64,000 nucleotides of DNA from an uncultured Armatimonadetes bacterium (lineage in GTDB: Bacteria; Armatimonadota; UBA5829; DTJY01). The notes beneath the pieces are model-generated. The model ran no database searches and was not told the origin of the DNA. It saw only the letters and a list, made by a program, of their open reading frames with translations. Below are positions 1 to 64,000 of the stretch, one piece after another; position 1 is the first letter of the stretch; the number at the start of each line of letters is the position of its first letter. Location of the stretch: assembly GCA_963717145.1 (NCBI GenBank), contig OY970325.1, positions 992,001-1,056,000 of the forward strand. Direction: 5' to 3'. Both the position numbers and the translations under genes were made by a program.

Positions 1-29
1 CCTTGCTGTCATTCGTTCCTAAGAAAGCA

Positions 30-146
30 CACCGTCAGTCCTGAGTTCGCCGGTGAATGACGGCGTGTAACGAAGGACGGCCTTACTCCACCGAGCCGTC
101 CTTCGTTACACGCCGTCATTCACCGGCGAACTCAGGACTGACGGTG
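30..146. repeat. Long perfect inverted repeat (52-bp arms) nested between CTGTCATTC and GAATGACAG ends
   Basis: 30-81 is the exact reverse complement of 95-146; outer ctgtcattc (6-14) and gaatgacag (190-198) match the repeat family seen at 58780-58847. Confidence 0.9.
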
Positions 147-204
147 GTTTCTGATCGAAACAACTGCATACAGTGCGGCAACATGCTCAGAATGACAGAT
201 GTGA

Positions 205-1014
205 TCAGATGTCGATCTCCATCCCGTCGTAGGCTACCTGGATGCCCTCAGGGGACACCGATTCCACGATCTCGCCGTGGGTCACGCCGGCGTTGTGCGA
301 GAAATGCGTGAGCACGTACATTCCATCGGAGAAACTGCCCATCTCCTCCAGGCGCTTCTTCATCTCGAATACCTTTTCGAATGTCATGTGACGCTTTCCT
401 CCGCCGTGCGGGCCGGATGTGCACTCGGAGATCACCACGTCGAATGGCGTCGTCTTGAAGAAGTCCCACGTCTCATCGGGATACTCCCCGACATCGCAGG
501 CATAGAGGGCGGTGCGCCCGTCCGACTGCACGATATAGTTGACGGAGAGATCGCCCTCCATGTGGAATGCCGTCACGGGCGTGAACGTGAAGTCGCCCGC
601 TTCGATGGGCTTGAACGGCTCGATCTCGTTGACGTCGCCGACCGCGCCCAGATGGTCGCCGAGCATCGGCTTCGCGCGGTCCACAACGGTCTTGCTGCCG
701 TAGACCTGAAGTGGCAGAGGTCGGCCGTGCGCGAACCAGGGCTTCAGGTAGTTGAGTTCCCGCTCGGAGAAGTGATCGTTGTGCGGATGCGTGATGAAGA
801 TGCTCTCCAGCGCAACCGTATCGAGTCCGAGGTTCACCATGTGGTGCCAGAAGTCCGGCGACAGGTCGATGAGATGCTTCCCGCCGAAAAGGGCCGACGA
901 CCGGCTGCGGAGGTCCCTTCCGCCAAGCATCCTCGCCCTTGCGCAGGTCTCGCAGGCGCAGAATACGGACGGTATGCCCTCTGCGGCCGCGGTGCCCAGT
1001 ATCTTGATCTTCAT
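205..1014 (-). CDS. Metallo-beta-lactamase-fold hydrolase (PhnP-like)
   Basis: N-terminal LGTAAAEGIP..CACETC; THPHNDH metal motif; LTHFSH; AYDGM C-terminus. Confidence 0.85.
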   Translation of the reverse strand: MKIKILGTAAAEGIPSVFCACETCARARMLGGRDLRSRSSALFGGKHLIDLSPDFWHHMVNLGLDTVALESIFITHPHNDHFSERELNYLKPWFAHGRPLPLQVYGSKTVVDRAKPMLGDHLGAVGDVNEIEPFKPIEAGDFTFTPVTAFHMEGDLSVNYIVQSDGRTALYACDVGEYPDETWDFFKTTPFDVVISECTSGPHGGGKRHMTFEKVFEMKKRLEEMGSFSDGMYVLTHFSHNAGVTHGEIVESVSPEGIQVAYDGMEIDI

Positions 1015-3677
1015 TCCTGCTCTTCCTCCAGAGTGAACTCGATGGTGGCTATCTTCCTCGCGAGCACGTCGAGCTTGACCACGCCGTCCGCATCCATCAG
1101 CAACTCACGGCCGGGTTCTTCGTTAAGGTTCGTCGTCCTGGCGGAGATCGTCCCCTGCGTCTTTATGCAGGCGTCGTGGACCTGCTTATCGCGGATGTTG
1201 AAGAACCTGACGATGATTGAGTCGCGGTCCTCGGCCTTCTTGATGGCGGTCACCACCAACTCAGACGGCGTCACCTGAAGGAAGCTCATCTGCATGGGGA
1301 GATCGCCGCCGTGTGCTCCCGTCTGAACGCAGCACATCGGCACGTCATGCTGATGTGCCTGCTGCCAGACGCGCGCTTTGAGCCAGTCGCCGGCATGAGG
1401 CAGAATCGCGTACTCGAACCGGTGCAGACCGAGCCACTGGGCGCCGGGAGTGAGCTTCGCTCCGGGCGCGTCCGATCCGCCGCTGAGCCTACCGACGCTC
1501 CTCTGGAGAGTCAGTGCCACGGTCCGATCGGCGTCGTCATAGACCTCGTACTCGGGCAGTCCCTTGTTGATGATGGTCAGCCCGCGATCGCCATCAGTCA
1601 CGTTAACCCATGTGCGCTGGGGATAATATGGCGCGGCATTCACCCAGTCCTGAGGCGGACGAACGGGCCGCGTCAGGACATCGAACTGGCCCTCTGCGTG
1701 GGAGACATCGGTGGAGATGCCACTGGGGAAGCACACCCTCAGCCGGTGGTCCTTCGCGTGATTCTCGAACTCGGTGATGCAATCGATCCTCGGTGATCCG
1801 ACGCTGATCGTGAACGACGTGGCGTATGGGCAGTCCACCATTTCGCCGGACCGAGCGGCGCCGTCGGGAGTGGCCGCCGCAGGGAGGCGCATCACGCCTT
1901 CGATCCTGAGAGTCGCCGAAACGGGATTCGATGCCATAACCGTCACCTTTTGCTTCGTGCCCGCGGTACTGATGATCTCATCATTGGCGGGCTTGCGGTA
2001 CAGGTACTCATCGCCGACATCTCCACCGTCTTCGAGAACGCCGACCTCGACGAACTCACCGCTCTCGGACGCCGCGAGACTGCGAACCGTGATTCCGCCG
2101 CCGACCGCCCGCATCTCGATGATGCCGTTGGAAACGTAGCCGTCGCCGACAACCAGATCCGAGGCCGTCCCGGTGAAGTCAGGCTGAGCCGCAACCGTCT
2201 GGATCGAATACGCCTTGTACCCGCATGATGGGACATTCTCCGCGATGAACTCGACCTCGAAGCGCCGAACCATCATCGCCAGCGGCAGTTCGATGGGCGA
2301 GAGGACCTGCTTGACCGCGAGCGACTGCTCGACGAGATAGTAGGGCACGACACCTCCATCCGCATCTCGAAGCTCGATGGCGCTTACGTCCCTCGCGGGA
2401 TCGACCTCCGGTTTGCCGCGGACAGCATCACCGACCGGAATGTCGATCGTCGCCCTGACCCCATCCGTTCGCGCCCAGTTCAGCGGATTGAACACGACGA
2501 GAGCATCGTTGCCGGGATCGTCAGGTTTGGCGGTCTCGATCATGCCGGCGATATAGGCCAGACCTCGATTCGTGAACTCCTCTCCGAGCTGCTGGACCTG
2601 ATGGAATCGGGGCACCATCTCGTCATGGACCTGATCGAGGCTGCACCCGCAGATAGAGTCGTGCGGATGGTTCTGCATCAGGAGCTTCCATGCGTAGGTC
2701 AGGAAGTCGGAGGGATACTCTCGGCCGAGCATCCACGCGAATGTCGACGCGGGCTCGGCATACTTCTCGAGCTGGTTCTCGGTCTCGTGGTTCGCCTGCT
2801 TCAAGCACATCCGGCTCGACAGAGTGCCTGCGAGTACCGAGCCGCCTCGGTCCTCGCGCAACTCGCCCTTCACTATCTTCAGCTCCGTCTTTTCCCTCCG
2901 GAGGTCCTGCTTGACGGCCTCGATGTAGGCGGGAAGCGTACTGTGGATGAGCCGATCGCCGTGCAGCTTCTTGTTCGCTCTCTTGAGGATATCCGGCAAC
3001 CCCGCCTGTGCCTCCAGATGATCGACACCATTCATCAGCAGCAACTCGGTCGTGGCGACGAGCGGCGACATGCGATCGCGGATCGCCTCCGCGTATTCCA
3101 CTGCCTTGTCGGTATCCGACGGGAACCACTGGGCGTTGTTGTACCAGAACGCCATCAGGGACGCCAGCACCCGGCTTCCATCCGGCGACTCCCAGTGGAA
3201 CTCCATCCTCCGGTCGTCAACGAGTTGAAGGCCGCGGCCGAAGATCGCGTTGTCGATCCCGAACCCGCGGAATATCTGCGGCATCTGGGAGATGTTGCCG
3301 AACTGATCGGGGATGTATCCGACCTTCATCGGCGTCCCGAACGTCTCGGAGAGCCGGTGGCCGATCAGGAGACTCCGTATCGTCGATTCGCCGCTGACCA
3401 GGTATTCGTCATTGAGCTGATACCATGGGCCGATGAGTATGCGTCCCTCGTGGATGTACTTCTTGAGCTTGTGCTCGTTCTGCGGGCGGATCTGGAGATA
3501 GTCCTCGAGGACGATCGTCTGGCCGTCGAAGTTGAAATGCTTGAAATCGGGATCGGTGTCGAGTATCTCGAGCAGGTGGTCGATCAGATCGACCAGCCTG
3601 AGCCTGAACTGCTGGAACGTGAGATACCACTCGCGGTCCCAGTGAGTGTGCGAAACCACATGCATCGTATAAGGCAT
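1011..3677 (-). CDS. Alpha-mannosidase, GH38
   Basis: SHTHWDREWY, DGQT, PDQFG, NHPHDSICGCS motifs. Confidence 0.93.
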   Translation of the reverse strand: MPYTMHVVSHTHWDREWYLTFQQFRLRLVDLIDHLLEILDTDPDFKHFNFDGQTIVLEDYLQIRPQNEHKLKKYIHEGRILIGPWYQLNDEYLVSGESTIRSLLIGHRLSETFGTPMKVGYIPDQFGNISQMPQIFRGFGIDNAIFGRGLQLVDDRRMEFHWESPDGSRVLASLMAFWYNNAQWFPSDTDKAVEYAEAIRDRMSPLVATTELLLMNGVDHLEAQAGLPDILKRANKKLHGDRLIHSTLPAYIEAVKQDLRREKTELKIVKGELREDRGGSVLAGTLSSRMCLKQANHETENQLEKYAEPASTFAWMLGREYPSDFLTYAWKLLMQNHPHDSICGCSLDQVHDEMVPRFHQVQQLGEEFTNRGLAYIAGMIETAKPDDPGNDALVVFNPLNWARTDGVRATIDIPVGDAVRGKPEVDPARDVSAIELRDADGGVVPYYLVEQSLAVKQVLSPIELPLAMMVRRFEVEFIAENVPSCGYKAYSIQTVAAQPDFTGTASDLVVGDGYVSNGIIEMRAVGGGITVRSLAASESGEFVEVGVLEDGGDVGDEYLYRKPANDEIISTAGTKQKVTVMASNPVSATLRIEGVMRLPAAATPDGAARSGEMVDCPYATSFTISVGSPRIDCITEFENHAKDHRLRVCFPSGISTDVSHAEGQFDVLTRPVRPPQDWVNAAPYYPQRTWVNVTDGDRGLTIINKGLPEYEVYDDADRTVALTLQRSVGRLSGGSDAPGAKLTPGAQWLGLHRFEYAILPHAGDWLKARVWQQAHQHDVPMCCVQTGAHGGDLPMQMSFLQVTPSELVVTAIKKAEDRDSIIVRFFNIRDKQVHDACIKTQGTISARTTNLNEEPGRELLMDADGVVKLDVLARKIATIEFTLEEEQE

Positions 3678-3865
3678 CGAATCCTCCGGTTGTCAGCGTA
3701 TTGTGTCGCCCGTGTCGATACACCGGAACCGGTATACCCGCATATGCGTTTCCGCGCTCAGCGACTTCGCCAGCCGATTGAGCATATGTTCGACGAACCG
3801 ACCTGTCCTTCCTGTCAAGATTACCGGATTCCTGGCGTCTGCACTATCGGCACTTGATATAAAGC

Positions 3866-3894
3866 TTGACAAGATGTGAACGCGATGATATACT
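3866..3894 (+). promoter_or_regulatory. Sigma70-type promoter for the LuxR gene
   Basis: TTGACA-17 bp-TATACT with extended TGn. Confidence 0.7.
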
Positions 3895-3990
3895 TATGAC
3901 GGAATGGCGATCAGCCTATGTTGCGCTCGGTCGACACAGCGCCGAGTCTCACGCGGCCTCACTGTCTTCCTGCGCAGGGGGTGAAACCAC

Positions 3991-4248
3991 ATGGACAACG
4001 ATACGTTTCCTGGAAATGGCGACGGAGCCACCATTACTCTGACTAAGCGCGAGATCGAGGTCCTGCAGCTTGTGCTCGAGGGAAAGCCGAGCAAGGAAGT
4101 TGCTACGAATCTCTGCTGCAGCAAACGGACCGTCGATTTCCATCTGGCCCGTGTGTATGAGAAGCTTCAGGTGTCGAACAGGGTACAGGCCATGCGCCGC
4201 GCCACCCTCCTCGGCCTGCTTCCCATCAGTGGCGACGGAAACGGCTAG
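3991..4248 (+). CDS. Stand-alone LuxR/GerE-type HTH regulator
   Basis: LTKREIEVLQLVLEGKPSKEVA..SKRTVDFHLARVYEKLQVSNRVQA. Confidence 0.88.
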   Translation: MDNDTFPGNGDGATITLTKREIEVLQLVLEGKPSKEVATNLCCSKRTVDFHLARVYEKLQVSNRVQAMRRATLLGLLPISGDGNG

Positions 4249-4435
4249 CTGATCCGATCCCCAGCGTCCTCTTCTCTTTCTCCTCATCCCATCGAATCCT
4301 CTCGATAAGCATTGAAACGCTTGCCGTCATGGTGTTATGATATCGACGGAACGCACTGACACGCCCAACTGACCACGCCAAATGATCAGAAGCACGTTTC
4401 GTCACCGAGCGTTTGGGTGAATACTGGGGAAGGCT

Positions 4436-5086
4436 TTGAGCATCATGTCGCGAGATCGCTGGACGTCGCTGCTGACAGCGCTTGTCGGTGGGGCGGTACT
4501 TATCGGCCTGTTCTCATTTCAGAAAGCCGTACACGCGTACCCCGAGTACATCGTGACCAACGTGGCGGCGCTGTTGTGGCTCCCAGTGCTCACGATCATG
4601 CTCATACTGCGCCAGGAGCCTACGTCTTTTGGCTTCGGGCTCGGCGATTTCAGATGGGGAATGCGCCGTTCGGCCCTGCTGTTCGCCGTAGTGCTGCCGT
4701 TCCTCGTGTACGCATCACGGCAGCCTGCATTCCAGCAGTACTACCCGATGTGGGGGATTGCTGAACTGAGCTTATACTGGTTCGGGTACTACGAGCTGAC
4801 GTATGGAATGTACCTGTTTTGCTGGGAGTTCTTCTTTCGGGGATTCCTGCTCTTCGGGCTCTCGCGGTCACTCGGAATACTCAGCGTGTTTGTGCAGGCG
4901 GCTGCATTTGGTATCATGCACTTGGGGAAACCATATCCCGAAGTGCTTGCATCATTCGTGACGGGTATCGTGCTCGGCCTGGTCGCTTTACGGTCAAAGT
5001 CGTTTCTGCCGGCGTTTACGGTACACTGGGCGTCCGCAGCCCTGTTTGATATTCTCATCATTCTTGCCAAGCGCGGAGTCTTGTAG
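4436..5086 (+). CDS. CPBP (CAAX/Abi) family intramembrane protease
   Basis: WEFFFRG, FGIMH and later His motifs; multiple hydrophobic segments; start uncertain. Confidence 0.85.
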   Translation: MSIMSRDRWTSLLTALVGGAVLIGLFSFQKAVHAYPEYIVTNVAALLWLPVLTIMLILRQEPTSFGFGLGDFRWGMRRSALLFAVVLPFLVYASRQPAFQQYYPMWGIAELSLYWFGYYELTYGMYLFCWEFFFRGFLLFGLSRSLGILSVFVQAAAFGIMHLGKPYPEVLASFVTGIVLGLVALRSKSFLPAFTVHWASAALFDILIILAKRGVL

Positions 5087-5118
5087 ACTGCACGCGACCC
5101 AAAATGGAGGTAATTCCC

Positions 5119-5478
5119 TTGCGCGTAGAAAAGATCAGACTCGAAGCAGCGATGCGGACTGAGGCGGGTGTGCCGGTCCTGGGCGTCGCGGGAGAGGTGG
5201 ACGTATTCACAGCCCCGGAGTTCAAGGCCGCTATCAGCGAGGCGATCGACTCCGGCATCGTGGACCTCGTCATAGATCTGACCAAGGTGAGCTACATGGA
5301 CAGCAGCGGGTTCGGTATACTGCTCAGCGCCACGAAGCGTGTGCGGCCGAAGGATGGCTCGATCAACCTGGTCGCCTGCAACGAGGCCATTGAGCGCATG
5401 ATGAAGATCACCCGGCTCGATACCGTATTCAACCTCTGCCGAACTGTCGATGAGGCCGCTGCTCGGATTCGGAAGTAG
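5119..5478 (+). CDS. STAS-domain anti-sigma factor antagonist
   Basis: GEVDVFTAP, DLTKVSYMDSSG phosphoserine motif; TTG start after GGAGG (in-frame ATG at 5104 is an alternative). Confidence 0.88.
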   Translation: MRVEKIRLEAAMRTEAGVPVLGVAGEVDVFTAPEFKAAISEAIDSGIVDLVIDLTKVSYMDSSGFGILLSATKRVRPKDGSINLVACNEAIERMMKITRLDTVFNLCRTVDEAAARIRK

Positions 5479-5519
5479 GCAGGGAAGCAGGACGTTAGAT
5501 GGGCGAAGTCCCCTCTGCC

Positions 5520-5584
5520 GTAGTGGCCGTGCCTCCGTGCCGGCCATGCTACGTTGGAGGCCGGCACGGAGGCACGGCCACTAC
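5520..5584. repeat. GTAG REP doublet, family GTAGTGGCCGTGCCTC
   Basis: GTAGTGGCCGTGCCTCCGTGCCGGCC ... GGCCGGCACGGAGGCACGGCCACTAC; related copies at 43257 and 62711. Confidence 0.85.
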
Positions 5585-5618
5585 GGCAGAGGGTCTAGCG
5601 TCTGAAGTCTGCCGTTCC

Positions 5619-6239
5619 CTAGTAGCTTCTCATCAGCCCGATGAGTTTGCCGAGCAATTGGGCATCTCGGTCGCGAAGAGGTATCGGCTCATAGGCGGAG
5701 TTGGCGGGGACCAACGTTGCGACTCCATCCTGCAATCTCAGCCGTTTGACAGTCGCCTCGTCGCCGATGAGCGCCGCCACCAGATCGCCGTCATCCGCAG
5801 TCTGTTGTGGGCGGATGATCACCACATCCCCCGGCAGGATGTGCGCCTCCACCATGCTGTCACCCCTCACCTTGAGTGCGAAAGCGCTCTCGGAGCTGCC
5901 CAGCATGGATCTGGGCACGAGCACCTCACCATCCCTGTTCTCGACTGCCAGCAAGGGAATCCCCGCGGCTATCGTACCGAGGATCGGAACGGCCATCAGT
6001 TCTCCGCGCGACGGGTCGGCGCTCGGCTGCAGGATCTTTATGCCGCGCGAGAGCCGGTCGCGTCTGATGAAGCCCTTTTTCTCGAGCGCATCCAGGTGGA
6101 CGGTGACCCCGCGCAGGCTCTTGATGTCGAACTCGGCCCCCATTTCGCGTATCGAAGGCGGGTAGCCGTTGTGGTTCACGTACTTGATGATGAACTCCAG
6201 GATGTGCCGCTGCCGTATCGTCAACGTCTTGCGCATCAT
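5619..6239 (-). CDS. lexA: LexA repressor
   Basis: YPPSIREM winged helix, IAAG cleavage site, VRGDSM catalytic Ser, ATVKRL catalytic Lys. Confidence 0.95.
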   Translation of the reverse strand: MMRKTLTIRQRHILEFIIKYVNHNGYPPSIREMGAEFDIKSLRGVTVHLDALEKKGFIRRDRLSRGIKILQPSADPSRGELMAVPILGTIAAGIPLLAVENRDGEVLVPRSMLGSSESAFALKVRGDSMVEAHILPGDVVIIRPQQTADDGDLVAALIGDEATVKRLRLQDGVATLVPANSAYEPIPLRDRDAQLLGKLIGLMRSY

Positions 6240-6257
6240 TCACGCCCTCCTTGATCG

Positions 6258-6286
6258 AGTATATACCAGACCGATGTCTACGTCAA
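6258..6286 (-). promoter_or_regulatory. Sigma70-type promoter of lexA
   Basis: Minus strand TTGACG-17 bp-TATACT followed by AAGGAGG. Confidence 0.75.
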
Positions 6287-6295
6287 GACAGCACG

Positions 6296-6324
6296 TTGAC
6301 CTGAGGCAGGCGGCCTGATAGAAT
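6296..6324 (+). promoter_or_regulatory. Sigma70-type promoter divergent from lexA
   Basis: TTGACC-17 bp-TAGAAT. Confidence 0.7.
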
Positions 6325-6433
6325 GTGTCCTGTTCGATAGACCGCACGAATGTGCGCCTGGGATTGAAAGGGACGGCACCAGAGTGCCTCTGGGATTCAA
6401 AGGGACGGCACGAGAGTGAGAGCCTACGTGAAG

Positions 6434-7744
6434 ATGCCAATCCGGATTGTGGGGCTTCTGCTGGCAGTTCTGCTGCTTCACGGATGCGGTCGCCAGGCCG
6501 AGGAAACGCGGGGCGGGAAGATTGTGCTGACCGTCTGGCATCCCTGGGGCGGCGCTCAGGCCGAGGCATTCGAGGCCACGATGAAGGCGTTCGAAGACGC
6601 TCATCCGAACATCGAGGTGCGCCCGCTGTTCACCCCGAACGATCTGTCGAACAACCAGAAGTTCTTCACCTCGGTAGCCGCGAATCGGCCGCCGGATGTG
6701 GTATACGTGGATGGCCCGCAGGTGGCCGAGTGGGCCGAGCAGGGAGCGCTGACCCCGCTCGACAAGCAGTTGGCAGGGGACGGCATCAAGCCGGAGGACT
6801 ACTTCGCCCCGTGCTGGGAGCAGAATGAGTACGGTGGGCACGTTTGGGCACTGACGTACTGCGCCGATCCGAATTTTGCCTTCGTATGGAATAAGGCGCA
6901 CTTCCGTGAGGCCGGGCTCGACCCGGAGAAGCCTCCACAGACGATCGAGGAGTTGGACGCGTGTGTGCGGAAGCTCAACAAATGGCGAACTGTGGGGGCA
7001 AGTCACAGGCTGTCCAGGATCGGCATCATCCCATGGGCGCAGTACGGACCGGCCAACTCGATGTTCACCTGGGGATGGGCTTTCGGCGGCTCGTTCTACG
7101 ATCCCGCGACGCACAGGGTCAGCTCGGACGATCAGGGAGTCATCAAGGCGCTAACCTGGATGTGCAAGTACGCCAAGGAGTTCGACATCGAGAAGATCGA
7201 GGGCCTGGCAGCCGGATTCGGTACGGCTGAGCAGAACCCGTTGTATACCGGCAAGCTTTCGATGACCTGCCTGCACATCTCGGGCATCGAGGAGATCAAG
7301 AAGTACGCGCCGAAGCTCGACTATGGAATCGGGTACATCCCGGCCCCCTCGGACGGGGAGGCGCACAGCTCATGGGTCGGAGGATGGTGCATGGCGATCC
7401 CGAAGGGCTCCCGCCATGCGAAAGAGGCGTGGGAACTCATGCGATGGCTCTGCGCCGATCCGAAGGGCACGACGGTCGTCGGGAGCAACAGCGGGCTCTT
7501 CCCGGGATGGCGCAAGTCGCCCTACTTTGACGACGTTCGAGGAAAGCCGGGGTACGGCATGTTTCTCAAGATCCTGGAGGAATGCCGGCATCAGCGGCCG
7601 GTTATGCCTGCTCAGGCATTCTACATGGGAGCGCTCCAGAGAGCGGTTGACTCGGCGCTGTACGGCCGCAAGTCTCCAGAGCAGGCGCTCCGCGATGCGC
7701 GAACCGAGACCCAGCGTGAACTCGATCTGGTGATGGGTGACTAA
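6434..7744 (+). CDS. ABC sugar-binding lipoprotein (SBP family 1)
   Basis: Lipobox LLHGC; LTVWHPW, PPDVVY, WNKAHFREAGLDPEKPPQT, GGW patterns; start approximate. Confidence 0.88.
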   Translation: MPIRIVGLLLAVLLLHGCGRQAEETRGGKIVLTVWHPWGGAQAEAFEATMKAFEDAHPNIEVRPLFTPNDLSNNQKFFTSVAANRPPDVVYVDGPQVAEWAEQGALTPLDKQLAGDGIKPEDYFAPCWEQNEYGGHVWALTYCADPNFAFVWNKAHFREAGLDPEKPPQTIEELDACVRKLNKWRTVGASHRLSRIGIIPWAQYGPANSMFTWGWAFGGSFYDPATHRVSSDDQGVIKALTWMCKYAKEFDIEKIEGLAAGFGTAEQNPLYTGKLSMTCLHISGIEEIKKYAPKLDYGIGYIPAPSDGEAHSSWVGGWCMAIPKGSRHAKEAWELMRWLCADPKGTTVVGSNSGLFPGWRKSPYFDDVRGKPGYGMFLKILEECRHQRPVMPAQAFYMGALQRAVDSALYGRKSPEQALRDARTETQRELDLVMGD

Positions 7745-7755
7745 GAGGTGAAAAG

Positions 7756-7929
7756 GTGACTGAAGTTGATCCCAAGCTGCTGGAGATACTGGCGTGCCCG
7801 GCATGCGATGACCGGCCACACGTCGAGATGAAGGGAGACAATCTCCACTGCCCGAAGTGCAAGAGGTCGTACCCGATCCGCGACGGCATTCCCGTAATGC
7901 TCGTGGAAGAGGCCATCAAGGAGGACTAG
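7756..7929 (+). CDS. Trm112/YcaR family small protein (57 aa; not in the ORF track)
   Basis: Manual translation MTEVDPKLLEILACPAC...LHCPKCKRSYPIRDGIPVML. Confidence 0.88.
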   Translation: MTEVDPKLLEILACPACDDRPHVEMKGDNLHCPKCKRSYPIRDGIPVMLVEEAIKED

Positions 7930-8376
7930 ATGATGCTCAAGATCCGATTGATCCACGGCCCCAACCTCAATATGCTCGGCGTCCGTGAACCGGACGTGTA
8001 CGGTTCCTTCAGCCTGGACGAGGTTGACACCCGGATCAAGGCCCATGCTGATGCGATCGGAGTCCAGGTGGAGATCAGCCAGTTCAACTCCGAGGGTGAT
8101 ATGATCGATGCGATACAGGCCGCCCGTGAATCGGCGGACGCCCTGGTCATCAATCCCGGTGCGTACACTCATTACAGCATCGCCGTTCGTGATGCGATTG
8201 CGGCGGCGGATATCCCGACGGTCGAGGTCCACCTGTCGAATATCCAGAGCCGGGAGCAGTTCCGCAAGGAATCCGTCATCGCCCCGGTGTGCGCCGGCCA
8301 GATCTCCGGATTCGGCGCATTCAGCTACACACTCGGTCTCGATGCGGCGAAACACCTGGCGCAGGAGAAGGGCTAA
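7930..8376 (+). CDS. aroQ: Type II 3-dehydroquinate dehydratase
   Basis: [39 protein letters not shown]. Confidence 0.95.
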
Positions 8377-8379
8377 CCG

Positions 8380-9441
8380 ATGCACGGCCGGCTGGCGAAA
8401 CTGAGAGACGAGATGGCGTCCAGGGATCTGGACGCGTTTCTGGTGACCGACCCCGTGAACGTGCGCTACCTGAGTGGCTTTACAGGATCATACGCGGTTC
8501 TCGTGGCCACCTGCGACAGCGCGTGCCTTCTCACCGATTCGCGCTATGTCGAGCAGGCGAGCCATGAAACATACGGCTGTACCGTCGAGCAGATCGACCT
8601 CGGGTACGTGCCCGGAGTGGCCGACTTGTTCCAGCGGCTCCACTCGGGGGTAATCGGCTTCGAGGAATCCTCGATGACATACGCCGAGTGGCGCGAACTC
8701 GACGAGGGAATCGGCGAGGTAGAGTTGATTCCGGTCGAGAATCTCATAGCCAAGCTTCGCATGATCAAGGACGCCGATGAGATCTCAGCCATTCGGAGGG
8801 CCGCGCAACTCGCCGACGAGACGTTCGCACACGTTTCCGATATCATCCGCCCGGGAATGACCGAACGCGAGGTGGCCCTGGAGATCGACATCTTCATGCG
8901 GAAGCACGGCGCGGAAGAAGCTGCCTTCGAGACCCTGGTGGCCGAGGGCGACAGATCAGCGCTCCCACATGCCAAGCCGACAGACCGCCGGATCCGTGAG
9001 CAGGAGTTTGTCGTTCTGGACTTCGGCGCTCGCGTGGACGGCTACCATTCCGACATCACCCGCACGCTGCTCTTCGGAAGCCCTGACGAGAAGAGACGCC
9101 GAGTATACGATATTGTCCTCGAGGCGCAACGGCGTGCCATCGCGGCGATAAGGCCCGGAGTCCAGGGATTCCGGGTCGATGCGATCGCCCGGGACTACAT
9201 CGCCGAGCAGGGATACGCAGAGTACTTCGGTCACGGGCTCGGCCATGGACTCGGGCTCGAGATACACGATGGTCGCATACTCACCAAGGCGAGCGAGATC
9301 GTGCTCCGGCCCGGCATGGTAGTGACCGTCGAGCCGGGCATTTACATACCGGGATGGGGTGGGGTACGCATCGAGGACGATGTGCTGATCACCGACTCGG
9401 GATGCGAGGTGCTCGCTCATTCGCCTCGCGCGCTTTCGTAG
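8380..9441 (+). CDS. Xaa-Pro aminopeptidase, M24 family
   Basis: SDITRT, HGLGHGLG, TVEPGIY..GGVRIEDD. Confidence 0.92.
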   Translation: MHGRLAKLRDEMASRDLDAFLVTDPVNVRYLSGFTGSYAVLVATCDSACLLTDSRYVEQASHETYGCTVEQIDLGYVPGVADLFQRLHSGVIGFEESSMTYAEWRELDEGIGEVELIPVENLIAKLRMIKDADEISAIRRAAQLADETFAHVSDIIRPGMTEREVALEIDIFMRKHGAEEAAFETLVAEGDRSALPHAKPTDRRIREQEFVVLDFGARVDGYHSDITRTLLFGSPDEKRRRVYDIVLEAQRRAIAAIRPGVQGFRVDAIARDYIAEQGYAEYFGHGLGHGLGLEIHDGRILTKASEIVLRPGMVVTVEPGIYIPGWGGVRIEDDVLITDSGCEVLAHSPRALS

Positions 9442-9507
9442 GGGCGAAGCATTGGCTGCAGGTGGCCGACAATGTCTCGTCTGCAGTAGCCAATGCTTCG
9501 CCCCTAC
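9438..9507. repeat. GTAG REP doublet, family GTAGGGGCGAAGCATTGG
   Basis: GTAGGGGCGAAGCATTGGC ... GCCAATGCTTCGCCCCTAC; degenerate copy at 20867-20931. Confidence 0.85.
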
Positions 9508-9525
9508 ACAGAGGGGATACTAACA

Positions 9526-9987
9526 TTGTATAACGTCATTCTGCTCCCGCTGGATGGGTCGCCGCTCTCGGAGAGAGCCCTCCCCGATGCCACAGCCATC
9601 GCTCGCAGGTTTGGCGCCAAGCTCGCCCTATTCGCGGTGGTCGAGTCGCATGACGTCTACTCGCAGCCCGGCGTCGTCGCCCCGATCGTGGGCGACCAGT
9701 CAAAGACCGACGAGGAGGTTGCCGAGGTCCGCACTTATCTGCTTGGTTTCGCCGACAAGCTTAGGGATGAGGGTCTGGACGTCATCGTGGAGGTTCGTCG
9801 AGGTGACCCCGCCACCGAGATATGTGACTATGCCAGGAAGATCAGTGCCGACCTCATCGTCATGTCGACACACGGACGCTCGGGGATCCGCAGGTGGGTC
9901 TATGGCAGCGTTGCAGACCGTATTCTTCGCAGCGCCAGTGTTCCGGTGCTGCTCGTGCGGGCCTTGACCGACGAGGAGTCCCAGTAG
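9526..9987 (+). CDS. Universal stress protein
   Basis: ILLPLDGS, ADLIVMSTHGRSG..YGSVADRIL..PVLLV; TTG start after GAGGGG. Confidence 0.9.
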   Translation: MYNVILLPLDGSPLSERALPDATAIARRFGAKLALFAVVESHDVYSQPGVVAPIVGDQSKTDEEVAEVRTYLLGFADKLRDEGLDVIVEVRRGDPATEICDYARKISADLIVMSTHGRSGIRRWVYGSVADRILRSASVPVLLVRALTDEESQ

Positions 9988-10015
9988 AGCGTAAACACCC
10001 GGAGATGAGCCAGCC

Positions 10016-11191
10016 ATGGACCATGCAGCACTCGAACCCTCACGGATCATAATACAGATCGTCATCATCCTCTTTGCGGCGAAAGTCGTCGCCGAGATCG
10101 CGGTGCGCGGCGGCATGCCGGCGGTGCTCGGCGAGTTGCTGGCAGGAGTGATTCTTGGCGGCAGTCTGCTCGGTGTCATCAGACAGAATGAGGTGCTGAC
10201 AGTCCTGGCAGAGATCGGTGCGATCATCCTGCTCTTCGAGATCGGGCTGGAGAGCGACCTCGAGGAGTTTCTCAGGGTGGGCACATCCGCCTTCACCGTG
10301 GCTGTGATCGGCGTCATCGGCCCGTTTGCGGTCGGCTACGGGGTGGCCCTCGCTTTCGGATTGAACTCGATCACTGCGGTCTATATCGGCGCAACACTGA
10401 CGGCGACGAGTGTCGGAATCACGGCACGGACACTGGCGGATCTGGGCAGGCTTCATACAAACGAAGCGCGGATCATTCTCGGCGCCGCCGTGATCGACGA
10501 TGTGCTCGGTCTCATCATCCTTGCGGTTGTGTACGGCCTCGTGAAGACCAACTCGGTATCGTTCTGGGAGGTCAGCAAAATCACGATACTTGCAGTCGCG
10601 TTTCTGGCCGGAGCGATCGCCATCGGGATCCCTGTTGCGCCCCGTGTCATGAGTGTCGTGAAGAGGCTCCGAACGCGAGGTATACTGACCGTGAGCGCCG
10701 TCATCTTTTGCTTCGGGCTGGCATATATCGCGCACGAGCTGAGGCTGGCGACTATCGTGGGTGCATTCGCCGCCGGACTGGTGCTGGCAAAGACTGAAGA
10801 TCATGCTCACATTCAGGCGTGCATCAAGCCGGTCGCGGACATATTCATCCCCATCTTCTTTGTTATGCTCGGGGTGTCGGTTGACCTAGGCGCATTCAGC
10901 CCTGCGGGAGCCGAAGGTGGATCCCTTCTTCCGTTCACCGGTCTTCTCATCCTGGTCGCAGTGGTCATGAAGCTCTTTGCCGGCCTCGGAGTGCTGCGCC
11001 GAGGCGTCAAGAGGCTGACGGTCGGCATCGGGATGATACCGCGGGGCGAAGTCGGCCTCATATTCGCGAGCTTCGGCCTGACGAACCAGGTGATCAGTTC
11101 CGCTCTGTACTCCGCGATAGTGGCGGTGGTGTTCTTCACCACTTTCATCACCCCTCCTCTCCTCAAGTTGGCCTTCCGCAAGTCACAGTAG
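10016..11191 (+). CDS. CPA2 cation:proton antiporter
   Basis: LLFEIGLE, ATSVGITA, AAVIDDV, GMIPRGEV. Confidence 0.92.
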   Translation: MDHAALEPSRIIIQIVIILFAAKVVAEIAVRGGMPAVLGELLAGVILGGSLLGVIRQNEVLTVLAEIGAIILLFEIGLESDLEEFLRVGTSAFTVAVIGVIGPFAVGYGVALAFGLNSITAVYIGATLTATSVGITARTLADLGRLHTNEARIILGAAVIDDVLGLIILAVVYGLVKTNSVSFWEVSKITILAVAFLAGAIAIGIPVAPRVMSVVKRLRTRGILTVSAVIFCFGLAYIAHELRLATIVGAFAAGLVLAKTEDHAHIQACIKPVADIFIPIFFVMLGVSVDLGAFSPAGAEGGSLLPFTGLLILVAVVMKLFAGLGVLRRGVKRLTVGIGMIPRGEVGLIFASFGLTNQVISSALYSAIVAVVFFTTFITPPLLKLAFRKSQ

Positions 11192-11366
11192 GGGCGCGTT
11201 TCCACGCCCGCCCGGCTCCAATCCTACGCTCCAGTGCTGGCATCAAGCGCTCATGTCCACACCAGGTTGGCCGTATGAAGCCCAATCTGCGGTTTTCCGA
11301 TCGAAACACGGGCAATATGGAGTAAATCAGGTGTGTTTACTAGGTGACAATCCGTTAACATATATG

Positions 11367-11395
11367 TTGACAAACTCAGCCGCCCGTGCTATAGT
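11367..11395 (+). promoter_or_regulatory. Sigma70-type promoter
   Basis: TTGACA-17 bp-TATAGT with extended TGn. Confidence 0.7.
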
Positions 11396-11517
11396 AAAGG
11401 TAGGATGAGCGAACAACCACTCACCCGATCCGCTGAATCTGGATGGAGGCCGGAAACGGCGGATGGATGCTGCTCGGGGCCTCAGCATTCCAGTGCATGT
11501 TGAAGGGGGGTTCTACG

Positions 11518-12324
11518 ATGCAGCATAGATCTTTATGCTCGCTAGTCTGCCTTCTTACGGTTGGCTTCACAACGCAAGCCAACTCCTCCAACGACGTGTC
11601 CTTTCGCAGGCAGTCGGTACAGGGAGTGACCGCCAATGTCGTGGTCGCTAACCTGAACCGGCCGAACGTCAAAGTCAGTCCGGCTTTGGCGGAGCATGGA
11701 GTCGGGACCTCTGAAGGGTTCGGCTCGATGCTCTGTCGATTGCAGCCCGCGGCTGCAATAACCGGCACATTCTTCTGCGTAAACAGCCTCATACCTGTCG
11801 GAGACTTAGTCATCGATGGCAACGTGCTGAGCTTCGGATGCGTCGGCACAGCCATATGTTTCACTGCTGACAACCGGATCGAGTTTAGATCGACCAGGGA
11901 TGGTCGAGGCGAAAAGTGGTCCAAGTATGCATCCGTCATTTGCGGCGGCCCGAGACTCGTTCGCGAGGGCGTGGTCTGGGTCAACCCGAGATCTGAGGGG
12001 TTCAACGACCCCGGTTTCTTCCGGCCGGCCAGACGGTCCGCGATCGGCGTGACCAAGGAGAACAAGCTCCTGCTGGTCACGGTCAACAAGGCGATCTATC
12101 TCAGCCACATGGCCAGGGTCATGAGAGACCTCGGCGCGATCGATGCCATGAACCTCGACGGCGGGAGTTCGACCGGCCTTGCCTTTGGAAGCATTGTGCC
12201 GAGCCATCCCGGACGCCGGCTGACGAACCTCATCGTGGTGTACGACTCCCCGCAGAAGTATGCGCGGGTGAAGCCCATACTGAACCCACAGCCGGTGATT
12301 GCCAGTACATCGTCAAGATCATAG
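11518..12324 (+). CDS. Secreted phosphodiester glycosidase (NAGPA-like) family protein
   Basis: Signal peptide; GGPRLV, RSAIGVT, AMNLDGGSS. Confidence 0.85.
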   Translation: MQHRSLCSLVCLLTVGFTTQANSSNDVSFRRQSVQGVTANVVVANLNRPNVKVSPALAEHGVGTSEGFGSMLCRLQPAAAITGTFFCVNSLIPVGDLVIDGNVLSFGCVGTAICFTADNRIEFRSTRDGRGEKWSKYASVICGGPRLVREGVVWVNPRSEGFNDPGFFRPARRSAIGVTKENKLLLVTVNKAIYLSHMARVMRDLGAIDAMNLDGGSSTGLAFGSIVPSHPGRRLTNLIVVYDSPQKYARVKPILNPQPVIASTSSRS

Positions 12325-12409
12325 TAGGGGAAAGAGATGAAAACGGGGGAGTGGAGAACGGTCAGAGAACCGATCCCACTCCCCCAGTCAATATAGCAAC
12401 TGGACAGAA

Positions 12410-12446
12410 AAAGGCAGCCCGCTCGCGAGGGGGCTGCCTTTCGTTT
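12410..12446. terminator. Probable bidirectional intrinsic terminator
   Basis: AAAGGCAGCCC..GGGCTGCCTTT stem with A and T tracts between convergent genes. Confidence 0.7.
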
Positions 12447-12467
12447 GTAGTGTAGATGACATCCGGA

Positions 12468-13784
12468 CTAGCCGGCGTACATCTTCATCTTCGCCTCATC
12501 GAACATCATCATTTTGTTCTCGCGATAGGACTTCTCCGCCATGCTGACGATTGTCTGCACGCGGACGCCCAGTTCGATCGGGCAGTTCGGCTGCTTGTTG
12601 TTCCGAATGCAGTCGAACATGTTCTTGTGATGCTCCTGGTGGCTCTCTCCGGAACCCTTGCGCGGCTCCGACCACTCTTCGATCTCATCGACGTAAGGCC
12701 TCTCGGGCTTCACGGTGAAGGCGTTGTCGATGTACATGGTCGCCTTGTTGAAGCGGAGCACGTCCTGAAGGCCCTGTTCGTTCACCGAGGAACCGGCGAG
12801 GTAGATCATCGGGCCGCTCGGGAACTCGACCATCACCATAGTGGCGTCGGCGACTTCTCTCTCGGGAGCGGTGCCGAGGTCGCTGTGGGTCAGATTCCCA
12901 CCGATGCAGGCGACGCGCTTCGGGAACTCCTTCATGTCCATCGCGATCATGAGCGGATGGAGGCGGTGAGGCCACAGGTCGCCGATGATTCCCGTGCCGT
13001 AGTCCCAATACTTCCTCCAGCGGAAGAAGCGATCGGGGTTCCAGGGGATCTTGGGGGCGTTTCCGAGCCACATCTTCCAGTCGACGGTCTTCTCGTTGGC
13101 GTCCGGGTCGATGTTGTAATAGTTCCACTCGCCTGTGGGAGTGTTGCGGCAGTAGCTTCCCTGCGCCCAGAGGAGCTTGCCGATCTTGCCATCCTTGACG
13201 ACCTGTCCGGCCTGATGCCAGCGCACGTCGGAGCATCCCTGCGAGCCGACCTGCACGAGCTTCTTGGTGCTCTTGGCGGTGTCCCACATCTTCATGGCGT
13301 CTTCGAGGCTGCGTGTCATCGGCTTCTCGACATATACGTGCCTGCCCGACTGCATGGCGTCGCACGAAATCTGTCCGTGCCAGTGGTCGGGAGTGGCGAT
13401 GACCACCTCGTCGATGTCCTTGCGCTCCAGGAGCTTGCGGTAGTCGCCGTAGACGTCGGCATCGGCGACGCCGGCGGACTTCTGTCCTCTGGCCCTGTGA
13501 TTGGTGAAGACATCGCAGACCGCGACGACCTTGATGTTCTGGTCCTGCTCCAGGGACTTCAGGGTACCGACGTGGCCGTTACCCATGCCGCCGATCCCGA
13601 TCACGGCGACGTTGATCCTGTCATTTGCGCCGATGACTCTCCCCGGCGCGGGGGCTACTCCGGCTGCGGCTGCCAATACCCGGTCGCTGAGGAACGAACC
13701 TGCGACCATTCCGGCGGCGGTCATGCCGGCGGACCTCATGAACTGTCGGCGGGATAGACCCTTGCTGTCCTTCTGCTCTTCCAT
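12468..13784 (-). CDS. Tat-exported Gfo/Idh/MocA oxidoreductase
   Basis: SRRQFM twin-arginine; IGIGGMG, IATPDHWH, YVEKP. Confidence 0.92.
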   Translation of the reverse strand: MEEQKDSKGLSRRQFMRSAGMTAAGMVAGSFLSDRVLAAAAGVAPAPGRVIGANDRINVAVIGIGGMGNGHVGTLKSLEQDQNIKVVAVCDVFTNHRARGQKSAGVADADVYGDYRKLLERKDIDEVVIATPDHWHGQISCDAMQSGRHVYVEKPMTRSLEDAMKMWDTAKSTKKLVQVGSQGCSDVRWHQAGQVVKDGKIGKLLWAQGSYCRNTPTGEWNYYNIDPDANEKTVDWKMWLGNAPKIPWNPDRFFRWRKYWDYGTGIIGDLWPHRLHPLMIAMDMKEFPKRVACIGGNLTHSDLGTAPEREVADATMVMVEFPSGPMIYLAGSSVNEQGLQDVLRFNKATMYIDNAFTVKPERPYVDEIEEWSEPRKGSGESHQEHHKNMFDCIRNNKQPNCPIELGVRVQTIVSMAEKSYRENKMMMFDEAKMKMYAG

Positions 13785-13805
13785 GTACCTGACGCTCCTT
13801 AGATG

Positions 13806-15068
13806 CTATTTTAGCTCGAACAGACTACTCTCGAGAGCGATTTTGCTCCCGGCGTTTATAGCCTCGTTGGCCTTGACTGCCACGACCGCGGCCTGGTATG
13901 CCTCCACGGGACCGCAATTGGACTTCACATTCTCACGAATGCTCCTGGTAAAGTTCTCCAGCGCGTAGAAGATTGCCTCCTTCTCGGGCGGAGGCTCTAC
14001 TTCTTTTCCGTGCTCCTGGCCCGCACCCAGTATCTTGGTGGCGTTCGCGACGAGGCAGATGCAGGACTCATCCATCTGATCTTCCTTGCGCGCGTAGACC
14101 TCCCAGCCGAGAACGGGGGCGTCGTCCTCCTTGACCATCCAGGCGCGCGTGTCTCTCAGCAGGAGCGAGGAGCTGCTGCCCTCGAACACGGCATACGTGT
14201 TGCTGAACGAACTGGTGAGAGTGGCGAAGAAGACCATGTTCACGCCGTTCGGGTATTCTATGATGCACTGGACGGTGTCGGGCACGTCGCGCCCGTCGTT
14301 CCATGCGGTGATCGATCCGAATCCGCTCACCGCCGTCGGCAACCCCTTGAGGACCCAGTTGGCCAGATCAAGATGATGGACGCCGATCTCGCCGACGAGA
14401 CCGGTCGAGGTCGCCTTCGAGATCCTCCAGTTCAGCTCGGCCTCCCGCTGGGGAGTCGGGGCCATTCGCCGCCAACTCGTCTTCTTGTTCCACTGAGCGA
14501 CCGCCTGCGAAGGAGTGCCGAGCGCGCCGGCCCGGACGAACTTCAGGACGTGGTTGTACAGCGGGTTCGACCGCCCCTGGAGACCTGCCTGGAAGACCTG
14601 CTTCGATCCCTGGGCCGCAAGTCCGATCGCCCTTGCATCCTCGATGCTCCCCGCGATCGGGGCCTCGCAGTACACGTGCTTTCCGGCCTGAAGTGCGGCG
14701 ACGACGATATCCTTGTGCTGGTGAGTCGGCGTGGCAACGACGACACATTCGACGTCGGAGGACGCCAGAAGCTGAGTGTAGTCAGCAAATGTGGCCGCGT
14801 TCGGAGCGATCTCCTTCCCCTTCTTGAGATATGGCTCGTAGGTATCGCAGATGGCCGCCACCTGCGCCGAGGGGATCGTGCCCAGGGTGGTGACGATCTC
14901 CTTGCCCCAGAGACCGAGGCCGATGACTCCGAACTTCACCGGTGGCCCTGTGACCGGCGGCGCTTCGCCCTCCTCGGCTGCAATGAGCTTATCCGTGGCC
15001 ATCAGGAGCGCCACGGTAGCGGCGGCTCCCTTGAGGAAGTCGCGCCGATCGATGCTTCCATTATTCAT
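13806..15068 (-). CDS. Tat-exported Gfo/Idh/MocA oxidoreductase
   Basis: DRRDFLK twin-arginine; [20 protein letters not shown] (variant of EKP). Confidence 0.9.
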
Positions 15069-15164
15069 AGGGTTACTCCTTATATCGCGAGCGGTCCGCG
15101 TGCACGAACCCACTCTCATCCTTATATACGACGCAAACCGCCGTCATGTTTTCCGGATGTCTTT

Positions 15165-16526
15165 CTACCTCCCCGGCAGGGGCTTGATCCTTATGTTTCG
15201 GTATGCGACCGGGCTGTGGTCGCCCTGAACCATGATCGGGCCAGGGACGTCCATCTTGTCGTCGATCGCCCCGCCGGTGACACTTGCCAGAGTCTGATTG
15301 TCGACGATCTTGACGCCGTTCAGGATCACGGTGATGCTGTTGCCGATGATGGTCGCCTCAACGGTTTGCCACTCGCCCACGGGTCGGCTGGCGAACGAAC
15401 TCGGGGTGATCAGCCCGTAGACCGAGCCGTTCCCATGGACATCAGGCTTCTTCGTATCGAAGTCGTCAAGCACCTGGATCTCATACCGCCCGCGGAGATA
15501 GAGGCCGCTGTTCCCACCCTTCGGGACCTGGTACTCATATCGGATCGTGAAGTTGCGGTACTGCGCGTCGGTAATAAGGTCAGCCCCGCCCTTGCCCACG
15601 ACGAGCATCCCGTTCTGAGCGGTCCACGGGCTCGCCCCCTCGTGGCGCGGATGCCATCCCTTGAGAGTGACGCCGTCGAAGAGCGGGCGGAATCCCTGGC
15701 GCTTTTCGGTGGCGCTTACGGGCTTGGGCTTCACAGGATTTCCGTTGCCCCTCTCGAGGCCGAGAGCCCATCGGATGCCGCCCATGAGATGCTTGTGGTA
15801 CAGGTCACCCTCCATCAGGTCCTCGCGATGGCCGAGCGCGGTGTAGAATACCCGGCCTTTGCCCTCATTGCGACACCATGCGATAGGATAGTCGCCCGGT
15901 TCGCCACTGTTCGGGTGCTGGTAGAGGGTGATCAACCCGTGCATTTTTTCACGAGAGAAGTCCTTGAACTGGTAGACTTCCTCCAGTACCTTGAACTGCG
16001 CGGGAAGGTCCTTGGTCGCGGGATGATTGCGGTCTTCCACCACGCACATGACTTCAGACTGCGCGCCATGACCGATAAACTGAGCGCCGACCATGCTGAT
16101 GTACTCTTTCCATCCGGGCTTGTCGCCAACATCGCGGAAGGAATCGGTGGCTGCATGGATGCCGATGTAGCCCTTGCCGTTGCGGACGAAATCGAGAAAC
16201 GCCTGCTTGTCGGGTAGCGGAAGATCGCCGCTCGTGTTGTTGAAGACGACGGCATCGTACTTCTTCAGGCCATCCGCAGTCATCTTCTGGGCCATCTCTT
16301 CGTCGGTGCGGACATAGTCCACATCCCACTGGCCGGTCTTGTCACCCAGGTCCTTGATGATCTTCTCGCCCGTGGGGATCGAGGAGTGGTGGAAGCCTTT
16401 GGTCAGCGAGACGACCAGCAGTTGCTTCTTTGCCGTCGCCGCCTGCAGGGAAGAAACGGCGAAAACTGCGGTCGCGCAAATCACGACCAGCATCGTCCGC
16501 GCGCAGGATGCGGTATACCTTCTCAA
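15165..16526 (-). CDS. Secreted ThuA-like plus DUF1080 (3-keto-disaccharide hydrolase-like) protein
   Basis: GFHHSSIP, IGIHAATD, GRVFYTALGH, then LFDGVTLKGW, NSGLYLRG.YEIQV, QGDH..VAYRNI. Confidence 0.88.
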   Translation of the reverse strand: MRRYTASCARTMLVVICATAVFAVSSLQAATAKKQLLVVSLTKGFHHSSIPTGEKIIKDLGDKTGQWDVDYVRTDEEMAQKMTADGLKKYDAVVFNNTSGDLPLPDKQAFLDFVRNGKGYIGIHAATDSFRDVGDKPGWKEYISMVGAQFIGHGAQSEVMCVVEDRNHPATKDLPAQFKVLEEVYQFKDFSREKMHGLITLYQHPNSGEPGDYPIAWCRNEGKGRVFYTALGHREDLMEGDLYHKHLMGGIRWALGLERGNGNPVKPKPVSATEKRQGFRPLFDGVTLKGWHPRHEGASPWTAQNGMLVVGKGGADLITDAQYRNFTIRYEYQVPKGGNSGLYLRGRYEIQVLDDFDTKKPDVHGNGSVYGLITPSSFASRPVGEWQTVEATIIGNSITVILNGVKIVDNQTLASVTGGAIDDKMDVPGPIMVQGDHSPVAYRNIRIKPLPGR

Positions 16527-16690
16527 GTCCTTACCTCCGATATGATGGATGATACATTGTAACGCGTTTGCCAGGCGGGTTCAACTGCACCTGACGCACG
16601 CCTCCTTCCTATAGTTCCATCCGCCCGCAGTATCTCCTTCCTATGGGCATGAACACTGCATGGCAGACGAAAAATTCTCGGTTCACCTAC

Positions 16691-16719
16691 TTGACAATAG
16701 TAAAGTGAGGTTGTAAAAT
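16691..16719 (+). promoter_or_regulatory. Sigma70-type promoter of the csp gene
   Basis: TTGACA-17 bp-TAAAAT. Confidence 0.72.
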
Positions 16720-16774
16720 GTCACAGTGACGATCTACCGGTAGCTCGGCTATCGGCAAGGAGGTAAGACGTAGC

Positions 16775-16975
16775 ATGCCTACAGGTAAGGTAAAATGGTT
16801 CAGCGACTCGAAAGGTTACGGCTTCATCGAGAGCGAGGATGGCAAGGATGTATTCGTGCATTTCTCAGCCATCCAGTCGGAAGGTTATAAGAGCCTCGCA
16901 GAAGGCCAGCAGGTGGAGTTCGAGATCGTTGACGGCGCAAAGGGACCGCAGGCTTCGAACGTCCTGGTAATGTAG
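16775..16975 (+). CDS. cspA: Cold-shock protein
   Basis: [25 protein letters not shown]; strong AAGGAGGT RBS. Confidence 0.95.
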
Positions 16976-17138
16976 GGATACCGACGCTCCGGGGGAAAAT
17001 GGCACCCCGCGGACGGAGAACTTCCCTCAAACAAACAGCGGAATGGCAGAATCCTTACCATGTCGTACAAGGGAGGTCGGCATGGTGGGGATTCCGTCAT
17101 TTATGGCAGGAATGCAAGACCTCCTAGCATTATCGGTG

Positions 17139-18704
17139 TCAGTTCGCCTGTCTCTGCAGGAACTTGGACAGTACGACCCGAGCCACAGCAAGGTCTCCGC
17201 TCGGACTCACCAGCCGGAAATCAGACCCCCCGTTTTGCCGATCTTCGAACGCGATGCCCTCCAGTACGAAGGTCTTCGTCTTCCATGCCTGAGTGCCGCC
17301 AAGCTTCACGACTTCCGGGCTCTCCTGGTATGCGTCTTCCGCCGAATCGTATTGCAGCGTGAAGGATCCCTCGAGATCGTCAAAATACGTCACAGCTACG
17401 TAGGTGACGCCAGTCGCGGGGATATTCGGACTGGCAGCGAAGTACATATACCGCTCAATGCCGATCGAGTTCGCCACCGTGACCCGACACGCCCGCCCGC
17501 CCTTCGTCGCCGAAGTCACCAGTCCGTCGCCATAGTTGTTGAGCCACAGAGCGGCTCCCCTCGTCGTTGATCCGAGATCGAGCGACGCCTCCATTACGGA
17601 GCGCAGACGAACGAGGTGCTCGTCGAGCTTCATGACGACAGTGAGTGCCCGATAGGATGCCGTACTCGGCTCGGGGAGGTATGCGATCCTGAAGCGGCCA
17701 CTCCCATTGACCATATCCACTGACCGGCTTGAAGGACTGATCGTGAGGTCGGTCTTGAGCCACGGGTAGACCGATATGCCCTTCATCTCACGGCCGGGAA
17801 ACATTGACGTGAGGCTGATCTCGGCATCGATACTGCTCTCATATGCCTTAGTGATTCTCAAGGTCGGCACGAACGGATCCGCCAGCTTCGCCTCGAACGG
17901 GTAGTCGATCGTGAATCCGCGGCCCGAGTAGTCGAATGTGAGGGACGCGATCACAGGGAAGACGGGGGCTCTGAGTTCACTCCGGCCCGGCGCTCGGACC
18001 GTATGAGTGCAGGTGGCCGAAGCTCTTGCGGGCAGAGAGGCGACTCTGCTCCCTGAACCGGGCTTCACGGACCACTCGTCAGGAGCCATCAGGCCGAATC
18101 TGAGGTTCGTGAGCCGCTCGGAAGAATGCTCCACTGTGCTTGTTACCTTGAAGTCACCGCCCGCATATACCCGATAGTCGCCGCCTTCCGAGGATGCATA
18201 CTCCATCCTCGCGCTCAACTCCAGGCCGAGGAGCGCCTGAAGGGCTTCGACCGCCAGTCGCCTCGAGTGCCGATCCGCCTGCTCATCAGCAGTTTTGGAC
18301 GCCAGCGCCTCGAGCTTCCGGGACTTCGAGAGTCCCTGAGGTGCGACTCCGCATACTTCCCTGAGCACTCGGTCAACGAAGCCGTCGGTCGGATAGATAA
18401 CATACTCGGCCATCGGTGTGGCAGCGAAGGTCATCGTTCCGCGTGAGATCGACGGGTAGACTCTCCGCAGATGCCTGTCCTCCCGGCCCAGTTCGAAAAC
18501 GACGGGTCGGAGAATGTCAAGGCCGGATACCTCGAGCTTGCCATATCGAGCATCGAGGTTGCTGACCCGGAACCCGCCGTCATCCATGGGAGCGATCGAA
18601 CAGATGAGTTTGTCCGGGGAGTCGATGCTCGGCGTTGCCCCAAATGCCGATGTGGCCATAAGGACAACCAATGCCGCCAGAATAATTATCCTGCTATTCC
18701 GCAA
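17139..18704 (-). CDS. Secreted hypothetical protein with probable carbohydrate-binding-type beta domains
   Basis: Long ORF; signal peptide after TTG 18704 with AGGAG; C-terminal VTYFD..FTLQYDS..DFRL segment. Confidence 0.6.
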   Translation of the reverse strand: MRNSRIIILAALVVLMATSAFGATPSIDSPDKLICSIAPMDDGGFRVSNLDARYGKLEVSGLDILRPVVFELGREDRHLRRVYPSISRGTMTFAATPMAEYVIYPTDGFVDRVLREVCGVAPQGLSKSRKLEALASKTADEQADRHSRRLAVEALQALLGLELSARMEYASSEGGDYRVYAGGDFKVTSTVEHSSERLTNLRFGLMAPDEWSVKPGSGSRVASLPARASATCTHTVRAPGRSELRAPVFPVIASLTFDYSGRGFTIDYPFEAKLADPFVPTLRITKAYESSIDAEISLTSMFPGREMKGISVYPWLKTDLTISPSSRSVDMVNGSGRFRIAYLPEPSTASYRALTVVMKLDEHLVRLRSVMEASLDLGSTTRGAALWLNNYGDGLVTSATKGGRACRVTVANSIGIERYMYFAASPNIPATGVTYVAVTYFDDLEGSFTLQYDSAEDAYQESPEVVKLGGTQAWKTKTFVLEGIAFEDRQNGGSDFRLVSPSGDLAVARVVLSKFLQRQAN

Positions 18705-19641
18705 TTGGGTACTCCTGAGCCAGGCCGGCCATGCCCGCATCGATCTCCACCAGCAGGGCCTCATGGAGGGCCGGGTTCGATGTCGCCAGAATCGACTGAA
18801 CGTTGGCTTCCGATGTATCGAGCAGCCGAATCGGCCCGAGATCGTTCCCGAATGCGTCCGTAACGGTGCATCCCGCCGACTGCGCGATCAGGGCCGCAGC
18901 GGCGATATCGTAGGTGAACAGGCCTATCACCGTGCCGTGGCCTGCATCCATGAACTTCGGTTTGGCATCAGGACGCTCTCGGAAGATGCGGTTGCCGACA
19001 TCGATCACAGCGTTGAGCTGCCCCGTGACCAGGCGGGTCAACGAATATGCGGTGCTGTTATAGATGAAGAGACCGCCGCGAACCGACGACTGATCGATCA
19101 AGCTTGCGACCGATCCGAACACCATCTCCGCCGGTCGTCCGACGATCTCGAGGCTCCAGGCCATCTTGTCCAGATCGGTGTTCGGCGATAGAGTGATCGG
19201 CATCTCGCGGCCATCTTCGCGGATGGACACCGAGTCCCTGGTAGCGGTATACAGCCGGTCAGTCTTGATATCGAGGATGCAGCCGAACGAGACGTCCGCG
19301 AGCCGCACGTCGCGGTCATATGGAGCCAGCGCGACCGAGACCACGCACTGCTCGAAACCTGCCATCGCGGGCCGAGTGCCGTCTATCGGATCGACGATCA
19401 GCACGTGCTCAGGTCTCCCGAAATCGACGAGCCCTCGGTCCTCCGAGTAGTATGCGATGTCGAGTTTGCGACTCTCGATGAACTCGGTGATTGCTCGCTC
19501 AGCGACCTCGTCGATGGCAAAGGACTCATCGCCGCTGTGGGCCTTCCCGAGGGTCTGTCTGGACGATAGCTGGCCGAGATGAGGGCGGACCTTGCTACGG
19601 ATTGCGTAGGCCAACTCGACCATTGACTGTGTAATCTCCAT
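18694..19641 (-). CDS. Inositol monophosphatase/FBPase family protein
   Basis: SEDRG..IVDPIDGT, YDIAAAALI; start moved to ATG 19641 because the upstream extension reads through a MITE. Confidence 0.85.
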   Translation of the reverse strand: MEITQSMVELAYAIRSKVRPHLGQLSSRQTLGKAHSGDESFAIDEVAERAITEFIESRKLDIAYYSEDRGLVDFGRPEHVLIVDPIDGTRPAMAGFEQCVVSVALAPYDRDVRLADVSFGCILDIKTDRLYTATRDSVSIREDGREMPITLSPNTDLDKMAWSLEIVGRPAEMVFGSVASLIDQSSVRGGLFIYNSTAYSLTRLVTGQLNAVIDVGNRIFRERPDAKPKFMDAGHGTVIGLFTYDIAAAALIAQSAGCTVTDAFGNDLGPIRLLDTSEANVQSILATSNPALHEALLVEIDAGMAGLAQEYPIAE

Positions 19642-19648
19642 GTGTGCG

Positions 19649-19677
19649 AGTATACCCGCGCACCTGAGCAGTGTCAA
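19649..19677 (-). promoter_or_regulatory. Sigma70-type promoter, probably leaderless
   Basis: TTGACA-17 bp-TATACT, then 7 nt to ATG; no RBS. Confidence 0.7.
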
Positions 19678-19679
19678 GG

Positions 19680-19833
19680 CAGGGCGAACGCATCTTATCA
19701 AGAACAGTGTAGGAGGGATTTGCCGGGATGGCTTGTGCCCGGTAATCCCGAACGCGACATATCGACTTTCGGGATTACCGGGCACAAGCCATCCCGGCAA
19801 ATCCCTCCTACGGAATTAGATGCGTTCGCCCTG
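19680..19833. mobile_element. 154-bp MITE with ISAs1-like ends and a 10-bp target duplication
   Basis: Perfect 16-bp TIR CAGGGCGAACGCATCT; AGTGTCAAGG on both flanks (19670-19679, 19834-19843); internal 44-bp perfect GTAG...CTAC hairpin. Confidence 0.85.
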
Positions 19834-19907
19834 AGTGTCAAGGCACGCCCATTCCCCCGTTCTGCCATTCATGCTATAATCAGCCTTGTCATTTCAAGGA
19901 GGAGATC

Positions 19908-20864
19908 ATGCTGGATAGGGCCCGGGAAATACTTGAGATAGAGGGCAATGCGGTTCTGGCGCTGAGAGAGCGGCTCGACGAGTCGTTCAGCAAGGCCGTG
20001 GACCTGGTCCTGGAGTGCAAGGGGCGGATCGTCGTCACCGGCATGGGCAAGTCAGGCGCGATCGGCCGCAAGCTCGCGGGCACTCTGGCAAGCACCGGAA
20101 GCCCGGCTCTTTTCCTCCACCCGGCGGAGGGCGTCCACGGCGACCTCGGCATGGTGACTTCGCAGGACGTGGTCATCGCACTGTCGAACAGCGGCGAGAC
20201 CGATGAAATCATCTCGATCCTCCCCGTCGTCAAGCGGATCGGCGCGCGGCTGATCAGCATGTGCGGACGCTCCGAATCGGCGTTGGCGGAGTATAGCGAT
20301 GTGGTTCTCGACACCTCCGTCGAGCGGGAAGCGTGCCCACTCGGACTTGCGCCGACGACGAGCACGACGGCTCAGTTGGCCCTGGGTGATGCACTTGCGC
20401 TCACAGTCATGGAGGCGAGGCGTTTCTCCGCTGAGGACTACGCACTCTTCCATCCCGCGGGCACACTCGGTCGGCGGCTCACGATGCGCGTGGCCGATGT
20501 GATGCGATCGGGCGACCGGATGGCGATCGTGCCGGACGATGAATTGGTGAGGGACGTGCTGTTCTCGATCACCAAAGCGGGGGCCGGCGCGGCGGTCGTG
20601 GTGGACGGGGAGCAGAAGATGATCGGAATCATCACCGACGGGGATGTCCGGCGTCACATGCTGGACGACGAGCGATGCCTCCAGCGGCCGGCGAGCGAGA
20701 TCATGACCGCGAACCCGAAAACCGCCCGAGCCGATCAGCTCGCGGTTGAGGGGCTGCACCTGCTCGAGACTTTCAAGATCGGCGAAGTTCCTGTGCTCGA
20801 CGATAGCGGCAAACCGATCGGCATGCTCATGATGAAGGACCTCTTCCAGGCCGGCATCGTCTAG
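19908..20864 (+). CDS. kdsD: Arabinose-5-phosphate isomerase, KpsF/GutQ family
   Basis: VTGMGKSG, HPAEGVHGDLG, EACPLGLAPTTST, FHPAG, CBS pair. Confidence 0.93.
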   Translation: MLDRAREILEIEGNAVLALRERLDESFSKAVDLVLECKGRIVVTGMGKSGAIGRKLAGTLASTGSPALFLHPAEGVHGDLGMVTSQDVVIALSNSGETDEIISILPVVKRIGARLISMCGRSESALAEYSDVVLDTSVEREACPLGLAPTTSTTAQLALGDALALTVMEARRFSAEDYALFHPAGTLGRRLTMRVADVMRSGDRMAIVPDDELVRDVLFSITKAGAGAAVVVDGEQKMIGIITDGDVRRHMLDDERCLQRPASEIMTANPKTARADQLAVEGLHLLETFKIGEVPVLDDSGKPIGMLMMKDLFQAGIV

Positions 20865-20947
20865 CTGGGCGAAGCATTGGCGAGCCTGGCCGAGGTTACC
20901 GGAATCAGATGGGCCAACGCTTCGCCCCTACAGGTAACGCTGTGCAT

Positions 20948-21517
20948 ATGAACGAGCGGGTACAGAAGATAAGACTGATCGCCATGGACGTTGACGGCGT
21001 GCTCACCCAGGGCGAGATCACCTATTCGTCCAGCGGCGACGAGATGAAGTCGTTCTGCATCAAAGATGGCCCCGCACTGAAGGCGGCTCGAGTCGCCGGC
21101 CTGCACGTCGCGGTCATCACCGGCCGGAAGTCGGCGGCACTCGAGCGACGGATGAGAGAGCTGGGGATCGAGAACCTCGACATGGCCTGCCGAGACAAGG
21201 GCGCCGCGATTCGCGATCTGCTCAGCCGCCTGGGACTGCACAAAGAAGAGGCGGCGTTCATCGGCGACGATCTGATCGACATCCCCGCATTCCGCGAGTG
21301 CGGGTACCGAGTCGCTGTGGGGGATGCCTGCGAAGACCTGAAGGCCGAGGCCGACTACGTTACCGAGGCGCTCGGAGGACGAGGCGCTGTCCGTGAGGCG
21401 ATCGAGATGATTCTGAAGGCGCAGGGCAAGTGGGCATCAGCCGTCGATTCTCTGCTTCAGCACTATCAGCGACCGGTAGAGGCCAATGCCGAATCTGACA
21501 ATCCTTCACACCAATGA
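20948..21517 (+). CDS. kdsC: KDO-8-phosphate phosphatase (HAD)
   Basis: MDVDGVLT, ITGRKS, IGDDLID, GGRGAVRE. Confidence 0.92.
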   Translation: MNERVQKIRLIAMDVDGVLTQGEITYSSSGDEMKSFCIKDGPALKAARVAGLHVAVITGRKSAALERRMRELGIENLDMACRDKGAAIRDLLSRLGLHKEEAAFIGDDLIDIPAFRECGYRVAVGDACEDLKAEADYVTEALGGRGAVREAIEMILKAQGKWASAVDSLLQHYQRPVEANAESDNPSHQ

Positions 21518-22331
21518 CCTCCATGGCCGCCTGCGACCCGAGGGCGTCGAGATCATCCGGCGCGAGAAGGAGTCAGCGGGCGACTGCCTGCTTCTCGATG
21601 CCGGGGATGCGATCGCCTCGGGGAACATCAGCTATCGTCCCGGCGGTGAACCGGCTCTGGGGCTGATGAGCGAGGCCGGATACGATGCCATGGCGATGGG
21701 CAATCGGGAGTTCCACTTCCTCAAGCCGGGCCTGCAATCGAAGGTCAAGCTCGCCCGGTTTCCGGTGCTCTGCGCGAACATGGACTGCGGCCGTAGGGGC
21801 GATCCTTCAACGGTCGCCCGGTTTGAAACTTCGGCAGCGCCGCTGCGTTCTGCTATCGAAGCATCAAACCGGGCGACCGTTGAAGGATCACCCCTACGGC
21901 CGCACTATATAGTTGAGAGAGGCGGCTATCGAGTCGCCATCTTCGGCCTGACAGTCCCGATGATCACGAAGGAGATGCTCGCAAGCAGATTCAGCCCGTA
22001 CCGGTTCGAGGACCCGATCGAGACGGCGAAGGCGATCGTGCCCGCGTTAAGAGATCAGGCGGACTTGGTCATTGCCGTGACACACATCGGCATCAAGGCG
22101 GACGAGGCTCTCGCGCAGGAAGTGCCCGGCATCGACCTGATCGTTGGTGGGCACACGCACTCCGTCCTACATGAGCCGTTGATGATCGGCGGCACGAGCA
22201 TCGTTCAGGCCGGATGGTTTGCACATTTCCTGGGCAAGGTTCAGATAACCGGAGAACCCGGGAACCTGTCGATCACCGGCAGCCTTATCCCGCTTCAGCC
22301 GAGCGCGCGATCCAGGGACATTACGCCATGA
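21486..22331 (+). CDS. 5'-nucleotidase-type metallophosphoesterase (N-domain only) with an in-frame REP insertion
   Basis: ILHTNDLHG, LLDAGD, MGNREF, GGHTH. Confidence 0.87.
   Translation: MPNLTILHTNDLHGRLRPEGVEIIRREKESAGDCLLLDAGDAIASGNISYRPGGEPALGLMSEAGYDAMAMGNREFHFLKPGLQSKVKLARFPVLCANMDCGRRGDPSTVARFETSAAPLRSAIEASNRATVEGSPLRPHYIVERGGYRVAIFGLTVPMITKEMLASRFSPYRFEDPIETAKAIVPALRDQADLVIAVTHIGIKADEALAQEVPGIDLIVGGHTHSVLHEPLMIGGTSIVQAGWFAHFLGKVQITGEPGNLSITGSLIPLQPSARSRDITP
21793..21897. repeat. GTAG REP doublet inside a CDS
   Basis: GTAGGGGCGATCCTTCAACGGTCGCCC ... GGGCGACCGTTGAAGGATCACCCCTAC; same family as the intergenic copies at 36680 and 38230. Confidence 0.9.
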
Positions 22332-24199
22332 GTCATCCGTTGCTCGCACTGCCGATATTCGCCCCGATTGCGTTGATCTGCCTTGCTCTGGGAGGCATGA
22401 TCCTCCGCGCGCTCGGCATCAAGTCGGGAAGCCTGCTCGAGGCAAGCGTCTTCGGCACGGCCATCGGGTTCGGCGTTCTGAGCTACCTCGTGCTGGGGAT
22501 CGGACTGGCCGGCATGTTGACTGTGCCTGTCCTCATCGGCCTGCTGGTCGTTCTGGCGATCGTATCGTTCCCTGGAATGCGCATCCTCATTCCGGCTTTG
22601 GTGAGAGCCGTTCGGGAGCGCAGTGGGGCGAAGGTGCGGACGACTGACGCACTGATGCTGGTCGGCGCGAGTATCCTCGGCTCGCTGGCTCTCCTGGGGG
22701 CGCTTTCCCCGCCGGGACCGACGGATTGGGACGGCCTGGCATACCATCTGGCAGTCCCGAAGCTGTACCTGGCAGCGCATCGGATCTTCTACGTCCCATT
22801 CACGTCTCACTCGAACTTCCCGTTCCTGACCGAGATGCTCTATACCCTCGGCCTGGCGCTTCATGGCCCGGCGCTGGCGAAGCTCTTCCACTATGCGATG
22901 TTTATCGTGACCGCGGCGGGCATCTGCTCCCTGTGCAGACGACATATCAACCCGAGGGCGGGCGCGGTCGGCGCATTGCTCTTCATGAGCGTTCCACTCA
23001 TGGTCTGGGAAGCGGGAGTTGCCTACGCCGACATCACGACTGCGATGTACCTTCTGCTCGGCGTGTATGCCATCCTGAACTGGGAGGAGTCGGCCGATAG
23101 GGGATGGCTGCTCGCCGCGGGGATCGTGTCTGGGTTCGCACTCGGTACGAAGATGCTTGCGCTCGTTCCGATCGGGGCACTTCTCATGTGGGTGCTGTGG
23201 ATCGGGAACCGTAGGGGCGATCCTTCCACGGTCGCCCGCTGGGGGACGAGCATCAAATGGACCGCGCTGGTCGGCTTGCTGACGGCGCTCATCGGATCGC
23301 TGTGGTACATCAAGACATACTTGTATACCGGCAATCCGGTCTACCCGTTCTTCTACAACATCTTCGGCGGGCGCAACTGGAGTCAGGCAGACGCCGACAT
23401 TTACCACGCCGCTCAGCAGGCGATGGGAATGGGACGCTCCGTACTCGATTTCGTCATGATCCCCTGGAACGTCACGATGAACGGCGGGAAGTTCTTCGAC
23501 GCGCTACTGATCTACGGGCTGCTCGGGCCGGCGTTCCTCGGGCTGATCGCGGTGACCATACTCATCGGCAGGTCGGAAAAGGCGGTCGGACGGCTGGCAT
23601 TCGTCTGCGTTGTGTTCATCGCCGCCTGGTTCTTCCTCATGCAGAATGCACGGTACATCATCACGATCCTCCCGCTGCTCAGCGTGATCGCGGGAGTCGG
23701 GGCGGCCCGCGCCCTTAGGCAGTGGTCGGTCGGACGCGTGATCGTGAGCGTGTTCCTGGTCATCTGCGTTGGGCTCGGGATCTTCACGGGCTACGTGTTG
23801 ATCCTCGGGAGCGCTCGTGCGGCGCTCGGGATCGAGCCCGCCGAATCGTATCTCTCCCGGACCCTCGACTGCTACGACGCGGAGTCCTACGTGAACGATT
23901 TCACCCCGAAGGACGCCCGAGTGCTTCTCTTCGACGAGCCGAGGGGGTTCTATCTCGACAGGGCATACATCTGGGCCGATCCGGGGCATCACGAGTTGAT
24001 TCCGTGGGGCGACTTCCATTCCGGCGACGAGATGGTCCGGTTCTTTGCCGCGAAGGATTACACCCACGCGATCATCAACTGGAATTTCATGAAGGGCAAT
24101 GATGCATACGAGCAGCTCATCTTCCAGGCGATCGGCATGGGCCGGTTACTGGAGGTCTACGGCTCGAAGAGAGTCAGCGTCTACGAGATCAGACCATGA
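22328..24199 (+). CDS. Polytopic membrane glycosyltransferase (GT-C, ArnT/PMT-like)
   Basis: Many TM segments; WDGLAYHL, GFALGTK, WYIKTYLYTGNPVYP; ATG overlaps the upstream stop. Confidence 0.75.
   Translation: MSHPLLALPIFAPIALICLALGGMILRALGIKSGSLLEASVFGTAIGFGVLSYLVLGIGLAGMLTVPVLIGLLVVLAIVSFPGMRILIPALVRAVRERSGAKVRTTDALMLVGASILGSLALLGALSPPGPTDWDGLAYHLAVPKLYLAAHRIFYVPFTSHSNFPFLTEMLYTLGLALHGPALAKLFHYAMFIVTAAGICSLCRRHINPRAGAVGALLFMSVPLMVWEAGVAYADITTAMYLLLGVYAILNWEESADRGWLLAAGIVSGFALGTKMLALVPIGALLMWVLWIGNRRGDPSTVARWGTSIKWTALVGLLTALIGSLWYIKTYLYTGNPVYPFFYNIFGGRNWSQADADIYHAAQQAMGMGRSVLDFVMIPWNVTMNGGKFFDALLIYGLLGPAFLGLIAVTILIGRSEKAVGRLAFVCVVFIAAWFFLMQNARYIITILPLLSVIAGVGAARALRQWSVGRVIVSVFLVICVGLGIFTGYVLILGSARAALGIEPAESYLSRTLDCYDAESYVNDFTPKDARVLLFDEPRGFYLDRAYIWADPGHHELIPWGDFHSGDEMVRFFAAKDYTHAIINWNFMKGNDAYEQLIFQAIGMGRLLEVYGSKRVSVYEIRP
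23211..23237. repeat. Single GTAG REP inside a CDS
   Basis: GTAGGGGCGATCCTTCCACGGTCGCCC, 26/27 match to the family; translated as RRGDPSTVAR. Confidence 0.85.
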
Positions 24200-25488
24200 G
24201 AATGGAAACTCGAGAGTCGAAATCCGAGATCCGAAACTGGCGGATGTGGCTGGGGGGGATCATCGCCCTCCATCTGATTCTCGGCCTCGTCTACTGGAGT
24301 CATACCGCATACGGTGTCGCCCCTGATGAGGCGTTCCACGGCCTGTACGTTCGGCATCTCGCGGTCGATCACGCACTGCCCGTGTTCTCCGCCTCAGACA
24401 CGGGCGACTATGAGGCGCATCAGCCGCCGCTGTACTATGCGCTCGGCGTGCCGTTCTACCTCACTGCCAAGGCACTTGGGGTTGATGACCCGGGAGTCGC
24501 GGTGCGATTGCTCTCACTGATCCTGGGGGCGCTCTCGATCCTGGTCGTATACGGGACGATCAAGGCACTGATCCCCGGCCGCCAATCGACCGGTTTGGCC
24601 TGTGCAGGGTTCGTCGCATTACTTCCGATGCACCTCGCGCTGAGCAGTTCCGTGGGCAACGACATCCTGGCCGAACTGGTCTTCGGCGTCGCGTTGCTCT
24701 TGATGGTGAGATTGTTCGTAACCGGACCGACGATGTGGACCGGCCTTCTGCTCGGTCTTGTACTGGGGCTCGGATTGCTCGCGAAGACGACTTGCGCGCT
24801 CCTCTTCCCGGTGGCGGTCCTCACATACATACTGCTGTGGAGGCGGGGAACACTCATGGCGAGACGGGCAGTCTCAGAGATGGCGGCGATGCTCGGGATA
24901 AGCCTTCTGGTCGGCGGATGGTGGCTCGTCAGAAACGTTATGCTCTACGGCGATCCCTTCGCCCTGTCGCAATTCAACCAGGCGTTCTCGCACACGGCGA
25001 AACCGGAGTTCTTCCTCGTGGGGCAGGGGATGACCTGGACGGGCTATTTCATACTCGTTGGAGCATTGACCTTTGCCAGTTTCTGGGGTGTCTTCGGGCA
25101 CATGAGGGTCTTCATGCCGACGTGGGTGTATCTGTTTCTGGCGACCATCTCACTTGTCGCATTGGTCGGGAGCGTGCGATCATTCGTCGCGCTCAGGAGG
25201 GAATCGGTGGGGCAGAGGGACGCTTTGCTTGTTGTGATGGCGGTCGGGGCACTGGTATTACTCTCGTTCATACGCTTCAACCTGAGCTTCTTCCAGGCGC
25301 AGGGACGATATCTCTATCCGGCGATCATCCCGATCGCGCTGACCTTCGTGCTGGGCATCGAGCGCTTACTGCCGGAGAGGAACCGGACGCTGTCGGCCGC
25401 CGTAGTGAACGGTGGAATGCTGCTGTTGACCCTGACGGCGCTCGCCACCGCCGTCATCCCGAATCTGCCGTACCAGACACCGCCATGA
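24196..25488 (+). CDS. Membrane glycosyltransferase (GT39/ArnT-like)
   Basis: APDEAFH, YEAHQPPLYY, VGNDIL, GLLAKT, WWLVRN..YGDP, QAQGRYLYP. Confidence 0.78.
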   Translation: MRMETRESKSEIRNWRMWLGGIIALHLILGLVYWSHTAYGVAPDEAFHGLYVRHLAVDHALPVFSASDTGDYEAHQPPLYYALGVPFYLTAKALGVDDPGVAVRLLSLILGALSILVVYGTIKALIPGRQSTGLACAGFVALLPMHLALSSSVGNDILAELVFGVALLLMVRLFVTGPTMWTGLLLGLVLGLGLLAKTTCALLFPVAVLTYILLWRRGTLMARRAVSEMAAMLGISLLVGGWWLVRNVMLYGDPFALSQFNQAFSHTAKPEFFLVGQGMTWTGYFILVGALTFASFWGVFGHMRVFMPTWVYLFLATISLVALVGSVRSFVALRRESVGQRDALLVVMAVGALVLLSFIRFNLSFFQAQGRYLYPAIIPIALTFVLGIERLLPERNRTLSAAVVNGGMLLLTLTALATAVIPNLPYQTPP

Positions 25489-26237
25489 AGCTATCGGTCA
25501 TCATCCCGGTCTACAACGAGCGAGACACCATCGAGGCGACCCTCGACCGCGTTCGGCAGTCGGAGGTCGAGCAGGAGATCGTCGTCGTCGATGACTGCTC
25601 GACCGACGGCACGCGTGAACTGCTCCAGTCCATCTCCGCCTGCGCCCCTCCTTACGAAGGAGGGGCCGGCCAGCAGGCCGGGGGAGGTTTGCATGCGGAC
25701 GCCCCCTCTCCCTCTCCACCCATCCGCCTGGTGCTCCACGAAAGGAACATGGGGAAGGGGATGGCGATCCGGAGTGGACTCGAGCATGCCACGGGCGACA
25801 TCGTCATCATCCAGGACGCCGATCTCGAGTACTTCCCCTCAGACTACGCGGCCATGATCGCGCCGATCGTCAGCGGCGAGGCCGACGTCGTCTACGGCTC
25901 GCGATTCCTCGAGCAGCGTCCAGAGATGCGCCTGCCGAACTACGTCGCCAACAGGGTGCTCGCAATCGCGGCATCGGTGCTATTCGGCGCGCGGATCACC
26001 GACGAAGCCACCTGCTACAAGGCATTCCGCGCTGATCTTCTCAGGAGTATCCCACTCACGTGCAGGCGCTTCGAGTTCTGTCCCGAGGTCACCGCGAAGG
26101 TCCTCCGCCGGGGAATCAGGATCGAGGAGGTACCGATCCGCTATGAGGCGCGCACGGTCGAGCAGGGGAAGAAGATCGGCTGGTGGGACGGCGTCGTCGC
26201 CCTCTGGACACTGCTGAAGTACCGCTTTGTCCGATAG
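25485..26237 (+). CDS. GT2 polyprenol-phosphate glycosyltransferase with an in-frame repeat insertion
   Basis: LSVIIPVYNE, VDDCSTDGT, GKGMAIR, IQDADLEY, VYGSRF. Confidence 0.9.
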   Translation: MKLSVIIPVYNERDTIEATLDRVRQSEVEQEIVVVDDCSTDGTRELLQSISACAPPYEGGAGQQAGGGLHADAPSPSPPIRLVLHERNMGKGMAIRSGLEHATGDIVIIQDADLEYFPSDYAAMIAPIVSGEADVVYGSRFLEQRPEMRLPNYVANRVLAIAASVLFGARITDEATCYKAFRADLLRSIPLTCRRFEFCPEVTAKVLRRGIRIEEVPIRYEARTVEQGKKIGWWDGVVALWTLLKYRFVR

Positions 26238-26317
26238 TGGACACCGGCTTCTCCGTCGCCCGGCGACAGAGCCCCGCCTTTCACTGTGCCTGTCCCGAGT
26301 TCCCCACGGGCAAAGGG

Positions 26318-27340
26318 CTATGCCCGACGCCGTCTCATGCCCAGGAGTCCTACCAGTCCCCCAGCCAACGCGATAAGCGATGACGGCTCAGGAACCGTGG
26401 AGACGCGGAACCCGATACTGTTGGCCGAGTTCAACGGGTTCCAGCCGCCGCGAAAGGATGCCTGGATGCCTTGGACGTCGCCATTGAACGCACCGCCGCG
26501 CAGACCGCGCAAAGCGCGACCATCGTAGATTCTCGTAACAACGTCGTTCAACTCTTCGACGTTGCCGCCCTGATCGAACGTCCCGTAGGGACTGTTGGAG
26601 TCCTGGAACTCGCCGGCGACCGTAGTGGACATGCCGGAATCGATGGGGTAGGCGCCGGAGCCCGTGCGGTAGTTGGCGTTGTTGCCCGAGGCGTCGACCA
26701 TGTCCCGACCCGGGGCCGTGTCGCTGCTCGTGGCATACAGCCAGTAACCGGCGCTGGTACTGCCGCCCTTGTAGTAGGCAGCCTTATACCACTCGTCCTC
26801 GCTGGTGATTGCCCACTTCCATCCGGCGTTTCTCTGGATCGTGCGGCCATCAATGCCGTTGTAGCCGTCGAGAGTGTAGGCGCCGCGCTCGGTGGTGGAG
26901 GCATCCTGAAGTCCCGTCGGCTGGCCGTTACCGAGCCAGTTGGCGAAACGGCAGGAGTCCCAGTAGCTAACATAGTTCACCGGGCGGTTGACAAAGTCGC
27001 TTGCCACCGAGTAGGTGAAGCTGCCGGAAGCGCCGCTCTGCGTGATTCCACAGCCGTTGATGGTGTTTGACATGCCGATGTAGTACAGTCCGTATATGTC
27101 GGTGGCTGCTACGGCGTTGAGGAATGCGGTGTACTGCCCGGCGGTCACCTCGTACTTGCCGATGCTGTAGTTGTAGCCCACCGAGCCATAGCCGGTGGTG
27201 CCGTCATACATCATCACCCGGGTGTCAGCCGCATTACCCACGTCGCCAACGGGAACGGTCTCGATGGTGATGCTCGCCTGAGCGGCGATACCCATACCCA
27301 GCAGCATAAGCGCCGCCGTTACTGCGAATAACCTCTTCAT
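26318..27340 (-). CDS. FGE/SUMF1-fold PEP-CTERM surface protein, copy F
   Basis: Signal peptide; IGKYEVT, EDEWYKAAY, YGTFDQGGNV, RGG, GFRV; VPEP-TM-RRRRA. Confidence 0.9.
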   Translation of the reverse strand: MKRLFAVTAALMLLGMGIAAQASITIETVPVGDVGNAADTRVMMYDGTTGYGSVGYNYSIGKYEVTAGQYTAFLNAVAATDIYGLYYIGMSNTINGCGITQSGASGSFTYSVASDFVNRPVNYVSYWDSCRFANWLGNGQPTGLQDASTTERGAYTLDGYNGIDGRTIQRNAGWKWAITSEDEWYKAAYYKGGSTSAGYWLYATSSDTAPGRDMVDASGNNANYRTGSGAYPIDSGMSTTVAGEFQDSNSPYGTFDQGGNVEELNDVVTRIYDGRALRGLRGGAFNGDVQGIQASFRGGWNPLNSANSIGFRVSTVPEPSSLIALAGGLVGLLGMRRRRA

Positions 27341-27404
27341 CCTTTTCCCTCCAAAGTGTTGTGGCCTGGCCGCGCGGATTCTAGTGCCCGCTTGCGGCAA
27401 ACGG

Positions 27405-28454
27405 CTATGCCCGACGCCGTCTCATGCCCAGGAGTCCTACCAGTCCCCCAGCCAACGCGATAAGCGATGACGGCTCAGGAACAGCGGAGACACGGAACCC
27501 GATGGCGCGTTCATCGCCCGACGGGTAGTAGTTGGGGTTGCTGTACGAGCCCCGGAGGCCGGAGTCGCGGAAACCGTCGAACCCACGCCGCGGATGACGC
27601 GATGGGCGTAATCCCCGTCACATGCAATAGTCTCGTTCCACTCCCAGACGTTGCCGCCCTGGTCGAACGTGCCGTAGGCGCTCGCTGAGTTCTCGAACTC
27701 ACCGACGTTGGTTCGGTAGTAGGGGCTGCCGATGCATCGGATCCGCCCATTGTGATGTAGTTGGCGCTGTTGCCGGGGTCTGTGGCCAGCACCTGGTTGG
27801 CCGGCGCGGTATTGCTCTGGGTGGGATAAGTCCCAGTAACCGGCGTTGGTACCGCCGCCCTTGTAGTATGCAGCCTTATACCACTCGTCCTCGCTGGTCA
27901 CCGCCCACCTCCCCCCGGCGTTTCTGCTGGATGGTGCGGCCATCATCGCCGTTGTAGCCGTCCAGGGTGTATGCGCCGCCCTCGGTGGTCGACGCGCTCT
28001 GCAGCCCTGTGGGCTGGCCGTTGCCGAGCCAGTTGGCGAAACGGCAGGAGTCCCAAAAGCTCACGTAGTTCACAGGCCTGTTCGCCCAGTCGGACGCCAC
28101 GCTGTAGGTGTAGCTGCCGGAAGTGCCGCTGCGCTTGATGTTGCAGCCACGGCTGTCGTTCACCGTGTCCATGTAAGTGTTGTACAGCCCGTAGGTGTCG
28201 GTGGCTGCCACGGCGTTCAGGAACGCGGTGTACTGCCCGGCGGTCACTTCATACTTGCCGATGCTGTAGTTGTAGTCCACCGAGCCGCAGATCCGATCAG
28301 GGCCATATCCCCCCCCCGGCACACTCGCTCCTGAGAGCTCGCCGGCATTGCCTGCGTTGCCGACGGGAACGGTCTCGATCGTGATGGCCGCCTGAGCGGC
28401 TAATCCCATAGCGAGCAGCACGATCGCCGCTGTTACTGCGAATAAGCTCTTCAT
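27405..28454 (-). pseudogene. FGE/PEP-CTERM copy E, frameshifted (pseudogene or assembly error)
   Basis: Full-length homology spread over several frames; indels near 27925, 27830 and 27585. Confidence 0.7.
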
Positions 28455-28518
28455 CCTTTTCCCTCCAAAGTGTTGTGGCCTGGCCGTGCGGATTCTAGTG
28501 CCCGCTTGCGGCAAAGGG

Positions 28519-29562
28519 CTATGCCCGACGCCGTCTCATGCCCAGGAGTCCTACCAGTCCCCCAGCCAATGCGATGAGCGATGACGGCTCAGGAACTGCG
28601 GAGACGCGAAAACCGAAAGAGCGGTCCTCGTCCGACACGTAGCGGCTGGCGCGACACGAGGCCCGGAGGTGGTAGTCGCCAGGACTGTTGAACGCGCCGC
28701 CACGCACGCCGCGATCGGCGTACCCGGCATATACAATAGCCTCGTTCCACTCAAACACGTTGCCCCCCTGGTCGAACGTGCCGTAGGCGCTTGCTGAGTT
28801 CTCGAACTCACCTACGTTGGTTCGAGAATAGGGGCCGCCGATGCAGAAGGTCTCGTCTGGAAGGGTGACGTAGTTGGCGCTGTTGCCGGGGTCTGTGGCC
28901 AGCACCTGATTGGCCGGCGCGGTGTTGCTCTGAGTGGGATACAGCCAGTATCCGGCGCTGGTACTGCCGCCTTTGTAGTATGCAGCCTTATACCATTCGT
29001 TTTCGCTCGTCAACAACCACTTTGCCGTCGACCCCTCATACCAAGTCTTCCGCTGGGCAGCAGTGGGTATGGTGACGGTCCCGGAATTGACACCGCCGCC
29101 GGTGATCAAATAGCTTCCCGATTCTGTGCTGCCACTTCCCTGGCCGTTAGTCAGCCAGTTTGCAAAGCGCAGCGTGTCATACCAGGACACGTAGTTGACC
29201 GGCCTGTTCGCCCAGTCGGATGCAACACTGTAGCTGTAGTTGCCGCTTGCGCCGGTGCGCTTGATGTTGCAGCCGCGGAGGTCGTTCACCGTGTCCATCT
29301 TCGTGTTGTACAGCCCGTATGTGTCGGTAGCTGCCACCGCATTGAGGAAGGCAGTGTACTGTCCGGCGGTCACTTCATACTTGCCGATGCTGTAGTTGTA
29401 GCCGACTGAACCGTAGCCGGTAGTGCCATCGTCCATTACGCGGGTATCAGGCGCATTTCCCACGTTGCCGACAGGAACGGTCTCGATCGTGATGGCCGCC
29501 TGAGCGGCGAGTCCCATACCCAGCAGCACGAGCGCCGCCGTTACTGCGAATAACCTCTTCAT
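28519..29562 (-). CDS. FGE/SUMF1-fold PEP-CTERM surface protein, copy D
   Basis: Same motifs as copy F; intact ORF. Confidence 0.9.
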   Translation of the reverse strand: MKRLFAVTAALVLLGMGLAAQAAITIETVPVGNVGNAPDTRVMDDGTTGYGSVGYNYSIGKYEVTAGQYTAFLNAVAATDTYGLYNTKMDTVNDLRGCNIKRTGASGNYSYSVASDWANRPVNYVSWYDTLRFANWLTNGQGSGSTESGSYLITGGGVNSGTVTIPTAAQRKTWYEGSTAKWLLTSENEWYKAAYYKGGSTSAGYWLYPTQSNTAPANQVLATDPGNSANYVTLPDETFCIGGPYSRTNVGEFENSASAYGTFDQGGNVFEWNEAIVYAGYADRGVRGGAFNSPGDYHLRASCRASRYVSDEDRSFGFRVSAVPEPSSLIALAGGLVGLLGMRRRRA

Positions 29563-29626
29563 CCTTTTCCCTCCAAAGTGTTGTGGCCTGGCCGTGCGGA
29601 TTCTAGTGCCCGCTTGCGGCAAAGGG

Positions 29627-30640
29627 CTATGCCCGACGCCGTCTGATGCCCAGGAGTCCTACCAGTCCCCCAGCCAATGCGATGAGCGATGACGGCTCAG
29701 GGACTGCGGAGACACGGAACCCGACAATGCTCGCCTCCGGCGGCCAGAAGGTGTAGCGCCGTGATGCCTGGAGGTAGATGACCTGGTGAGTGAACGAGCC
29801 GCCGCGGGTAAGGCGAAAGGTGTAATCCCCGTCGATAGACAGAATAGCCTCGTTCCACTCCGATACATTGCCACTCTGGTCGAACGTGCCATAGGGACTT
29901 TCGGAGTTCTGGAACTCACCGACCTCGGTCCGGTAGTACGGACTACCGATAAGGAGGCTGTTGCTGTAATAGTTGGCATTGTTGCCTGAGGCGTCGGCCA
30001 TGTCCCGACCCGGGGCCGTGTCGCTGCTCGTGGGATACAGCCAGTACCCGGCGCTGGTACTGCCGCCCTTGTAGTATGCAGCCTTATACCACTCGTCCTC
30101 GCTCGTCACAGCCCAGTTCCATCCTGCGTTGCGCTGGATGGCGCGCCCATCAGTGCCGTTGTAGCCGTTGAGTGTGTAGGCCCCATCCTCGGTGGTCAAC
30201 GCGTTCTGCAACCCTGTGGGCTGGCCGTTACCGAGCCAGTTGGCGAACCGGCACGAGTCCCAATAGCCAACGAAGTTCACAGGCCTGTTCGCCCAGTCGG
30301 AGGCTACGCTGTAGGTGTAGCTGCCGGAACTGCCGCTGCGCTTTATGTTGCAGCCATAGGGGTCGTTCACCGTGTCCATGTAAGTGTTGTACAGGCCGTA
30401 TGTGTCGGTGGCTGCCACGGCGTTGAGGAATGCGGTGTACTGTCCGGCGGTCACTTCATACTTGCCGATGTTGTACTTGTAGCCCACAGAGCCGTAGCCG
30501 GTAGTGCCATCATTCATTACCCGGGTGTCAGGCGCATTCCCCGAGTCAGCAACGTAAACGGTTTCGATGTCGATCGCCTGAGCGGCGAGTCCCATACCCA
30601 GCAGCACGATCGCCGCTGTTACTGCGAATAAGCTATTCAT
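29627..30640 (-). CDS. FGE/SUMF1-fold PEP-CTERM surface protein, copy C
   Basis: Same motifs as copy F; intact ORF. Confidence 0.9.
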   Translation of the reverse strand: MNSLFAVTAAIVLLGMGLAAQAIDIETVYVADSGNAPDTRVMNDGTTGYGSVGYKYNIGKYEVTAGQYTAFLNAVAATDTYGLYNTYMDTVNDPYGCNIKRSGSSGSYTYSVASDWANRPVNFVGYWDSCRFANWLGNGQPTGLQNALTTEDGAYTLNGYNGTDGRAIQRNAGWNWAVTSEDEWYKAAYYKGGSTSAGYWLYPTSSDTAPGRDMADASGNNANYYSNSLLIGSPYYRTEVGEFQNSESPYGTFDQSGNVSEWNEAILSIDGDYTFRLTRGGSFTHQVIYLQASRRYTFWPPEASIVGFRVSAVPEPSSLIALAGGLVGLLGIRRRRA

Positions 30641-30704
30641 CCTTTTCCCTCCAGAGTGTTGTGGCCTGGCCGTGCGGAGTCTATTGCCCGCTTGCGGCAA
30701 AGGG

Positions 30705-31709
30705 CTATGCCCGACGCCGTCTCATGCCCAGGAGTCCTACCAGTCCCCCAGCCAATGCGATAAGCGACGACGGCTCAGGAACCGCGGAGACACGGAACCC
30801 GAGATGGAGGCCCTCGTACGTCGGGTCGCTGGTACTCCAGATCCCTGCCAAAAGGGGGAAGCTGCCGTCGTAGTTGAACGAACCGCCACGCCGGACGCGA
30901 CGGGCGCCCCACATGGCCTCGTTCCACTCCCAGACGTTGCCGCCCTGATCGAATGTGCCGTAGGGACTCTCGGAGTTCTGGAACTCGCCGGCGACTGTAA
31001 AGTACTTGCCGGAGTCGATGGGGTAGGTGCCAGAGCCATAGCCAGGGTAGTAGTAGAGTTGGCGTTGTTACCGAAGGCGTCGGCCATGTCATTACCCGGG
31101 GCCGTGTCGCTGCTCGTGGGATAATCCCAGTATCCGGCGCTGGTACTGCCACCCTTGTAGTACGCAGCCTTATACCATTCGTTCTCGCTGGTGATCGCCC
31201 ACCTCCAGTCCGCCTCGCGGTTGACCGCCATAAGCTGGGCATCCGTCGTCGCGCCGTTGAGGTAGTACGCCCCGTCCTCGGTAGTCGCCAAGCCCTGTAC
31301 GCCCGTCGGCTGGCCGTTGTGCAGCCAGTTGGCGAAACGGGCCGAATCGCCCCAAGAAACGTAATTCACCGGCCGGTTCGCCCAGTCGGAGGCCACGCTG
31401 TAGGTGTAGCTGCCGGATGCGCCGCTGCGCTTGATCTTGCAGCCATAGGAGTCGTTCACCGTGTCCATGTACGTGTTGTACAGCCCGTAGGTGTCGGTGA
31501 CGGCCACGGCGTTGAGGAACTCGGTGTACTGTCCGGCGGTCACTTCGTACTTGCCGATGTTGTAGTTGTAGCCGACCGAGCCGTAGCCGGTGGTGTCGGC
31601 CTGCATTGCCTGCATCGCCCACCGTGACGGTGTCGATGTCGATCGCCTGAGCGGCAATAGTCATACCCAGCAGCACGAGCGCCGCCGTTACTGCGAATAA
31701 CCTCTTCAT
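30705..31709 (-). pseudogene. FGE/PEP-CTERM copy B, frameshifted (pseudogene or assembly error)
   Basis: Homology split across three frames; indels near 31600 and 31055. Confidence 0.7.
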
Positions 31710-31773
31710 CCTTTTCCCTCCAAAGTGTTGTGGCCTGGCCGCGCGGATTCTAGTGCCCGCTTGCGGCAAACGG

Positions 31774-32796
31774 CTATGCCCGACGCCGTCTCATGCCCAG
31801 GAGTCCTACCAGTCCCCCAGCCAATGCGATGAGCGATGACGGCTCAGGGACTGCGGAGACACGGAACCCGATGCCGATGTCCTCGAGGAGCGGGTTGACG
31901 TTGCCGCGGAACGACGACTGCAGGGAGTTGCCGTTGCCGATGAACGAACCACCGCGCAGGCCGCGATAAGCGTCATAAAGCAAAGCCTCGTTCCACTCCC
32001 ACACGTTGCCGCCCTGATCGAACGTGCCATAAGGGCTGTCGGAGTTCTGGAACTCGCCGGCGATCGTGGTGTACTTGCCGGAGTCGATGGGGTAGGCGCC
32101 ATTGCCCGTCCAATAGTTGGCGTTGTTGCCGGAGGCGTCGGCCATGTCCCGACCCGGGGCCGTGTCGCTGCTCGTGGGAAACTCCCAGTATCCCGCGTTG
32201 GTACTGCCGCCCTTGTAGTATGCAGCCTTATACCACTCGTCCTCGCTGGTGATCGCCCACGTCCAGCCTGCCTTGCGCGTTACGGCATTCAGTGCGGCAC
32301 TGGTCGTTGCGCCATTGAGGTAGTACGCCCCGTCCTCGGTGGTCGCCAGGCCCTGTGCGCCCGTCGGCTGGCCGTTGTGCAGCCAGTTGGCGAACCGCGC
32401 AGAGTCGCCCCAGGAGACGTAGTTGACCGGGCGGTTGACGAAGTCAGTCGCCACCGAGTAGGTGTAGCTGCCGGAAGAGCCACCCCGCGTGATCCCGCTC
32501 CCATAGTCGGTACGCGACATGTCCGCGTTGTAGAGCGCGTACGTGTCGGTGGCTGCTACGGCATTGAGGAACGCTGTGTACTGCCCGGCGGTTACTTCAT
32601 ACTTGCCGATGTTGTAGCTGTAGCTCACGGAGCCGCAGATTCTGTCCGGGCCATATCCCCCGGCCCCTGCGCCGGACAGCTCCCCTGCGTTTCCCGCGTT
32701 GCCGACGGGAACGGTCTCGATCGTGATGTCCGCCTGGGCGGACAATCCCATACCCAGCAGCACGAGCGCCGCCGTTACGGCAAAGACCTTATTCAT
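31774..32796 (-). CDS. FGE/SUMF1-fold PEP-CTERM surface protein, copy A (promoter-proximal)
   Basis: Same motifs as copy F; intact ORF. Confidence 0.9.
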   Translation of the reverse strand: MNKVFAVTAALVLLGMGLSAQADITIETVPVGNAGNAGELSGAGAGGYGPDRICGSVSYSYNIGKYEVTAGQYTAFLNAVAATDTYALYNADMSRTDYGSGITRGGSSGSYTYSVATDFVNRPVNYVSWGDSARFANWLHNGQPTGAQGLATTEDGAYYLNGATTSAALNAVTRKAGWTWAITSEDEWYKAAYYKGGSTNAGYWEFPTSSDTAPGRDMADASGNNANYWTGNGAYPIDSGKYTTIAGEFQNSDSPYGTFDQGGNVWEWNEALLYDAYRGLRGGSFIGNGNSLQSSFRGNVNPLLEDIGIGFRVSAVPEPSSLIALAGGLVGLLGMRRRRA

Positions 32797-32866
32797 CCTT
32801 TTCCTCCATTGCGCTGTAGCGGGCGGCTGCTCTTACGGCGGCCTGCCATCAGTCATAGTCTGTACT

Positions 32867-32894
32867 ATTTTACACAGCCACCCAAATGTGTCAA
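32867..32894 (-). promoter_or_regulatory. Sigma70-type promoter at the head of the PEP-CTERM array
   Basis: Minus strand TTGACA-16 bp-TAAAAT. Confidence 0.65.
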
Positions 32895-33040
32895 GAAGAA
32901 ACATGCGCGTAATCCGGAAACTGAGCGTGGCGACGCTCAAAAACTGGTACTATTACCTGGTTACCGTGTTCAACTCCAGACAGACTCAGGCTCTCGGTTC
33001 CGGTCCCCGAACACCCAGCACCCTCCGCCGCTCCCGCCGG

Positions 33041-33069
33041 TTGCGGATCACCCATCGGTGTGATATAAT
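33041..33069 (+). promoter_or_regulatory. Sigma70-type promoter for the endonuclease III gene
   Basis: TTGCGG-17 bp-TATAAT with extended TGn. Confidence 0.6.
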
Positions 33070-33093
33070 CGGCGAAACTGGAGTTCGCTCAGC

Positions 33094-33759
33094 ATGGATC
33101 GAATTGCGGATATATGCGCCTTGCTCGATGGGGAGTACGGGCGGCCTGATACCAAACCGAGGTATGGGCCGCTTGACGAGTTTATACTGACCATTCTCTC
33201 GCAGAACACATCCGCGGCGAACTACACCACAGCGTTCGATCGGCTTCGCGAGCAGTTCCCCGAATGGGAAACCGCCAGGACGGCTCAGGTCGATCAGATC
33301 GAGGCTGCAATCCGTCCCGGCGGCCTGGCGAGGATCAAAGCGCCGAGGATTAAGCAGGCGCTGAACGATATCATGGAGCGCACCGGAGCGCTGAGCCTCG
33401 ACTTCCTGGCCGAGATGCCGGATAACGATGCGCGAGAGTATCTCATGCGGTTCGATGGAGTCGGCATCAAGACCGCGTCGTGCGTGCTGATGTTCTCGCT
33501 CAACAGGCCGGTACTGCCGGTGGATACGCACGTGCATCGGATATCCCAGCGCCTGGGGCTGATCGGGAAGCGTGAATCAGCGGAGTCAGCGCACCACACT
33601 CTGCAGGCGATGGTTCCGGACGATCTGGTATACTCGTTCCACGTGAATGTCGTGACTCATGGCCGCAGAGTCTGTAAGGCGCAGAGCCCATTGTGCGATG
33701 CATGCGTGCTGCTTCACATCTGCGGTCACGGGCAAATGCTGCTGTCGGGAAGTACATGA
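33094..33759 (+). CDS. Endonuclease III-like HhH-GPD glycosylase
   Basis: TILSQNT, GVGIKTA, PVDTHV, CKAQSPLCDACVLLHIC Fe-S motif. Confidence 0.9.
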   Translation: MDRIADICALLDGEYGRPDTKPRYGPLDEFILTILSQNTSAANYTTAFDRLREQFPEWETARTAQVDQIEAAIRPGGLARIKAPRIKQALNDIMERTGALSLDFLAEMPDNDAREYLMRFDGVGIKTASCVLMFSLNRPVLPVDTHVHRISQRLGLIGKRESAESAHHTLQAMVPDDLVYSFHVNVVTHGRRVCKAQSPLCDACVLLHICGHGQMLLSGST

Positions 33760-33785
33760 ATACCTCGGGTTAAGGAGCAGACGTA

Positions 33786-34043
33786 ATGAACGAAAAGACT
33801 CAGGAGCCACAGGAAGATTTCATCGCCGTTTTCGCTGCGACGGATGAAACCACAGCGAACATAGTGAGTGCGGCGCTCGAGGCTGAGGGCATATCGGTAG
33901 TCGTGCGCCCAATGCACACATCCTGGCTTGACGGCATGATGGTCCCCGCTGAGGGACTGTGGGGCGAACTGCTCGTGCCGGAAGCCGATGCGGAACGCGC
34001 TGCCGCGGTCCTGGCCGAGTACGGCGACGGTATCAAGCCATAG
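33786..34043 (+). CDS. DUF2007-like small protein
   Basis: ANIVSAALEAEGI..LLVPEADAERA pattern; AAGGAG RBS. Confidence 0.7.
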   Translation: MNEKTQEPQEDFIAVFAATDETTANIVSAALEAEGISVVVRPMHTSWLDGMMVPAEGLWGELLVPEADAERAAAVLAEYGDGIKP

Positions 34044-34100
34044 TTTGGATCCGCCGCGCATGCCGGCTGAACAATGCCATGTAGAGGGTTGGTGTAACAA

Positions 34101-35531
34101 ATGCCTAAGGAGATCGCGCCTCGTGAGGAGATGCCTCGTCAGTCGCCTCAGGAACGCGCTCGCAATTTCGATGAAGTAGCTCTCGGTTACGACGAAGACC
34201 AGGTCGTGCGCGAGGCAAAGCGGTGTCTCGGATGCAAGAAGAGTCCATGCGTGGCGGGGTGTCCCGTCGGAGTCGACATTCCGGGGATAGTTCGGTTGGT
34301 CGCCGAGGAGAAGTTCCCTGAGGCCGCCGCACTCCTCAAGATGACGAATGCCCTTCCCGCTATCTGCGGACGAGTGTGTCCCCAGGAGGAGCAGTGTGAG
34401 AAGCTCTGCCTGGTCGGCAAGCTCGGTGAACCGGTCGCCATCGGGCGGATCGAGCGGTTCATCGCCGACTGGGAAGCCGCACACAAGGAGCTTGCCGGGT
34501 TGTGTGAAGTGACGCGCGAGCCGCCGCCCGCCTATCATCTCGCGAAAGTTGCCGTGATCGGCGCCGGGCCTGCGGGACTGACCGCCGCGGGGGAGCTTGC
34601 TTGCCTCGGTTATGACGTCACTGTGTTCGAGGCTTTACATGAACCAGGCGGAGTGCTCACATACGGCATCCCGAATTTCCGTCTGCCCAGAGACATTTTG
34701 CGCAGAGAAGTCGAGTACGTCGAATCGCTCGGCGTCGAACTCCAGTCCAACGTTGTCATCGGCAAGACGCTCACTCTGCAGGACCTCTTCGATACGGGCT
34801 ACAGCGCCGTGTTCATCGGCACGGGCGCGGGCTTGCCCCAGTTCCTCAACATTCCGGGCGAAAACCTGAATGGTGTCTACTCCGCGAACGAGTTCCTGAC
34901 ACGAGTCAACCTGATGCACGCGCGGCACTTCCCGGACCATCCCACGCCTGTCCGACTCGGGAAGAAGGTCGCGGTGTTCGGCGCGGGCAATGTCGCGATG
35001 GATGGAGCGAGATGCTCCCTTCGCCTGGGAGCAGAGGAAGTCACGATCATCTATCGGCGGTCCCGCACCGAGATGCCCGCCCGCGAGGAGGAGATCGAGA
35101 ACGCCGAGGAAGAGGGTGTCAAGTTCCAGTTGCTCACCGCTCCCGTGCGCTTTATCGGGGATGAGGACGGATGGCTCAAGGGCGTCGAGTGCATCCGGAT
35201 GGAACTCGGGGAGCCGGACGACTCCGGGCGCAGGAGACCGGTACCCGTCGAGGGGTCGGAGTTCACCATCGAGATCGACACCGCCATAATCGCGATCGGA
35301 CAGAGCCCGAACCCGATGGTCCGCAACAGCGCGCCCGATCTGCAGACCACCAAGTGGGGCGGGATCGTGACCGATGAGGAGACCTGCGCCACGTCGATCC
35401 CCGGCGTCTATGCCGGCGGGGACGCGGTCACCGGGGCGGCCACAGTCATCACCGCGATGGGCGCGGGCAAGACGGCTGCCAAAGCGATCGACGAGTACAT
35501 CCACACCAAGATGGAGAGAGAGAAACCATAA
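34101..35531 (+). CDS. GltD/NfnB/SudA-like NADPH-dependent Fe-S flavoprotein
   Basis: RCLGC..CVAGCP, CGRVCPQEEQCE, GAGPAG, GAGNVAMD, YRRS, AGGDAVTG. Confidence 0.92.
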   Translation: MPKEIAPREEMPRQSPQERARNFDEVALGYDEDQVVREAKRCLGCKKSPCVAGCPVGVDIPGIVRLVAEEKFPEAAALLKMTNALPAICGRVCPQEEQCEKLCLVGKLGEPVAIGRIERFIADWEAAHKELAGLCEVTREPPPAYHLAKVAVIGAGPAGLTAAGELACLGYDVTVFEALHEPGGVLTYGIPNFRLPRDILRREVEYVESLGVELQSNVVIGKTLTLQDLFDTGYSAVFIGTGAGLPQFLNIPGENLNGVYSANEFLTRVNLMHARHFPDHPTPVRLGKKVAVFGAGNVAMDGARCSLRLGAEEVTIIYRRSRTEMPAREEEIENAEEEGVKFQLLTAPVRFIGDEDGWLKGVECIRMELGEPDDSGRRRPVPVEGSEFTIEIDTAIIAIGQSPNPMVRNSAPDLQTTKWGGIVTDEETCATSIPGVYAGGDAVTGAATVITAMGAGKTAAKAIDEYIHTKMEREKP

Positions 35532-35550
35532 GCTACCAGGAGGCCCAGCT

Positions 35551-36630
35551 ATGCCAAAGCTTTACGCTCAATCCTATACAAAGGAACAGATTCTTCAGAG
35601 GGTAGGAGATATCTCCCAGATCGGGGGAGTCCGACTCCAAACGCGCGCGGACGGAGTCGAACGCGGTGTCCGGACGGCGGATTTTCGGACCGGCACAGGA
35701 TTGGATTTCTCTGTACTGATCGACCGTGGACTCGATATCTCGACCGCTGAGTACTGCGGGCAGGCGCTCGCGTGGAGATCGGCTACGGCGGACCGGTCGC
35801 CGGCATACTTCGAGGAGCCGGGGCTCGGATGGTTGAGGAGCTTCTACGGCGGGCTGGTCGTGACGTGCGGACTGACATACGCGGGCGCTCCGACGACCGA
35901 TCAGGGCAAGCCGCTCGGCCTCCACGGGCGAGTCTCCAACACGCCGGCGACCAACGTCTATGCGGACGGGGAGTGGCAGGGCGACGACTACGTCATGTGG
36001 GTACAGGGCAAGGTCCGCGAGGCGATCGTCTTCGGCGAGAACATCGAGATGACCCGCAGGATCACCGCAAAGCTCGGCGAGTCCAGGATATGGATTCACG
36101 ATAAGGTCACGAACATGGGCCACAAGGATACCGAGCACATGATCCTGTACCACATCAACATCGGCTTCCCGGTGATCGACGAGGGCGGGCGGCTGATCGG
36201 CCCCATCAAGGGGTATCAGCCCAGGGACGATGACGCCATGATCGAAAAGGAGAAGTACGCCGATTTCCCCGCGCCGACTGTCGGCTTTCGGGAGAGGGTC
36301 TACTACCTCGACATGGTTGCCGACAAGAATGGCGATGTCTCGGCGGCACTCGTGAATCCCAACTTCCGAGGCGGCCAGGGGTTCGGCGTCTACATCAAGT
36401 ACCCGAAGAAGGAACTCCCCGAGTTCACCGAGTGGAAGATGAACGACGCCGGCACGTATGTCGTCGGTATGGAGCCCGCGAATTGCCGGGTCGAAGGACG
36501 GGACAAGGAGCGCGCGCGCGGGGCGCTTCAGTTCCTCAAGCCGGGAGAGACCCGGGAATACCACCTCGAGATCGGGCTGCTGAACTCGCCGGAGGACGTA
36601 AAGGCCTTCGAGGCTCAGGTCGCCGTTTGA
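35551..36630 (+). CDS. Aldose 1-epimerase-like protein (DUF4432)
   Basis: DRGLDI, TCGL..AGAP, LHGRVSN, LYHINIG, GMEP. Confidence 0.82.
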   Translation: MPKLYAQSYTKEQILQRVGDISQIGGVRLQTRADGVERGVRTADFRTGTGLDFSVLIDRGLDISTAEYCGQALAWRSATADRSPAYFEEPGLGWLRSFYGGLVVTCGLTYAGAPTTDQGKPLGLHGRVSNTPATNVYADGEWQGDDYVMWVQGKVREAIVFGENIEMTRRITAKLGESRIWIHDKVTNMGHKDTEHMILYHINIGFPVIDEGGRLIGPIKGYQPRDDDAMIEKEKYADFPAPTVGFRERVYYLDMVADKNGDVSAALVNPNFRGGQGFGVYIKYPKKELPEFTEWKMNDAGTYVVGMEPANCRVEGRDKERARGALQFLKPGETREYHLEIGLLNSPEDVKAFEAQVAV

Positions 36631-36679
36631 CACCAATTCGGGTGCAGTGCTAGACTGACTTCAGCCTCGATGGTGCTCC

Positions 36680-36744
36680 GTAGGGGCGATCCTTCAACGG
36701 TCGCCCGGTTCGTCGCTGGGCGACCGTTGAAGGATCGCCCCTAC
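36680..36744. repeat. GTAG REP doublet
   Basis: GTAGGGGCGATCCTTCAACGGTCGCCC plus its exact reverse complement. Confidence 0.92.
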
Positions 36745-36770
36745 GGAGCACCAACAAGGCTGAAGGTGAT

Positions 36771-38213
36771 ATGGCATACAAAGATCTACACGACTTCATA
36801 GCGCACCTGGACAAGGCCGGGCAGCTCAAACGCATCGGCATGGAACTCAGTCCCGTCCTCGAGATCCCTGAGGTCGCCGACCGCGTCATGCGCGACATCG
36901 GCCCCGCGCTCCTCTTCGAGCATCCGACCGGCTCGGACATCCCCGTGCTGATCAACGCCATGGGTTCGACCGAGCGCATGGCGATGGCGCTTGGGGTCGA
37001 TTCCGTCGAGGAGATCGCCAGGGAGATCGAGGCGCTCCTGCATATCGAACCGCCGCAAACCGTCATCGGCAAGTTGGCGATGATTCCGAAGTACGGCAAG
37101 CTCGCCTCCTATATGCCGAAGACGGTCAGGTCTGCCCATTGCCAGGAGGTCGTCAAGACCGACGATGCCTCGCTCGACGAGCTTCCCATCCTGCACTGCT
37201 GGCCAGGCGATGGTGGCAGGTTCATCACGCTGCCAATGGTTTTCTCCAAGGATCCTCATACCCGAGCGCGCAATGTCGGAATGTATCGCATGCACGTGTA
37301 CGACGAGAAGACAACCGGCATGCACTGGCATCCGAACAAGGTCGGCGCGCGGCACTACGCCGAGTTCGAGCGCCTCGGTCGGCGGATGGAGGTCGCCGTT
37401 GCGCTCGGTGGCGACCCTGCGATCACCTATTCGGCGACCGCACCGCTCCCTGAGGATTTCGACGAGATGATATTCGCCGGATTCCTGCGGAAATCCCCGG
37501 TCGAACTCGTGAAGTGCAAGACCGTCGACATTGAGGTCCCTGCCGACTCTGAGATCGTAATCGAGGGATACGTCGATCCGTGCGAACGGCGGACGGAAGG
37601 CCCATTCGGCGATCATACAGGTTACTACTCGCTCGCTGATCAGTTCCCCGTGTTCCACGTGACCTGCATCACGCGCAGGAAGAACGCGATCTATCCGGCG
37701 ACGATCGTCGGCAGGCCGCCCAAGGAAGACTGCTTCATGGCGAAGGCCACCGAGCGGATCTTCCTGCCGCTCATCCGCATGCAGTTGCCTGAGATGGTGG
37801 ATATCAACCTCCCTATCGAGGGCGTATTTCACAATATCGCAATCGTCAGCATCCGGAAGCGGTACCCCGGTCATGCCCGCAAAGTCATGCATGCCCTCTG
37901 GGGAATGGGCCAGATGGCCTTTACCAAGATCATCATCGTCGTCGATGAGCACGTCGATGTTCAGGACATGAAACAGGTGATCTGGCGGGTAGGAAACAAT
38001 GTCAGCCCGAAGCGTGACATAGAGTTCGTCCAGGGGCCGCTCGACATTCTGGATCACGCGTCCATCAAGTCCGGGTACGGTAGCAAGATGGGGATCGATG
38101 CCACGAAGAAGGTGCCGATCGAGGGGCATACGCGCGAATGGCCGGATGAGATCGTCATGAGCCCGGATGTCGTCCGCAAGATCGACTCCATCTGGGATGA
38201 ACTGATGAAATGA
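36771..38213 (+). CDS. ubiD: UbiD-family decarboxylase (menaquinone, futalosine pathway)
   Basis: DGGRFIT, NVGMYR, EGPFGDHTGYY, KMGIDAT. Confidence 0.92.
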   Translation: MAYKDLHDFIAHLDKAGQLKRIGMELSPVLEIPEVADRVMRDIGPALLFEHPTGSDIPVLINAMGSTERMAMALGVDSVEEIAREIEALLHIEPPQTVIGKLAMIPKYGKLASYMPKTVRSAHCQEVVKTDDASLDELPILHCWPGDGGRFITLPMVFSKDPHTRARNVGMYRMHVYDEKTTGMHWHPNKVGARHYAEFERLGRRMEVAVALGGDPAITYSATAPLPEDFDEMIFAGFLRKSPVELVKCKTVDIEVPADSEIVIEGYVDPCERRTEGPFGDHTGYYSLADQFPVFHVTCITRRKNAIYPATIVGRPPKEDCFMAKATERIFLPLIRMQLPEMVDINLPIEGVFHNIAIVSIRKRYPGHARKVMHALWGMGQMAFTKIIIVVDEHVDVQDMKQVIWRVGNNVSPKRDIEFVQGPLDILDHASIKSGYGSKMGIDATKKVPIEGHTREWPDEIVMSPDVVRKIDSIWDELMK

Positions 38214-38229
38214 AGCAGGTCCCATTCCC

Positions 38230-38293
38230 GTAGGGGCGATCCTTCAACGGTCGCCCCAGATCTGTCGGGCGACCGTTGAAGGATCGCCCCTAC
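38230..38293. repeat. GTAG REP doublet
   Basis: Same 27-mer and reverse complement as at 36680. Confidence 0.92.
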
Positions 38294-38323
38294 GGGAATG
38301 GTGGCAGGTTATGGATATTCCAT

Positions 38324-38929
38324 ATGAGTATGAACCGAAGTCTGATAGTCGCGATCACCGGTGCGAGCGGCAGTATCTATGCCGTTCGATTTCTCGAGAG
38401 TATTCTGGAGCACTACGATCGCATCTATCTGACCGTCTCAGAGAATGCGGCGCCCGTCATCCGCACTGAGTTGGGAATCGACCTCCTCGGCGATGCCATC
38501 GACGCTCGGACATTCCTCGGGCGGGACTGCGACAAGATCGAGATGTGCTCCCCGCGTGACCTGTGTGCTCCTCCAGCCAGCGGATCGGTCCGATCTGATG
38601 GCATGGTGATTATCCCCTGCTCGATGGGCACTGCCGGTCGGATCGCCTCGGGCATATCGAACGACCTGACGACTCGCGCCGCCAACGTCTGCCTCAAGGA
38701 GCGCAGAAAGCTCATCATGGTGGTCCGCGAGACTCCCCTGAACCTCATCCACTTGCGCAACCTGACCCAACTGGCGGAGGCCGGTGCGACCATCCTGCCG
38801 GCATCGCCCGCGTTCTACACGAATCCCAAGACGATCGAGGATATGGTCGAGTTCGTAGTCGCCAGAGTGATGCAGCAACTCGGACTCAGGCATCCCCACG
38901 CGCCTGAGTGGCATGGGATCGAGGAGTAG
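38324..38929 (+). CDS. ubiX: Flavin prenyltransferase
   Basis: AITGASG, ASGS, PCSMGT, LKERRKL..RETP, PAFY. Confidence 0.93.
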   Translation: MSMNRSLIVAITGASGSIYAVRFLESILEHYDRIYLTVSENAAPVIRTELGIDLLGDAIDARTFLGRDCDKIEMCSPRDLCAPPASGSVRSDGMVIIPCSMGTAGRIASGISNDLTTRAANVCLKERRKLIMVVRETPLNLIHLRNLTQLAEAGATILPASPAFYTNPKTIEDMVEFVVARVMQQLGLRHPHAPEWHGIEE

Positions 38930-38933
38930 CGGA

Positions 38934-39789
38934 ATGGCATCCAAGGTTCTGACCATCCTCGAGATGATCAAGTTCGAGCATACCGTTTTCGCGCTCCCGT
39001 TCGCACTCACGAGCGCGCTGCTTGCGGCCAACGGTATCCCTTCCGGTCGGGTCCTCTTGTGGATCCTGGTAGCGATGGTTGGCGCGCGAAGCTCGGCGAT
39101 GGCGTTCAACCGGATAGCCGATCTGCACTACGATCGCCTGAATCCAAGAACCGCACAGCGCGCGCTGCCGAAGGGGATTCTGAGAGTCGGTGATGTCTGG
39201 CTCTTTACGATGGCATCCGCGACGGTGTTCGTCTTCGCCTCGAAAGATGCTGAACACTCTGGCATTCGCTCTGTCACCAGTCGCGCTGCTCGTCATCCTT
39301 GGCTATTCTTACACGAAGCGGTTCACGTCGCTCTCTCATCTCGTGCTCGGACTGGCGCTCGGGATCGCTCCCGTCGGCGCATGGATCGCCGTCACCGGGC
39401 GGCTCGATTTCGCGCCGATGGTGTTGTCGGCGGCGGTGATGTTCTGGACAGCGGGCTTCGATGTCATCTATGCCCTCCAGGACCTGGAGTTTGATCGCGA
39501 GCATGGCTTGTTCTCGATCCCCAAGGCGCTCGGACCGGCAAGGGCGCTGCAGATGTCCCGTGTCTTCCACCTGGCGACCGTCGGCCTGCTGGCCTGGTTC
39601 GGGGTGGTGATTGGATTGGGAACGACCTATTGGATCGGCATCGCGTTCGTCGGCGTTCTGCTCGCCTACGAGCAGAGCCTGGTCAAGCCGGATGATTTCA
39701 GTAAGGTCAACGTGGCATTCTTCAATACGAATGGACTGGTCAGCATCGGGTTCCTCGGATTCACGATACTAGATATCATTGCGCGCTAA
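38934..39789 (+). CDS. UbiA-like prenyltransferase (MqnP type); one apparent +1 frameshift near 39243
   Basis: IKFEHTVFALPF, AMAFNRIAD..DRLNPRT in the first frame; YSYTKRF, GFDVIYALQD in the second; extra A in TCGAAAGATG. Confidence 0.85.
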
Positions 39790-39842
39790 AAGAGATGCGG
39801 AAGACGACCAGACCACAGGCAAAGGGAGAAGGTAGACACCAC

Positions 39843-40265
39843 ATGGCGCTGTTTGGGAAGAGCAAGACGGACGAGTTGATGACGAGAACATATGTTTTGG
39901 TTGCTAATGCTAGGGCGCGGCTGTTGCAAGCGGACGCCCTCCGCCAGTACCGAAGCCAAGTCGTAGCTCGGGCTACTTGGCTGAAGGCCGACGAGCTCAC
40001 GGAGATGGAGGAAGCTCTCCGAAAGTATGCGTTTTCACTGATCTCTGCTGTATCAAGAGAGGTAGGCGAGCTTCTGTCGGTCAGCAGTCGCCCATTTCTG
40101 AACATGGCCATACAGCCGAAAGAGGAGATGGGTATGCTATCTAGCACGTATGGTAAGGCAGCCTCTCAGATAGCGCGTGCTGTTCGCGACTTCGATGATA
40201 CGGACTCAGGCGTCCCATCTGCCGCGGAGGTGCTTAGCTGGTTACTTCCGGAGACGAAGCGTTAA
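39843..40265 (+). CDS. Hypothetical protein
   Basis: ORF fills the gap within the operon; no recognisable motif; atypical codon usage. Confidence 0.5.
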   Translation: MALFGKSKTDELMTRTYVLVANARARLLQADALRQYRSQVVARATWLKADELTEMEEALRKYAFSLISAVSREVGELLSVSSRPFLNMAIQPKEEMGMLSSTYGKAASQIARAVRDFDDTDSGVPSAAEVLSWLLPETKR

Positions 40266-40298
40266 GCTATATGCGAGCAAGGGACCACAGGTGTTTAG

Positions 40299-41393
40299 AT
40301 GACATTCCTAGCTGCTGGGTCAGACATTGGTGACATAGTAGCCAAGGTAGAGCGCGGCGAGCGACTCTCCTTCAAAGATGGCGTCCGGCTCTTAGCCTCC
40401 AACGATCTGCTCGCGATCGGGTGGGCGGCCAACCTCGTGCGCCGACGGCTGAACGGCGACCGCACCTACTACATCGTCAACCGGCATATCAACTACACCA
40501 ACGTTTGCCGGAACCGATGCCGCTTCTGCGCGTTCTCGGCGAGTGACGGTGAGCCCGGCGCATACACGATGAGCATCGAGGAGGTTGTCCGGAAGGCCGA
40601 GGACGCCCGACAGGACACCGACTTCACCGAATTGCATATCGTCGGCGGCCTGCACCCCGATCTGCCGTTCAGCTACTACACCCAGATGCTCTCTGAACTG
40701 AAGCGCCGGATGCCGGACGTTCATCTCCAGGCGTTCACCGCGGTGGAGATCGATCATCTCGCGCGGATCGCCGGTCTGAGCATCACGGAAACGCTGACGC
40801 AACTCCGAGATGCCGGCCTCGGATCGCTTCCCGGCGGCGGCGCGGAGGTGTTCGCTCCCAGGATTCGGCAGGAGCTGTGCGCCGAGAAACTTTCGTCGGA
40901 GGGCTGGCTCGACGTCATGAGGGCGGCCCACGAGCTTGGCATCAGATCGAACGCCACGATGCTCTACGGGCACATCGAGACGGCCGAGGAGCGCGTCGAT
41001 CACCTCCTCAGGCTGCGGCAACTGCAGGATGAGACAGGCGGCTTCCTGACGTTCATCCCGCTCGCGTTCCATCCCAAGGGTACCGACCTCGAGGGAATTC
41101 GCAAGCCATCGGGGATCGACGACCTGAAGATGATCGCCGTCAGCCGCCTGATGCTCGATAACTTCCCGCACGTGAAGGTCTTCTGGATCATGCTCGGGGT
41201 CAAGCTCGCGCAGGTCGCCCTCCACTTCGGCGCCGATGATTTCGATGGCACGGTCGTCGAGGAAAAGATCACCCACGCGGCGGGCGCCGAGACGCCCGAG
41301 GGGCTATCGGTGACCGAGATCCTGCGTCTGATCTCCGAGACCGGCACCGTTCCCGTCGAGCGGGATACGCTTTACAATGAGGTGAAGAGATGA
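40299..41393 (+). CDS. mqnE: Aminofutalosine synthase (radical SAM)
   Basis: NYTNVCRNRCRFCAF, ELHIVGGLHP, PGGGAEVF, SNATMLYGHIE, FIPLAFHP, DGTVVEEKI. Confidence 0.9.
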   Translation: MTFLAAGSDIGDIVAKVERGERLSFKDGVRLLASNDLLAIGWAANLVRRRLNGDRTYYIVNRHINYTNVCRNRCRFCAFSASDGEPGAYTMSIEEVVRKAEDARQDTDFTELHIVGGLHPDLPFSYYTQMLSELKRRMPDVHLQAFTAVEIDHLARIAGLSITETLTQLRDAGLGSLPGGGAEVFAPRIRQELCAEKLSSEGWLDVMRAAHELGIRSNATMLYGHIETAEERVDHLLRLRQLQDETGGFLTFIPLAFHPKGTDLEGIRKPSGIDDLKMIAVSRLMLDNFPHVKVFWIMLGVKLAQVALHFGADDFDGTVVEEKITHAAGAETPEGLSVTEILRLISETGTVPVERDTLYNEVKR

Positions 41394-42190
41394 AGATCGG
41401 CGCGGTTCCATATCTGAACGGCAAACCCCTGGTACACGGGCTGGATCGCGAGCCGGGCATCGAGTTGATCACCGATGTCCCGTCGAAGCTGGCCTATATG
41501 CTCAGGAATCGGGAGATCGCCGCCGGGTTGGTCTCGGTCTTCGCGTGTTTCGACAATCCCTCGCTGGAGATGGTCCCGGGGATCAGCATCTCGTGCGACG
41601 GCCCGGCTGACAGCGTCCGGATCTTCCTGAACAAGCCCATCGGGGATGTCCGCACGGTGGCGCTCGACACCAGCTCACTGACCTCAGTGATGCTGGCTCA
41701 GATCATCCTTCGCGAGTGCTATCGGCTTGCGCCGGAGTTCGTTTCGATGCCGCCTGACCTCGACCTCATGCTGGATCGATGTGATGCGGCCGTCGTCATC
41801 GGGGACACGACGATGACCGCACCGCTCGACAAGTGGCCGACCCTCGATCTCGGCGAGGAGTGGCGGAACCTCACAGGGCTGCCGTTCGTCTTTGCCGTTT
41901 GGGCGGTGAACCCCGAGATGGCGACCCCAGGGCTCGTTGACACACTCACACGGGCCAAGCAGCACGGGATGCGGTCGCTCCATGAGATCAGCGAATCCGA
42001 GTCGAAGCGGCTCGATCTGCCCCGTGAGGTCTGCCACAGGTATCTGAGTGAGATCATGAGCTACGACCTCACAGAGAGGCATCTGGAGGCGCTCGAGCTG
42101 TTCAGGCGGAAGTCGCTAACGTTGAGACCGGGACTCCGCACGGACCCGGTGCCGGTATTTGGCATGCGGAACGGGATCGGGCCGGGATGA
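41390..42190 (+). CDS. mqnA: Chorismate dehydratase
   Basis: IGAVPYLNGKPL, SLTSV, IGD, DLGEEW..TGLPFVFAVW. Confidence 0.92.
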   Translation: MKIGAVPYLNGKPLVHGLDREPGIELITDVPSKLAYMLRNREIAAGLVSVFACFDNPSLEMVPGISISCDGPADSVRIFLNKPIGDVRTVALDTSSLTSVMLAQIILRECYRLAPEFVSMPPDLDLMLDRCDAAVVIGDTTMTAPLDKWPTLDLGEEWRNLTGLPFVFAVWAVNPEMATPGLVDTLTRAKQHGMRSLHEISESESKRLDLPREVCHRYLSEIMSYDLTERHLEALELFRRKSLTLRPGLRTDPVPVFGMRNGIGPG

Positions 42191-43260
42191 GAGAATGCAC
42201 TCCTATACTGGAACGGACTCTCTCAGGCGAGCGTCTCACTGATGGGGATGCCCTGGCACTCTTTGAATCCGGCGAACTGCTCGAACTCGGTCTCGCAGCA
42301 GATGCCGTCTGCCGACGCATGCACCCCGAGCCGTACCGAACATACGTAGTCGATCGGAATATCAACTACACGAACATCTGCACATCGAAGTGCCGGTTCT
42401 GCGCCTTCTGGAGGGATGCGGATTCGTGTGAGGCATATCTGCTCCCCGATGAGGAGATACACCGCAAGATCGATGAAGCTGTCAGCCTCGGTGCGACTCA
42501 GATTCTCATGCAGGGCGGCTTGCATCCCGATCTCAGCATCGAATGGTACGAGCGGCTGGTCAGCGGCATCAAGGAGGGGTTCGAGATCGACCTGCACTCG
42601 TTCTCACCGCCGGAGATCGTTCACATCGCCGGGTTGTCCGGTCTGAGCATCGAGGACGTCATCGTTCGTCTGAGGGATGCCGGTCTCGACTCGATACCGG
42701 GGGGTGGGGCGGAGATTCTGACCGATTCGAGCCGAGGGAACATGAGCCCCGGCAAGTGTACCGCGCATGAATGGCTCTATGTCATGGAGGCCGCGCATGG
42801 CCTCGGAATGCGGACGACCGCCACCATGATGTTCGGTCAGACCGAGACCCTTGCCGATCGAGTGGAGCACCTGACCAGAATCCGCGCGCTTCAGGACCGA
42901 ACCGGCGGATTCACCGCTTTCATCCCGTGGACGTTCCAGCCGGCGAATACCGACCTCGGCGGGCACGCGATCGGTGGGTACGAGTACCTCCGCACACTGG
43001 CGATATCGAGGCTCTTCCTCGACAACGTTGCGAACGTGCAGGCATCGTGGGTAACACAGGGAGCGAAGATCGGGCAGATCGCGCTCAAGTTCGGCGCGAA
43101 TGACCTCGGCAGCACGATGATCGAGGAGAATGTCGTCGCGGCGGCCGGAGTCTGTTTCCGCATGAGCGAAGAGGAGCTTCGAGAGGCAATATCAGGCGCG
43201 GGCTTCATCCCATGCCGGCGTGACACGTACTACAATCTGATGGATGGTGGACGAATGTAG
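42187..43260 (+). CDS. mqnC: Cyclic dehypoxanthine futalosine synthase (radical SAM)
   Basis: DRNINYTNICTSKCRFCAF, MQGGLHP, TTATMMFG, FIPWTFQP, QASWVTQG, GSTMIEENVV. Confidence 0.92.
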   Translation: MRECTPILERTLSGERLTDGDALALFESGELLELGLAADAVCRRMHPEPYRTYVVDRNINYTNICTSKCRFCAFWRDADSCEAYLLPDEEIHRKIDEAVSLGATQILMQGGLHPDLSIEWYERLVSGIKEGFEIDLHSFSPPEIVHIAGLSGLSIEDVIVRLRDAGLDSIPGGGAEILTDSSRGNMSPGKCTAHEWLYVMEAAHGLGMRTTATMMFGQTETLADRVEHLTRIRALQDRTGGFTAFIPWTFQPANTDLGGHAIGGYEYLRTLAISRLFLDNVANVQASWVTQGAKIGQIALKFGANDLGSTMIEENVVAAAGVCFRMSEEELREAISGAGFIPCRRDTYYNLMDGGRM

Positions 43261-43321
43261 TGGCCGTGCCTCTGTGCCGGCCATGCCACGCCGATGGCCG
43301 GCACAGAGGCACGGCCACTAC
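43257..43321. repeat. GTAG REP doublet overlapping the mqnC stop codon
   Basis: GTAGTGGCCGTGCCTCTGTGCCGGCC ... GGCCGGCACAGAGGCACGGCCACTAC. Confidence 0.88.
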
Positions 43322-43353
43322 ATTTCGTCCGTTAGGCAAGCGAGGTTTGCATT

Positions 43354-44226
43354 ATGTCTGACACAATCGCAATCATCGGCGGGAGCGGCGCATATGGCCT
43401 GCTGCAGAGCGGCGGCTTCGCCGGCGAGCGAATCGGTCCCGTGGCGACTCCCTTCGGCGACTCACAGGCGGTATACAGGTGCGCGGCGTCCGACGCCGAG
43501 TTCCTGTTCCTCTCCCGCCACGGTGAGACGGGTTACACAGTCTCCGCTCCATTCGTGAACTACCGCGCCAACATATGGGCGCTCAAGGAACTCGGTACGG
43601 CTCGCATCATCGCCTGGTCAGGTCCGGGCGCCATCGACGAGTCGCTCGTCATCGGCCAGTACGTCCTCCCTGATGACTTGCTCGACGAGACGAAGCACCG
43701 CACGTACACTTTTTTTGAAGGCCTCGGCATCGGGTTCGTGAGGCAGAATCCGGTGTTCTGTCCTCAACTGCGTACATTCGCCTCGGAAATCTTCTCAGAA
43801 TTGGGTACACATTATCGCCACACGGGTATATACACTTGTACTGAAGGCCCACGACTCGAGACGCCGGCCGAGATTCGCAAGTTCAAGATGCTCGGCGGCG
43901 ACTTGGTGGGCATGACTCTGGTTCCGGAGGTGTTCCTGGCCAAGGAACTCGAGATGTGCTACATGCCGGTGTGTTATGTGACGAACTACGCGGAAGGCAT
44001 CAGGCCGAGCCTGTTCGTGCCGGGAGTGCTCTTCGAGGGCCTGCTCAGCGACGAAGAGAAACATGCGGTCGATGCCGCAGTTTCTCGGTTCCCTGAGATT
44101 GTGCATGCGTTAGTCGTAGCGGTTTCCGGGGAAGAAAGAGTTTGCGCGTGCGGGAGACTCATGGAGCGTTACCGCCGCCGAGGCGATATCGGCTCGGACT
44201 GGCGGACTTGGATCGAGCACAAATAG
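43354..44226 (+). CDS. MTAP/MTIP-family purine nucleoside phosphorylase
   Basis: IIGGSG, TPFG, FLSRHG, VNYRANIWAL, EGPRLETPAE, VGMT..PE. Confidence 0.9.
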   Translation: MSDTIAIIGGSGAYGLLQSGGFAGERIGPVATPFGDSQAVYRCAASDAEFLFLSRHGETGYTVSAPFVNYRANIWALKELGTARIIAWSGPGAIDESLVIGQYVLPDDLLDETKHRTYTFFEGLGIGFVRQNPVFCPQLRTFASEIFSELGTHYRHTGIYTCTEGPRLETPAEIRKFKMLGGDLVGMTLVPEVFLAKELEMCYMPVCYVTNYAEGIRPSLFVPGVLFEGLLSDEEKHAVDAAVSRFPEIVHALVVAVSGEERVCACGRLMERYRRRGDIGSDWRTWIEHK

Positions 44227-44245
44227 GTGCGGGAAGGTCGTTCCT

Positions 44246-47200
44246 ATGTTTATCCGACATATGAGAATTGTTCTGCTTCTTCTGACACTGATAGCCGCCA
44301 TTGGATGCGCCAATGGCGCTGGTTATACCGATACTATCGATCTTGCAGGCGATTGGCAGGTTCAGGCGCTGGACAGCAACTGGCGCGACCTGAAGGTTCC
44401 CGGCTCTCTGGAGTCGCAGATCGCCGATCTTCGCTCGTACTCCGGACAGGCCATCTACCGCAAGGAGTTACCGATCCCCGAATCATGGAGGGGCAAGCAG
44501 GTGCTCCTGAAGTTCGGCGCGGTAGACTGGTTGGCCGACGTGAGCGTCAACGGTGAGCACGTTGGCGCGCACGAGGGCGGCTACACGCCGTTCGAGTTCG
44601 ACATCACAGACCAAGTGAAGTTCGCTGAATGGAACGACCTGCAGGTGACCGTTACCGACGCCACGCCGGATCACCCGTTCGGCAACATCGTATTCGACGA
44701 GATTCCTCACGGGAGACAGGGCTGGCACGGCGTTCAGAAGCGGGATCTGGCAGAGTGTGACACTCGAGGCCGTCGAGCCGGTCAGTGTCGCCAGGATTCG
44801 CGTGACGCCGCTCACCGAGTACTCGGCCGTCTCCGCGAGCGTCTCCCTGAGCCGGCCTTCCGCTTCCGGGGAGCTGCGCCTGATCGTTCTCGGCGAAGGA
44901 GCGGCTCTTCGCACTACGGTGATCCCACTCCAAGCCGATCAGACGGACTATGAAACGGAGATCAAGCTGGATGCCCCGAAGTCCTGGACGCCGGACAGCC
45001 CTTACCTGTACAGACTTCAGGCCAGGGTGAAGATCGGGGACTACCAGATGGATCCTGAGGTCGTCGAGTTCGGGATGCGCAAGATCGAGGTGAAGGACAA
45101 CCGAATCTATCTCAACAACGAGCCGATCTTCGTGAGCGGAGTGGTCGATCAGGACTACTATCCGCTGAGCGAGTACACTGCGCCATCCGACGAGTTCCTG
45201 CGGGCCCAGTTCCAGCGCGCGAAGCACATGGGCATCAACCTGATCCGATGCCAGGCCAAGATACCCGATCCGCGATATCTCGCATGGGCCGACAGGGTGG
45301 GGCTGATCGTGTGGTACGAGATGCCGGGCTTCGGCAAGCTGACCGAGCGATCGCAGTCCCGATCGAAGGCACTGCTGACCGAGGCACTGCATCGTGACTA
45401 CAACCACGCGTCGCTCTGCATCGTCAGCCTGTCGGGCGATGGGGGAGGAATCGACTCGGGCAACGCTGAGCACCGAACGTGGCAGCGCGTGATGTACGAG
45501 AAGGCGAAGGAACTCGATCCGACGCGCTTGATCATCGACAACTCGTCGAGCGACAGCTACCACATCAAGACAGACATAGAGGACCGTGAGGACAGCACCC
45601 TGATCTCAGGAAGCCCGAAGGAGTTCGCCGGTTGGATCTCCAATCTGGTAGATCACCCGGGGGCATCGTTCTCACCGCTGGGCGACTCCGCGAGACGAGG
45701 CTGGGAGCCGCTCCTGGTCTCGAGCACCGGCAACTGGGGACTGCCCAAGATCAGCGACATCAAAAAGACTTACAGAGGCGATCCCTGGTGGTCGAGTCGG
45801 GCAGCGGCTCAGCGAAGGCCGGTGGCGTCGAACAGCGGTTCAAGGAGCAGGGGCTCGACCGCGTGTTCGGCTCGATGGATGCACTCTCCGAGGCCTGTCA
45901 GTGGCGACAGTGGGAGAGCCTGAAGTCCCGCATCGAGGAGATGCGCAGGCATCCGCAGATCGGCGGATATGTCCTCAGCGAGTTCTGCGACGTGAACTGG
46001 GAGGCCGACGGTCTGCTCGATGCCAACCGCAGCCCCAAGGTGTTCTACGACAAAGTGAGGTACGTCCAGGGCGCCGATGTCATCATCCCCGACTGGCAGA
46101 CTGTGAACTACTGGTCGGGCGCGCCGTTCTCCCTCGATGTCCTGGTCTCGCACATGTCCGGGGAGGAGTTGAAGGACTGCCGGCTCACATGGCGGCTGGA
46201 GGGATTCACTCCCGCCGGCGAGATCACGGCATCTCCGTCCTGATCTGGACGTGTCGAAGGTCGGCGCAATTAGTTTCACGTCCCATCGGTTGACAAGGCG
46301 ACGAAGGCCCGGCTGATGATGACACTCGCCTCTTCGTCGGGCCAGGTTATCGCCGAGAACTACCACGACATACTGTCTTCCCGGCTACCAGGCCCGCCTC
46401 GGGGACATCCGTTACCGTTTGGGACCCGGACGGCACGCTGAAGGACCTCCGCTCGCATCTCTCGATCTGCGGGCTACGCGGTGTTCGACGCGATGAACCA
46501 GGGGAGCAGAGTGGCGCTGACCACCGAATTCGACGACGAGGTGCGCGAACTTCGCGCTCAACGGAGGCCGCGTGATCCTCGTGGCGAACAGCGCTGACAG
46601 CATTCCCGATCTGACGAACAGCGACCTTGCCGTCATGCCCAGCGACGTTGCGGGCCCGTGGGCGGACTGGTCGAGATGCGTCATGTGGACACGCGGGGCG
46701 GGGCCGATGCGCGGGCTTTCCCTCGATGCGGTTCCCGGTTTCGAGCTTTCCGACATACGGCCGACTACCGTCTTGACCGGACTGGATGCCGCGATGAGAG
46801 GTGATGATGTATTCGCGGGCATGTTCGTCGGATGGCTGCACAGTCCGGTGGCGATCGCGGCGCAATTCAAGGCGGGTGACGGCAAGGTGCTCGCCACGAC
46901 TCTCGATCTGCTTCCCTCCTATGGAAGCGATCCGGCGGCAACGACTCTCCTCGGCGACATGATCGCTCACGCGGCCGGCAAGGATTTCAACCCGTCGCTC
47001 AAGATCGACCTGTCGCAGGTCGATGCAGTCAGTCCCGCCAGGGAGTTCGGCTCGCAGGGGCTGGCGGTTCACCACGGAGTCCCCCGATCAGGCATGGATA
47101 GAGGTCGACTTCAAGGACGATGGATGGAAGACGCACCGCCGGCGTCATCGGCACGAGCGCGAGGCCCGGGGCTCTGGTCCGAGCGGTCTGGGTGCCATCG

Positions 47201-47458
47201 GGGCTCTGGATGAGGAAGGCTGATGAGATCCAGGGCAAGGTCACGAAGGGGCGGGTGATCTACGTGAGCGACGAGCCGTTCGAGCTGTACCTGAACGGGA
47301 CGCGCATCCTCAAGGTTGGCGCGGCATCTCGACCCCAGACCTTCGATCTGGATGCGGAGACCCTCAAGCTCTTCAAGCCCGGGAACAACGTCCTGGCGGT
47401 CTCATCCCATCAGAAGCCCGGCGGCCGCAACCCCGAGATCAGCCTCAAGTACGACTGA
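44246..47458 (+). pseudogene. Secreted GH2-family glycoside hydrolase, multiply frameshifted (pseudogene or assembly errors)
   Basis: LKFGAVDW..HEGGYTPFEFD, WTPDSPYLY, FGMRKI, DQDYYP, ADRVGLIVWYE; continues across at least six frame changes. Confidence 0.72.
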
Positions 47459-47512
47459 GTCCAGGAATCTTCCCGAATGGATCGGAAGTCATAGGGAGGG
47501 TGGGGCGCGAGG

Positions 47513-47629
47513 CTATATGTCTGTCCTCTCCGCCCCTTTCTCTTTCCTTACCTGGTAAAAACACCTGAAGAATCCCGCGCGGCGTCCGATAATAAGTGTT
47601 GAACCGTTCGTAGGCAAGTAGTCGACCAT
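47513..47629 (-). CDS. Putative 38-aa small protein
   Basis: GAAAGGAGGT RBS 6 nt before ATG; MVDYLPTNGSTLIIGRRAGFFRCFYQVRKEKGAERTDI; no homology recognised. Confidence 0.35.
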   Translation of the reverse strand: MVDYLPTNGSTLIIGRRAGFFRCFYQVRKEKGAERTDI

Positions 47630-47650
47630 GGAAGTACCTCCTTTCAACTG

Positions 47651-47687
47651 GGCCCGATCCGCTTCTGCGGACCGGGCCGCTCTTTTT
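47651..47687 (+). terminator. Intrinsic terminator-like hairpin
   Basis: GGCCCGATCCGC-TTCT-GCGGACCGGGCC followed by CTCTTTTT. Confidence 0.55.
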
Positions 47688-47703
47688 GCCACCAAGCCCC
47701 GCT

Positions 47704-47760
47704 CCGGAGACCCCTCCGCAGCCCTCTCCGTTGCGGGGAGGGTTGGGGAGGGGTCTCCGG
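47704..47760. repeat. CCCTCTCC/GGAGGG-type palindromic repeat
   Basis: CCGGAGACCCCTCC..CCCTCTCC..GGGGAGGG..GGAGGGGTCTCCGG. Confidence 0.75.
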
Positions 47761-47775
47761 ACTCTCTTCCGAGCG

Positions 47776-48684
47776 TCACTTCGCGAAACGGCGGAGACCT
47801 TCTTCGAGGGCGATCCGACGGGCGTCGGCGTATTCCTCGGGGGTGATCGGGCGGGCGATGTCGGGATGGTCGGACGACTTGAACGCGGGATGGTATTGGT
47901 CCATGATGTTGACGTATGTGTCGCGGCTGATCTCCCTCGCGAGGAAGCGCATGACCTCGTGTGTGCCGGCGAGGTCGTTCGGCAGGACCAGATGCCGCAC
48001 GAGCAGGCCATACTCCGCGATCCCGCGTTCATCCACGTGGAGGTCGCCGACCTGACGGTGCATCTCCCGAAGCGCCTCCCTGTTGCGATCCCAGTAGTCC
48101 GGGACGCCCGACAGCTCCATGCCGATCTCGTTGCTCCCGTACTTGGCGTCCGGCATGTAGATATCCACGATGCCGTCGAGGATTGCGAGCGCCTCGACCG
48201 GCTCGTATCCGCCGCAGTTGTAGACGATCGGGATGTCGAGGCCGGCGATGGCGGCGATCTCCAGTGCGGCGAGGATCATCGGGAGCTGGTGAGTCGGGGT
48301 GACGAGGTTGATGTTGTGGCAGCCCTGTCGTGCGTATTCGAGCATCATATCGGCGAGGTCCTCGATGCCGACCTCCTTGGCGGCGTCCCCGTGGCTGATG
48401 TCGTAGTTCTGGCAGAATACGCACCCGAGGTTGCATCCGCCGAAGAAGAGCGTGCCCGAGCCGTGGATCCCGACGAGCGGCGGCTCCTCCCCGAAGTGCG
48501 CTCCATAGCAGGCGACGATCGGATTCGGACCTGTGCGGCATGCGCCCGTCTTGCCGGCAAATCGGTCGATCCCACACTCGCGCGGACAGAGCCGACAGTA
48601 GGGCGACATCATCTGGTATGCCGCTTCCACGCGTTCGTGGAACTCGCCTGTTCGGTGAAGCTCTCGGTACGATGGCTCGATCAT
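47776..48684 (-). CDS. PflX-like radical SAM protein
   Basis: CRLCPRECG, HFGEEP, GCNLGCVFCQNYDIS, NINLVTPTH, VRHLVLP. Confidence 0.9.
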   Translation of the reverse strand: MIEPSYRELHRTGEFHERVEAAYQMMSPYCRLCPRECGIDRFAGKTGACRTGPNPIVACYGAHFGEEPPLVGIHGSGTLFFGGCNLGCVFCQNYDISHGDAAKEVGIEDLADMMLEYARQGCHNINLVTPTHQLPMILAALEIAAIAGLDIPIVYNCGGYEPVEALAILDGIVDIYMPDAKYGSNEIGMELSGVPDYWDRNREALREMHRQVGDLHVDERGIAEYGLLVRHLVLPNDLAGTHEVMRFLAREISRDTYVNIMDQYHPAFKSSDHPDIARPITPEEYADARRIALEEGLRRFAK

Positions 48685-48712
48685 GTGACTAACACCGCAT
48701 ATCCCCTGGGCG

Positions 48713-48781
48713 CAGAGGAATGACCCTCACCCCAACCCTCTCCCTTTGAGGGAGAGGGTTGGGGTGAGGGTCATTCCTCTG
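48713..48781. repeat. Perfect CCCTCACCCC/CCCTCTCCC palindromic repeat
   Basis: CAGAGGAATGACCCTCACCCCAACCCTCTCCCT plus its exact reverse complement. Confidence 0.9.
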
Positions 48782-48790
48782 GGGCAGCCT

Positions 48791-49864
48791 TCATTCATCG
48801 ACCCCGGCGCCGGTGTCGATGGTGAGCCTGTATGCCTTCCCGCCGGCGCGCTCAAGTGCTTCCGCTACTTCCTCTTCGGAGCCGGGCGCGTAGACGAACA
48901 TGCATCCTCCGCCGCCCGAGCCGTTGATCTTCCCACCGAGGGCGCCTGCATCCATCGCGGCTTCGAGCATGGCATCGACCCTCGGGGTCGAGACGCCGAT
49001 ACCATCGCGCAACTGCTCGTGATGCTTGTAGAGGAGGCTGCCGAGTTCGGGCGGGTTGATGCTGCCCGACCGGAGCATCTTCATCGCCTCGACGGTGATG
49101 TCGCGGTTGATGAGGTTCGCCCGCACCTTGCGCCGAACGTTCTCCGGCGTGCGGTCGAGAAGCTCCCAGACCGCCTCCTTCGGAGTCGTGTGGAGATCGA
49201 AGCCGGGGAATGCCTTAGACAGGAACTCGATGCCCTGCTGGACGTCACCGTGCGAGCTGCCGAGGATGCCGAGAGTCTCCTTCGTCTGGAGCGAGTCGCC
49301 GAGTACGAAGCCGTCGAGCTTGATCGGCAGGTGCTCGGCATTGAACGGCGGCCGGCAGTCGACGTGGATGAACCCGCCGAGCGCGGCCGCGAAGTGGTCC
49401 ATCATCCCGCCCGGCTCGCCGAACTCGACGACCTCCGCCTGGTGTGCGAGTCGGGCCAGGTCTTCGGCATCCCCAACATCGGGGGTTCTCCGGCGAGCCT
49501 CCGATAGCCAGAGAATCCACGCCACGATCATCGCCGAGGAACTGGAGACTCCGGCTTTGATCGGGATCGTGCTGTGGAACGTGCAGTCCCATCCGTGGGT
49601 CATACTCCAGCCGGACCGGCGCAGGACGTTGATGCTCGATCGAAGGTAGTCGCGCTCCTTGGCGTACGTCAGGTCGCCCGCGAGGTCGATGGTATCGTGC
49701 TCGCCGATGTCCGGCATCTCGATCTCGATCAGTGAGTCATCGCGGGGAGTGCCCTCGATATGGAATCGGAGGTCGATTGCCGCCGCGACGACGGGCAGCC
49801 CGAGGAAGTCCTGATGCTCGCCAAACAAGCATATGCGTCCGGGAGCTGAGACATGCAGGATCAT
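48791..49864 (-). CDS. GHMP sugar kinase (galactokinase-like)
   Basis: APGRICLFGEHQD, PIKAGVSSS, GGMMD, GKINGSGGGGC. Confidence 0.88.
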   Translation of the reverse strand: MILHVSAPGRICLFGEHQDFLGLPVVAAAIDLRFHIEGTPRDDSLIEIEMPDIGEHDTIDLAGDLTYAKERDYLRSSINVLRRSGWSMTHGWDCTFHSTIPIKAGVSSSSAMIVAWILWLSEARRRTPDVGDAEDLARLAHQAEVVEFGEPGGMMDHFAAALGGFIHVDCRPPFNAEHLPIKLDGFVLGDSLQTKETLGILGSSHGDVQQGIEFLSKAFPGFDLHTTPKEAVWELLDRTPENVRRKVRANLINRDITVEAMKMLRSGSINPPELGSLLYKHHEQLRDGIGVSTPRVDAMLEAAMDAGALGGKINGSGGGGCMFVYAPGSEEEVAEALERAGGKAYRLTIDTGAGVDE

Positions 49865-51792
49865 TGGTTACTTGTCCCCCCGGAGAAGACGATCCTCCCG
49901 AAGCGAATCGGTGTATGGAATGAGCCGTAGGTTGGCGACCAGCATGCGTTCTCCGGCTTGGGCAGCGTGACCACTCTGTTCCGGCAGAAGTTCGCCCGCC
50001 ACACGGTCCCCATCGCGGGGGCAGATATCTTCAGTTCAGACCATGGAATCGCCATCTCTGCCTTCCAGAAACCCTTCTCCCTGGACATCACCGCCTGCCA
50101 CTGAGGATTGAAATCGAGATCGTAGACCAGCGCCTCGTACTTCACGCCACTGGTATTCAGCGCGAAGTGATAGTAGTCGCCGCTGTCCTTGCGCGGCTGC
50201 AGGAATACCTCTACAGAATCATCATTGAACACCGGTCCGTCGTGTTCCGTGACCGTCGTCTTCAGTTCATCCATATGTGGCTCGAAGCACTGAAAGCCGA
50301 TGTAGATATTCTGCTCGTCAGAGGCCAGGAATGCCTCCGTCGGCTGCCCAGCAGACCCGCCGACGTTGTTGTAGAGCAGGGAGATCCTCACGGCCTGGTC
50401 CCACATCGGGTCGTCGAGCTTGCTATCGATGACCGGCGCGGACGACACGCGCGGCACTTCCACCTCAGGAAGCGGTACCAGCTCAGCGGGGATGAAGATC
50501 GGTGGGGGAGTCGGGGTCGACCGCCCCATTCCGAGCTTGCGGTAGGATGTCCAGTCCATCAGCTTCTTCGCGGTCTCGGTCTCCGTCTGAGCCTGAAGCA
50601 GCGGGTCGAAATCGATCCCCTCCCTGAGCTTGCTCCCCGCGGACGACAGCAGGACCTTCGCCTTCTCGAGAGGGGAGCGGAACGGCAGTGCCGCCTTCTT
50701 TCGGAACGGGCCGTTCCTCAACGCCTCCAGCCGGGACTTGTCGAGGTATGCCGTGGCGAAGAGGATCACCCCGTCTACGGGATGCATGCGGGCGATCTGT
50801 ATCTGATCGAGCATCGGCTTCGATTCCTTCTGCGCAAGGAGGCCGATGCCGGGAGCGACAAGCGCTTCGAAGTGGATGCGGTCGGTCGTCGCCTCCTGCC
50901 GGGTCATAAAACTCAGGAGGTCCGTTGTATAATCCATCGGGGCGAGGAAATCGACCCAGGTGTTGAGCGCCCAGTGCTCCCAATCCTGGAGGTAGTTCAG
51001 CCTCGCCTGATCGGGGTACGACGCGACTGCCGCCGATATCTGAAGGCTTGGGCGGATCGATTTTATCTCCTGCGAGACCTCGCGCACGAAGCTGTTGATC
51101 TGCTCCTCCCGCCAGAGATGCCAATCGACAGCTTCCTTTGTGAACGGCTCGATGCCGATCGGATCGATGCCTCTCTCCCGCTGATACATGGCGCGGGCGA
51201 TGGGATTGTAGTCATGGCTAGCGCTCGGATAGCGAATGTAGTCGAGCTGGACGCCGTCGATAGGGTATTTCTCGACGAGTTCCTTAAGCGCGCTCAGGAG
51301 CAGGCGCCGGACTCCCGGAACGGACGGTGACAGCCAATAGGCGCCGCTCTCGGTCACGTCCCTGCCATTCTGATCGAGCATGGCCCAGTTTGGATGGAGC
51401 GGGAGTATGCCCCCCTTGTCCTTGGTGTATCCGGCACGGAACACGCTGACCAGGGGATGGACCTCGATCCCGTTCTTGTGTGCCTCGTCGATCAGAATCC
51501 TGAGCATGTCGATGCCGGGAAACAGGTCCTTCTGCACGAGGTAATCGCTCTTGTAGCAGGAATAGCCGTTGAAGATGGCATCGGGCAGCACGAGGTTGAT
51601 CCCGGCCCTTGCGTAGGATCGGATCAGGTCGCGGATGCCCTTCTCGGTCTTCGGGATGCTGTTCTTGTCCATCCAGACGCCGCGGATCTCAACGGGACGT
51701 GAGTACGTTTCCTCCGCAGCCAGCAATGGCGTGACCATCAGGACCAGAAGCGCGAGTAACGAGTAACAACTGAACGGTGAACGGTGTGTCAT
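49861..51792 (-). CDS. Secreted GHL10-like glycoside hydrolase with a C-terminal CBM9-like domain
   Basis: EIRGVW, DGVQLDYIRYP, APMDY; then IDSKLDD..DDSVEVFL..AEMAIPW..WRANFCR. Confidence 0.83.
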   Translation of the reverse strand: MTHRSPFSCYSLLALLVLMVTPLLAAEETYSRPVEIRGVWMDKNSIPKTEKGIRDLIRSYARAGINLVLPDAIFNGYSCYKSDYLVQKDLFPGIDMLRILIDEAHKNGIEVHPLVSVFRAGYTKDKGGILPLHPNWAMLDQNGRDVTESGAYWLSPSVPGVRRLLLSALKELVEKYPIDGVQLDYIRYPSASHDYNPIARAMYQRERGIDPIGIEPFTKEAVDWHLWREEQINSFVREVSQEIKSIRPSLQISAAVASYPDQARLNYLQDWEHWALNTWVDFLAPMDYTTDLLSFMTRQEATTDRIHFEALVAPGIGLLAQKESKPMLDQIQIARMHPVDGVILFATAYLDKSRLEALRNGPFRKKAALPFRSPLEKAKVLLSSAGSKLREGIDFDPLLQAQTETETAKKLMDWTSYRKLGMGRSTPTPPPIFIPAELVPLPEVEVPRVSSAPVIDSKLDDPMWDQAVRISLLYNNVGGSAGQPTEAFLASDEQNIYIGFQCFEPHMDELKTTVTEHDGPVFNDDSVEVFLQPRKDSGDYYHFALNTSGVKYEALVYDLDFNPQWQAVMSREKGFWKAEMAIPWSELKISAPAMGTVWRANFCRNRVVTLPKPENACWSPTYGSFHTPIRFGRIVFSGGTSNQ

Positions 51793-51919
51793 CTGTACAT
51801 CCCCTCATCAACGGGTGTTGGTGCGGATTGGTAATCCGGCACCCAGGGGCAAATCGGCATCTGTGATGCCATGCCAGGGTCGCGGGATCACAGATCCCCA
51901 TCTGCCGGAGCGGGTCGGA

Positions 51920-52690
51920 TTACAAATCCGCCCGAACAGCGCTGCATACGGATTCAACTGCCTGGCGCGCCACGTCCGGCTTGTTGCTGATGATGCCGTC
52001 GACGCCGCCCAGGACGCATTCGCGTGCTCTCTCGAAATCGTCGACCGTCCAGACCCAGACGCTCAGTCCTCGGCGTTTGGCGGCGTCCACCAGGTCGGGA
52101 CTCAGGAGGTCGTGCGCAATGCCGACGATATCCGCGTGATACATCATTGCATCATCGATGATCTTCGGCGCCCGAGCGACCTTGTCCTCGGCAGGTCCGC
52201 CGACGAGATACAGGAATGACAGCAGCGGATTGGCAGCCTTCACGATCGGCCCGTTCGAGCCGTCGAACGCGAAGATGACGGTCCGACCGACGTGCCCCGC
52301 CTTCTCGACGATGCGCACGACATCCTCTGCGAGGCCGGGAACCTTCAGCTCGATGCAGTACCCGACGTTCGCCGGAACCGCATTGAGTGCTTCTTCGAGA
52401 GTTGGAATCTTCTCGCCCTTATACTCGGGGCCGAACTTGGCGCCCGCACTGGCAGCCTTGACCTCGTCCAGCGTCAGGTCCGCGATCTGGCCGCTGCCGT
52501 CCGTGCACCGATCGAGCGATCCGTCGTGCGACACGACGATCACGCCGTCCTTCGTGCGTCGGACGTCGTTCTCGATCAGGTTGAACCCCATCTCGACTGC
52601 CTTCTTGAACGCCGCAATCGTATTTTCCGGCGCGTAGCCCGATGCACCGCGATGGGCGATCACAATCGGCGCGCGTGGATCATTCTGCAT
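51920..52690 (-). CDS. Glycerophosphodiester phosphodiesterase
   Basis: IAHRGAS..PENTI, END..TKDG..HD, IPTLEE, VWTVD, GIISN. Confidence 0.92.
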   Translation of the reverse strand: MQNDPRAPIVIAHRGASGYAPENTIAAFKKAVEMGFNLIENDVRRTKDGVIVVSHDGSLDRCTDGSGQIADLTLDEVKAASAGAKFGPEYKGEKIPTLEEALNAVPANVGYCIELKVPGLAEDVVRIVEKAGHVGRTVIFAFDGSNGPIVKAANPLLSFLYLVGGPAEDKVARAPKIIDDAMMYHADIVGIAHDLLSPDLVDAAKRRGLSVWVWTVDDFERARECVLGGVDGIISNKPDVARQAVESVCSAVRADL

Positions 52691-52807
52691 GCCATGCCCT
52701 CCCTTGAACAGGATGGGTTTACTATAGCAGCGAGCCGATTTGGGTGTCAAACTGGAGTGAAGGGGACGGTGGGATGGGGGAGTCTGCGGGCGTCTGGGCT
52801 CTGGGCA

Positions 52808-53662
52808 TCAGGTCCTCGTGCCCTTGCCCTCTCTGGATTCCTCGCGCGTGCGGTAGACGGATGCGACCTCAGAACCGATGACCGTGATCAGCGAGACGTA
52901 GTAGATCCAGAGCATCAAGACGACGGCGCCGCCGATTGAGCCGTAGACCGCCGTGAACCCTGAGAAGTGGGTCGCATACAGGCCGAAGAGCCACTTCGCA
53001 AGCTCAAAGAGTATACCGGCGCTGATTCCCGCGATGAGAGGCCCCATGGTCCCCATATCAACGGTGGGCAGGTACTTATATATGATCAGGAACATCACCA
53101 CGGAGAGGACAACCGGCACGAGGGTTCCCAGCAGGTTCCATATCGGATCGAGACCGTTCGTTGCGCCGGGGATCCCGATGTCGAAGGCTCTGACTGCGGC
53201 GATCGACCAGGTTATGCCGATCGACAGGACGAAGAGAACGCCGGCTACGAGTACGAGTGCAATCGCCCGCAGTCTGGTCTTCAGGAGGCTCATCTGCCAC
53301 TTGACCCCCAGCGGGATGTTCATGGCCTTCTGAAGTATGACGAAGATCTGGCTCCCAGTCCAAAGCAGGCCAAGCAGTCCGAGGCCGCTCACCACACCCG
53401 GCGAGTTGCGAATGGCAGCCAGGTTCACGCGCAACTCCTCGGTTCCAACCGGGAAGTAGTCTGCGATCCGCCCCTCGACGACCGTGAATGCGCGATCCGA
53501 GCCGATGACATATCCCAGCGCTCCGATAGCCAGAAGCAGGAGTGGAATGAGAGACAGCAGCCCGAAGAACGCGGTCGCCGCCGCCACGAGACTGCCGTTG
53601 TCCCGAGAGAACTCGGCAAAGACGTCGCGAAGGAACCGGTAGACCCCTCTCAAGCTGCGCAT
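52808..53662 (-). CDS. YihY/BrkB family membrane protein
   Basis: AAATAFFGLLSLIP, IYKYLP, YGSIG..LMLWIY..GSEV. Confidence 0.88.
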   Translation of the reverse strand: MRSLRGVYRFLRDVFAEFSRDNGSLVAAATAFFGLLSLIPLLLLAIGALGYVIGSDRAFTVVEGRIADYFPVGTEELRVNLAAIRNSPGVVSGLGLLGLLWTGSQIFVILQKAMNIPLGVKWQMSLLKTRLRAIALVLVAGVLFVLSIGITWSIAAVRAFDIGIPGATNGLDPIWNLLGTLVPVVLSVVMFLIIYKYLPTVDMGTMGPLIAGISAGILFELAKWLFGLYATHFSGFTAVYGSIGGAVVLMLWIYYVSLITVIGSEVASVYRTREESREGKGTRT

Positions 53663-53697
53663 AGGCTGCGTGCCCTCCCATTGCGAAGTACGAAGGT

Positions 53698-53779
53698 TGG
53701 CAGGCGATGGAAACCATCGCCCAGTTGTTGGGGCGGGAGTTGAACTCCCGCCCCAACAACTGGCGGACATCGCCTGCCA
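53698..53779. repeat. Long palindrome
   Basis: 21-bp perfect arms CCAGTTGTTGGGGCGGGAGTT-G-AACTCCCGCCCCAACAACTGG inside an outer TGGCAGGCGATG/CATCGCCTGCCA stem. Confidence 0.85.
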
Positions 53780-53818
53780 GGCTGCTATACTATCCTGCGC
53801 AACAGGAGATTACTCCTG

Positions 53819-55462
53819 CTAGAGGCCGGTATTTACGCCGCGACCCGCCCGCACTTCGACGGAATAGGAGGAACCGGCGGCCCCGCTCGCAGCGATCTCG
53901 GTTGCGGTGATGATAAACGTCGTCGGATCCTCAGTGAGCTTGTACTGATTCCGAAGCTCACCGAAGCCGTAGGGGAACTCAGTCGTGACATCATGGAACG
54001 GCGCCGTGGCTGCCAACGGTTCAGTTTTCCAGATACCGTCGGCGCCCGCCTTGACCGTCTTCATGTCACTCAACCCCTCGATCGGCATCAAGCCCAGGAT
54101 GTTGCGTCGGAATTCCACCGTGACCCGCACCTCAGCGCCCGGGGTGGCGACGCCGGTCACTGCGACCGGGCTGGCGATATCCTCGCCCGCCCTCGGTGAG
54201 ATAATCCTCGGCAGGTACGAGGAGTCTGTGATGATCGTCAGTGACCTGGCAGTCAGAACCTGGAGCCGATTGCCTTCGGGGGTGACGAGCGTGATCTTGA
54301 CCGGCTGCCCGGGCAGGTCATCTCCAGGCTTGATCGCATACCGGCCGTCATACACACCCGGCGCAGATTCGGTCATACGGACGTCATTGGCGATGCCGGG
54401 AATGGTAAAGGATACCTTCGCCCCGGGCGATGCCTTGAGCGTGACTCGGAGGATGTCCCCGACATTCATCGGGCCGTAGGTATTGAGGGTTATGTTTGCC
54501 TGCTGTCCGGACGGCTGTGTAGCCGGCTGAACTGCGATCAGATACGTGTCACCGCTCATGGGGCCGATGCTGGCGATCACCTGGTCGCCGATCGACAGAT
54601 GCTTCAGGTTGCTTCCGACATTGCCCGGAAGTACCACCTCCGTCTCCTGGGATACGCTCAGTTTCCTCCCGCTGTCCAGCGTCACACTATCCTGGGAGAT
54701 TGAGTCCACCGCGCCTCGTACCTCCTGGTACTGCGCCCGCATGGCGTACACGATGCCCGCGTCGTTCAGTTGAAGTGTGACTCGATCGCCGGGCCGAACT
54801 TCTGCGAGCGGCACTTCCGTTGCCCGACCGCTCATCCCACCGCGCAGGATCGTCGCATCGCGGGCCACGGAGTAGTAAAGAAAACGGTTGCTGATCGCGG
54901 CAGCTATCGTCGAAGCATCGGGATTCACGCTGACTACCTCAGCGACAAGCCTCTGAGCCGTGGACTTAGTGCTCTGACTTCCGGGGCCGTATATGACTTG
55001 CGGAGTCTGATACGGGTCCGGGGGCAGTATCCAGATCCACCTGTACGCCTGCAGGGCCGGGTCCCACTGAAGGCCGGTGTAGAAGAAATCGTTGTAGAAT
55101 CTCAGCGGCGCGTAGAACCTGCCGAGGTGCATGAATGGCGCGACCGGGTAGGACACTCTCCTGCCGTTGATAGTCACGCCTTTGTCGCCGAGTCGTAATA
55201 ACGCCGTGCCGTGCTTGCCGGAGACGGTCAATACGCCCGATTTGACATCCCAGGAGACTCCTCCTCCCATTGCCTCAGCTACCTGGCGAACGGGAAGACA
55301 GGTCTCTCCCGAGACGATAGTAGTCTTTGTGTTCTTCAGGTCAAACTGGTCGTTGACCTTTACAGCTTTTGGTTTCGCGCAGATTGCGCTTCCTGCGATC
55401 AAGGCGGTCAGTGCCATCGCGAGGGAACATATCAGTAACAATCTGGTCTTCATGGTATACAC
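53819..55462 (-). CDS. Secreted protein with a copper amine oxidase N-terminal (stalk) domain
   Basis: LPVRQVAEAMGGGVSWD..INGR..APF..GRFYAPLRF; later MTESAPGVYDGRY Ig-like segment. Confidence 0.75.
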   Translation of the reverse strand: MYTMKTRLLLICSLAMALTALIAGSAICAKPKAVKVNDQFDLKNTKTTIVSGETCLPVRQVAEAMGGGVSWDVKSGVLTVSGKHGTALLRLGDKGVTINGRRVSYPVAPFMHLGRFYAPLRFYNDFFYTGLQWDPALQAYRWIWILPPDPYQTPQVIYGPGSQSTKSTAQRLVAEVVSVNPDASTIAAAISNRFLYYSVARDATILRGGMSGRATEVPLAEVRPGDRVTLQLNDAGIVYAMRAQYQEVRGAVDSISQDSVTLDSGRKLSVSQETEVVLPGNVGSNLKHLSIGDQVIASIGPMSGDTYLIAVQPATQPSGQQANITLNTYGPMNVGDILRVTLKASPGAKVSFTIPGIANDVRMTESAPGVYDGRYAIKPGDDLPGQPVKITLVTPEGNRLQVLTARSLTIITDSSYLPRIISPRAGEDIASPVAVTGVATPGAEVRVTVEFRRNILGLMPIEGLSDMKTVKAGADGIWKTEPLAATAPFHDVTTEFPYGFGELRNQYKLTEDPTTFIITATEIAASGAAGSSYSVEVRAGRGVNTGL

Positions 55463-55589
55463 CCCCTGGATGTTGTCCGCTGCTGCGTCGTCAGCGGTTG
55501 AGACGACTAGCGTCCTCTAGGGCGTATTTACCCGTGCTTCGGATGCCTGAACCGCGCTGGATCGAATCTCTGGCGCTTGGTAACAAATG

Positions 55590-55664
55590 CGACACCCCCG
55601 CTGTCAAGGTGTCTGGCGAGAAACGTGAAGTCCCTCCCAAACCACCTCGACAACGGGGGTGTCG
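55590..55664. repeat. Imperfect 22-bp inverted repeat
   Basis: CGACACCCCCGCTGTCAAGGTG versus the reverse complement of CACCTCGACAACGGGGGTGTCG (20/22). Confidence 0.6.
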
Positions 55665-55689
55665 AATCAACGGTATGACAAGCGCTCTA

Positions 55690-56373
55690 TTAGAAACGAG
55701 TCGTGAACGTCGCGCCGAACGCCAGGTCCTGGAAGTCGATGGTCGCGAGGTCCAGACGAATGTTATCCGACGCAGCGAACCGCAGGCCGGCGTTTACCTG
55801 GCTGTCATTGTCAAACCCCACGTCCACGAACTCCGCCATCAGGCTCAGGTTGCTCTGCAGGGTCCAGTCGAAACCTGCGAAGAGGCCATCGAAGACGCCG
55901 GAGCCGAACCCAGCCGTCAGCCGCAAGGGCCTGGAGGGCTGATCAGCGACATCGGAAGCGAATGCGGTGATGTTCTTACTAACCGCGAGGTAGAAGCTGG
56001 CGTCATTACTGAGCCAGTCTGCGGTTCCTCCCAGATCGAAGACGCCGACAAGAACAGCGGGCATATCAGCGGTCTCGGAAACAACCTGGTACTTGCCACT
56101 GAAGACTGCATCGCTCTGGCCGTCGTTCAGGAAACTCACCCCGACCTCGAGCTTGTCCGCGGCTCCGTACAGCACACCAAACGACGAGAGATCCTCACCG
56201 CCCAATACGTCAATGAACTGGTGATAGGATAGCTCCCACGTTCCCGGAGGGGCTACGGTAGCGTCAGGAGTCAGGATGTTCCCGCTGTAGCTACCAAGAA
56301 AGCTCTGCGCTCCGATAACCGGAAGCGCCAGTGCGAGCAACACAAGCGTTACTCCAACGATCCTCAAATACAT
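55690..56373 (-). CDS. Exported beta-barrel-like protein (YjbH-like)
   Basis: Signal peptide, SGNILTPDA, alternating beta pattern, C-terminal Phe; AGGAGG RBS. Confidence 0.65.
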   Translation of the reverse strand: MYLRIVGVTLVLLALALPVIGAQSFLGSYSGNILTPDATVAPPGTWELSYHQFIDVLGGEDLSSFGVLYGAADKLEVGVSFLNDGQSDAVFSGKYQVVSETADMPAVLVGVFDLGGTADWLSNDASFYLAVSKNITAFASDVADQPSRPLRLTAGFGSGVFDGLFAGFDWTLQSNLSLMAEFVDVGFDNDSQVNAGLRFAASDNIRLDLATIDFQDLAFGATFTTRF

Positions 56374-56743
56374 CAAAAAGTACCTCCTGTACCGTGGTTG
56401 GATACCCTGGGTCATTCTTCGGCCTACTGGAATTCGTGCGGTGCAACTCCGTGAGCCCGATAGATGCCCAAAGTCCACCAATGATTATACACCTTTCGGC
56501 GCGAAAGTAAACAGCTAGACTTGCATGCATGGCTTCCTTTCCCGTGCTTAGTTACATGATCGGCCTTGTGTATCCGACTATACATACGGGAATGGGCCGA
56601 TACGCCAGGATGCATTCGTGCAGAATTGGGTAAGAACAGGATTGCCGGGGAGTTGACGCTCAAGGGCTGATTCAGGTATCGTGGACCCGCCTCAATTCCC
56701 TTCGCCGAATGGCGAGTCACGGGTTTGACAAAGGAGAGCAGAA

Positions 56744-56983
56744 ATGCCGGATAAAGAGATCAAAGTGTACTCCACTCCCACGTGCCCATGGTGCAGAAAG
56801 GCCAAGGAGTACCTGGATTCCAAAGGAATCAGCTACGAGAACTACGACGTCGCCGAGCAGAAAGACAAACTCCAGGAAATGGTGGAGCTGTCCGGGCAGC
56901 GCGGAGTGCCCGTGCTTAAGATCGGAGACGAGGTAATTATTGGCTTCAATCAGCCGAAGATAGACCAGGCGCTGGGCGCATGA
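56744..56983 (+). CDS. Glutaredoxin-like protein (NrdH/YruB type)
   Basis: YSTPTCPWC, GVPV, IIGFN. Confidence 0.9.
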   Translation: MPDKEIKVYSTPTCPWCRKAKEYLDSKGISYENYDVAEQKDKLQEMVELSGQRGVPVLKIGDEVIIGFNQPKIDQALGA

Positions 56984-57004
56984 CGGGCCACGAGGACCTT
57001 CCTG

Positions 57005-58630
57005 ATGGCTGATATGCCTGTTTCACGAACTGTGGCGGACGCCTTCGTCGACCAACTGGCCGCGTGGGGCGTCCGCTTTATCTATGGCATTCCCGGCGGC
57101 TCGATACTGGCATTCGCGGAAGCAGTGGCGGAGTCCGACAAGATCAAGCTGATCCTCGTCCGACAGGAGTCCACGGCCTCTTTCATGGCTTCGGCCTACG
57201 GGAAACTTACCGGAAAGCTCGGCGTGTGTTTCGCGATCACCGGCGCAGGGGCCACAAACCTGATCACGGGTCTCGCCGACGCCGCCTGGGACCGTTCGCC
57301 GGTGCTGGCGGTGACCGGCCAGGTGCGGCATGATATAGTCGGCACCGATGCGTTCCAGGAGATCGATCAGTATGAGCTGTTCTCGTCCCTGACGGTGTAC
57401 AACGAGATGCTCCAGTCCGCCGAGCAGACGCCCGAGGTGCTCCTGCGGGCCATGCGCAGTGCCCTCGTCCGGCGGGGAGTCGCTCATATCGGTCTGCCGC
57501 GGGATTTGCAGTCTCAGGAATGCCGGACAGCCGCACGATCGGTCGACGAACTGATACCGCAACTCGGTCCTGCGCCTCCGGATGCGATACACCGGGCGAC
57601 CGAGGCGATCGGACGCGCGTCGAAGCCGGTGATACTCGCCGGCCGGGATGCCTGGACAGCGCGGGAGGAATTGGCGCGGCTCTCACACCTCATAGGTGCT
57701 CCGGTCGCAACCACACCTGCGGCCAAGGGAGTCTACGATGAGCACGATCCGCACGCCCTCGGAGTGCTCGGCAGGCAGGGTCTCCCATGTTCGGCGGAGA
57801 TCTTCGGACAGGCGGACATCGCCCTGCTGCTCGGCGCGGACATCGCCGAGCAGCGCCTCATACCTGATGTCCCAACCATACAGATCACGCCGAATCCCCT
57901 GGGCCTGGCGGAAGACCTGCGGATCGTGGTGTCACTGGAGGGAGATATTGCACTGACACTGCAGGCTATGATGGCACATATCCCGCAAGCCGATCGGCCG
58001 GACTGGGTGAGAGTGGCCGAGATGCAGCGCGCGGCATGTCATGTGCATTTCGCAGACGTGGTGGCCTCCTCGACAGGATGCGTTCACCCACGGGACGCGA
58101 TCGTGGCGCTCCAGAAGGTACTGGCGGACGATGCGATTGTGGCGGTGGACACCGGCGATATTACGTATTGGTACATGCAGTACTTCCGGGCGCGCCAACA
58201 GCACACACTGATGTCCGCCCATCTTGCCAGCATGGGCATCGCACTCCCGGGGGCGCTCGCGGCTCAGTTGGAGTATCCCCAGCGTCAGTGCCTGGCTATC
58301 TGCGGCGACGGCGGCTTCGGGATGATGATGGCCGACTTCACGACCGCCGTCAAGTACGACTTGCCGATCACCGTCCTGGTGCTCAACAACAGCGCCTATC
58401 TGCGCGTCACCAGCGAGGCCCTCGAGGCCGATCTTCCGCCCACGGTGCATACTCTGGTCAACCCCGATTTCGCCGCGTTTGCGGAGTGCTGCGGCGGATA
58501 TGGGCTCAGGGTGACCGAATCCGGCGATCTCGAACAAGCGCTGCGCGACGCTCTGACCTCCGACCGCCCTTCGCTCGTCGAAGTCGTCACGGACCCTAAT
58601 GTACTCGCAGTCCCGATGCTCGGGGCGTAG
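57005..58630 (+). CDS. TPP-dependent enzyme, pyruvate oxidase-like
   Basis: YGIPGG, GATNLITGL, VTGQV..FQEID, GDGGF..NN TPP motif. Confidence 0.88.
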   Translation: MADMPVSRTVADAFVDQLAAWGVRFIYGIPGGSILAFAEAVAESDKIKLILVRQESTASFMASAYGKLTGKLGVCFAITGAGATNLITGLADAAWDRSPVLAVTGQVRHDIVGTDAFQEIDQYELFSSLTVYNEMLQSAEQTPEVLLRAMRSALVRRGVAHIGLPRDLQSQECRTAARSVDELIPQLGPAPPDAIHRATEAIGRASKPVILAGRDAWTAREELARLSHLIGAPVATTPAAKGVYDEHDPHALGVLGRQGLPCSAEIFGQADIALLLGADIAEQRLIPDVPTIQITPNPLGLAEDLRIVVSLEGDIALTLQAMMAHIPQADRPDWVRVAEMQRAACHVHFADVVASSTGCVHPRDAIVALQKVLADDAIVAVDTGDITYWYMQYFRARQQHTLMSAHLASMGIALPGALAAQLEYPQRQCLAICGDGGFGMMMADFTTAVKYDLPITVLVLNNSAYLRVTSEALEADLPPTVHTLVNPDFAAFAECCGGYGLRVTESGDLEQALRDALTSDRPSLVEVVTDPNVLAVPMLGA

Positions 58631-58639
58631 GAGCACTGG

Positions 58640-58668
58640 TTGACATGGACCTCATGGAATGATATAGT
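58640..58668 (+). promoter_or_regulatory. Promoter of tRNA-Arg
   Basis: TTGACA-17 bp-TATAGT. Confidence 0.72.
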
Positions 58669-58683
58669 ATTGGCGTGTGATTC

Positions 58684-58759
58684 GCGGCTGTAGCTCAATG
58701 GATAGAGCATCAGTCTTCGGAACTGAGGGTTGGGGGTTCGAGTCCCTCCAGCCGCGCCA
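58684..58759 (+). tRNA. tRNA-Arg (TCG)
   Basis: Acceptor GCGGCTG/CAGCCGC, anticodon arm TCAGT-CTTCGGA-ACTGA, GTTCGA, encoded CCA. Confidence 0.93.
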
Positions 58760-58779
58760 AGCTATGCGGCAGTGGTACC

Positions 58780-58847
58780 GCACTGTCATTCTGAGCAGAG
58801 CGAAGAATCTTGTCTCAGATTCTTCGCTTCGCTCAGAATGACAGTGC
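58780..58847. repeat. GTCATTCTGAGC/GCTCAGAATGAC palindromic repeat
   Basis: GCACTGTCATTCTGAGC..GCGAAGAATCT..AGATTCTTCGC..GCTCAGAATGACAGTGC. Confidence 0.85.
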
Positions 58848-58852
58848 AAGGG

Positions 58853-58881
58853 TTGACAAACGGCTGCAGAGCAGCTATAAT
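58853..58881 (+). promoter_or_regulatory. Promoter of the tRNA-Lys/Leu/Gly cluster
   Basis: TTGACA-17 bp-TATAAT, exact consensus. Confidence 0.8.
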
Positions 58882-58910
58882 CTGCGTGTTTTACGGACAG
58901 TCGAGGTTCT

Positions 58911-58986
<76 letters not shown>

Positions 58987-59052
58987 TCCCATAACATATA
59001 CGAGTCAGCGTCGTAGAAGCCGGCACTGCGCTCGCAGGCGGAACGCGATCAC

Positions 59053-59136
59053 GGGCGAGTGGTGGAATGGCAGACACGCTAGATTTAGGATCTAGTGCCG
59101 CAAGGCGTAGGAGTTCAACTCTCCTCTCGCCCACCA
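59053..59136 (+). tRNA. tRNA-Leu (TAG)
   Basis: CTAGA-TTTAGGA-TCTAG, long variable arm, acceptor GGGCGAG/CTCGCCC, CCA. Confidence 0.95.
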
Positions 59137-59172
59137 GGGAAGTACGAGTACCGGGACGCAGTCGAGACACGT

Positions 59173-59247
59173 GCGGGAGTGGTTCAGTGGTAGAACGCCA
59201 CCTTGCCAAGGTGGATGTCGCGGGTTCGAATCCCGTCTCCCGCTCCA
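59173..59247 (+). tRNA. tRNA-Gly (GCC)
   Basis: CCACC-TTGCCAA-GGTGG, acceptor GCGGGAG/CTCCCGC, CCA. Confidence 0.95.
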
Positions 59248-59254
59248 TGAAAGA

Positions 59255-59337
59255 ACAAAGTATCAAGTACAAAGTACGAAGACAGGACCGGGCCTCCTGG
59301 CTCGCGGTTCTTTGCACTTTCGTACTTGATACTTTGT
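59255..59337. repeat. Inverted heptamer-repeat element
   Basis: ACAAAGTATCAAGTACAAAGTACGAAG ... CTTTCGTACTTGATACTTTGT. Confidence 0.7.
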
Positions 59338-59349
59338 ACATGATCGTTT

Positions 59350-59387
59350 CGCCTCGCCGCCTAAGTATACAGCGGCGGGGCGTTTCT
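59350..59387 (+). terminator. Terminator-like hairpin after the tRNA cluster
   Basis: CGCCTCGCCGC..GCGGCGGGGCG followed by TTTCT. Confidence 0.55.
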
Positions 59388-59419
59388 ATGAGAACCGGGC
59401 ATAAGAGGAGTCACTAATC

Positions 59420-60727
59420 ATGCAAGTGAAAGTTGAGCAACAAGGCCCTTGCGAGGTCGAATTGAACATCGAGGTGCCGGCCGAGCAGGTCACCAGCACC
59501 AGAGACAAGGTCTTCAAGGAGATGGGGCAGCACGCCACAGTTCCGGGTTTCCGGAGGGGAAAGGCGCCTCGAGCGCTCCTGGAGAGACACCTCTCTCCGG
59601 AGTCGATTCGCAGCCACCTACTCGATGAACTTCTCCCGGATGCCTATGCGGAGGCGCTCGAGGAGGCCAAGATCGAGCCATATACGGACCCCGAGATCGA
59701 CATCGTCCAGTTGGAGCAGGAACAGCCGTTCATCTTCAAGGCCAAGGTCCCGCTCCCGCCGAAAGTCGAACTTGGCGAGTACAAGGGCATCGAGGTCGAG
59801 CGCCCCGAGGTCACCGTCACCGATGAGGACATCGATTCCGAACTCGAGTACCTTCAGCAGAACAAGGCCTCGATCGAGCCGATAGAGGACCGGCCGGTCG
59901 AGTCGGGTGACCTCGTGACCGCGGAGTTGAAGGTCGTCCCCGAGGGGGAAGAGCCCCAGGAACCGGGACGGGCGCGCATTCGGGTCGGATCGAACATTCC
60001 CGAGTTCGACGCGAACATCGTGGGAATGAAGCTCGACGAGGAGAAGAGCTTCACGATCGACTATGCTTCCGACTTCGCCGACGAGGAACTGGCCGGCAAG
60101 AAGATCGACTACACCGTGAAGATCGAGAAGATATACCAGGTCAAGCTCCCCGAGCTTGACGATGAGTTCGTGCAGGGCCTTCCCGGGAATATGGAGACGC
60201 TCGATGCATTGAAGGACAGTATCCGCAGCAGGCTCACTGAGGCCCGCAACAGGTCAGCCGACAGCGAGGTCGAGAACAAGATCATCGAGGCGATCGTCTC
60301 GCGCTCGACGGTCTGTTTCCCCGATGTCATCGTGAAGTCGCGTGTCGCTCACGAGTTGGAGCATCTGCGGGAGGACCTTGAGAAAGAGAATAGAACGTTC
60401 AAGCAGTATCTGGAGCAGATCGGCAGGACCCGAGAGCAGTTCATGGACGAGCTGAACCAGGCTATTTCGCACCGAGTAACCGTCGGATTGGTCCTGGGCG
60501 AGTTGGCGTCGGCTGAGAAGCTCGAGGTCACGGATGAAGAAATAGAGGCCAGGATCGATAGCATGGTCGAGGAATCGAAGGCGACCCGTGAGGCCGTGGA
60601 AGCATATCTGGAACCCCGGGGAGGACGTGAGAGCCTGGGAAATGCTATGCTCGACCAGAAGATCACAGATTTTATCAAGTCAGTTTCGACGATCAAGAGT
60701 GGAGAAAGCGTCCCGCAAAGCACATAA
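59420..60727 (+). CDS. tig: Trigger factor
   Basis: VPGFRRGKAP ribosome-binding motif; FKBP domain; tRNA-tig-clpP-clpX-lon order. Confidence 0.93.
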   Translation: MQVKVEQQGPCEVELNIEVPAEQVTSTRDKVFKEMGQHATVPGFRRGKAPRALLERHLSPESIRSHLLDELLPDAYAEALEEAKIEPYTDPEIDIVQLEQEQPFIFKAKVPLPPKVELGEYKGIEVERPEVTVTDEDIDSELEYLQQNKASIEPIEDRPVESGDLVTAELKVVPEGEEPQEPGRARIRVGSNIPEFDANIVGMKLDEEKSFTIDYASDFADEELAGKKIDYTVKIEKIYQVKLPELDDEFVQGLPGNMETLDALKDSIRSRLTEARNRSADSEVENKIIEAIVSRSTVCFPDVIVKSRVAHELEHLREDLEKENRTFKQYLEQIGRTREQFMDELNQAISHRVTVGLVLGELASAEKLEVTDEEIEARIDSMVEESKATREAVEAYLEPRGGRESLGNAMLDQKITDFIKSVSTIKSGESVPQST

Positions 60728-60789
60728 TATAGGTGATGCGTGCTGCGGAAGCGCTTTCCAGTCCGCTTAGAAAAGGAGAATACCAGCGC

Positions 60790-61377
60790 ATGGCACTGAT
60801 ACCAATGGTTGTTGAGCAGTCCGCCAGAGGAGAGCGAGCGTACGATATCTACTCCCGTCTGCTCAAAGAGCGCATCATATTCCTCGGCACGCCGGTGGAC
60901 GATGACATCGCGAACCTCATCATCGCGCAGTTGCTTTTCCTGGAGAAGGAAGACCCGGATAAGGACATCGAGTTCTACGTCAACACGCCTGGCGGGCTGG
61001 TGACAGCCGGCCTGGCGATCTACGACACCATGCAGATCATCAAGCCGGATATAGCTACGACCTGCGTGGGACAGGCGGCCAGCATGGGTGCGGTGATCCT
61101 GGCCGGCGGCGCTAAGGGCAAGAGACAAGCATTGCCGAACGCGCGGATGATGATCCATCAGGGCAGCGCAGGTTTCTCGGGCACTCCGTCGGATATCGAT
61201 ATCCAGGCGAGAGAAGTCCTGCGATACAGAGTGCTGCTCAACGAGATTCTCTCCAAACACACAGGACAAACCGTCGAGCAGGTGGAAAAAGATACCGACA
61301 GGGATTACTTCATGTCGGCAAAGGAAGCCTGCGAATACGGCTTGATCGATGAAGTCATCGAGAGAGAACACAGATAA
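60790..61377 (+). CDS. clpP: ClpP protease
   Basis: [34 protein letters not shown]. Confidence 0.96.
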
Positions 61378-61407
61378 TCCAGAGCATAAACTTGGGGGGC
61401 TAAACAC

Positions 61408-62673
61408 TTGGCGAGGGTCGGATTCGATCGCAACGATCAGCGCTGCGCCTTGTGCGGCAGAAGCAGAGAACAGGTAAAGAAGCTGATAGTCGGCGTATAC
61501 GGTGGTATATGTCTCGACTGTCTCCAGCTATGCAACGACACGATCAAGGGTGAGGCGGCGAAGGTCGGTGACGACTTCTCGCCGCTCAACTCCGTGCCGA
61601 AGCCCAAGGAGATATACCGCATACTAAGTCAGTACGTCGTTGGCCAGGAAAAGGCCAAACGAACACTGAGCGTCGCGGTATATAACCACTTCAAGCGGAT
61701 CAACACGCCTTGCCACGACGTCGAGTTGCAGAAGAGCAACATCATGCTCATCGGCCCGACCGGCTGCGGCAAGACACTCCTCGCCCAGACACTGGCGAAG
61801 ATCCTGAACGTTCCATTTGCAATAGCCGACGCCACTTCGCTTACAGAGGCAGGATACGTCGGCGAAGATGTCGAAAACATCCTCCTGAAGCTGTTGCAGG
61901 CGGCTGATACCGGTGAGAACATCCAGGCGACCGTCCGGAATGCTCAGCGCGGGATCGTCTACATCGATGAGATCGATAAGATCACTCGGAAGTCCGAGAA
62001 CCCGTCTATCACGAGAGACGTCTCCGGCGAAGGTGTTCAGCAGGCTCTGCTGAAGATACTCGAGGGCACGACGGCGAACGTTCCGCCTCAGGGCGGACGG
62101 AAGCACCCGCAGCAGGAGTACGTACAGATCGACACAACGAACGTGCTCTTTATCTGCGGAGGCGCCTTCGACGGCCTGGAGAGTATCATCGAGCGCAGAG
62201 TGAGCACGCAGACCATGGGATTCCGGGCTAAGGTCGAGAGCAAGGCCGATCGGCGCCCGGGAGATCTGCTCTGCGAGGTCATGCCGGAGGACCTGCTGAA
62301 GTTCGGGTTTATCCCCGAGTTCATCGGCCGGTTGCCCGTGATCGGCACACTCGAGTCACTCGACCAGGAGTCGCTTGTGCGGATTCTCGTCGAGCCGAGG
62401 AACGCTCTGGTGAAGCAGTACCAGAAGTTCTTCGAGTACGACGGCGTCGAACTGATTGTAACGGACGATGCTCTCGAAGAGATTGCGACTGAGGCGATGA
62501 AGCGGACGATTGGGGCACGAGCGCTCAGGGCGATCATCGAGGAAGTCATGATGAACATCATGTACGAGATTCCCTCGACGCCCGGGGTCAGCAAATGCAC
62601 CATCGACGCCGACGTTGTCCGAGGCGGCAAGGAGCCTATGCTGGTTGTCGACGAATTGAAGGCCGCATCGTGA
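61408..62673 (+). CDS. clpX: ClpX ATPase
   Basis: C4 zinc finger, [29 protein letters not shown]. Confidence 0.96.
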
Positions 62674-62710
62674 TGGGCTGATTAGCTCTACCGGGGCGGC
62701 GACATCTCTT

Positions 62711-62812
62711 GTGGCCGTGCCTCCGAGCGGCCATGCATTAGAATGGCCTGCTCGGAGGCACGGCCATTATATCGTCAGAACGATGTGGCCGGCACAGATG
62801 CCCGGCCACGAT
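62711..62812. repeat. Degenerate copies of the GTGGCCGTGCCTC REP family
   Basis: GTGGCCGTGCCTCCGAGC..GCTCGGAGGCACGGCCA and TGGCCGGCACAGATGCCCGGCCAC. Confidence 0.65.
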
Positions 62813-62835
62813 ATTGCAGAAAGGTGACATAGCGC

Positions 62836-64000
62836 ATGGCGAAGGCTCAGACCAAAGTGCGGAAGCCCGCGCCCGAGCCGGATATCGAGACTACCATTGA
62901 CGGGTTGATCAACGAACTGCCGGAGGAGATACCTCTTCTTCCGATCCGCGACGCAGTCTACTTCCCGCACATGGTCTTTCCCCTTTTCGTCGGTCGCGAG
63001 AAGTCGGTTCGCGCGCTCGATGAGGCGATGGCTCAGCAGAGACTGATCCTCCTTGTGGCCCAAAAACAGGTCACAACCGACGACCCTGAGCCGGACGATA
63101 TATACTCGGTCGGTCTCGTGGCCGAGGTGATGCAGATCATGAAGGTCCCGGACGGAACGGTGCGGGTCGTCCTGGAGGGCCTCGATAGAGTGCGAGTCGT
63201 CGGCTACAAGCAGACGGATCCGTGCTTTGTCGTCAAGATCGAGACAATCCCGTCCGGAGAGGAATCCGGCATCGAGGTCGAGGCCCTGATGCGAAGCGTC
63301 GTGGCGCAGTTCGAACAGACCGTAAACATCGGCCGAACGATCCCGCCGGAAGCTCTGGTCAACGTCATCAATATCGGCGAACCCGGACGCTTGGCAGACA
63401 GTATTACGCCATATCTTCCCCTGCGAGTTGAATCCAAGCAGGACATTCTGGAGACCATCTCCGCCAAGGAGCGACTCGAGAAGCTGAGCGTCCTCCTGAA
63501 GAAAGAGATCGACATTCTCGAGATCCAGAGGAGCATCCGCAACCGGGTCGAGAAGGAGATGGGCGACACCCAGCGCGAGTTCATCCTGCGGGAACAGATG
63601 AAAGCGATCCAGCAGGAACTCGGCGAGCGTGACGAGCGCTACGGAGAGATCGAGGACTACAAGGGTCGAATCGAACAGGCATGTATGCCCGAGGAGGTTC
63701 AGGAGCGCGCCATCAAGGAGTTGGATCGGCTGGAGAAGATGCCGTATGCCGCACCCGAAGGCGTCGTCGTGCGCAACTACCTCGACTGGCTCGTCGCTCT
63801 TCCCTGGAACGTCTGCACGGAGGAGTGCATCGACATCCAGGAGGCGGCCGAGGTTCTCGACGCCGATCACTACGGTCTGGCAAAGGCGAAGGAGCGAATC
63901 CTCGAATTCCTCGCGGTTAAGCAGCTTTCCGGACAGATGAAGGGCCCGATCCTTTGCTTCGTCGGCCCTCCCGGAGTGGGCAAGACCTCGATCGGGCGTT
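62836..64000 (+). CDS. lon: Lon protease (truncated by the window end; not in the ORF track)
   Basis: Manual translation: LLPIRDAVYFPHMVFPLFVGREKS, RNYLDWL, DHYGL..KERILE, ILCFVGPPGVGKTS. Confidence 0.95.
   Translation, partial: MAKAQTKVRKPAPEPDIETTIDGLINELPEEIPLLPIRDAVYFPHMVFPLFVGREKSVRALDEAMAQQRLILLVAQKQVTTDDPEPDDIYSVGLVAEVMQIMKVPDGTVRVVLEGLDRVRVVGYKQTDPCFVVKIETIPSGEESGIEVEALMRSVVAQFEQTVNIGRTIPPEALVNVINIGEPGRLADSITPYLPLRVESKQDILETISAKERLEKLSVLLKKEIDILEIQRSIRNRVEKEMGDTQREFILREQMKAIQQELGERDERYGEIEDYKGRIEQACMPEEVQERAIKELDRLEKMPYAAPEGVVVRNYLDWLVALPWNVCTEECIDIQEAAEVLDADHYGLAKAKERILEFLAVKQLSGQMKGPILCFVGPPGVGKTSIGR

Follow-up and report, generated by a model that had tools for sequence, protein, structure and literature searches.

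Array organisation

The 64-kb window (the whole stretch of DNA that was analysed) belongs to a contig of 5,366,867 bp in a genome of 5.37 Mb. Six head-to-tail genes, A to F, lie on its minus strand between positions 26318 and 32796 (Table 1), an interval that takes in the range 26560-32700 where a preliminary description had placed a six-copy array. Each gene encodes a signal peptide, an FGE-sulfatase domain and a PEP-CTERM anchor. Four of the six (A, C, D and F) are intact, B has two frameshifts and E has four; module 4 of E, one of the variable segments described below, is legible only in a different frame. All six copies are full-length, and each has its own GGAGG ribosome-binding site, ATG start codon and signal peptide. 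Overall the copies are 70-80% identical in nucleotide sequence, a divergence as deep as that to homologues in other genomes.

A sigma-70-like promoter candidate upstream of copy A is the sole such site between positions 26100 and 33200, where shuffled sequences average 1.8, and the same scan of the array found neither promoter-like sites nor terminators between copies; both searches are consensus matches only and may not cover the host's phylum. The arrangement is operon-like, and the six genes are probably co-transcribed. Elsewhere in the window a frameshift also splits a UbiA-like gene.

Table 1. Positions of the array features in the window and of the five modules in the six-copy nucleotide alignment.
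Feature	Position	Strand	Remarks
Promoter candidate	32867-32894	-	sigma-70-like, TTGACA-16 nt-TAAAAT, 11/12 matches; ~70 nt upstream of copy A ATG
Copy A	31774-32796	-	intact, 340 aa
Copy A, M1	32628-32685	-	
Copy A, M2	32429-32532	-	
Copy A, M3	32269-32428	-	
Copy A, M4	32109-32180	-	
Copy A, M5	32050-32108	-	
Copy A, variable-region-like stretch	31871-31966	-	
Copy A, homogenised tail	31774-31870	-	
Copy B	30705-31709	-	broken, two frameshifts
Copy B, frameshift	near 31600	-	M1 start
Copy B, frameshift	31035-31055	-	between M4 and M5; net change of the two restores frame
Copy B, variable-region-like stretch	30802-30900	-	
Copy C	29627-30640	-	intact, 337 aa
Copy C, variable-region-like stretch	29724-29816	-	
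Copy D	28519-29562	-	intact, 347 aa
Copy D, unique M3	29035-29200	-	
Copy D, variable-region-like stretch	28616-28714	-	
Copy E	27405-28454	-	broken, four frameshifts
Copy E, frameshifts	near 27925, 27834, 27748, 27586	-	
Copy E, G9 run	28309-28317	-	within M1
Copy E, variable-region-like stretch	27502-27602	-	
Copy F	26318-27340	-	intact, 340 aa; last gene of the array
Copy F, variable-region-like stretch	26415-26510	-	
Junction A/B	31602-31870	-	~97 nt coding end (GFRVS + PEP-CTERM), ~65 nt GGAGGG spacer, B signal-peptide region
Junction B/C	30533-30801	-	
Junction C/D	29452-29723	-	
Junction D/E	28344-28615	-	
Junction E/F	27230-27501	-	
Module M1	alignment columns 226-241		AE vs CDF; B = short form
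Module M2	alignment columns 364-452		AF vs BCDE
Module M3	alignment columns 469-621		AB vs CEF; D unique
Module M4	alignment columns 728-780		DE vs ABCF
Module M5	alignment columns 816-858		ABF vs CDE

Protein domains and fold

All four intact copies contain PF03781 at 62.8-71.8 bits (gathering cut-off 23.3; E-values 9.1e-20 for A, 5e-17 for C and 2e-17 for F), and the three tested fragments of B and E match it in part. PF07589 (23.5-24.3 bits, cut-off 20.7; E-values 5.3e-5, 3e-5 and 4.1e-5 for A, C and F) and TIGR02595 (~25 bits, cut-off 16) are also present in 4/4 intact copies. Every copy ends in a VPEP motif, a hydrophobic helix and an Arg cluster, as do the PEP-CTERM/exosortase substrates in the accessible text of PMC1569441, but there is no exosortase gene among the 45 window ORFs scanned.

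An AlphaFold2 model (pLDDT 78, pTM 0.83) has its best PDB fold match in 2Y3C, the Treponema denticola variable protein 1 (TvpA; E 1.2e-9), followed by formylglycine-generating enzymes (FGEs). True catalytic FGEs require a conserved active-site cysteine pair in the C-terminal subdomain. No invariant or near-invariant Cys occurs in either the four-copy or a 117-sequence alignment, the equivalent stretch being the hypervariable region, and with the pair missing from the conserved columns a catalytic FGE was rejected. The best explanation of these sequence features is that the array genes would encode secreted, exosortase-sorted binding proteins built on a non-catalytic FGE-sulfatase/C-type-lectin fold.

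A mosaic of five modules

The five groupings of variable modules (M1 to M5) given in the preliminary description are all present in the nucleotide alignment, and the conserved blocks it named do separate the variable segments. It had also held that the groupings conflict, and they do. A custom PHI-type test on 235 informative columns gave an observed value of 0.349 against 0.443 +/- 0.006 for permuted columns, with 0/2000 permutations as low, and the incompatible sites are spatially clustered along the six-copy alignment. One tree for all segments, the check set beforehand, failed to fit: in AU tests of the 105 six-taxon topologies on each of the five blocks, no topology was accepted by as many as four blocks, let alone by all five.

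Agreement within shared modules extends to third codon positions. In M4 the pairs A-C, A-F and C-F each match at 21/24 such positions versus 15-17/24 for pairs with D, and in M5 the pair A-F matches at 17/20 versus 8-10 of 18-20 in other pairs. Module sharing is thus by descent and not by amino-acid convergence. We give next to no credence to a history free of recombination, in which six ancient paralogue lineages came to share modules through parallel amino-acid evolution or uneven rates; the depth of divergence among the copies would suit it, as would a family-wide linkage of M4 and M5 types (Q and V are found solely alongside I), but the clustering of incompatible sites, the lack of a common topology and the third-position identity all contradict it. 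The patchwork of alternative segments in the array genes is real, and its simplest cause and best explanation is that diverged paralogues exchanged segments by recombination or gene conversion.

When only the intact copies A, C, D and F are used, the PHI result persists (0/5000), and the AU test rejects alternatives just in M2 and M5; in M3 it does not reject AF|CD (p = 0.12). The topological conflict thus depends in large part on the two frameshifted copies. Tracts common to array copies are 85-97% identical, not near 100%, so the exchanges are old; the longest exact runs in the core are 35-49 nt. The M3 of copy D has no match at 70% coverage or more, inside the array or outside.

Homogenised junctions

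A different pattern is found where one gene ends and the next begins. The junctions are near-identical across 150-270 nt and have runs of 51-92 nt in common without any mismatch; in the gene tail the six copies show 93-99% identity to one another, versus at most 86% outside the array. Only these junctions, made up of 3' tail, spacer and signal-peptide region, are homogenised within the array. Neither of two other arrays of the family that could be compared, the two-copy arrays L053 and L051, has homogenised ends. Concerted evolution through gene conversion is general in bacterial tandem paralogue families, and the array resembles such families in its array-only junction homogenisation and in having its exchange points in the blocks of highest identity. 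It differs in that its core is unhomogenised and retains variants that diverge as far as those from other phyla do.

Modules in the wider family

A family search returned at least 8000 matches, in Planctomycetota- and Armatimonadota-type genomes, and the nearest relatives of the array genes are in metagenome-assembled genomes of Armatimonadota and Planctomycetota. The alternative module forms of the array are also found in homologues from other genomes, as is the short M1 form of copy B. The 173 outside proteins fall into 99 combination strings and include every one of the 10 M1 x M2 combinations; the module combinations of C, E and F occur among them 1, 4 and 5 times, respectively. Some outside blocks equal or are closer in nucleotide sequence than those of array mates: M4 of A is 99% identical to L013, M5 of C 95% to L013, M5 of E 98% to L061, and M1 of B 96% to L053 and L059. 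Along the L013 gene the nearest window copy switches. No locus syntenic with the array was found among 79 fetched related loci. The alternative segments are old alleles common to the whole family, and the array is the product of ordinary long-term mosaic evolution, not an on-demand switching system. The segmental gene conversion proposed at the outset therefore stands as recombination between paralogues; the idea that the array assembles variants from a few parts of its own, as antigenic-variation systems do, is not supported, since alternative modules recur across the family in many combinations.

These occurrences also bear on the quality of the assembly. Errors of assembly or consensus are possible, given the frameshifts at block boundaries and the split UbiA-like gene: all six frameshifts fall in B and E, with A, C, D and F free of them, 5/6 are within ~15 nt of block boundaries, and near-identical junctions invite mis-mapping. 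That the mosaic is wholly or partly an artefact of assembly or polishing, mixed reads having yielded a chimeric consensus chiefly in B and E, is nevertheless distinctly unlikely, because the combinations of C, E and F recur in independent assemblies and the PHI signal is present with the intact copies alone. B and E have C-termini of their own that are found in no other copy, the short M1 of B is likewise absent from the other copies and has its close match outside the array, and the length of the contig also argues against such an artefact.

Segmental gene conversion underlies antigenic variation in Borrelia vlsE, Anaplasma msp2, Neisseria pilE/pilS and Treponema pallidum tprK. In cassette systems of this type, one expression site is served by silent, truncated or promoterless donors. 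Like such systems, the array has variable segments in conserved flanks, clustered homologous copies and mosaic genes made by recombination. A programmed counterpart, with frequent directed segmental conversion and B and E as silent donors, might draw on the two pseudogene copies and on the G9 run of copy E, which could slip. We regard it as very unlikely. The array has six complete genes in place of an expression site and truncated donors, and an expression-site/silent-cassette system is contradicted by the full length of every copy, each with its ribosome-binding site, together with the one promoter-like site and the lack of a terminator between copies. Its exchanges are old, its parts are common to other species and its combinations already exist in other genomes; a scan of 45 neighbouring ORFs revealed no recombinase, invertase or transposase domain, and the host is apparently free-living.

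Hypervariable C-termini and diversity-generating retroelements

The modular model of the preliminary description does not cover the most variable part of the genes, the C-terminal 100 nt before GFRV. This hypervariable stretch, between RGG[SA]F and GFRV, is non-modular and resembles the variable region of a diversity-generating retroelement (DGR). According to the accessible part of PMC5758913, FGE-sulfatase C-type-lectin proteins are the largest class of DGR targets (71/372), and both remote targets (>100 kb away) and tandem multi-target arrays are known. A full-text search found no paper in which 'diversity-generating retroelement' and 'PEP-CTERM' occur together.

In some genomes members of the family are DGR targets. 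A reverse-transcriptase motif adjoins the family gene at 3/79 related loci; three of the 79, L015, L019 and L034, have complete target-bAvd-RT-TR cassettes. Template/variable repeat pairs in these relatives are 132 nt long and 87-88% identical. At L015, where bAvd and RVT_1 were confirmed, the variable repeat differs from its own template at 14/32 A positions and 0/67 others. Asn-rich template-like copies are present at 5/79 loci, among them L025, which has no reverse transcriptase within ~10 kb upstream and ~4.7 kb downstream.

Neither a reverse transcriptase nor Avd nor a template repeat was found in the 64-kb window. When the window C-termini are compared with heterologous template repeats, 56-67% of template A positions are mismatched, as are 11-27% of the other positions. 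The C-terminus of copy A is closest to these templates, with 7-9 mismatches at ~66 non-A positions and NNC codons at 18/24; across the four intact copies NNC enrichment is modest (59/96 vs 607/1268, p = 0.011). The 3' end GGGTTCCGTGTCTCC...CCTGAG is common to the window genes and to the ends of template and variable repeats in the DGR relatives. These features suggest that the hypervariable C-termini are, or once were, a DGR variable region, and hence of DGR ancestry. With lengths that vary from 32 to 35 codons and an identity of only 50-65%, the six C-termini cannot all be current targets of one template.

It is unlikely that a DGR at another site in the genome has the array genes as remote (trans) targets, with the 3' junction kept identical because the target-recognition sequence lies in it and with module recombination as a second layer of diversity. 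The use of the family as a DGR target in relatives, the matching 3' end, the similarity of copy A to heterologous templates, the precedent for distant targets and the template-like copy of L025 would all accommodate such an arrangement. However, the C-termini vary in length and have many non-A differences, copies C, D and F show third-position decay, and a DGR leaves the homogenised spacer and signal peptide unexplained. As weak evidence against it, none of the best 120 among 7547 relatives of the L015 reverse transcriptase is on a contig of 5,366,867 bp, a set that does not extend to more distant reverse transcriptases. A two-tier version, in which a trans-acting DGR rewrites the C-terminal loops using the identical 3' junction as retrohoming target, and paralogue recombination reshuffles the scaffold with B and E as donors, is improbable.

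The array proteins share with DGR variable proteins of the FGE-sulfatase/C-type-lectin class (TvpA; category 'b' in the accessible part of PMC5758913) a hypervariable C-terminal end of the FGE-sulfatase domain. They differ in the lack of DGR components in the window, in the length and non-A differences of their C-termini, in a terminal PEP-CTERM anchor and in a mosaic that affects the scaffold upstream of the variable region.

Proposed origin of the array

Our preferred reading, to which we assign a probability of roughly 0.65, is that the locus is an operon-like array of six lectin genes that arose as an old gene-conversion mosaic, with homogenised junctions and with C-termini that act, or formerly acted, as a DGR variable region. 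Homologous recombination (gene conversion) among diverged paralogues would have made the five-segment patchwork. Exchange points would lie in the well-conserved blocks because identity runs there are long enough for strand exchange, and recent homogenisation would be limited to the 3' tail, spacer and signal peptide. Selection for a varied binding surface is the most likely reason why the core has remained diverse.

The array thus moves from a possible case of an antigenic-variation-like system in an environmental bacterium to a well-understood pair of processes, paralogue gene conversion and DGR-type hypervariation, which is relevant to how free-living bacteria vary their surface binding proteins. 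A very abundant DGR-target family, which joins a PEP-CTERM anchor to an FGE/C-type-lectin domain, has a modular, recombining scaffold. The result is also useful for annotation, because genes of this family currently bear the names 'formylglycine-generating enzyme' or 'SUMF1/EgtB/PvdO nonheme iron enzyme'.

Mosaic structure of the array

The array comprises six head-to-tail units of ~1.07-1.11 kb on the minus strand of the window (26318-32796), designated A to F in transcription order, with an overall coding identity between copies of 70-80%. The preliminary description of this DNA divided the genes into five modules (M1 to M5), internal segments with alternative forms that group the copies in conflicting ways. 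All five groupings were found in the alignment (see table), and the conserved blocks named in that description do separate the modules.

Gene copies, frame changes and modules of the array
Feature	Position	Strand	Description
Copy A	31774-32796	minus	intact, 340 aa
Copy B	30705-31709	minus	two frame changes
Copy C	29627-30640	minus	intact, 337 aa
Copy D	28519-29562	minus	intact, 347 aa
Copy E	27405-28454	minus	four frame changes
Copy F	26318-27340	minus	intact, 340 aa
Frameshifts in B	near 31600; 31035-31055	minus	
Frameshifts in E	near 27925, 27834, 27748, 27586	minus	
M1	alignment columns 226-241		AE vs CDF, B short form
M2	alignment columns 364-452		AF vs BCDE
M3	alignment columns 469-621		AB vs CEF, D unique
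M4	alignment columns 728-780		DE vs ABCF
M5	alignment columns 816-858		ABF vs CDE

The conflict between groupings was assessed with our own implementation of a PHI-type test on 235 informative gap-free columns, and with AU tests in which each of the 105 possible unrooted topologies for six taxa was evaluated on the five blocks. The PHI-type statistic was 0.349 compared to a permuted value of 0.443 +/- 0.006, and 0 of 2000 permutations were as low. In the AU tests none of the 105 topologies was accepted by all five blocks, nor was any accepted by four or more; by both approaches, one tree does not fit all segments. Module sharing reflects descent or exchange and not amino-acid convergence, because the copies also agree at third codon positions within shared blocks. 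For M4, this agreement is 21/24 in each of the pairs A-C, A-F and C-F, compared to 15-17/24 in pairs with D; for M5, it is 17/20 in the pair A-F, compared to 8-10 of 18-20 in other pairs. When only the intact copies A, C, D and F were used, the PHI-type result persisted (0/5000); M2 and M5 were then the only blocks in which the AU test rejected the alternatives, and in M3 AF|CD was not rejected (p = 0.12). Statistical support for a mosaic in the array is strong.

Frame changes and assembly

The frameshifts of copies B and E could be artefacts of consensus errors in the repeat, an explanation that is possible because they lie near block boundaries and because a UbiA-like gene in the window is also split. 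Of the six frameshifts, five are at most about 15 nt from a block boundary or sit in joints of variable length; the probability of this by chance, estimated roughly and post hoc without a tool, is about 0.01. The proximity fits imprecise exchange or consensus errors alike. The UbiA-family prenyltransferase gene, located by the futalosine-pathway genes, is frameshift-split into overlapping ORFs (38913-39494 and 39190-39789, plus strand), which hints at assembly indel errors or a real pseudogene. Wholesale chimerism, however, is countered by several observations: B and E carry unique segments, their module combinations or close ones are present in independent assemblies, the intact copies alone still show clustered incompatible sites, and the array is on a 5.37 Mb contig.

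M1 of copy E contains a G9 run (28309-28317, minus strand), the only G/C homopolymer of at least 8 in the 64-kb window. In the assembly the run is in frame; it may be prone either to slippage or to sequencing error. Another possible split gene lies at 44757-46293 (plus strand), where a gene for a glycosyl hydrolase of family 2 overlaps a downstream 130-aa ORF (45901-46293) that matches nothing in Pfam.

Modules outside the array

A protein search returned at least 8000 relatives, and among the matches listed the closest from outside the array was 74% identical to C, no farther than C's own neighbours. A scan of species-representative genomes yielded 398 related stretches, from which 79 loci were kept, mostly from Planctomycetota or Phycisphaerae and Armatimonadota metagenome-assembled genomes; at least two family copies are present in 14 of these loci. 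Outside proteins carry the same alternative module forms, including the short M1 form of B. Motif classification of 173 outside proteins produced 99 combination strings, some with untyped modules. Each of the 10 M1 x M2 type combinations occurs outside, and the types of the adjoining modules M4 and M5 show partial linkage. Among the 173 proteins, the complete module set of C was seen once, that of E four times and that of F five times; the sets of A, B and D were not encountered.

At the nucleotide level, some blocks have an outside gene at least as close as the array mates, namely M4 of A (99%) and M5 of C (95%) with L013, M5 of E with L061 (98%) and M1 of B with L053 and L059 (96%), all four being related loci from other genomes. 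The window copy nearest to the L013 gene changes repeatedly along that gene. We conclude from the recurrence of module forms and combinations in outside genes that the modules are old, family-wide alleles and that the family as a whole is mosaic. A tblastn comparison of nine flanking window proteins with the 79 loci gave two weak GT2 matches only and no orthologous array.

Several apparent tandems outside the window consist of two or three family FGE-sulfatase domains fused in one long ORF (L017 1755-4686, L006 9877-11983, L036 2790-5022). Further fused multi-domain ORFs, not separate tandem genes, occur in L077 (2049-4122) and L068 (2659-5890).

Homogenised junctions and the mode of exchange

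The last ~97 nt of the gene, encoding GFRVS and the PEP-CTERM signal, are 93-99% identical in all six copies and at most 86% identical to any outside locus, and the spacer and signal-peptide region shows 76-94% identity among copies. Exact shared runs are 51-92 nt in the junctions versus at most 35-49 nt in the core. Concerted evolution is limited to the junctions. Homogenised ends were found in neither of two other two-copy arrays compared (L053 and L051) and other apparent tandems are fused, therefore the architecture of the window array is not a family rule.

Exchange points fall in conserved blocks. We infer that homologous recombination or gene conversion would take place between diverged paralogues wherever identity runs allow, with partners that comprise the array copies, at least one other paralogue elsewhere on the contig (P0035) and perhaps horizontally acquired copies. 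In the neutral junctions, exchanges would build up and homogenise the sequence, and exchanges that homogenise the core would be rare through divergence, or purged by selection for diversity. The segmental gene conversion proposed in the preliminary description is thus retained as a probable cause of a real mosaic; its small set of parts, however, is family-wide and not private to the array. Nothing indicates a directed, high-frequency process, as no recombinase is nearby, there is no silent-cassette layout, and shared tracts are only 85-97% identical. The likeness to antigenic-variation systems drawn earlier is not supported: the array was tested for the defining layout and for recent tracts of cassette-type antigenic variation, and has neither, so it is not a member of that class. 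The locus behaves like any recombining paralogue family.

Hypervariable C-terminus and diversity-generating retroelements

In the C-terminal stretch between RGG[SA]F and GFRV all copy pairs are only 50-65% identical and have no modules in common, and this stretch is hypervariable family-wide too. In 3 of the 79 loci (L015, L019 and L034) the family gene lies in a diversity-generating retroelement (DGR) cassette, with a bAvd-like gene, a reverse transcriptase (RVT_1, IGNLTSQ...YMDD motif) and a repeat after it. The repeat corresponds to 132 nt of the C-terminal stretch of the gene at 87-88% identity and encodes an Asn-rich sequence. In L015, template and variable region differ at 14/32 template A positions and 0/67 others. 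Two further loci, L027 and L025 (Armatimonadota MAG), have a template-like copy beside the gene. In L025 this Asn-codon-rich copy (11107-11222) comes directly after the terminator-like hairpin of the gene (9941-11044); no reverse transcriptase was seen in the ~10 kb upstream or ~4.7 kb downstream that the locus covers, and the copy may be an orphan or trans-served template.

The 64-kb window contains no reverse transcriptase or template-like copy, and none of the best 120 of 7547 relatives of the L015 reverse transcriptase is on the contig. When the six C-termini are set against heterologous templates, mismatches affect 56-67% of the A positions in the template and 11-27% of the others (Fisher p 6e-7 to 9e-4). 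Copy A is the cleanest, with NNC codons at 18/24; NNC enrichment pooled over the four intact copies is modest (59/96 vs 607/1268, p = 0.011) and was not relied on. The six variable stretches are unequal in length. The evidence from the window itself is thus mixed, and we read the C-termini as present or former DGR variable regions.

The association of DGRs with FGE-sulfatase proteins is already known. In PMC5758913, FGE-sulfatase C-type-lectin proteins form the largest DGR target class (71/372), and the paper also describes remote targets at distances of more than 100 kb and cassettes with several targets in tandem. The proteins of the array belong to this class of DGR variable proteins. A full-text literature search found no work joining 'diversity-generating retroelement' with 'PEP-CTERM'; DGRs and FGE-sulfatase are connected in nine papers. 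A two-tier system, in which a trans-acting DGR is combined with scaffold shuffling, is unlikely.

Predicted proteins and gene neighbourhood

An FGE-sulfatase domain (PF03781, E 9e-20 to 5e-17) was detected in each of the proteins of A, C, D and F, together with a signal peptide and a PEP-CTERM sorting signal (PF07589; the TIGR02595 score also exceeds its cut-off). Copy A was modelled with AlphaFold2 (pLDDT 78, pTM 0.83); the best PDB match of the model was 2Y3C, variable protein 1 of Treponema denticola (E 1.2e-9), and formylglycine-generating enzymes (FGEs) ranked next. Residues 191-300, which include M4, M5 and the variable stretch, had pLDDT values of 54-73 (10-residue block means). FGEs need a cysteine pair. 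The family proteins are unlikely to be FGE enzymes, as no cysteine is conserved in the family alignments. Family members are publicly named 'formylglycine-generating enzyme' or 'SUMF1/EgtB/PvdO family nonheme iron enzyme', and these names are likely misleading given the lack of a conserved cysteine and the use of some members as DGR targets.

All six units have their own GGAGG and ATG. A sigma-70-like promoter match ~70 nt upstream of A (32867-32894) is the only one in 26100-33200, and no terminator-like sites were found between copies; these consensus scans make co-transcription of the array likely. Housekeeping and glycan genes surround the array (PMT_2 and GT2 transferases, a HhH-GPD glycosylase, futalosine-pathway genes, tig, clpP, clpX and lon), and none of the 45 ORFs scanned in the window had a Pfam match to a reverse transcriptase, recombinase or transposase. 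Converging on the array end are two genes for PMT_2-type glycosyltransferases and one GT2 gene (22214-26237, plus strand), a glycan or exopolysaccharide setting in keeping with PEP-CTERM proteins. DNA glycosylase genes lie near a family gene twice, an HhH-GPD gene beside the array promoter (33094-33759, plus strand) and an Fpg gene 3.7 kb upstream in L025 (5450-6226, minus strand), which is probably a coincidence.
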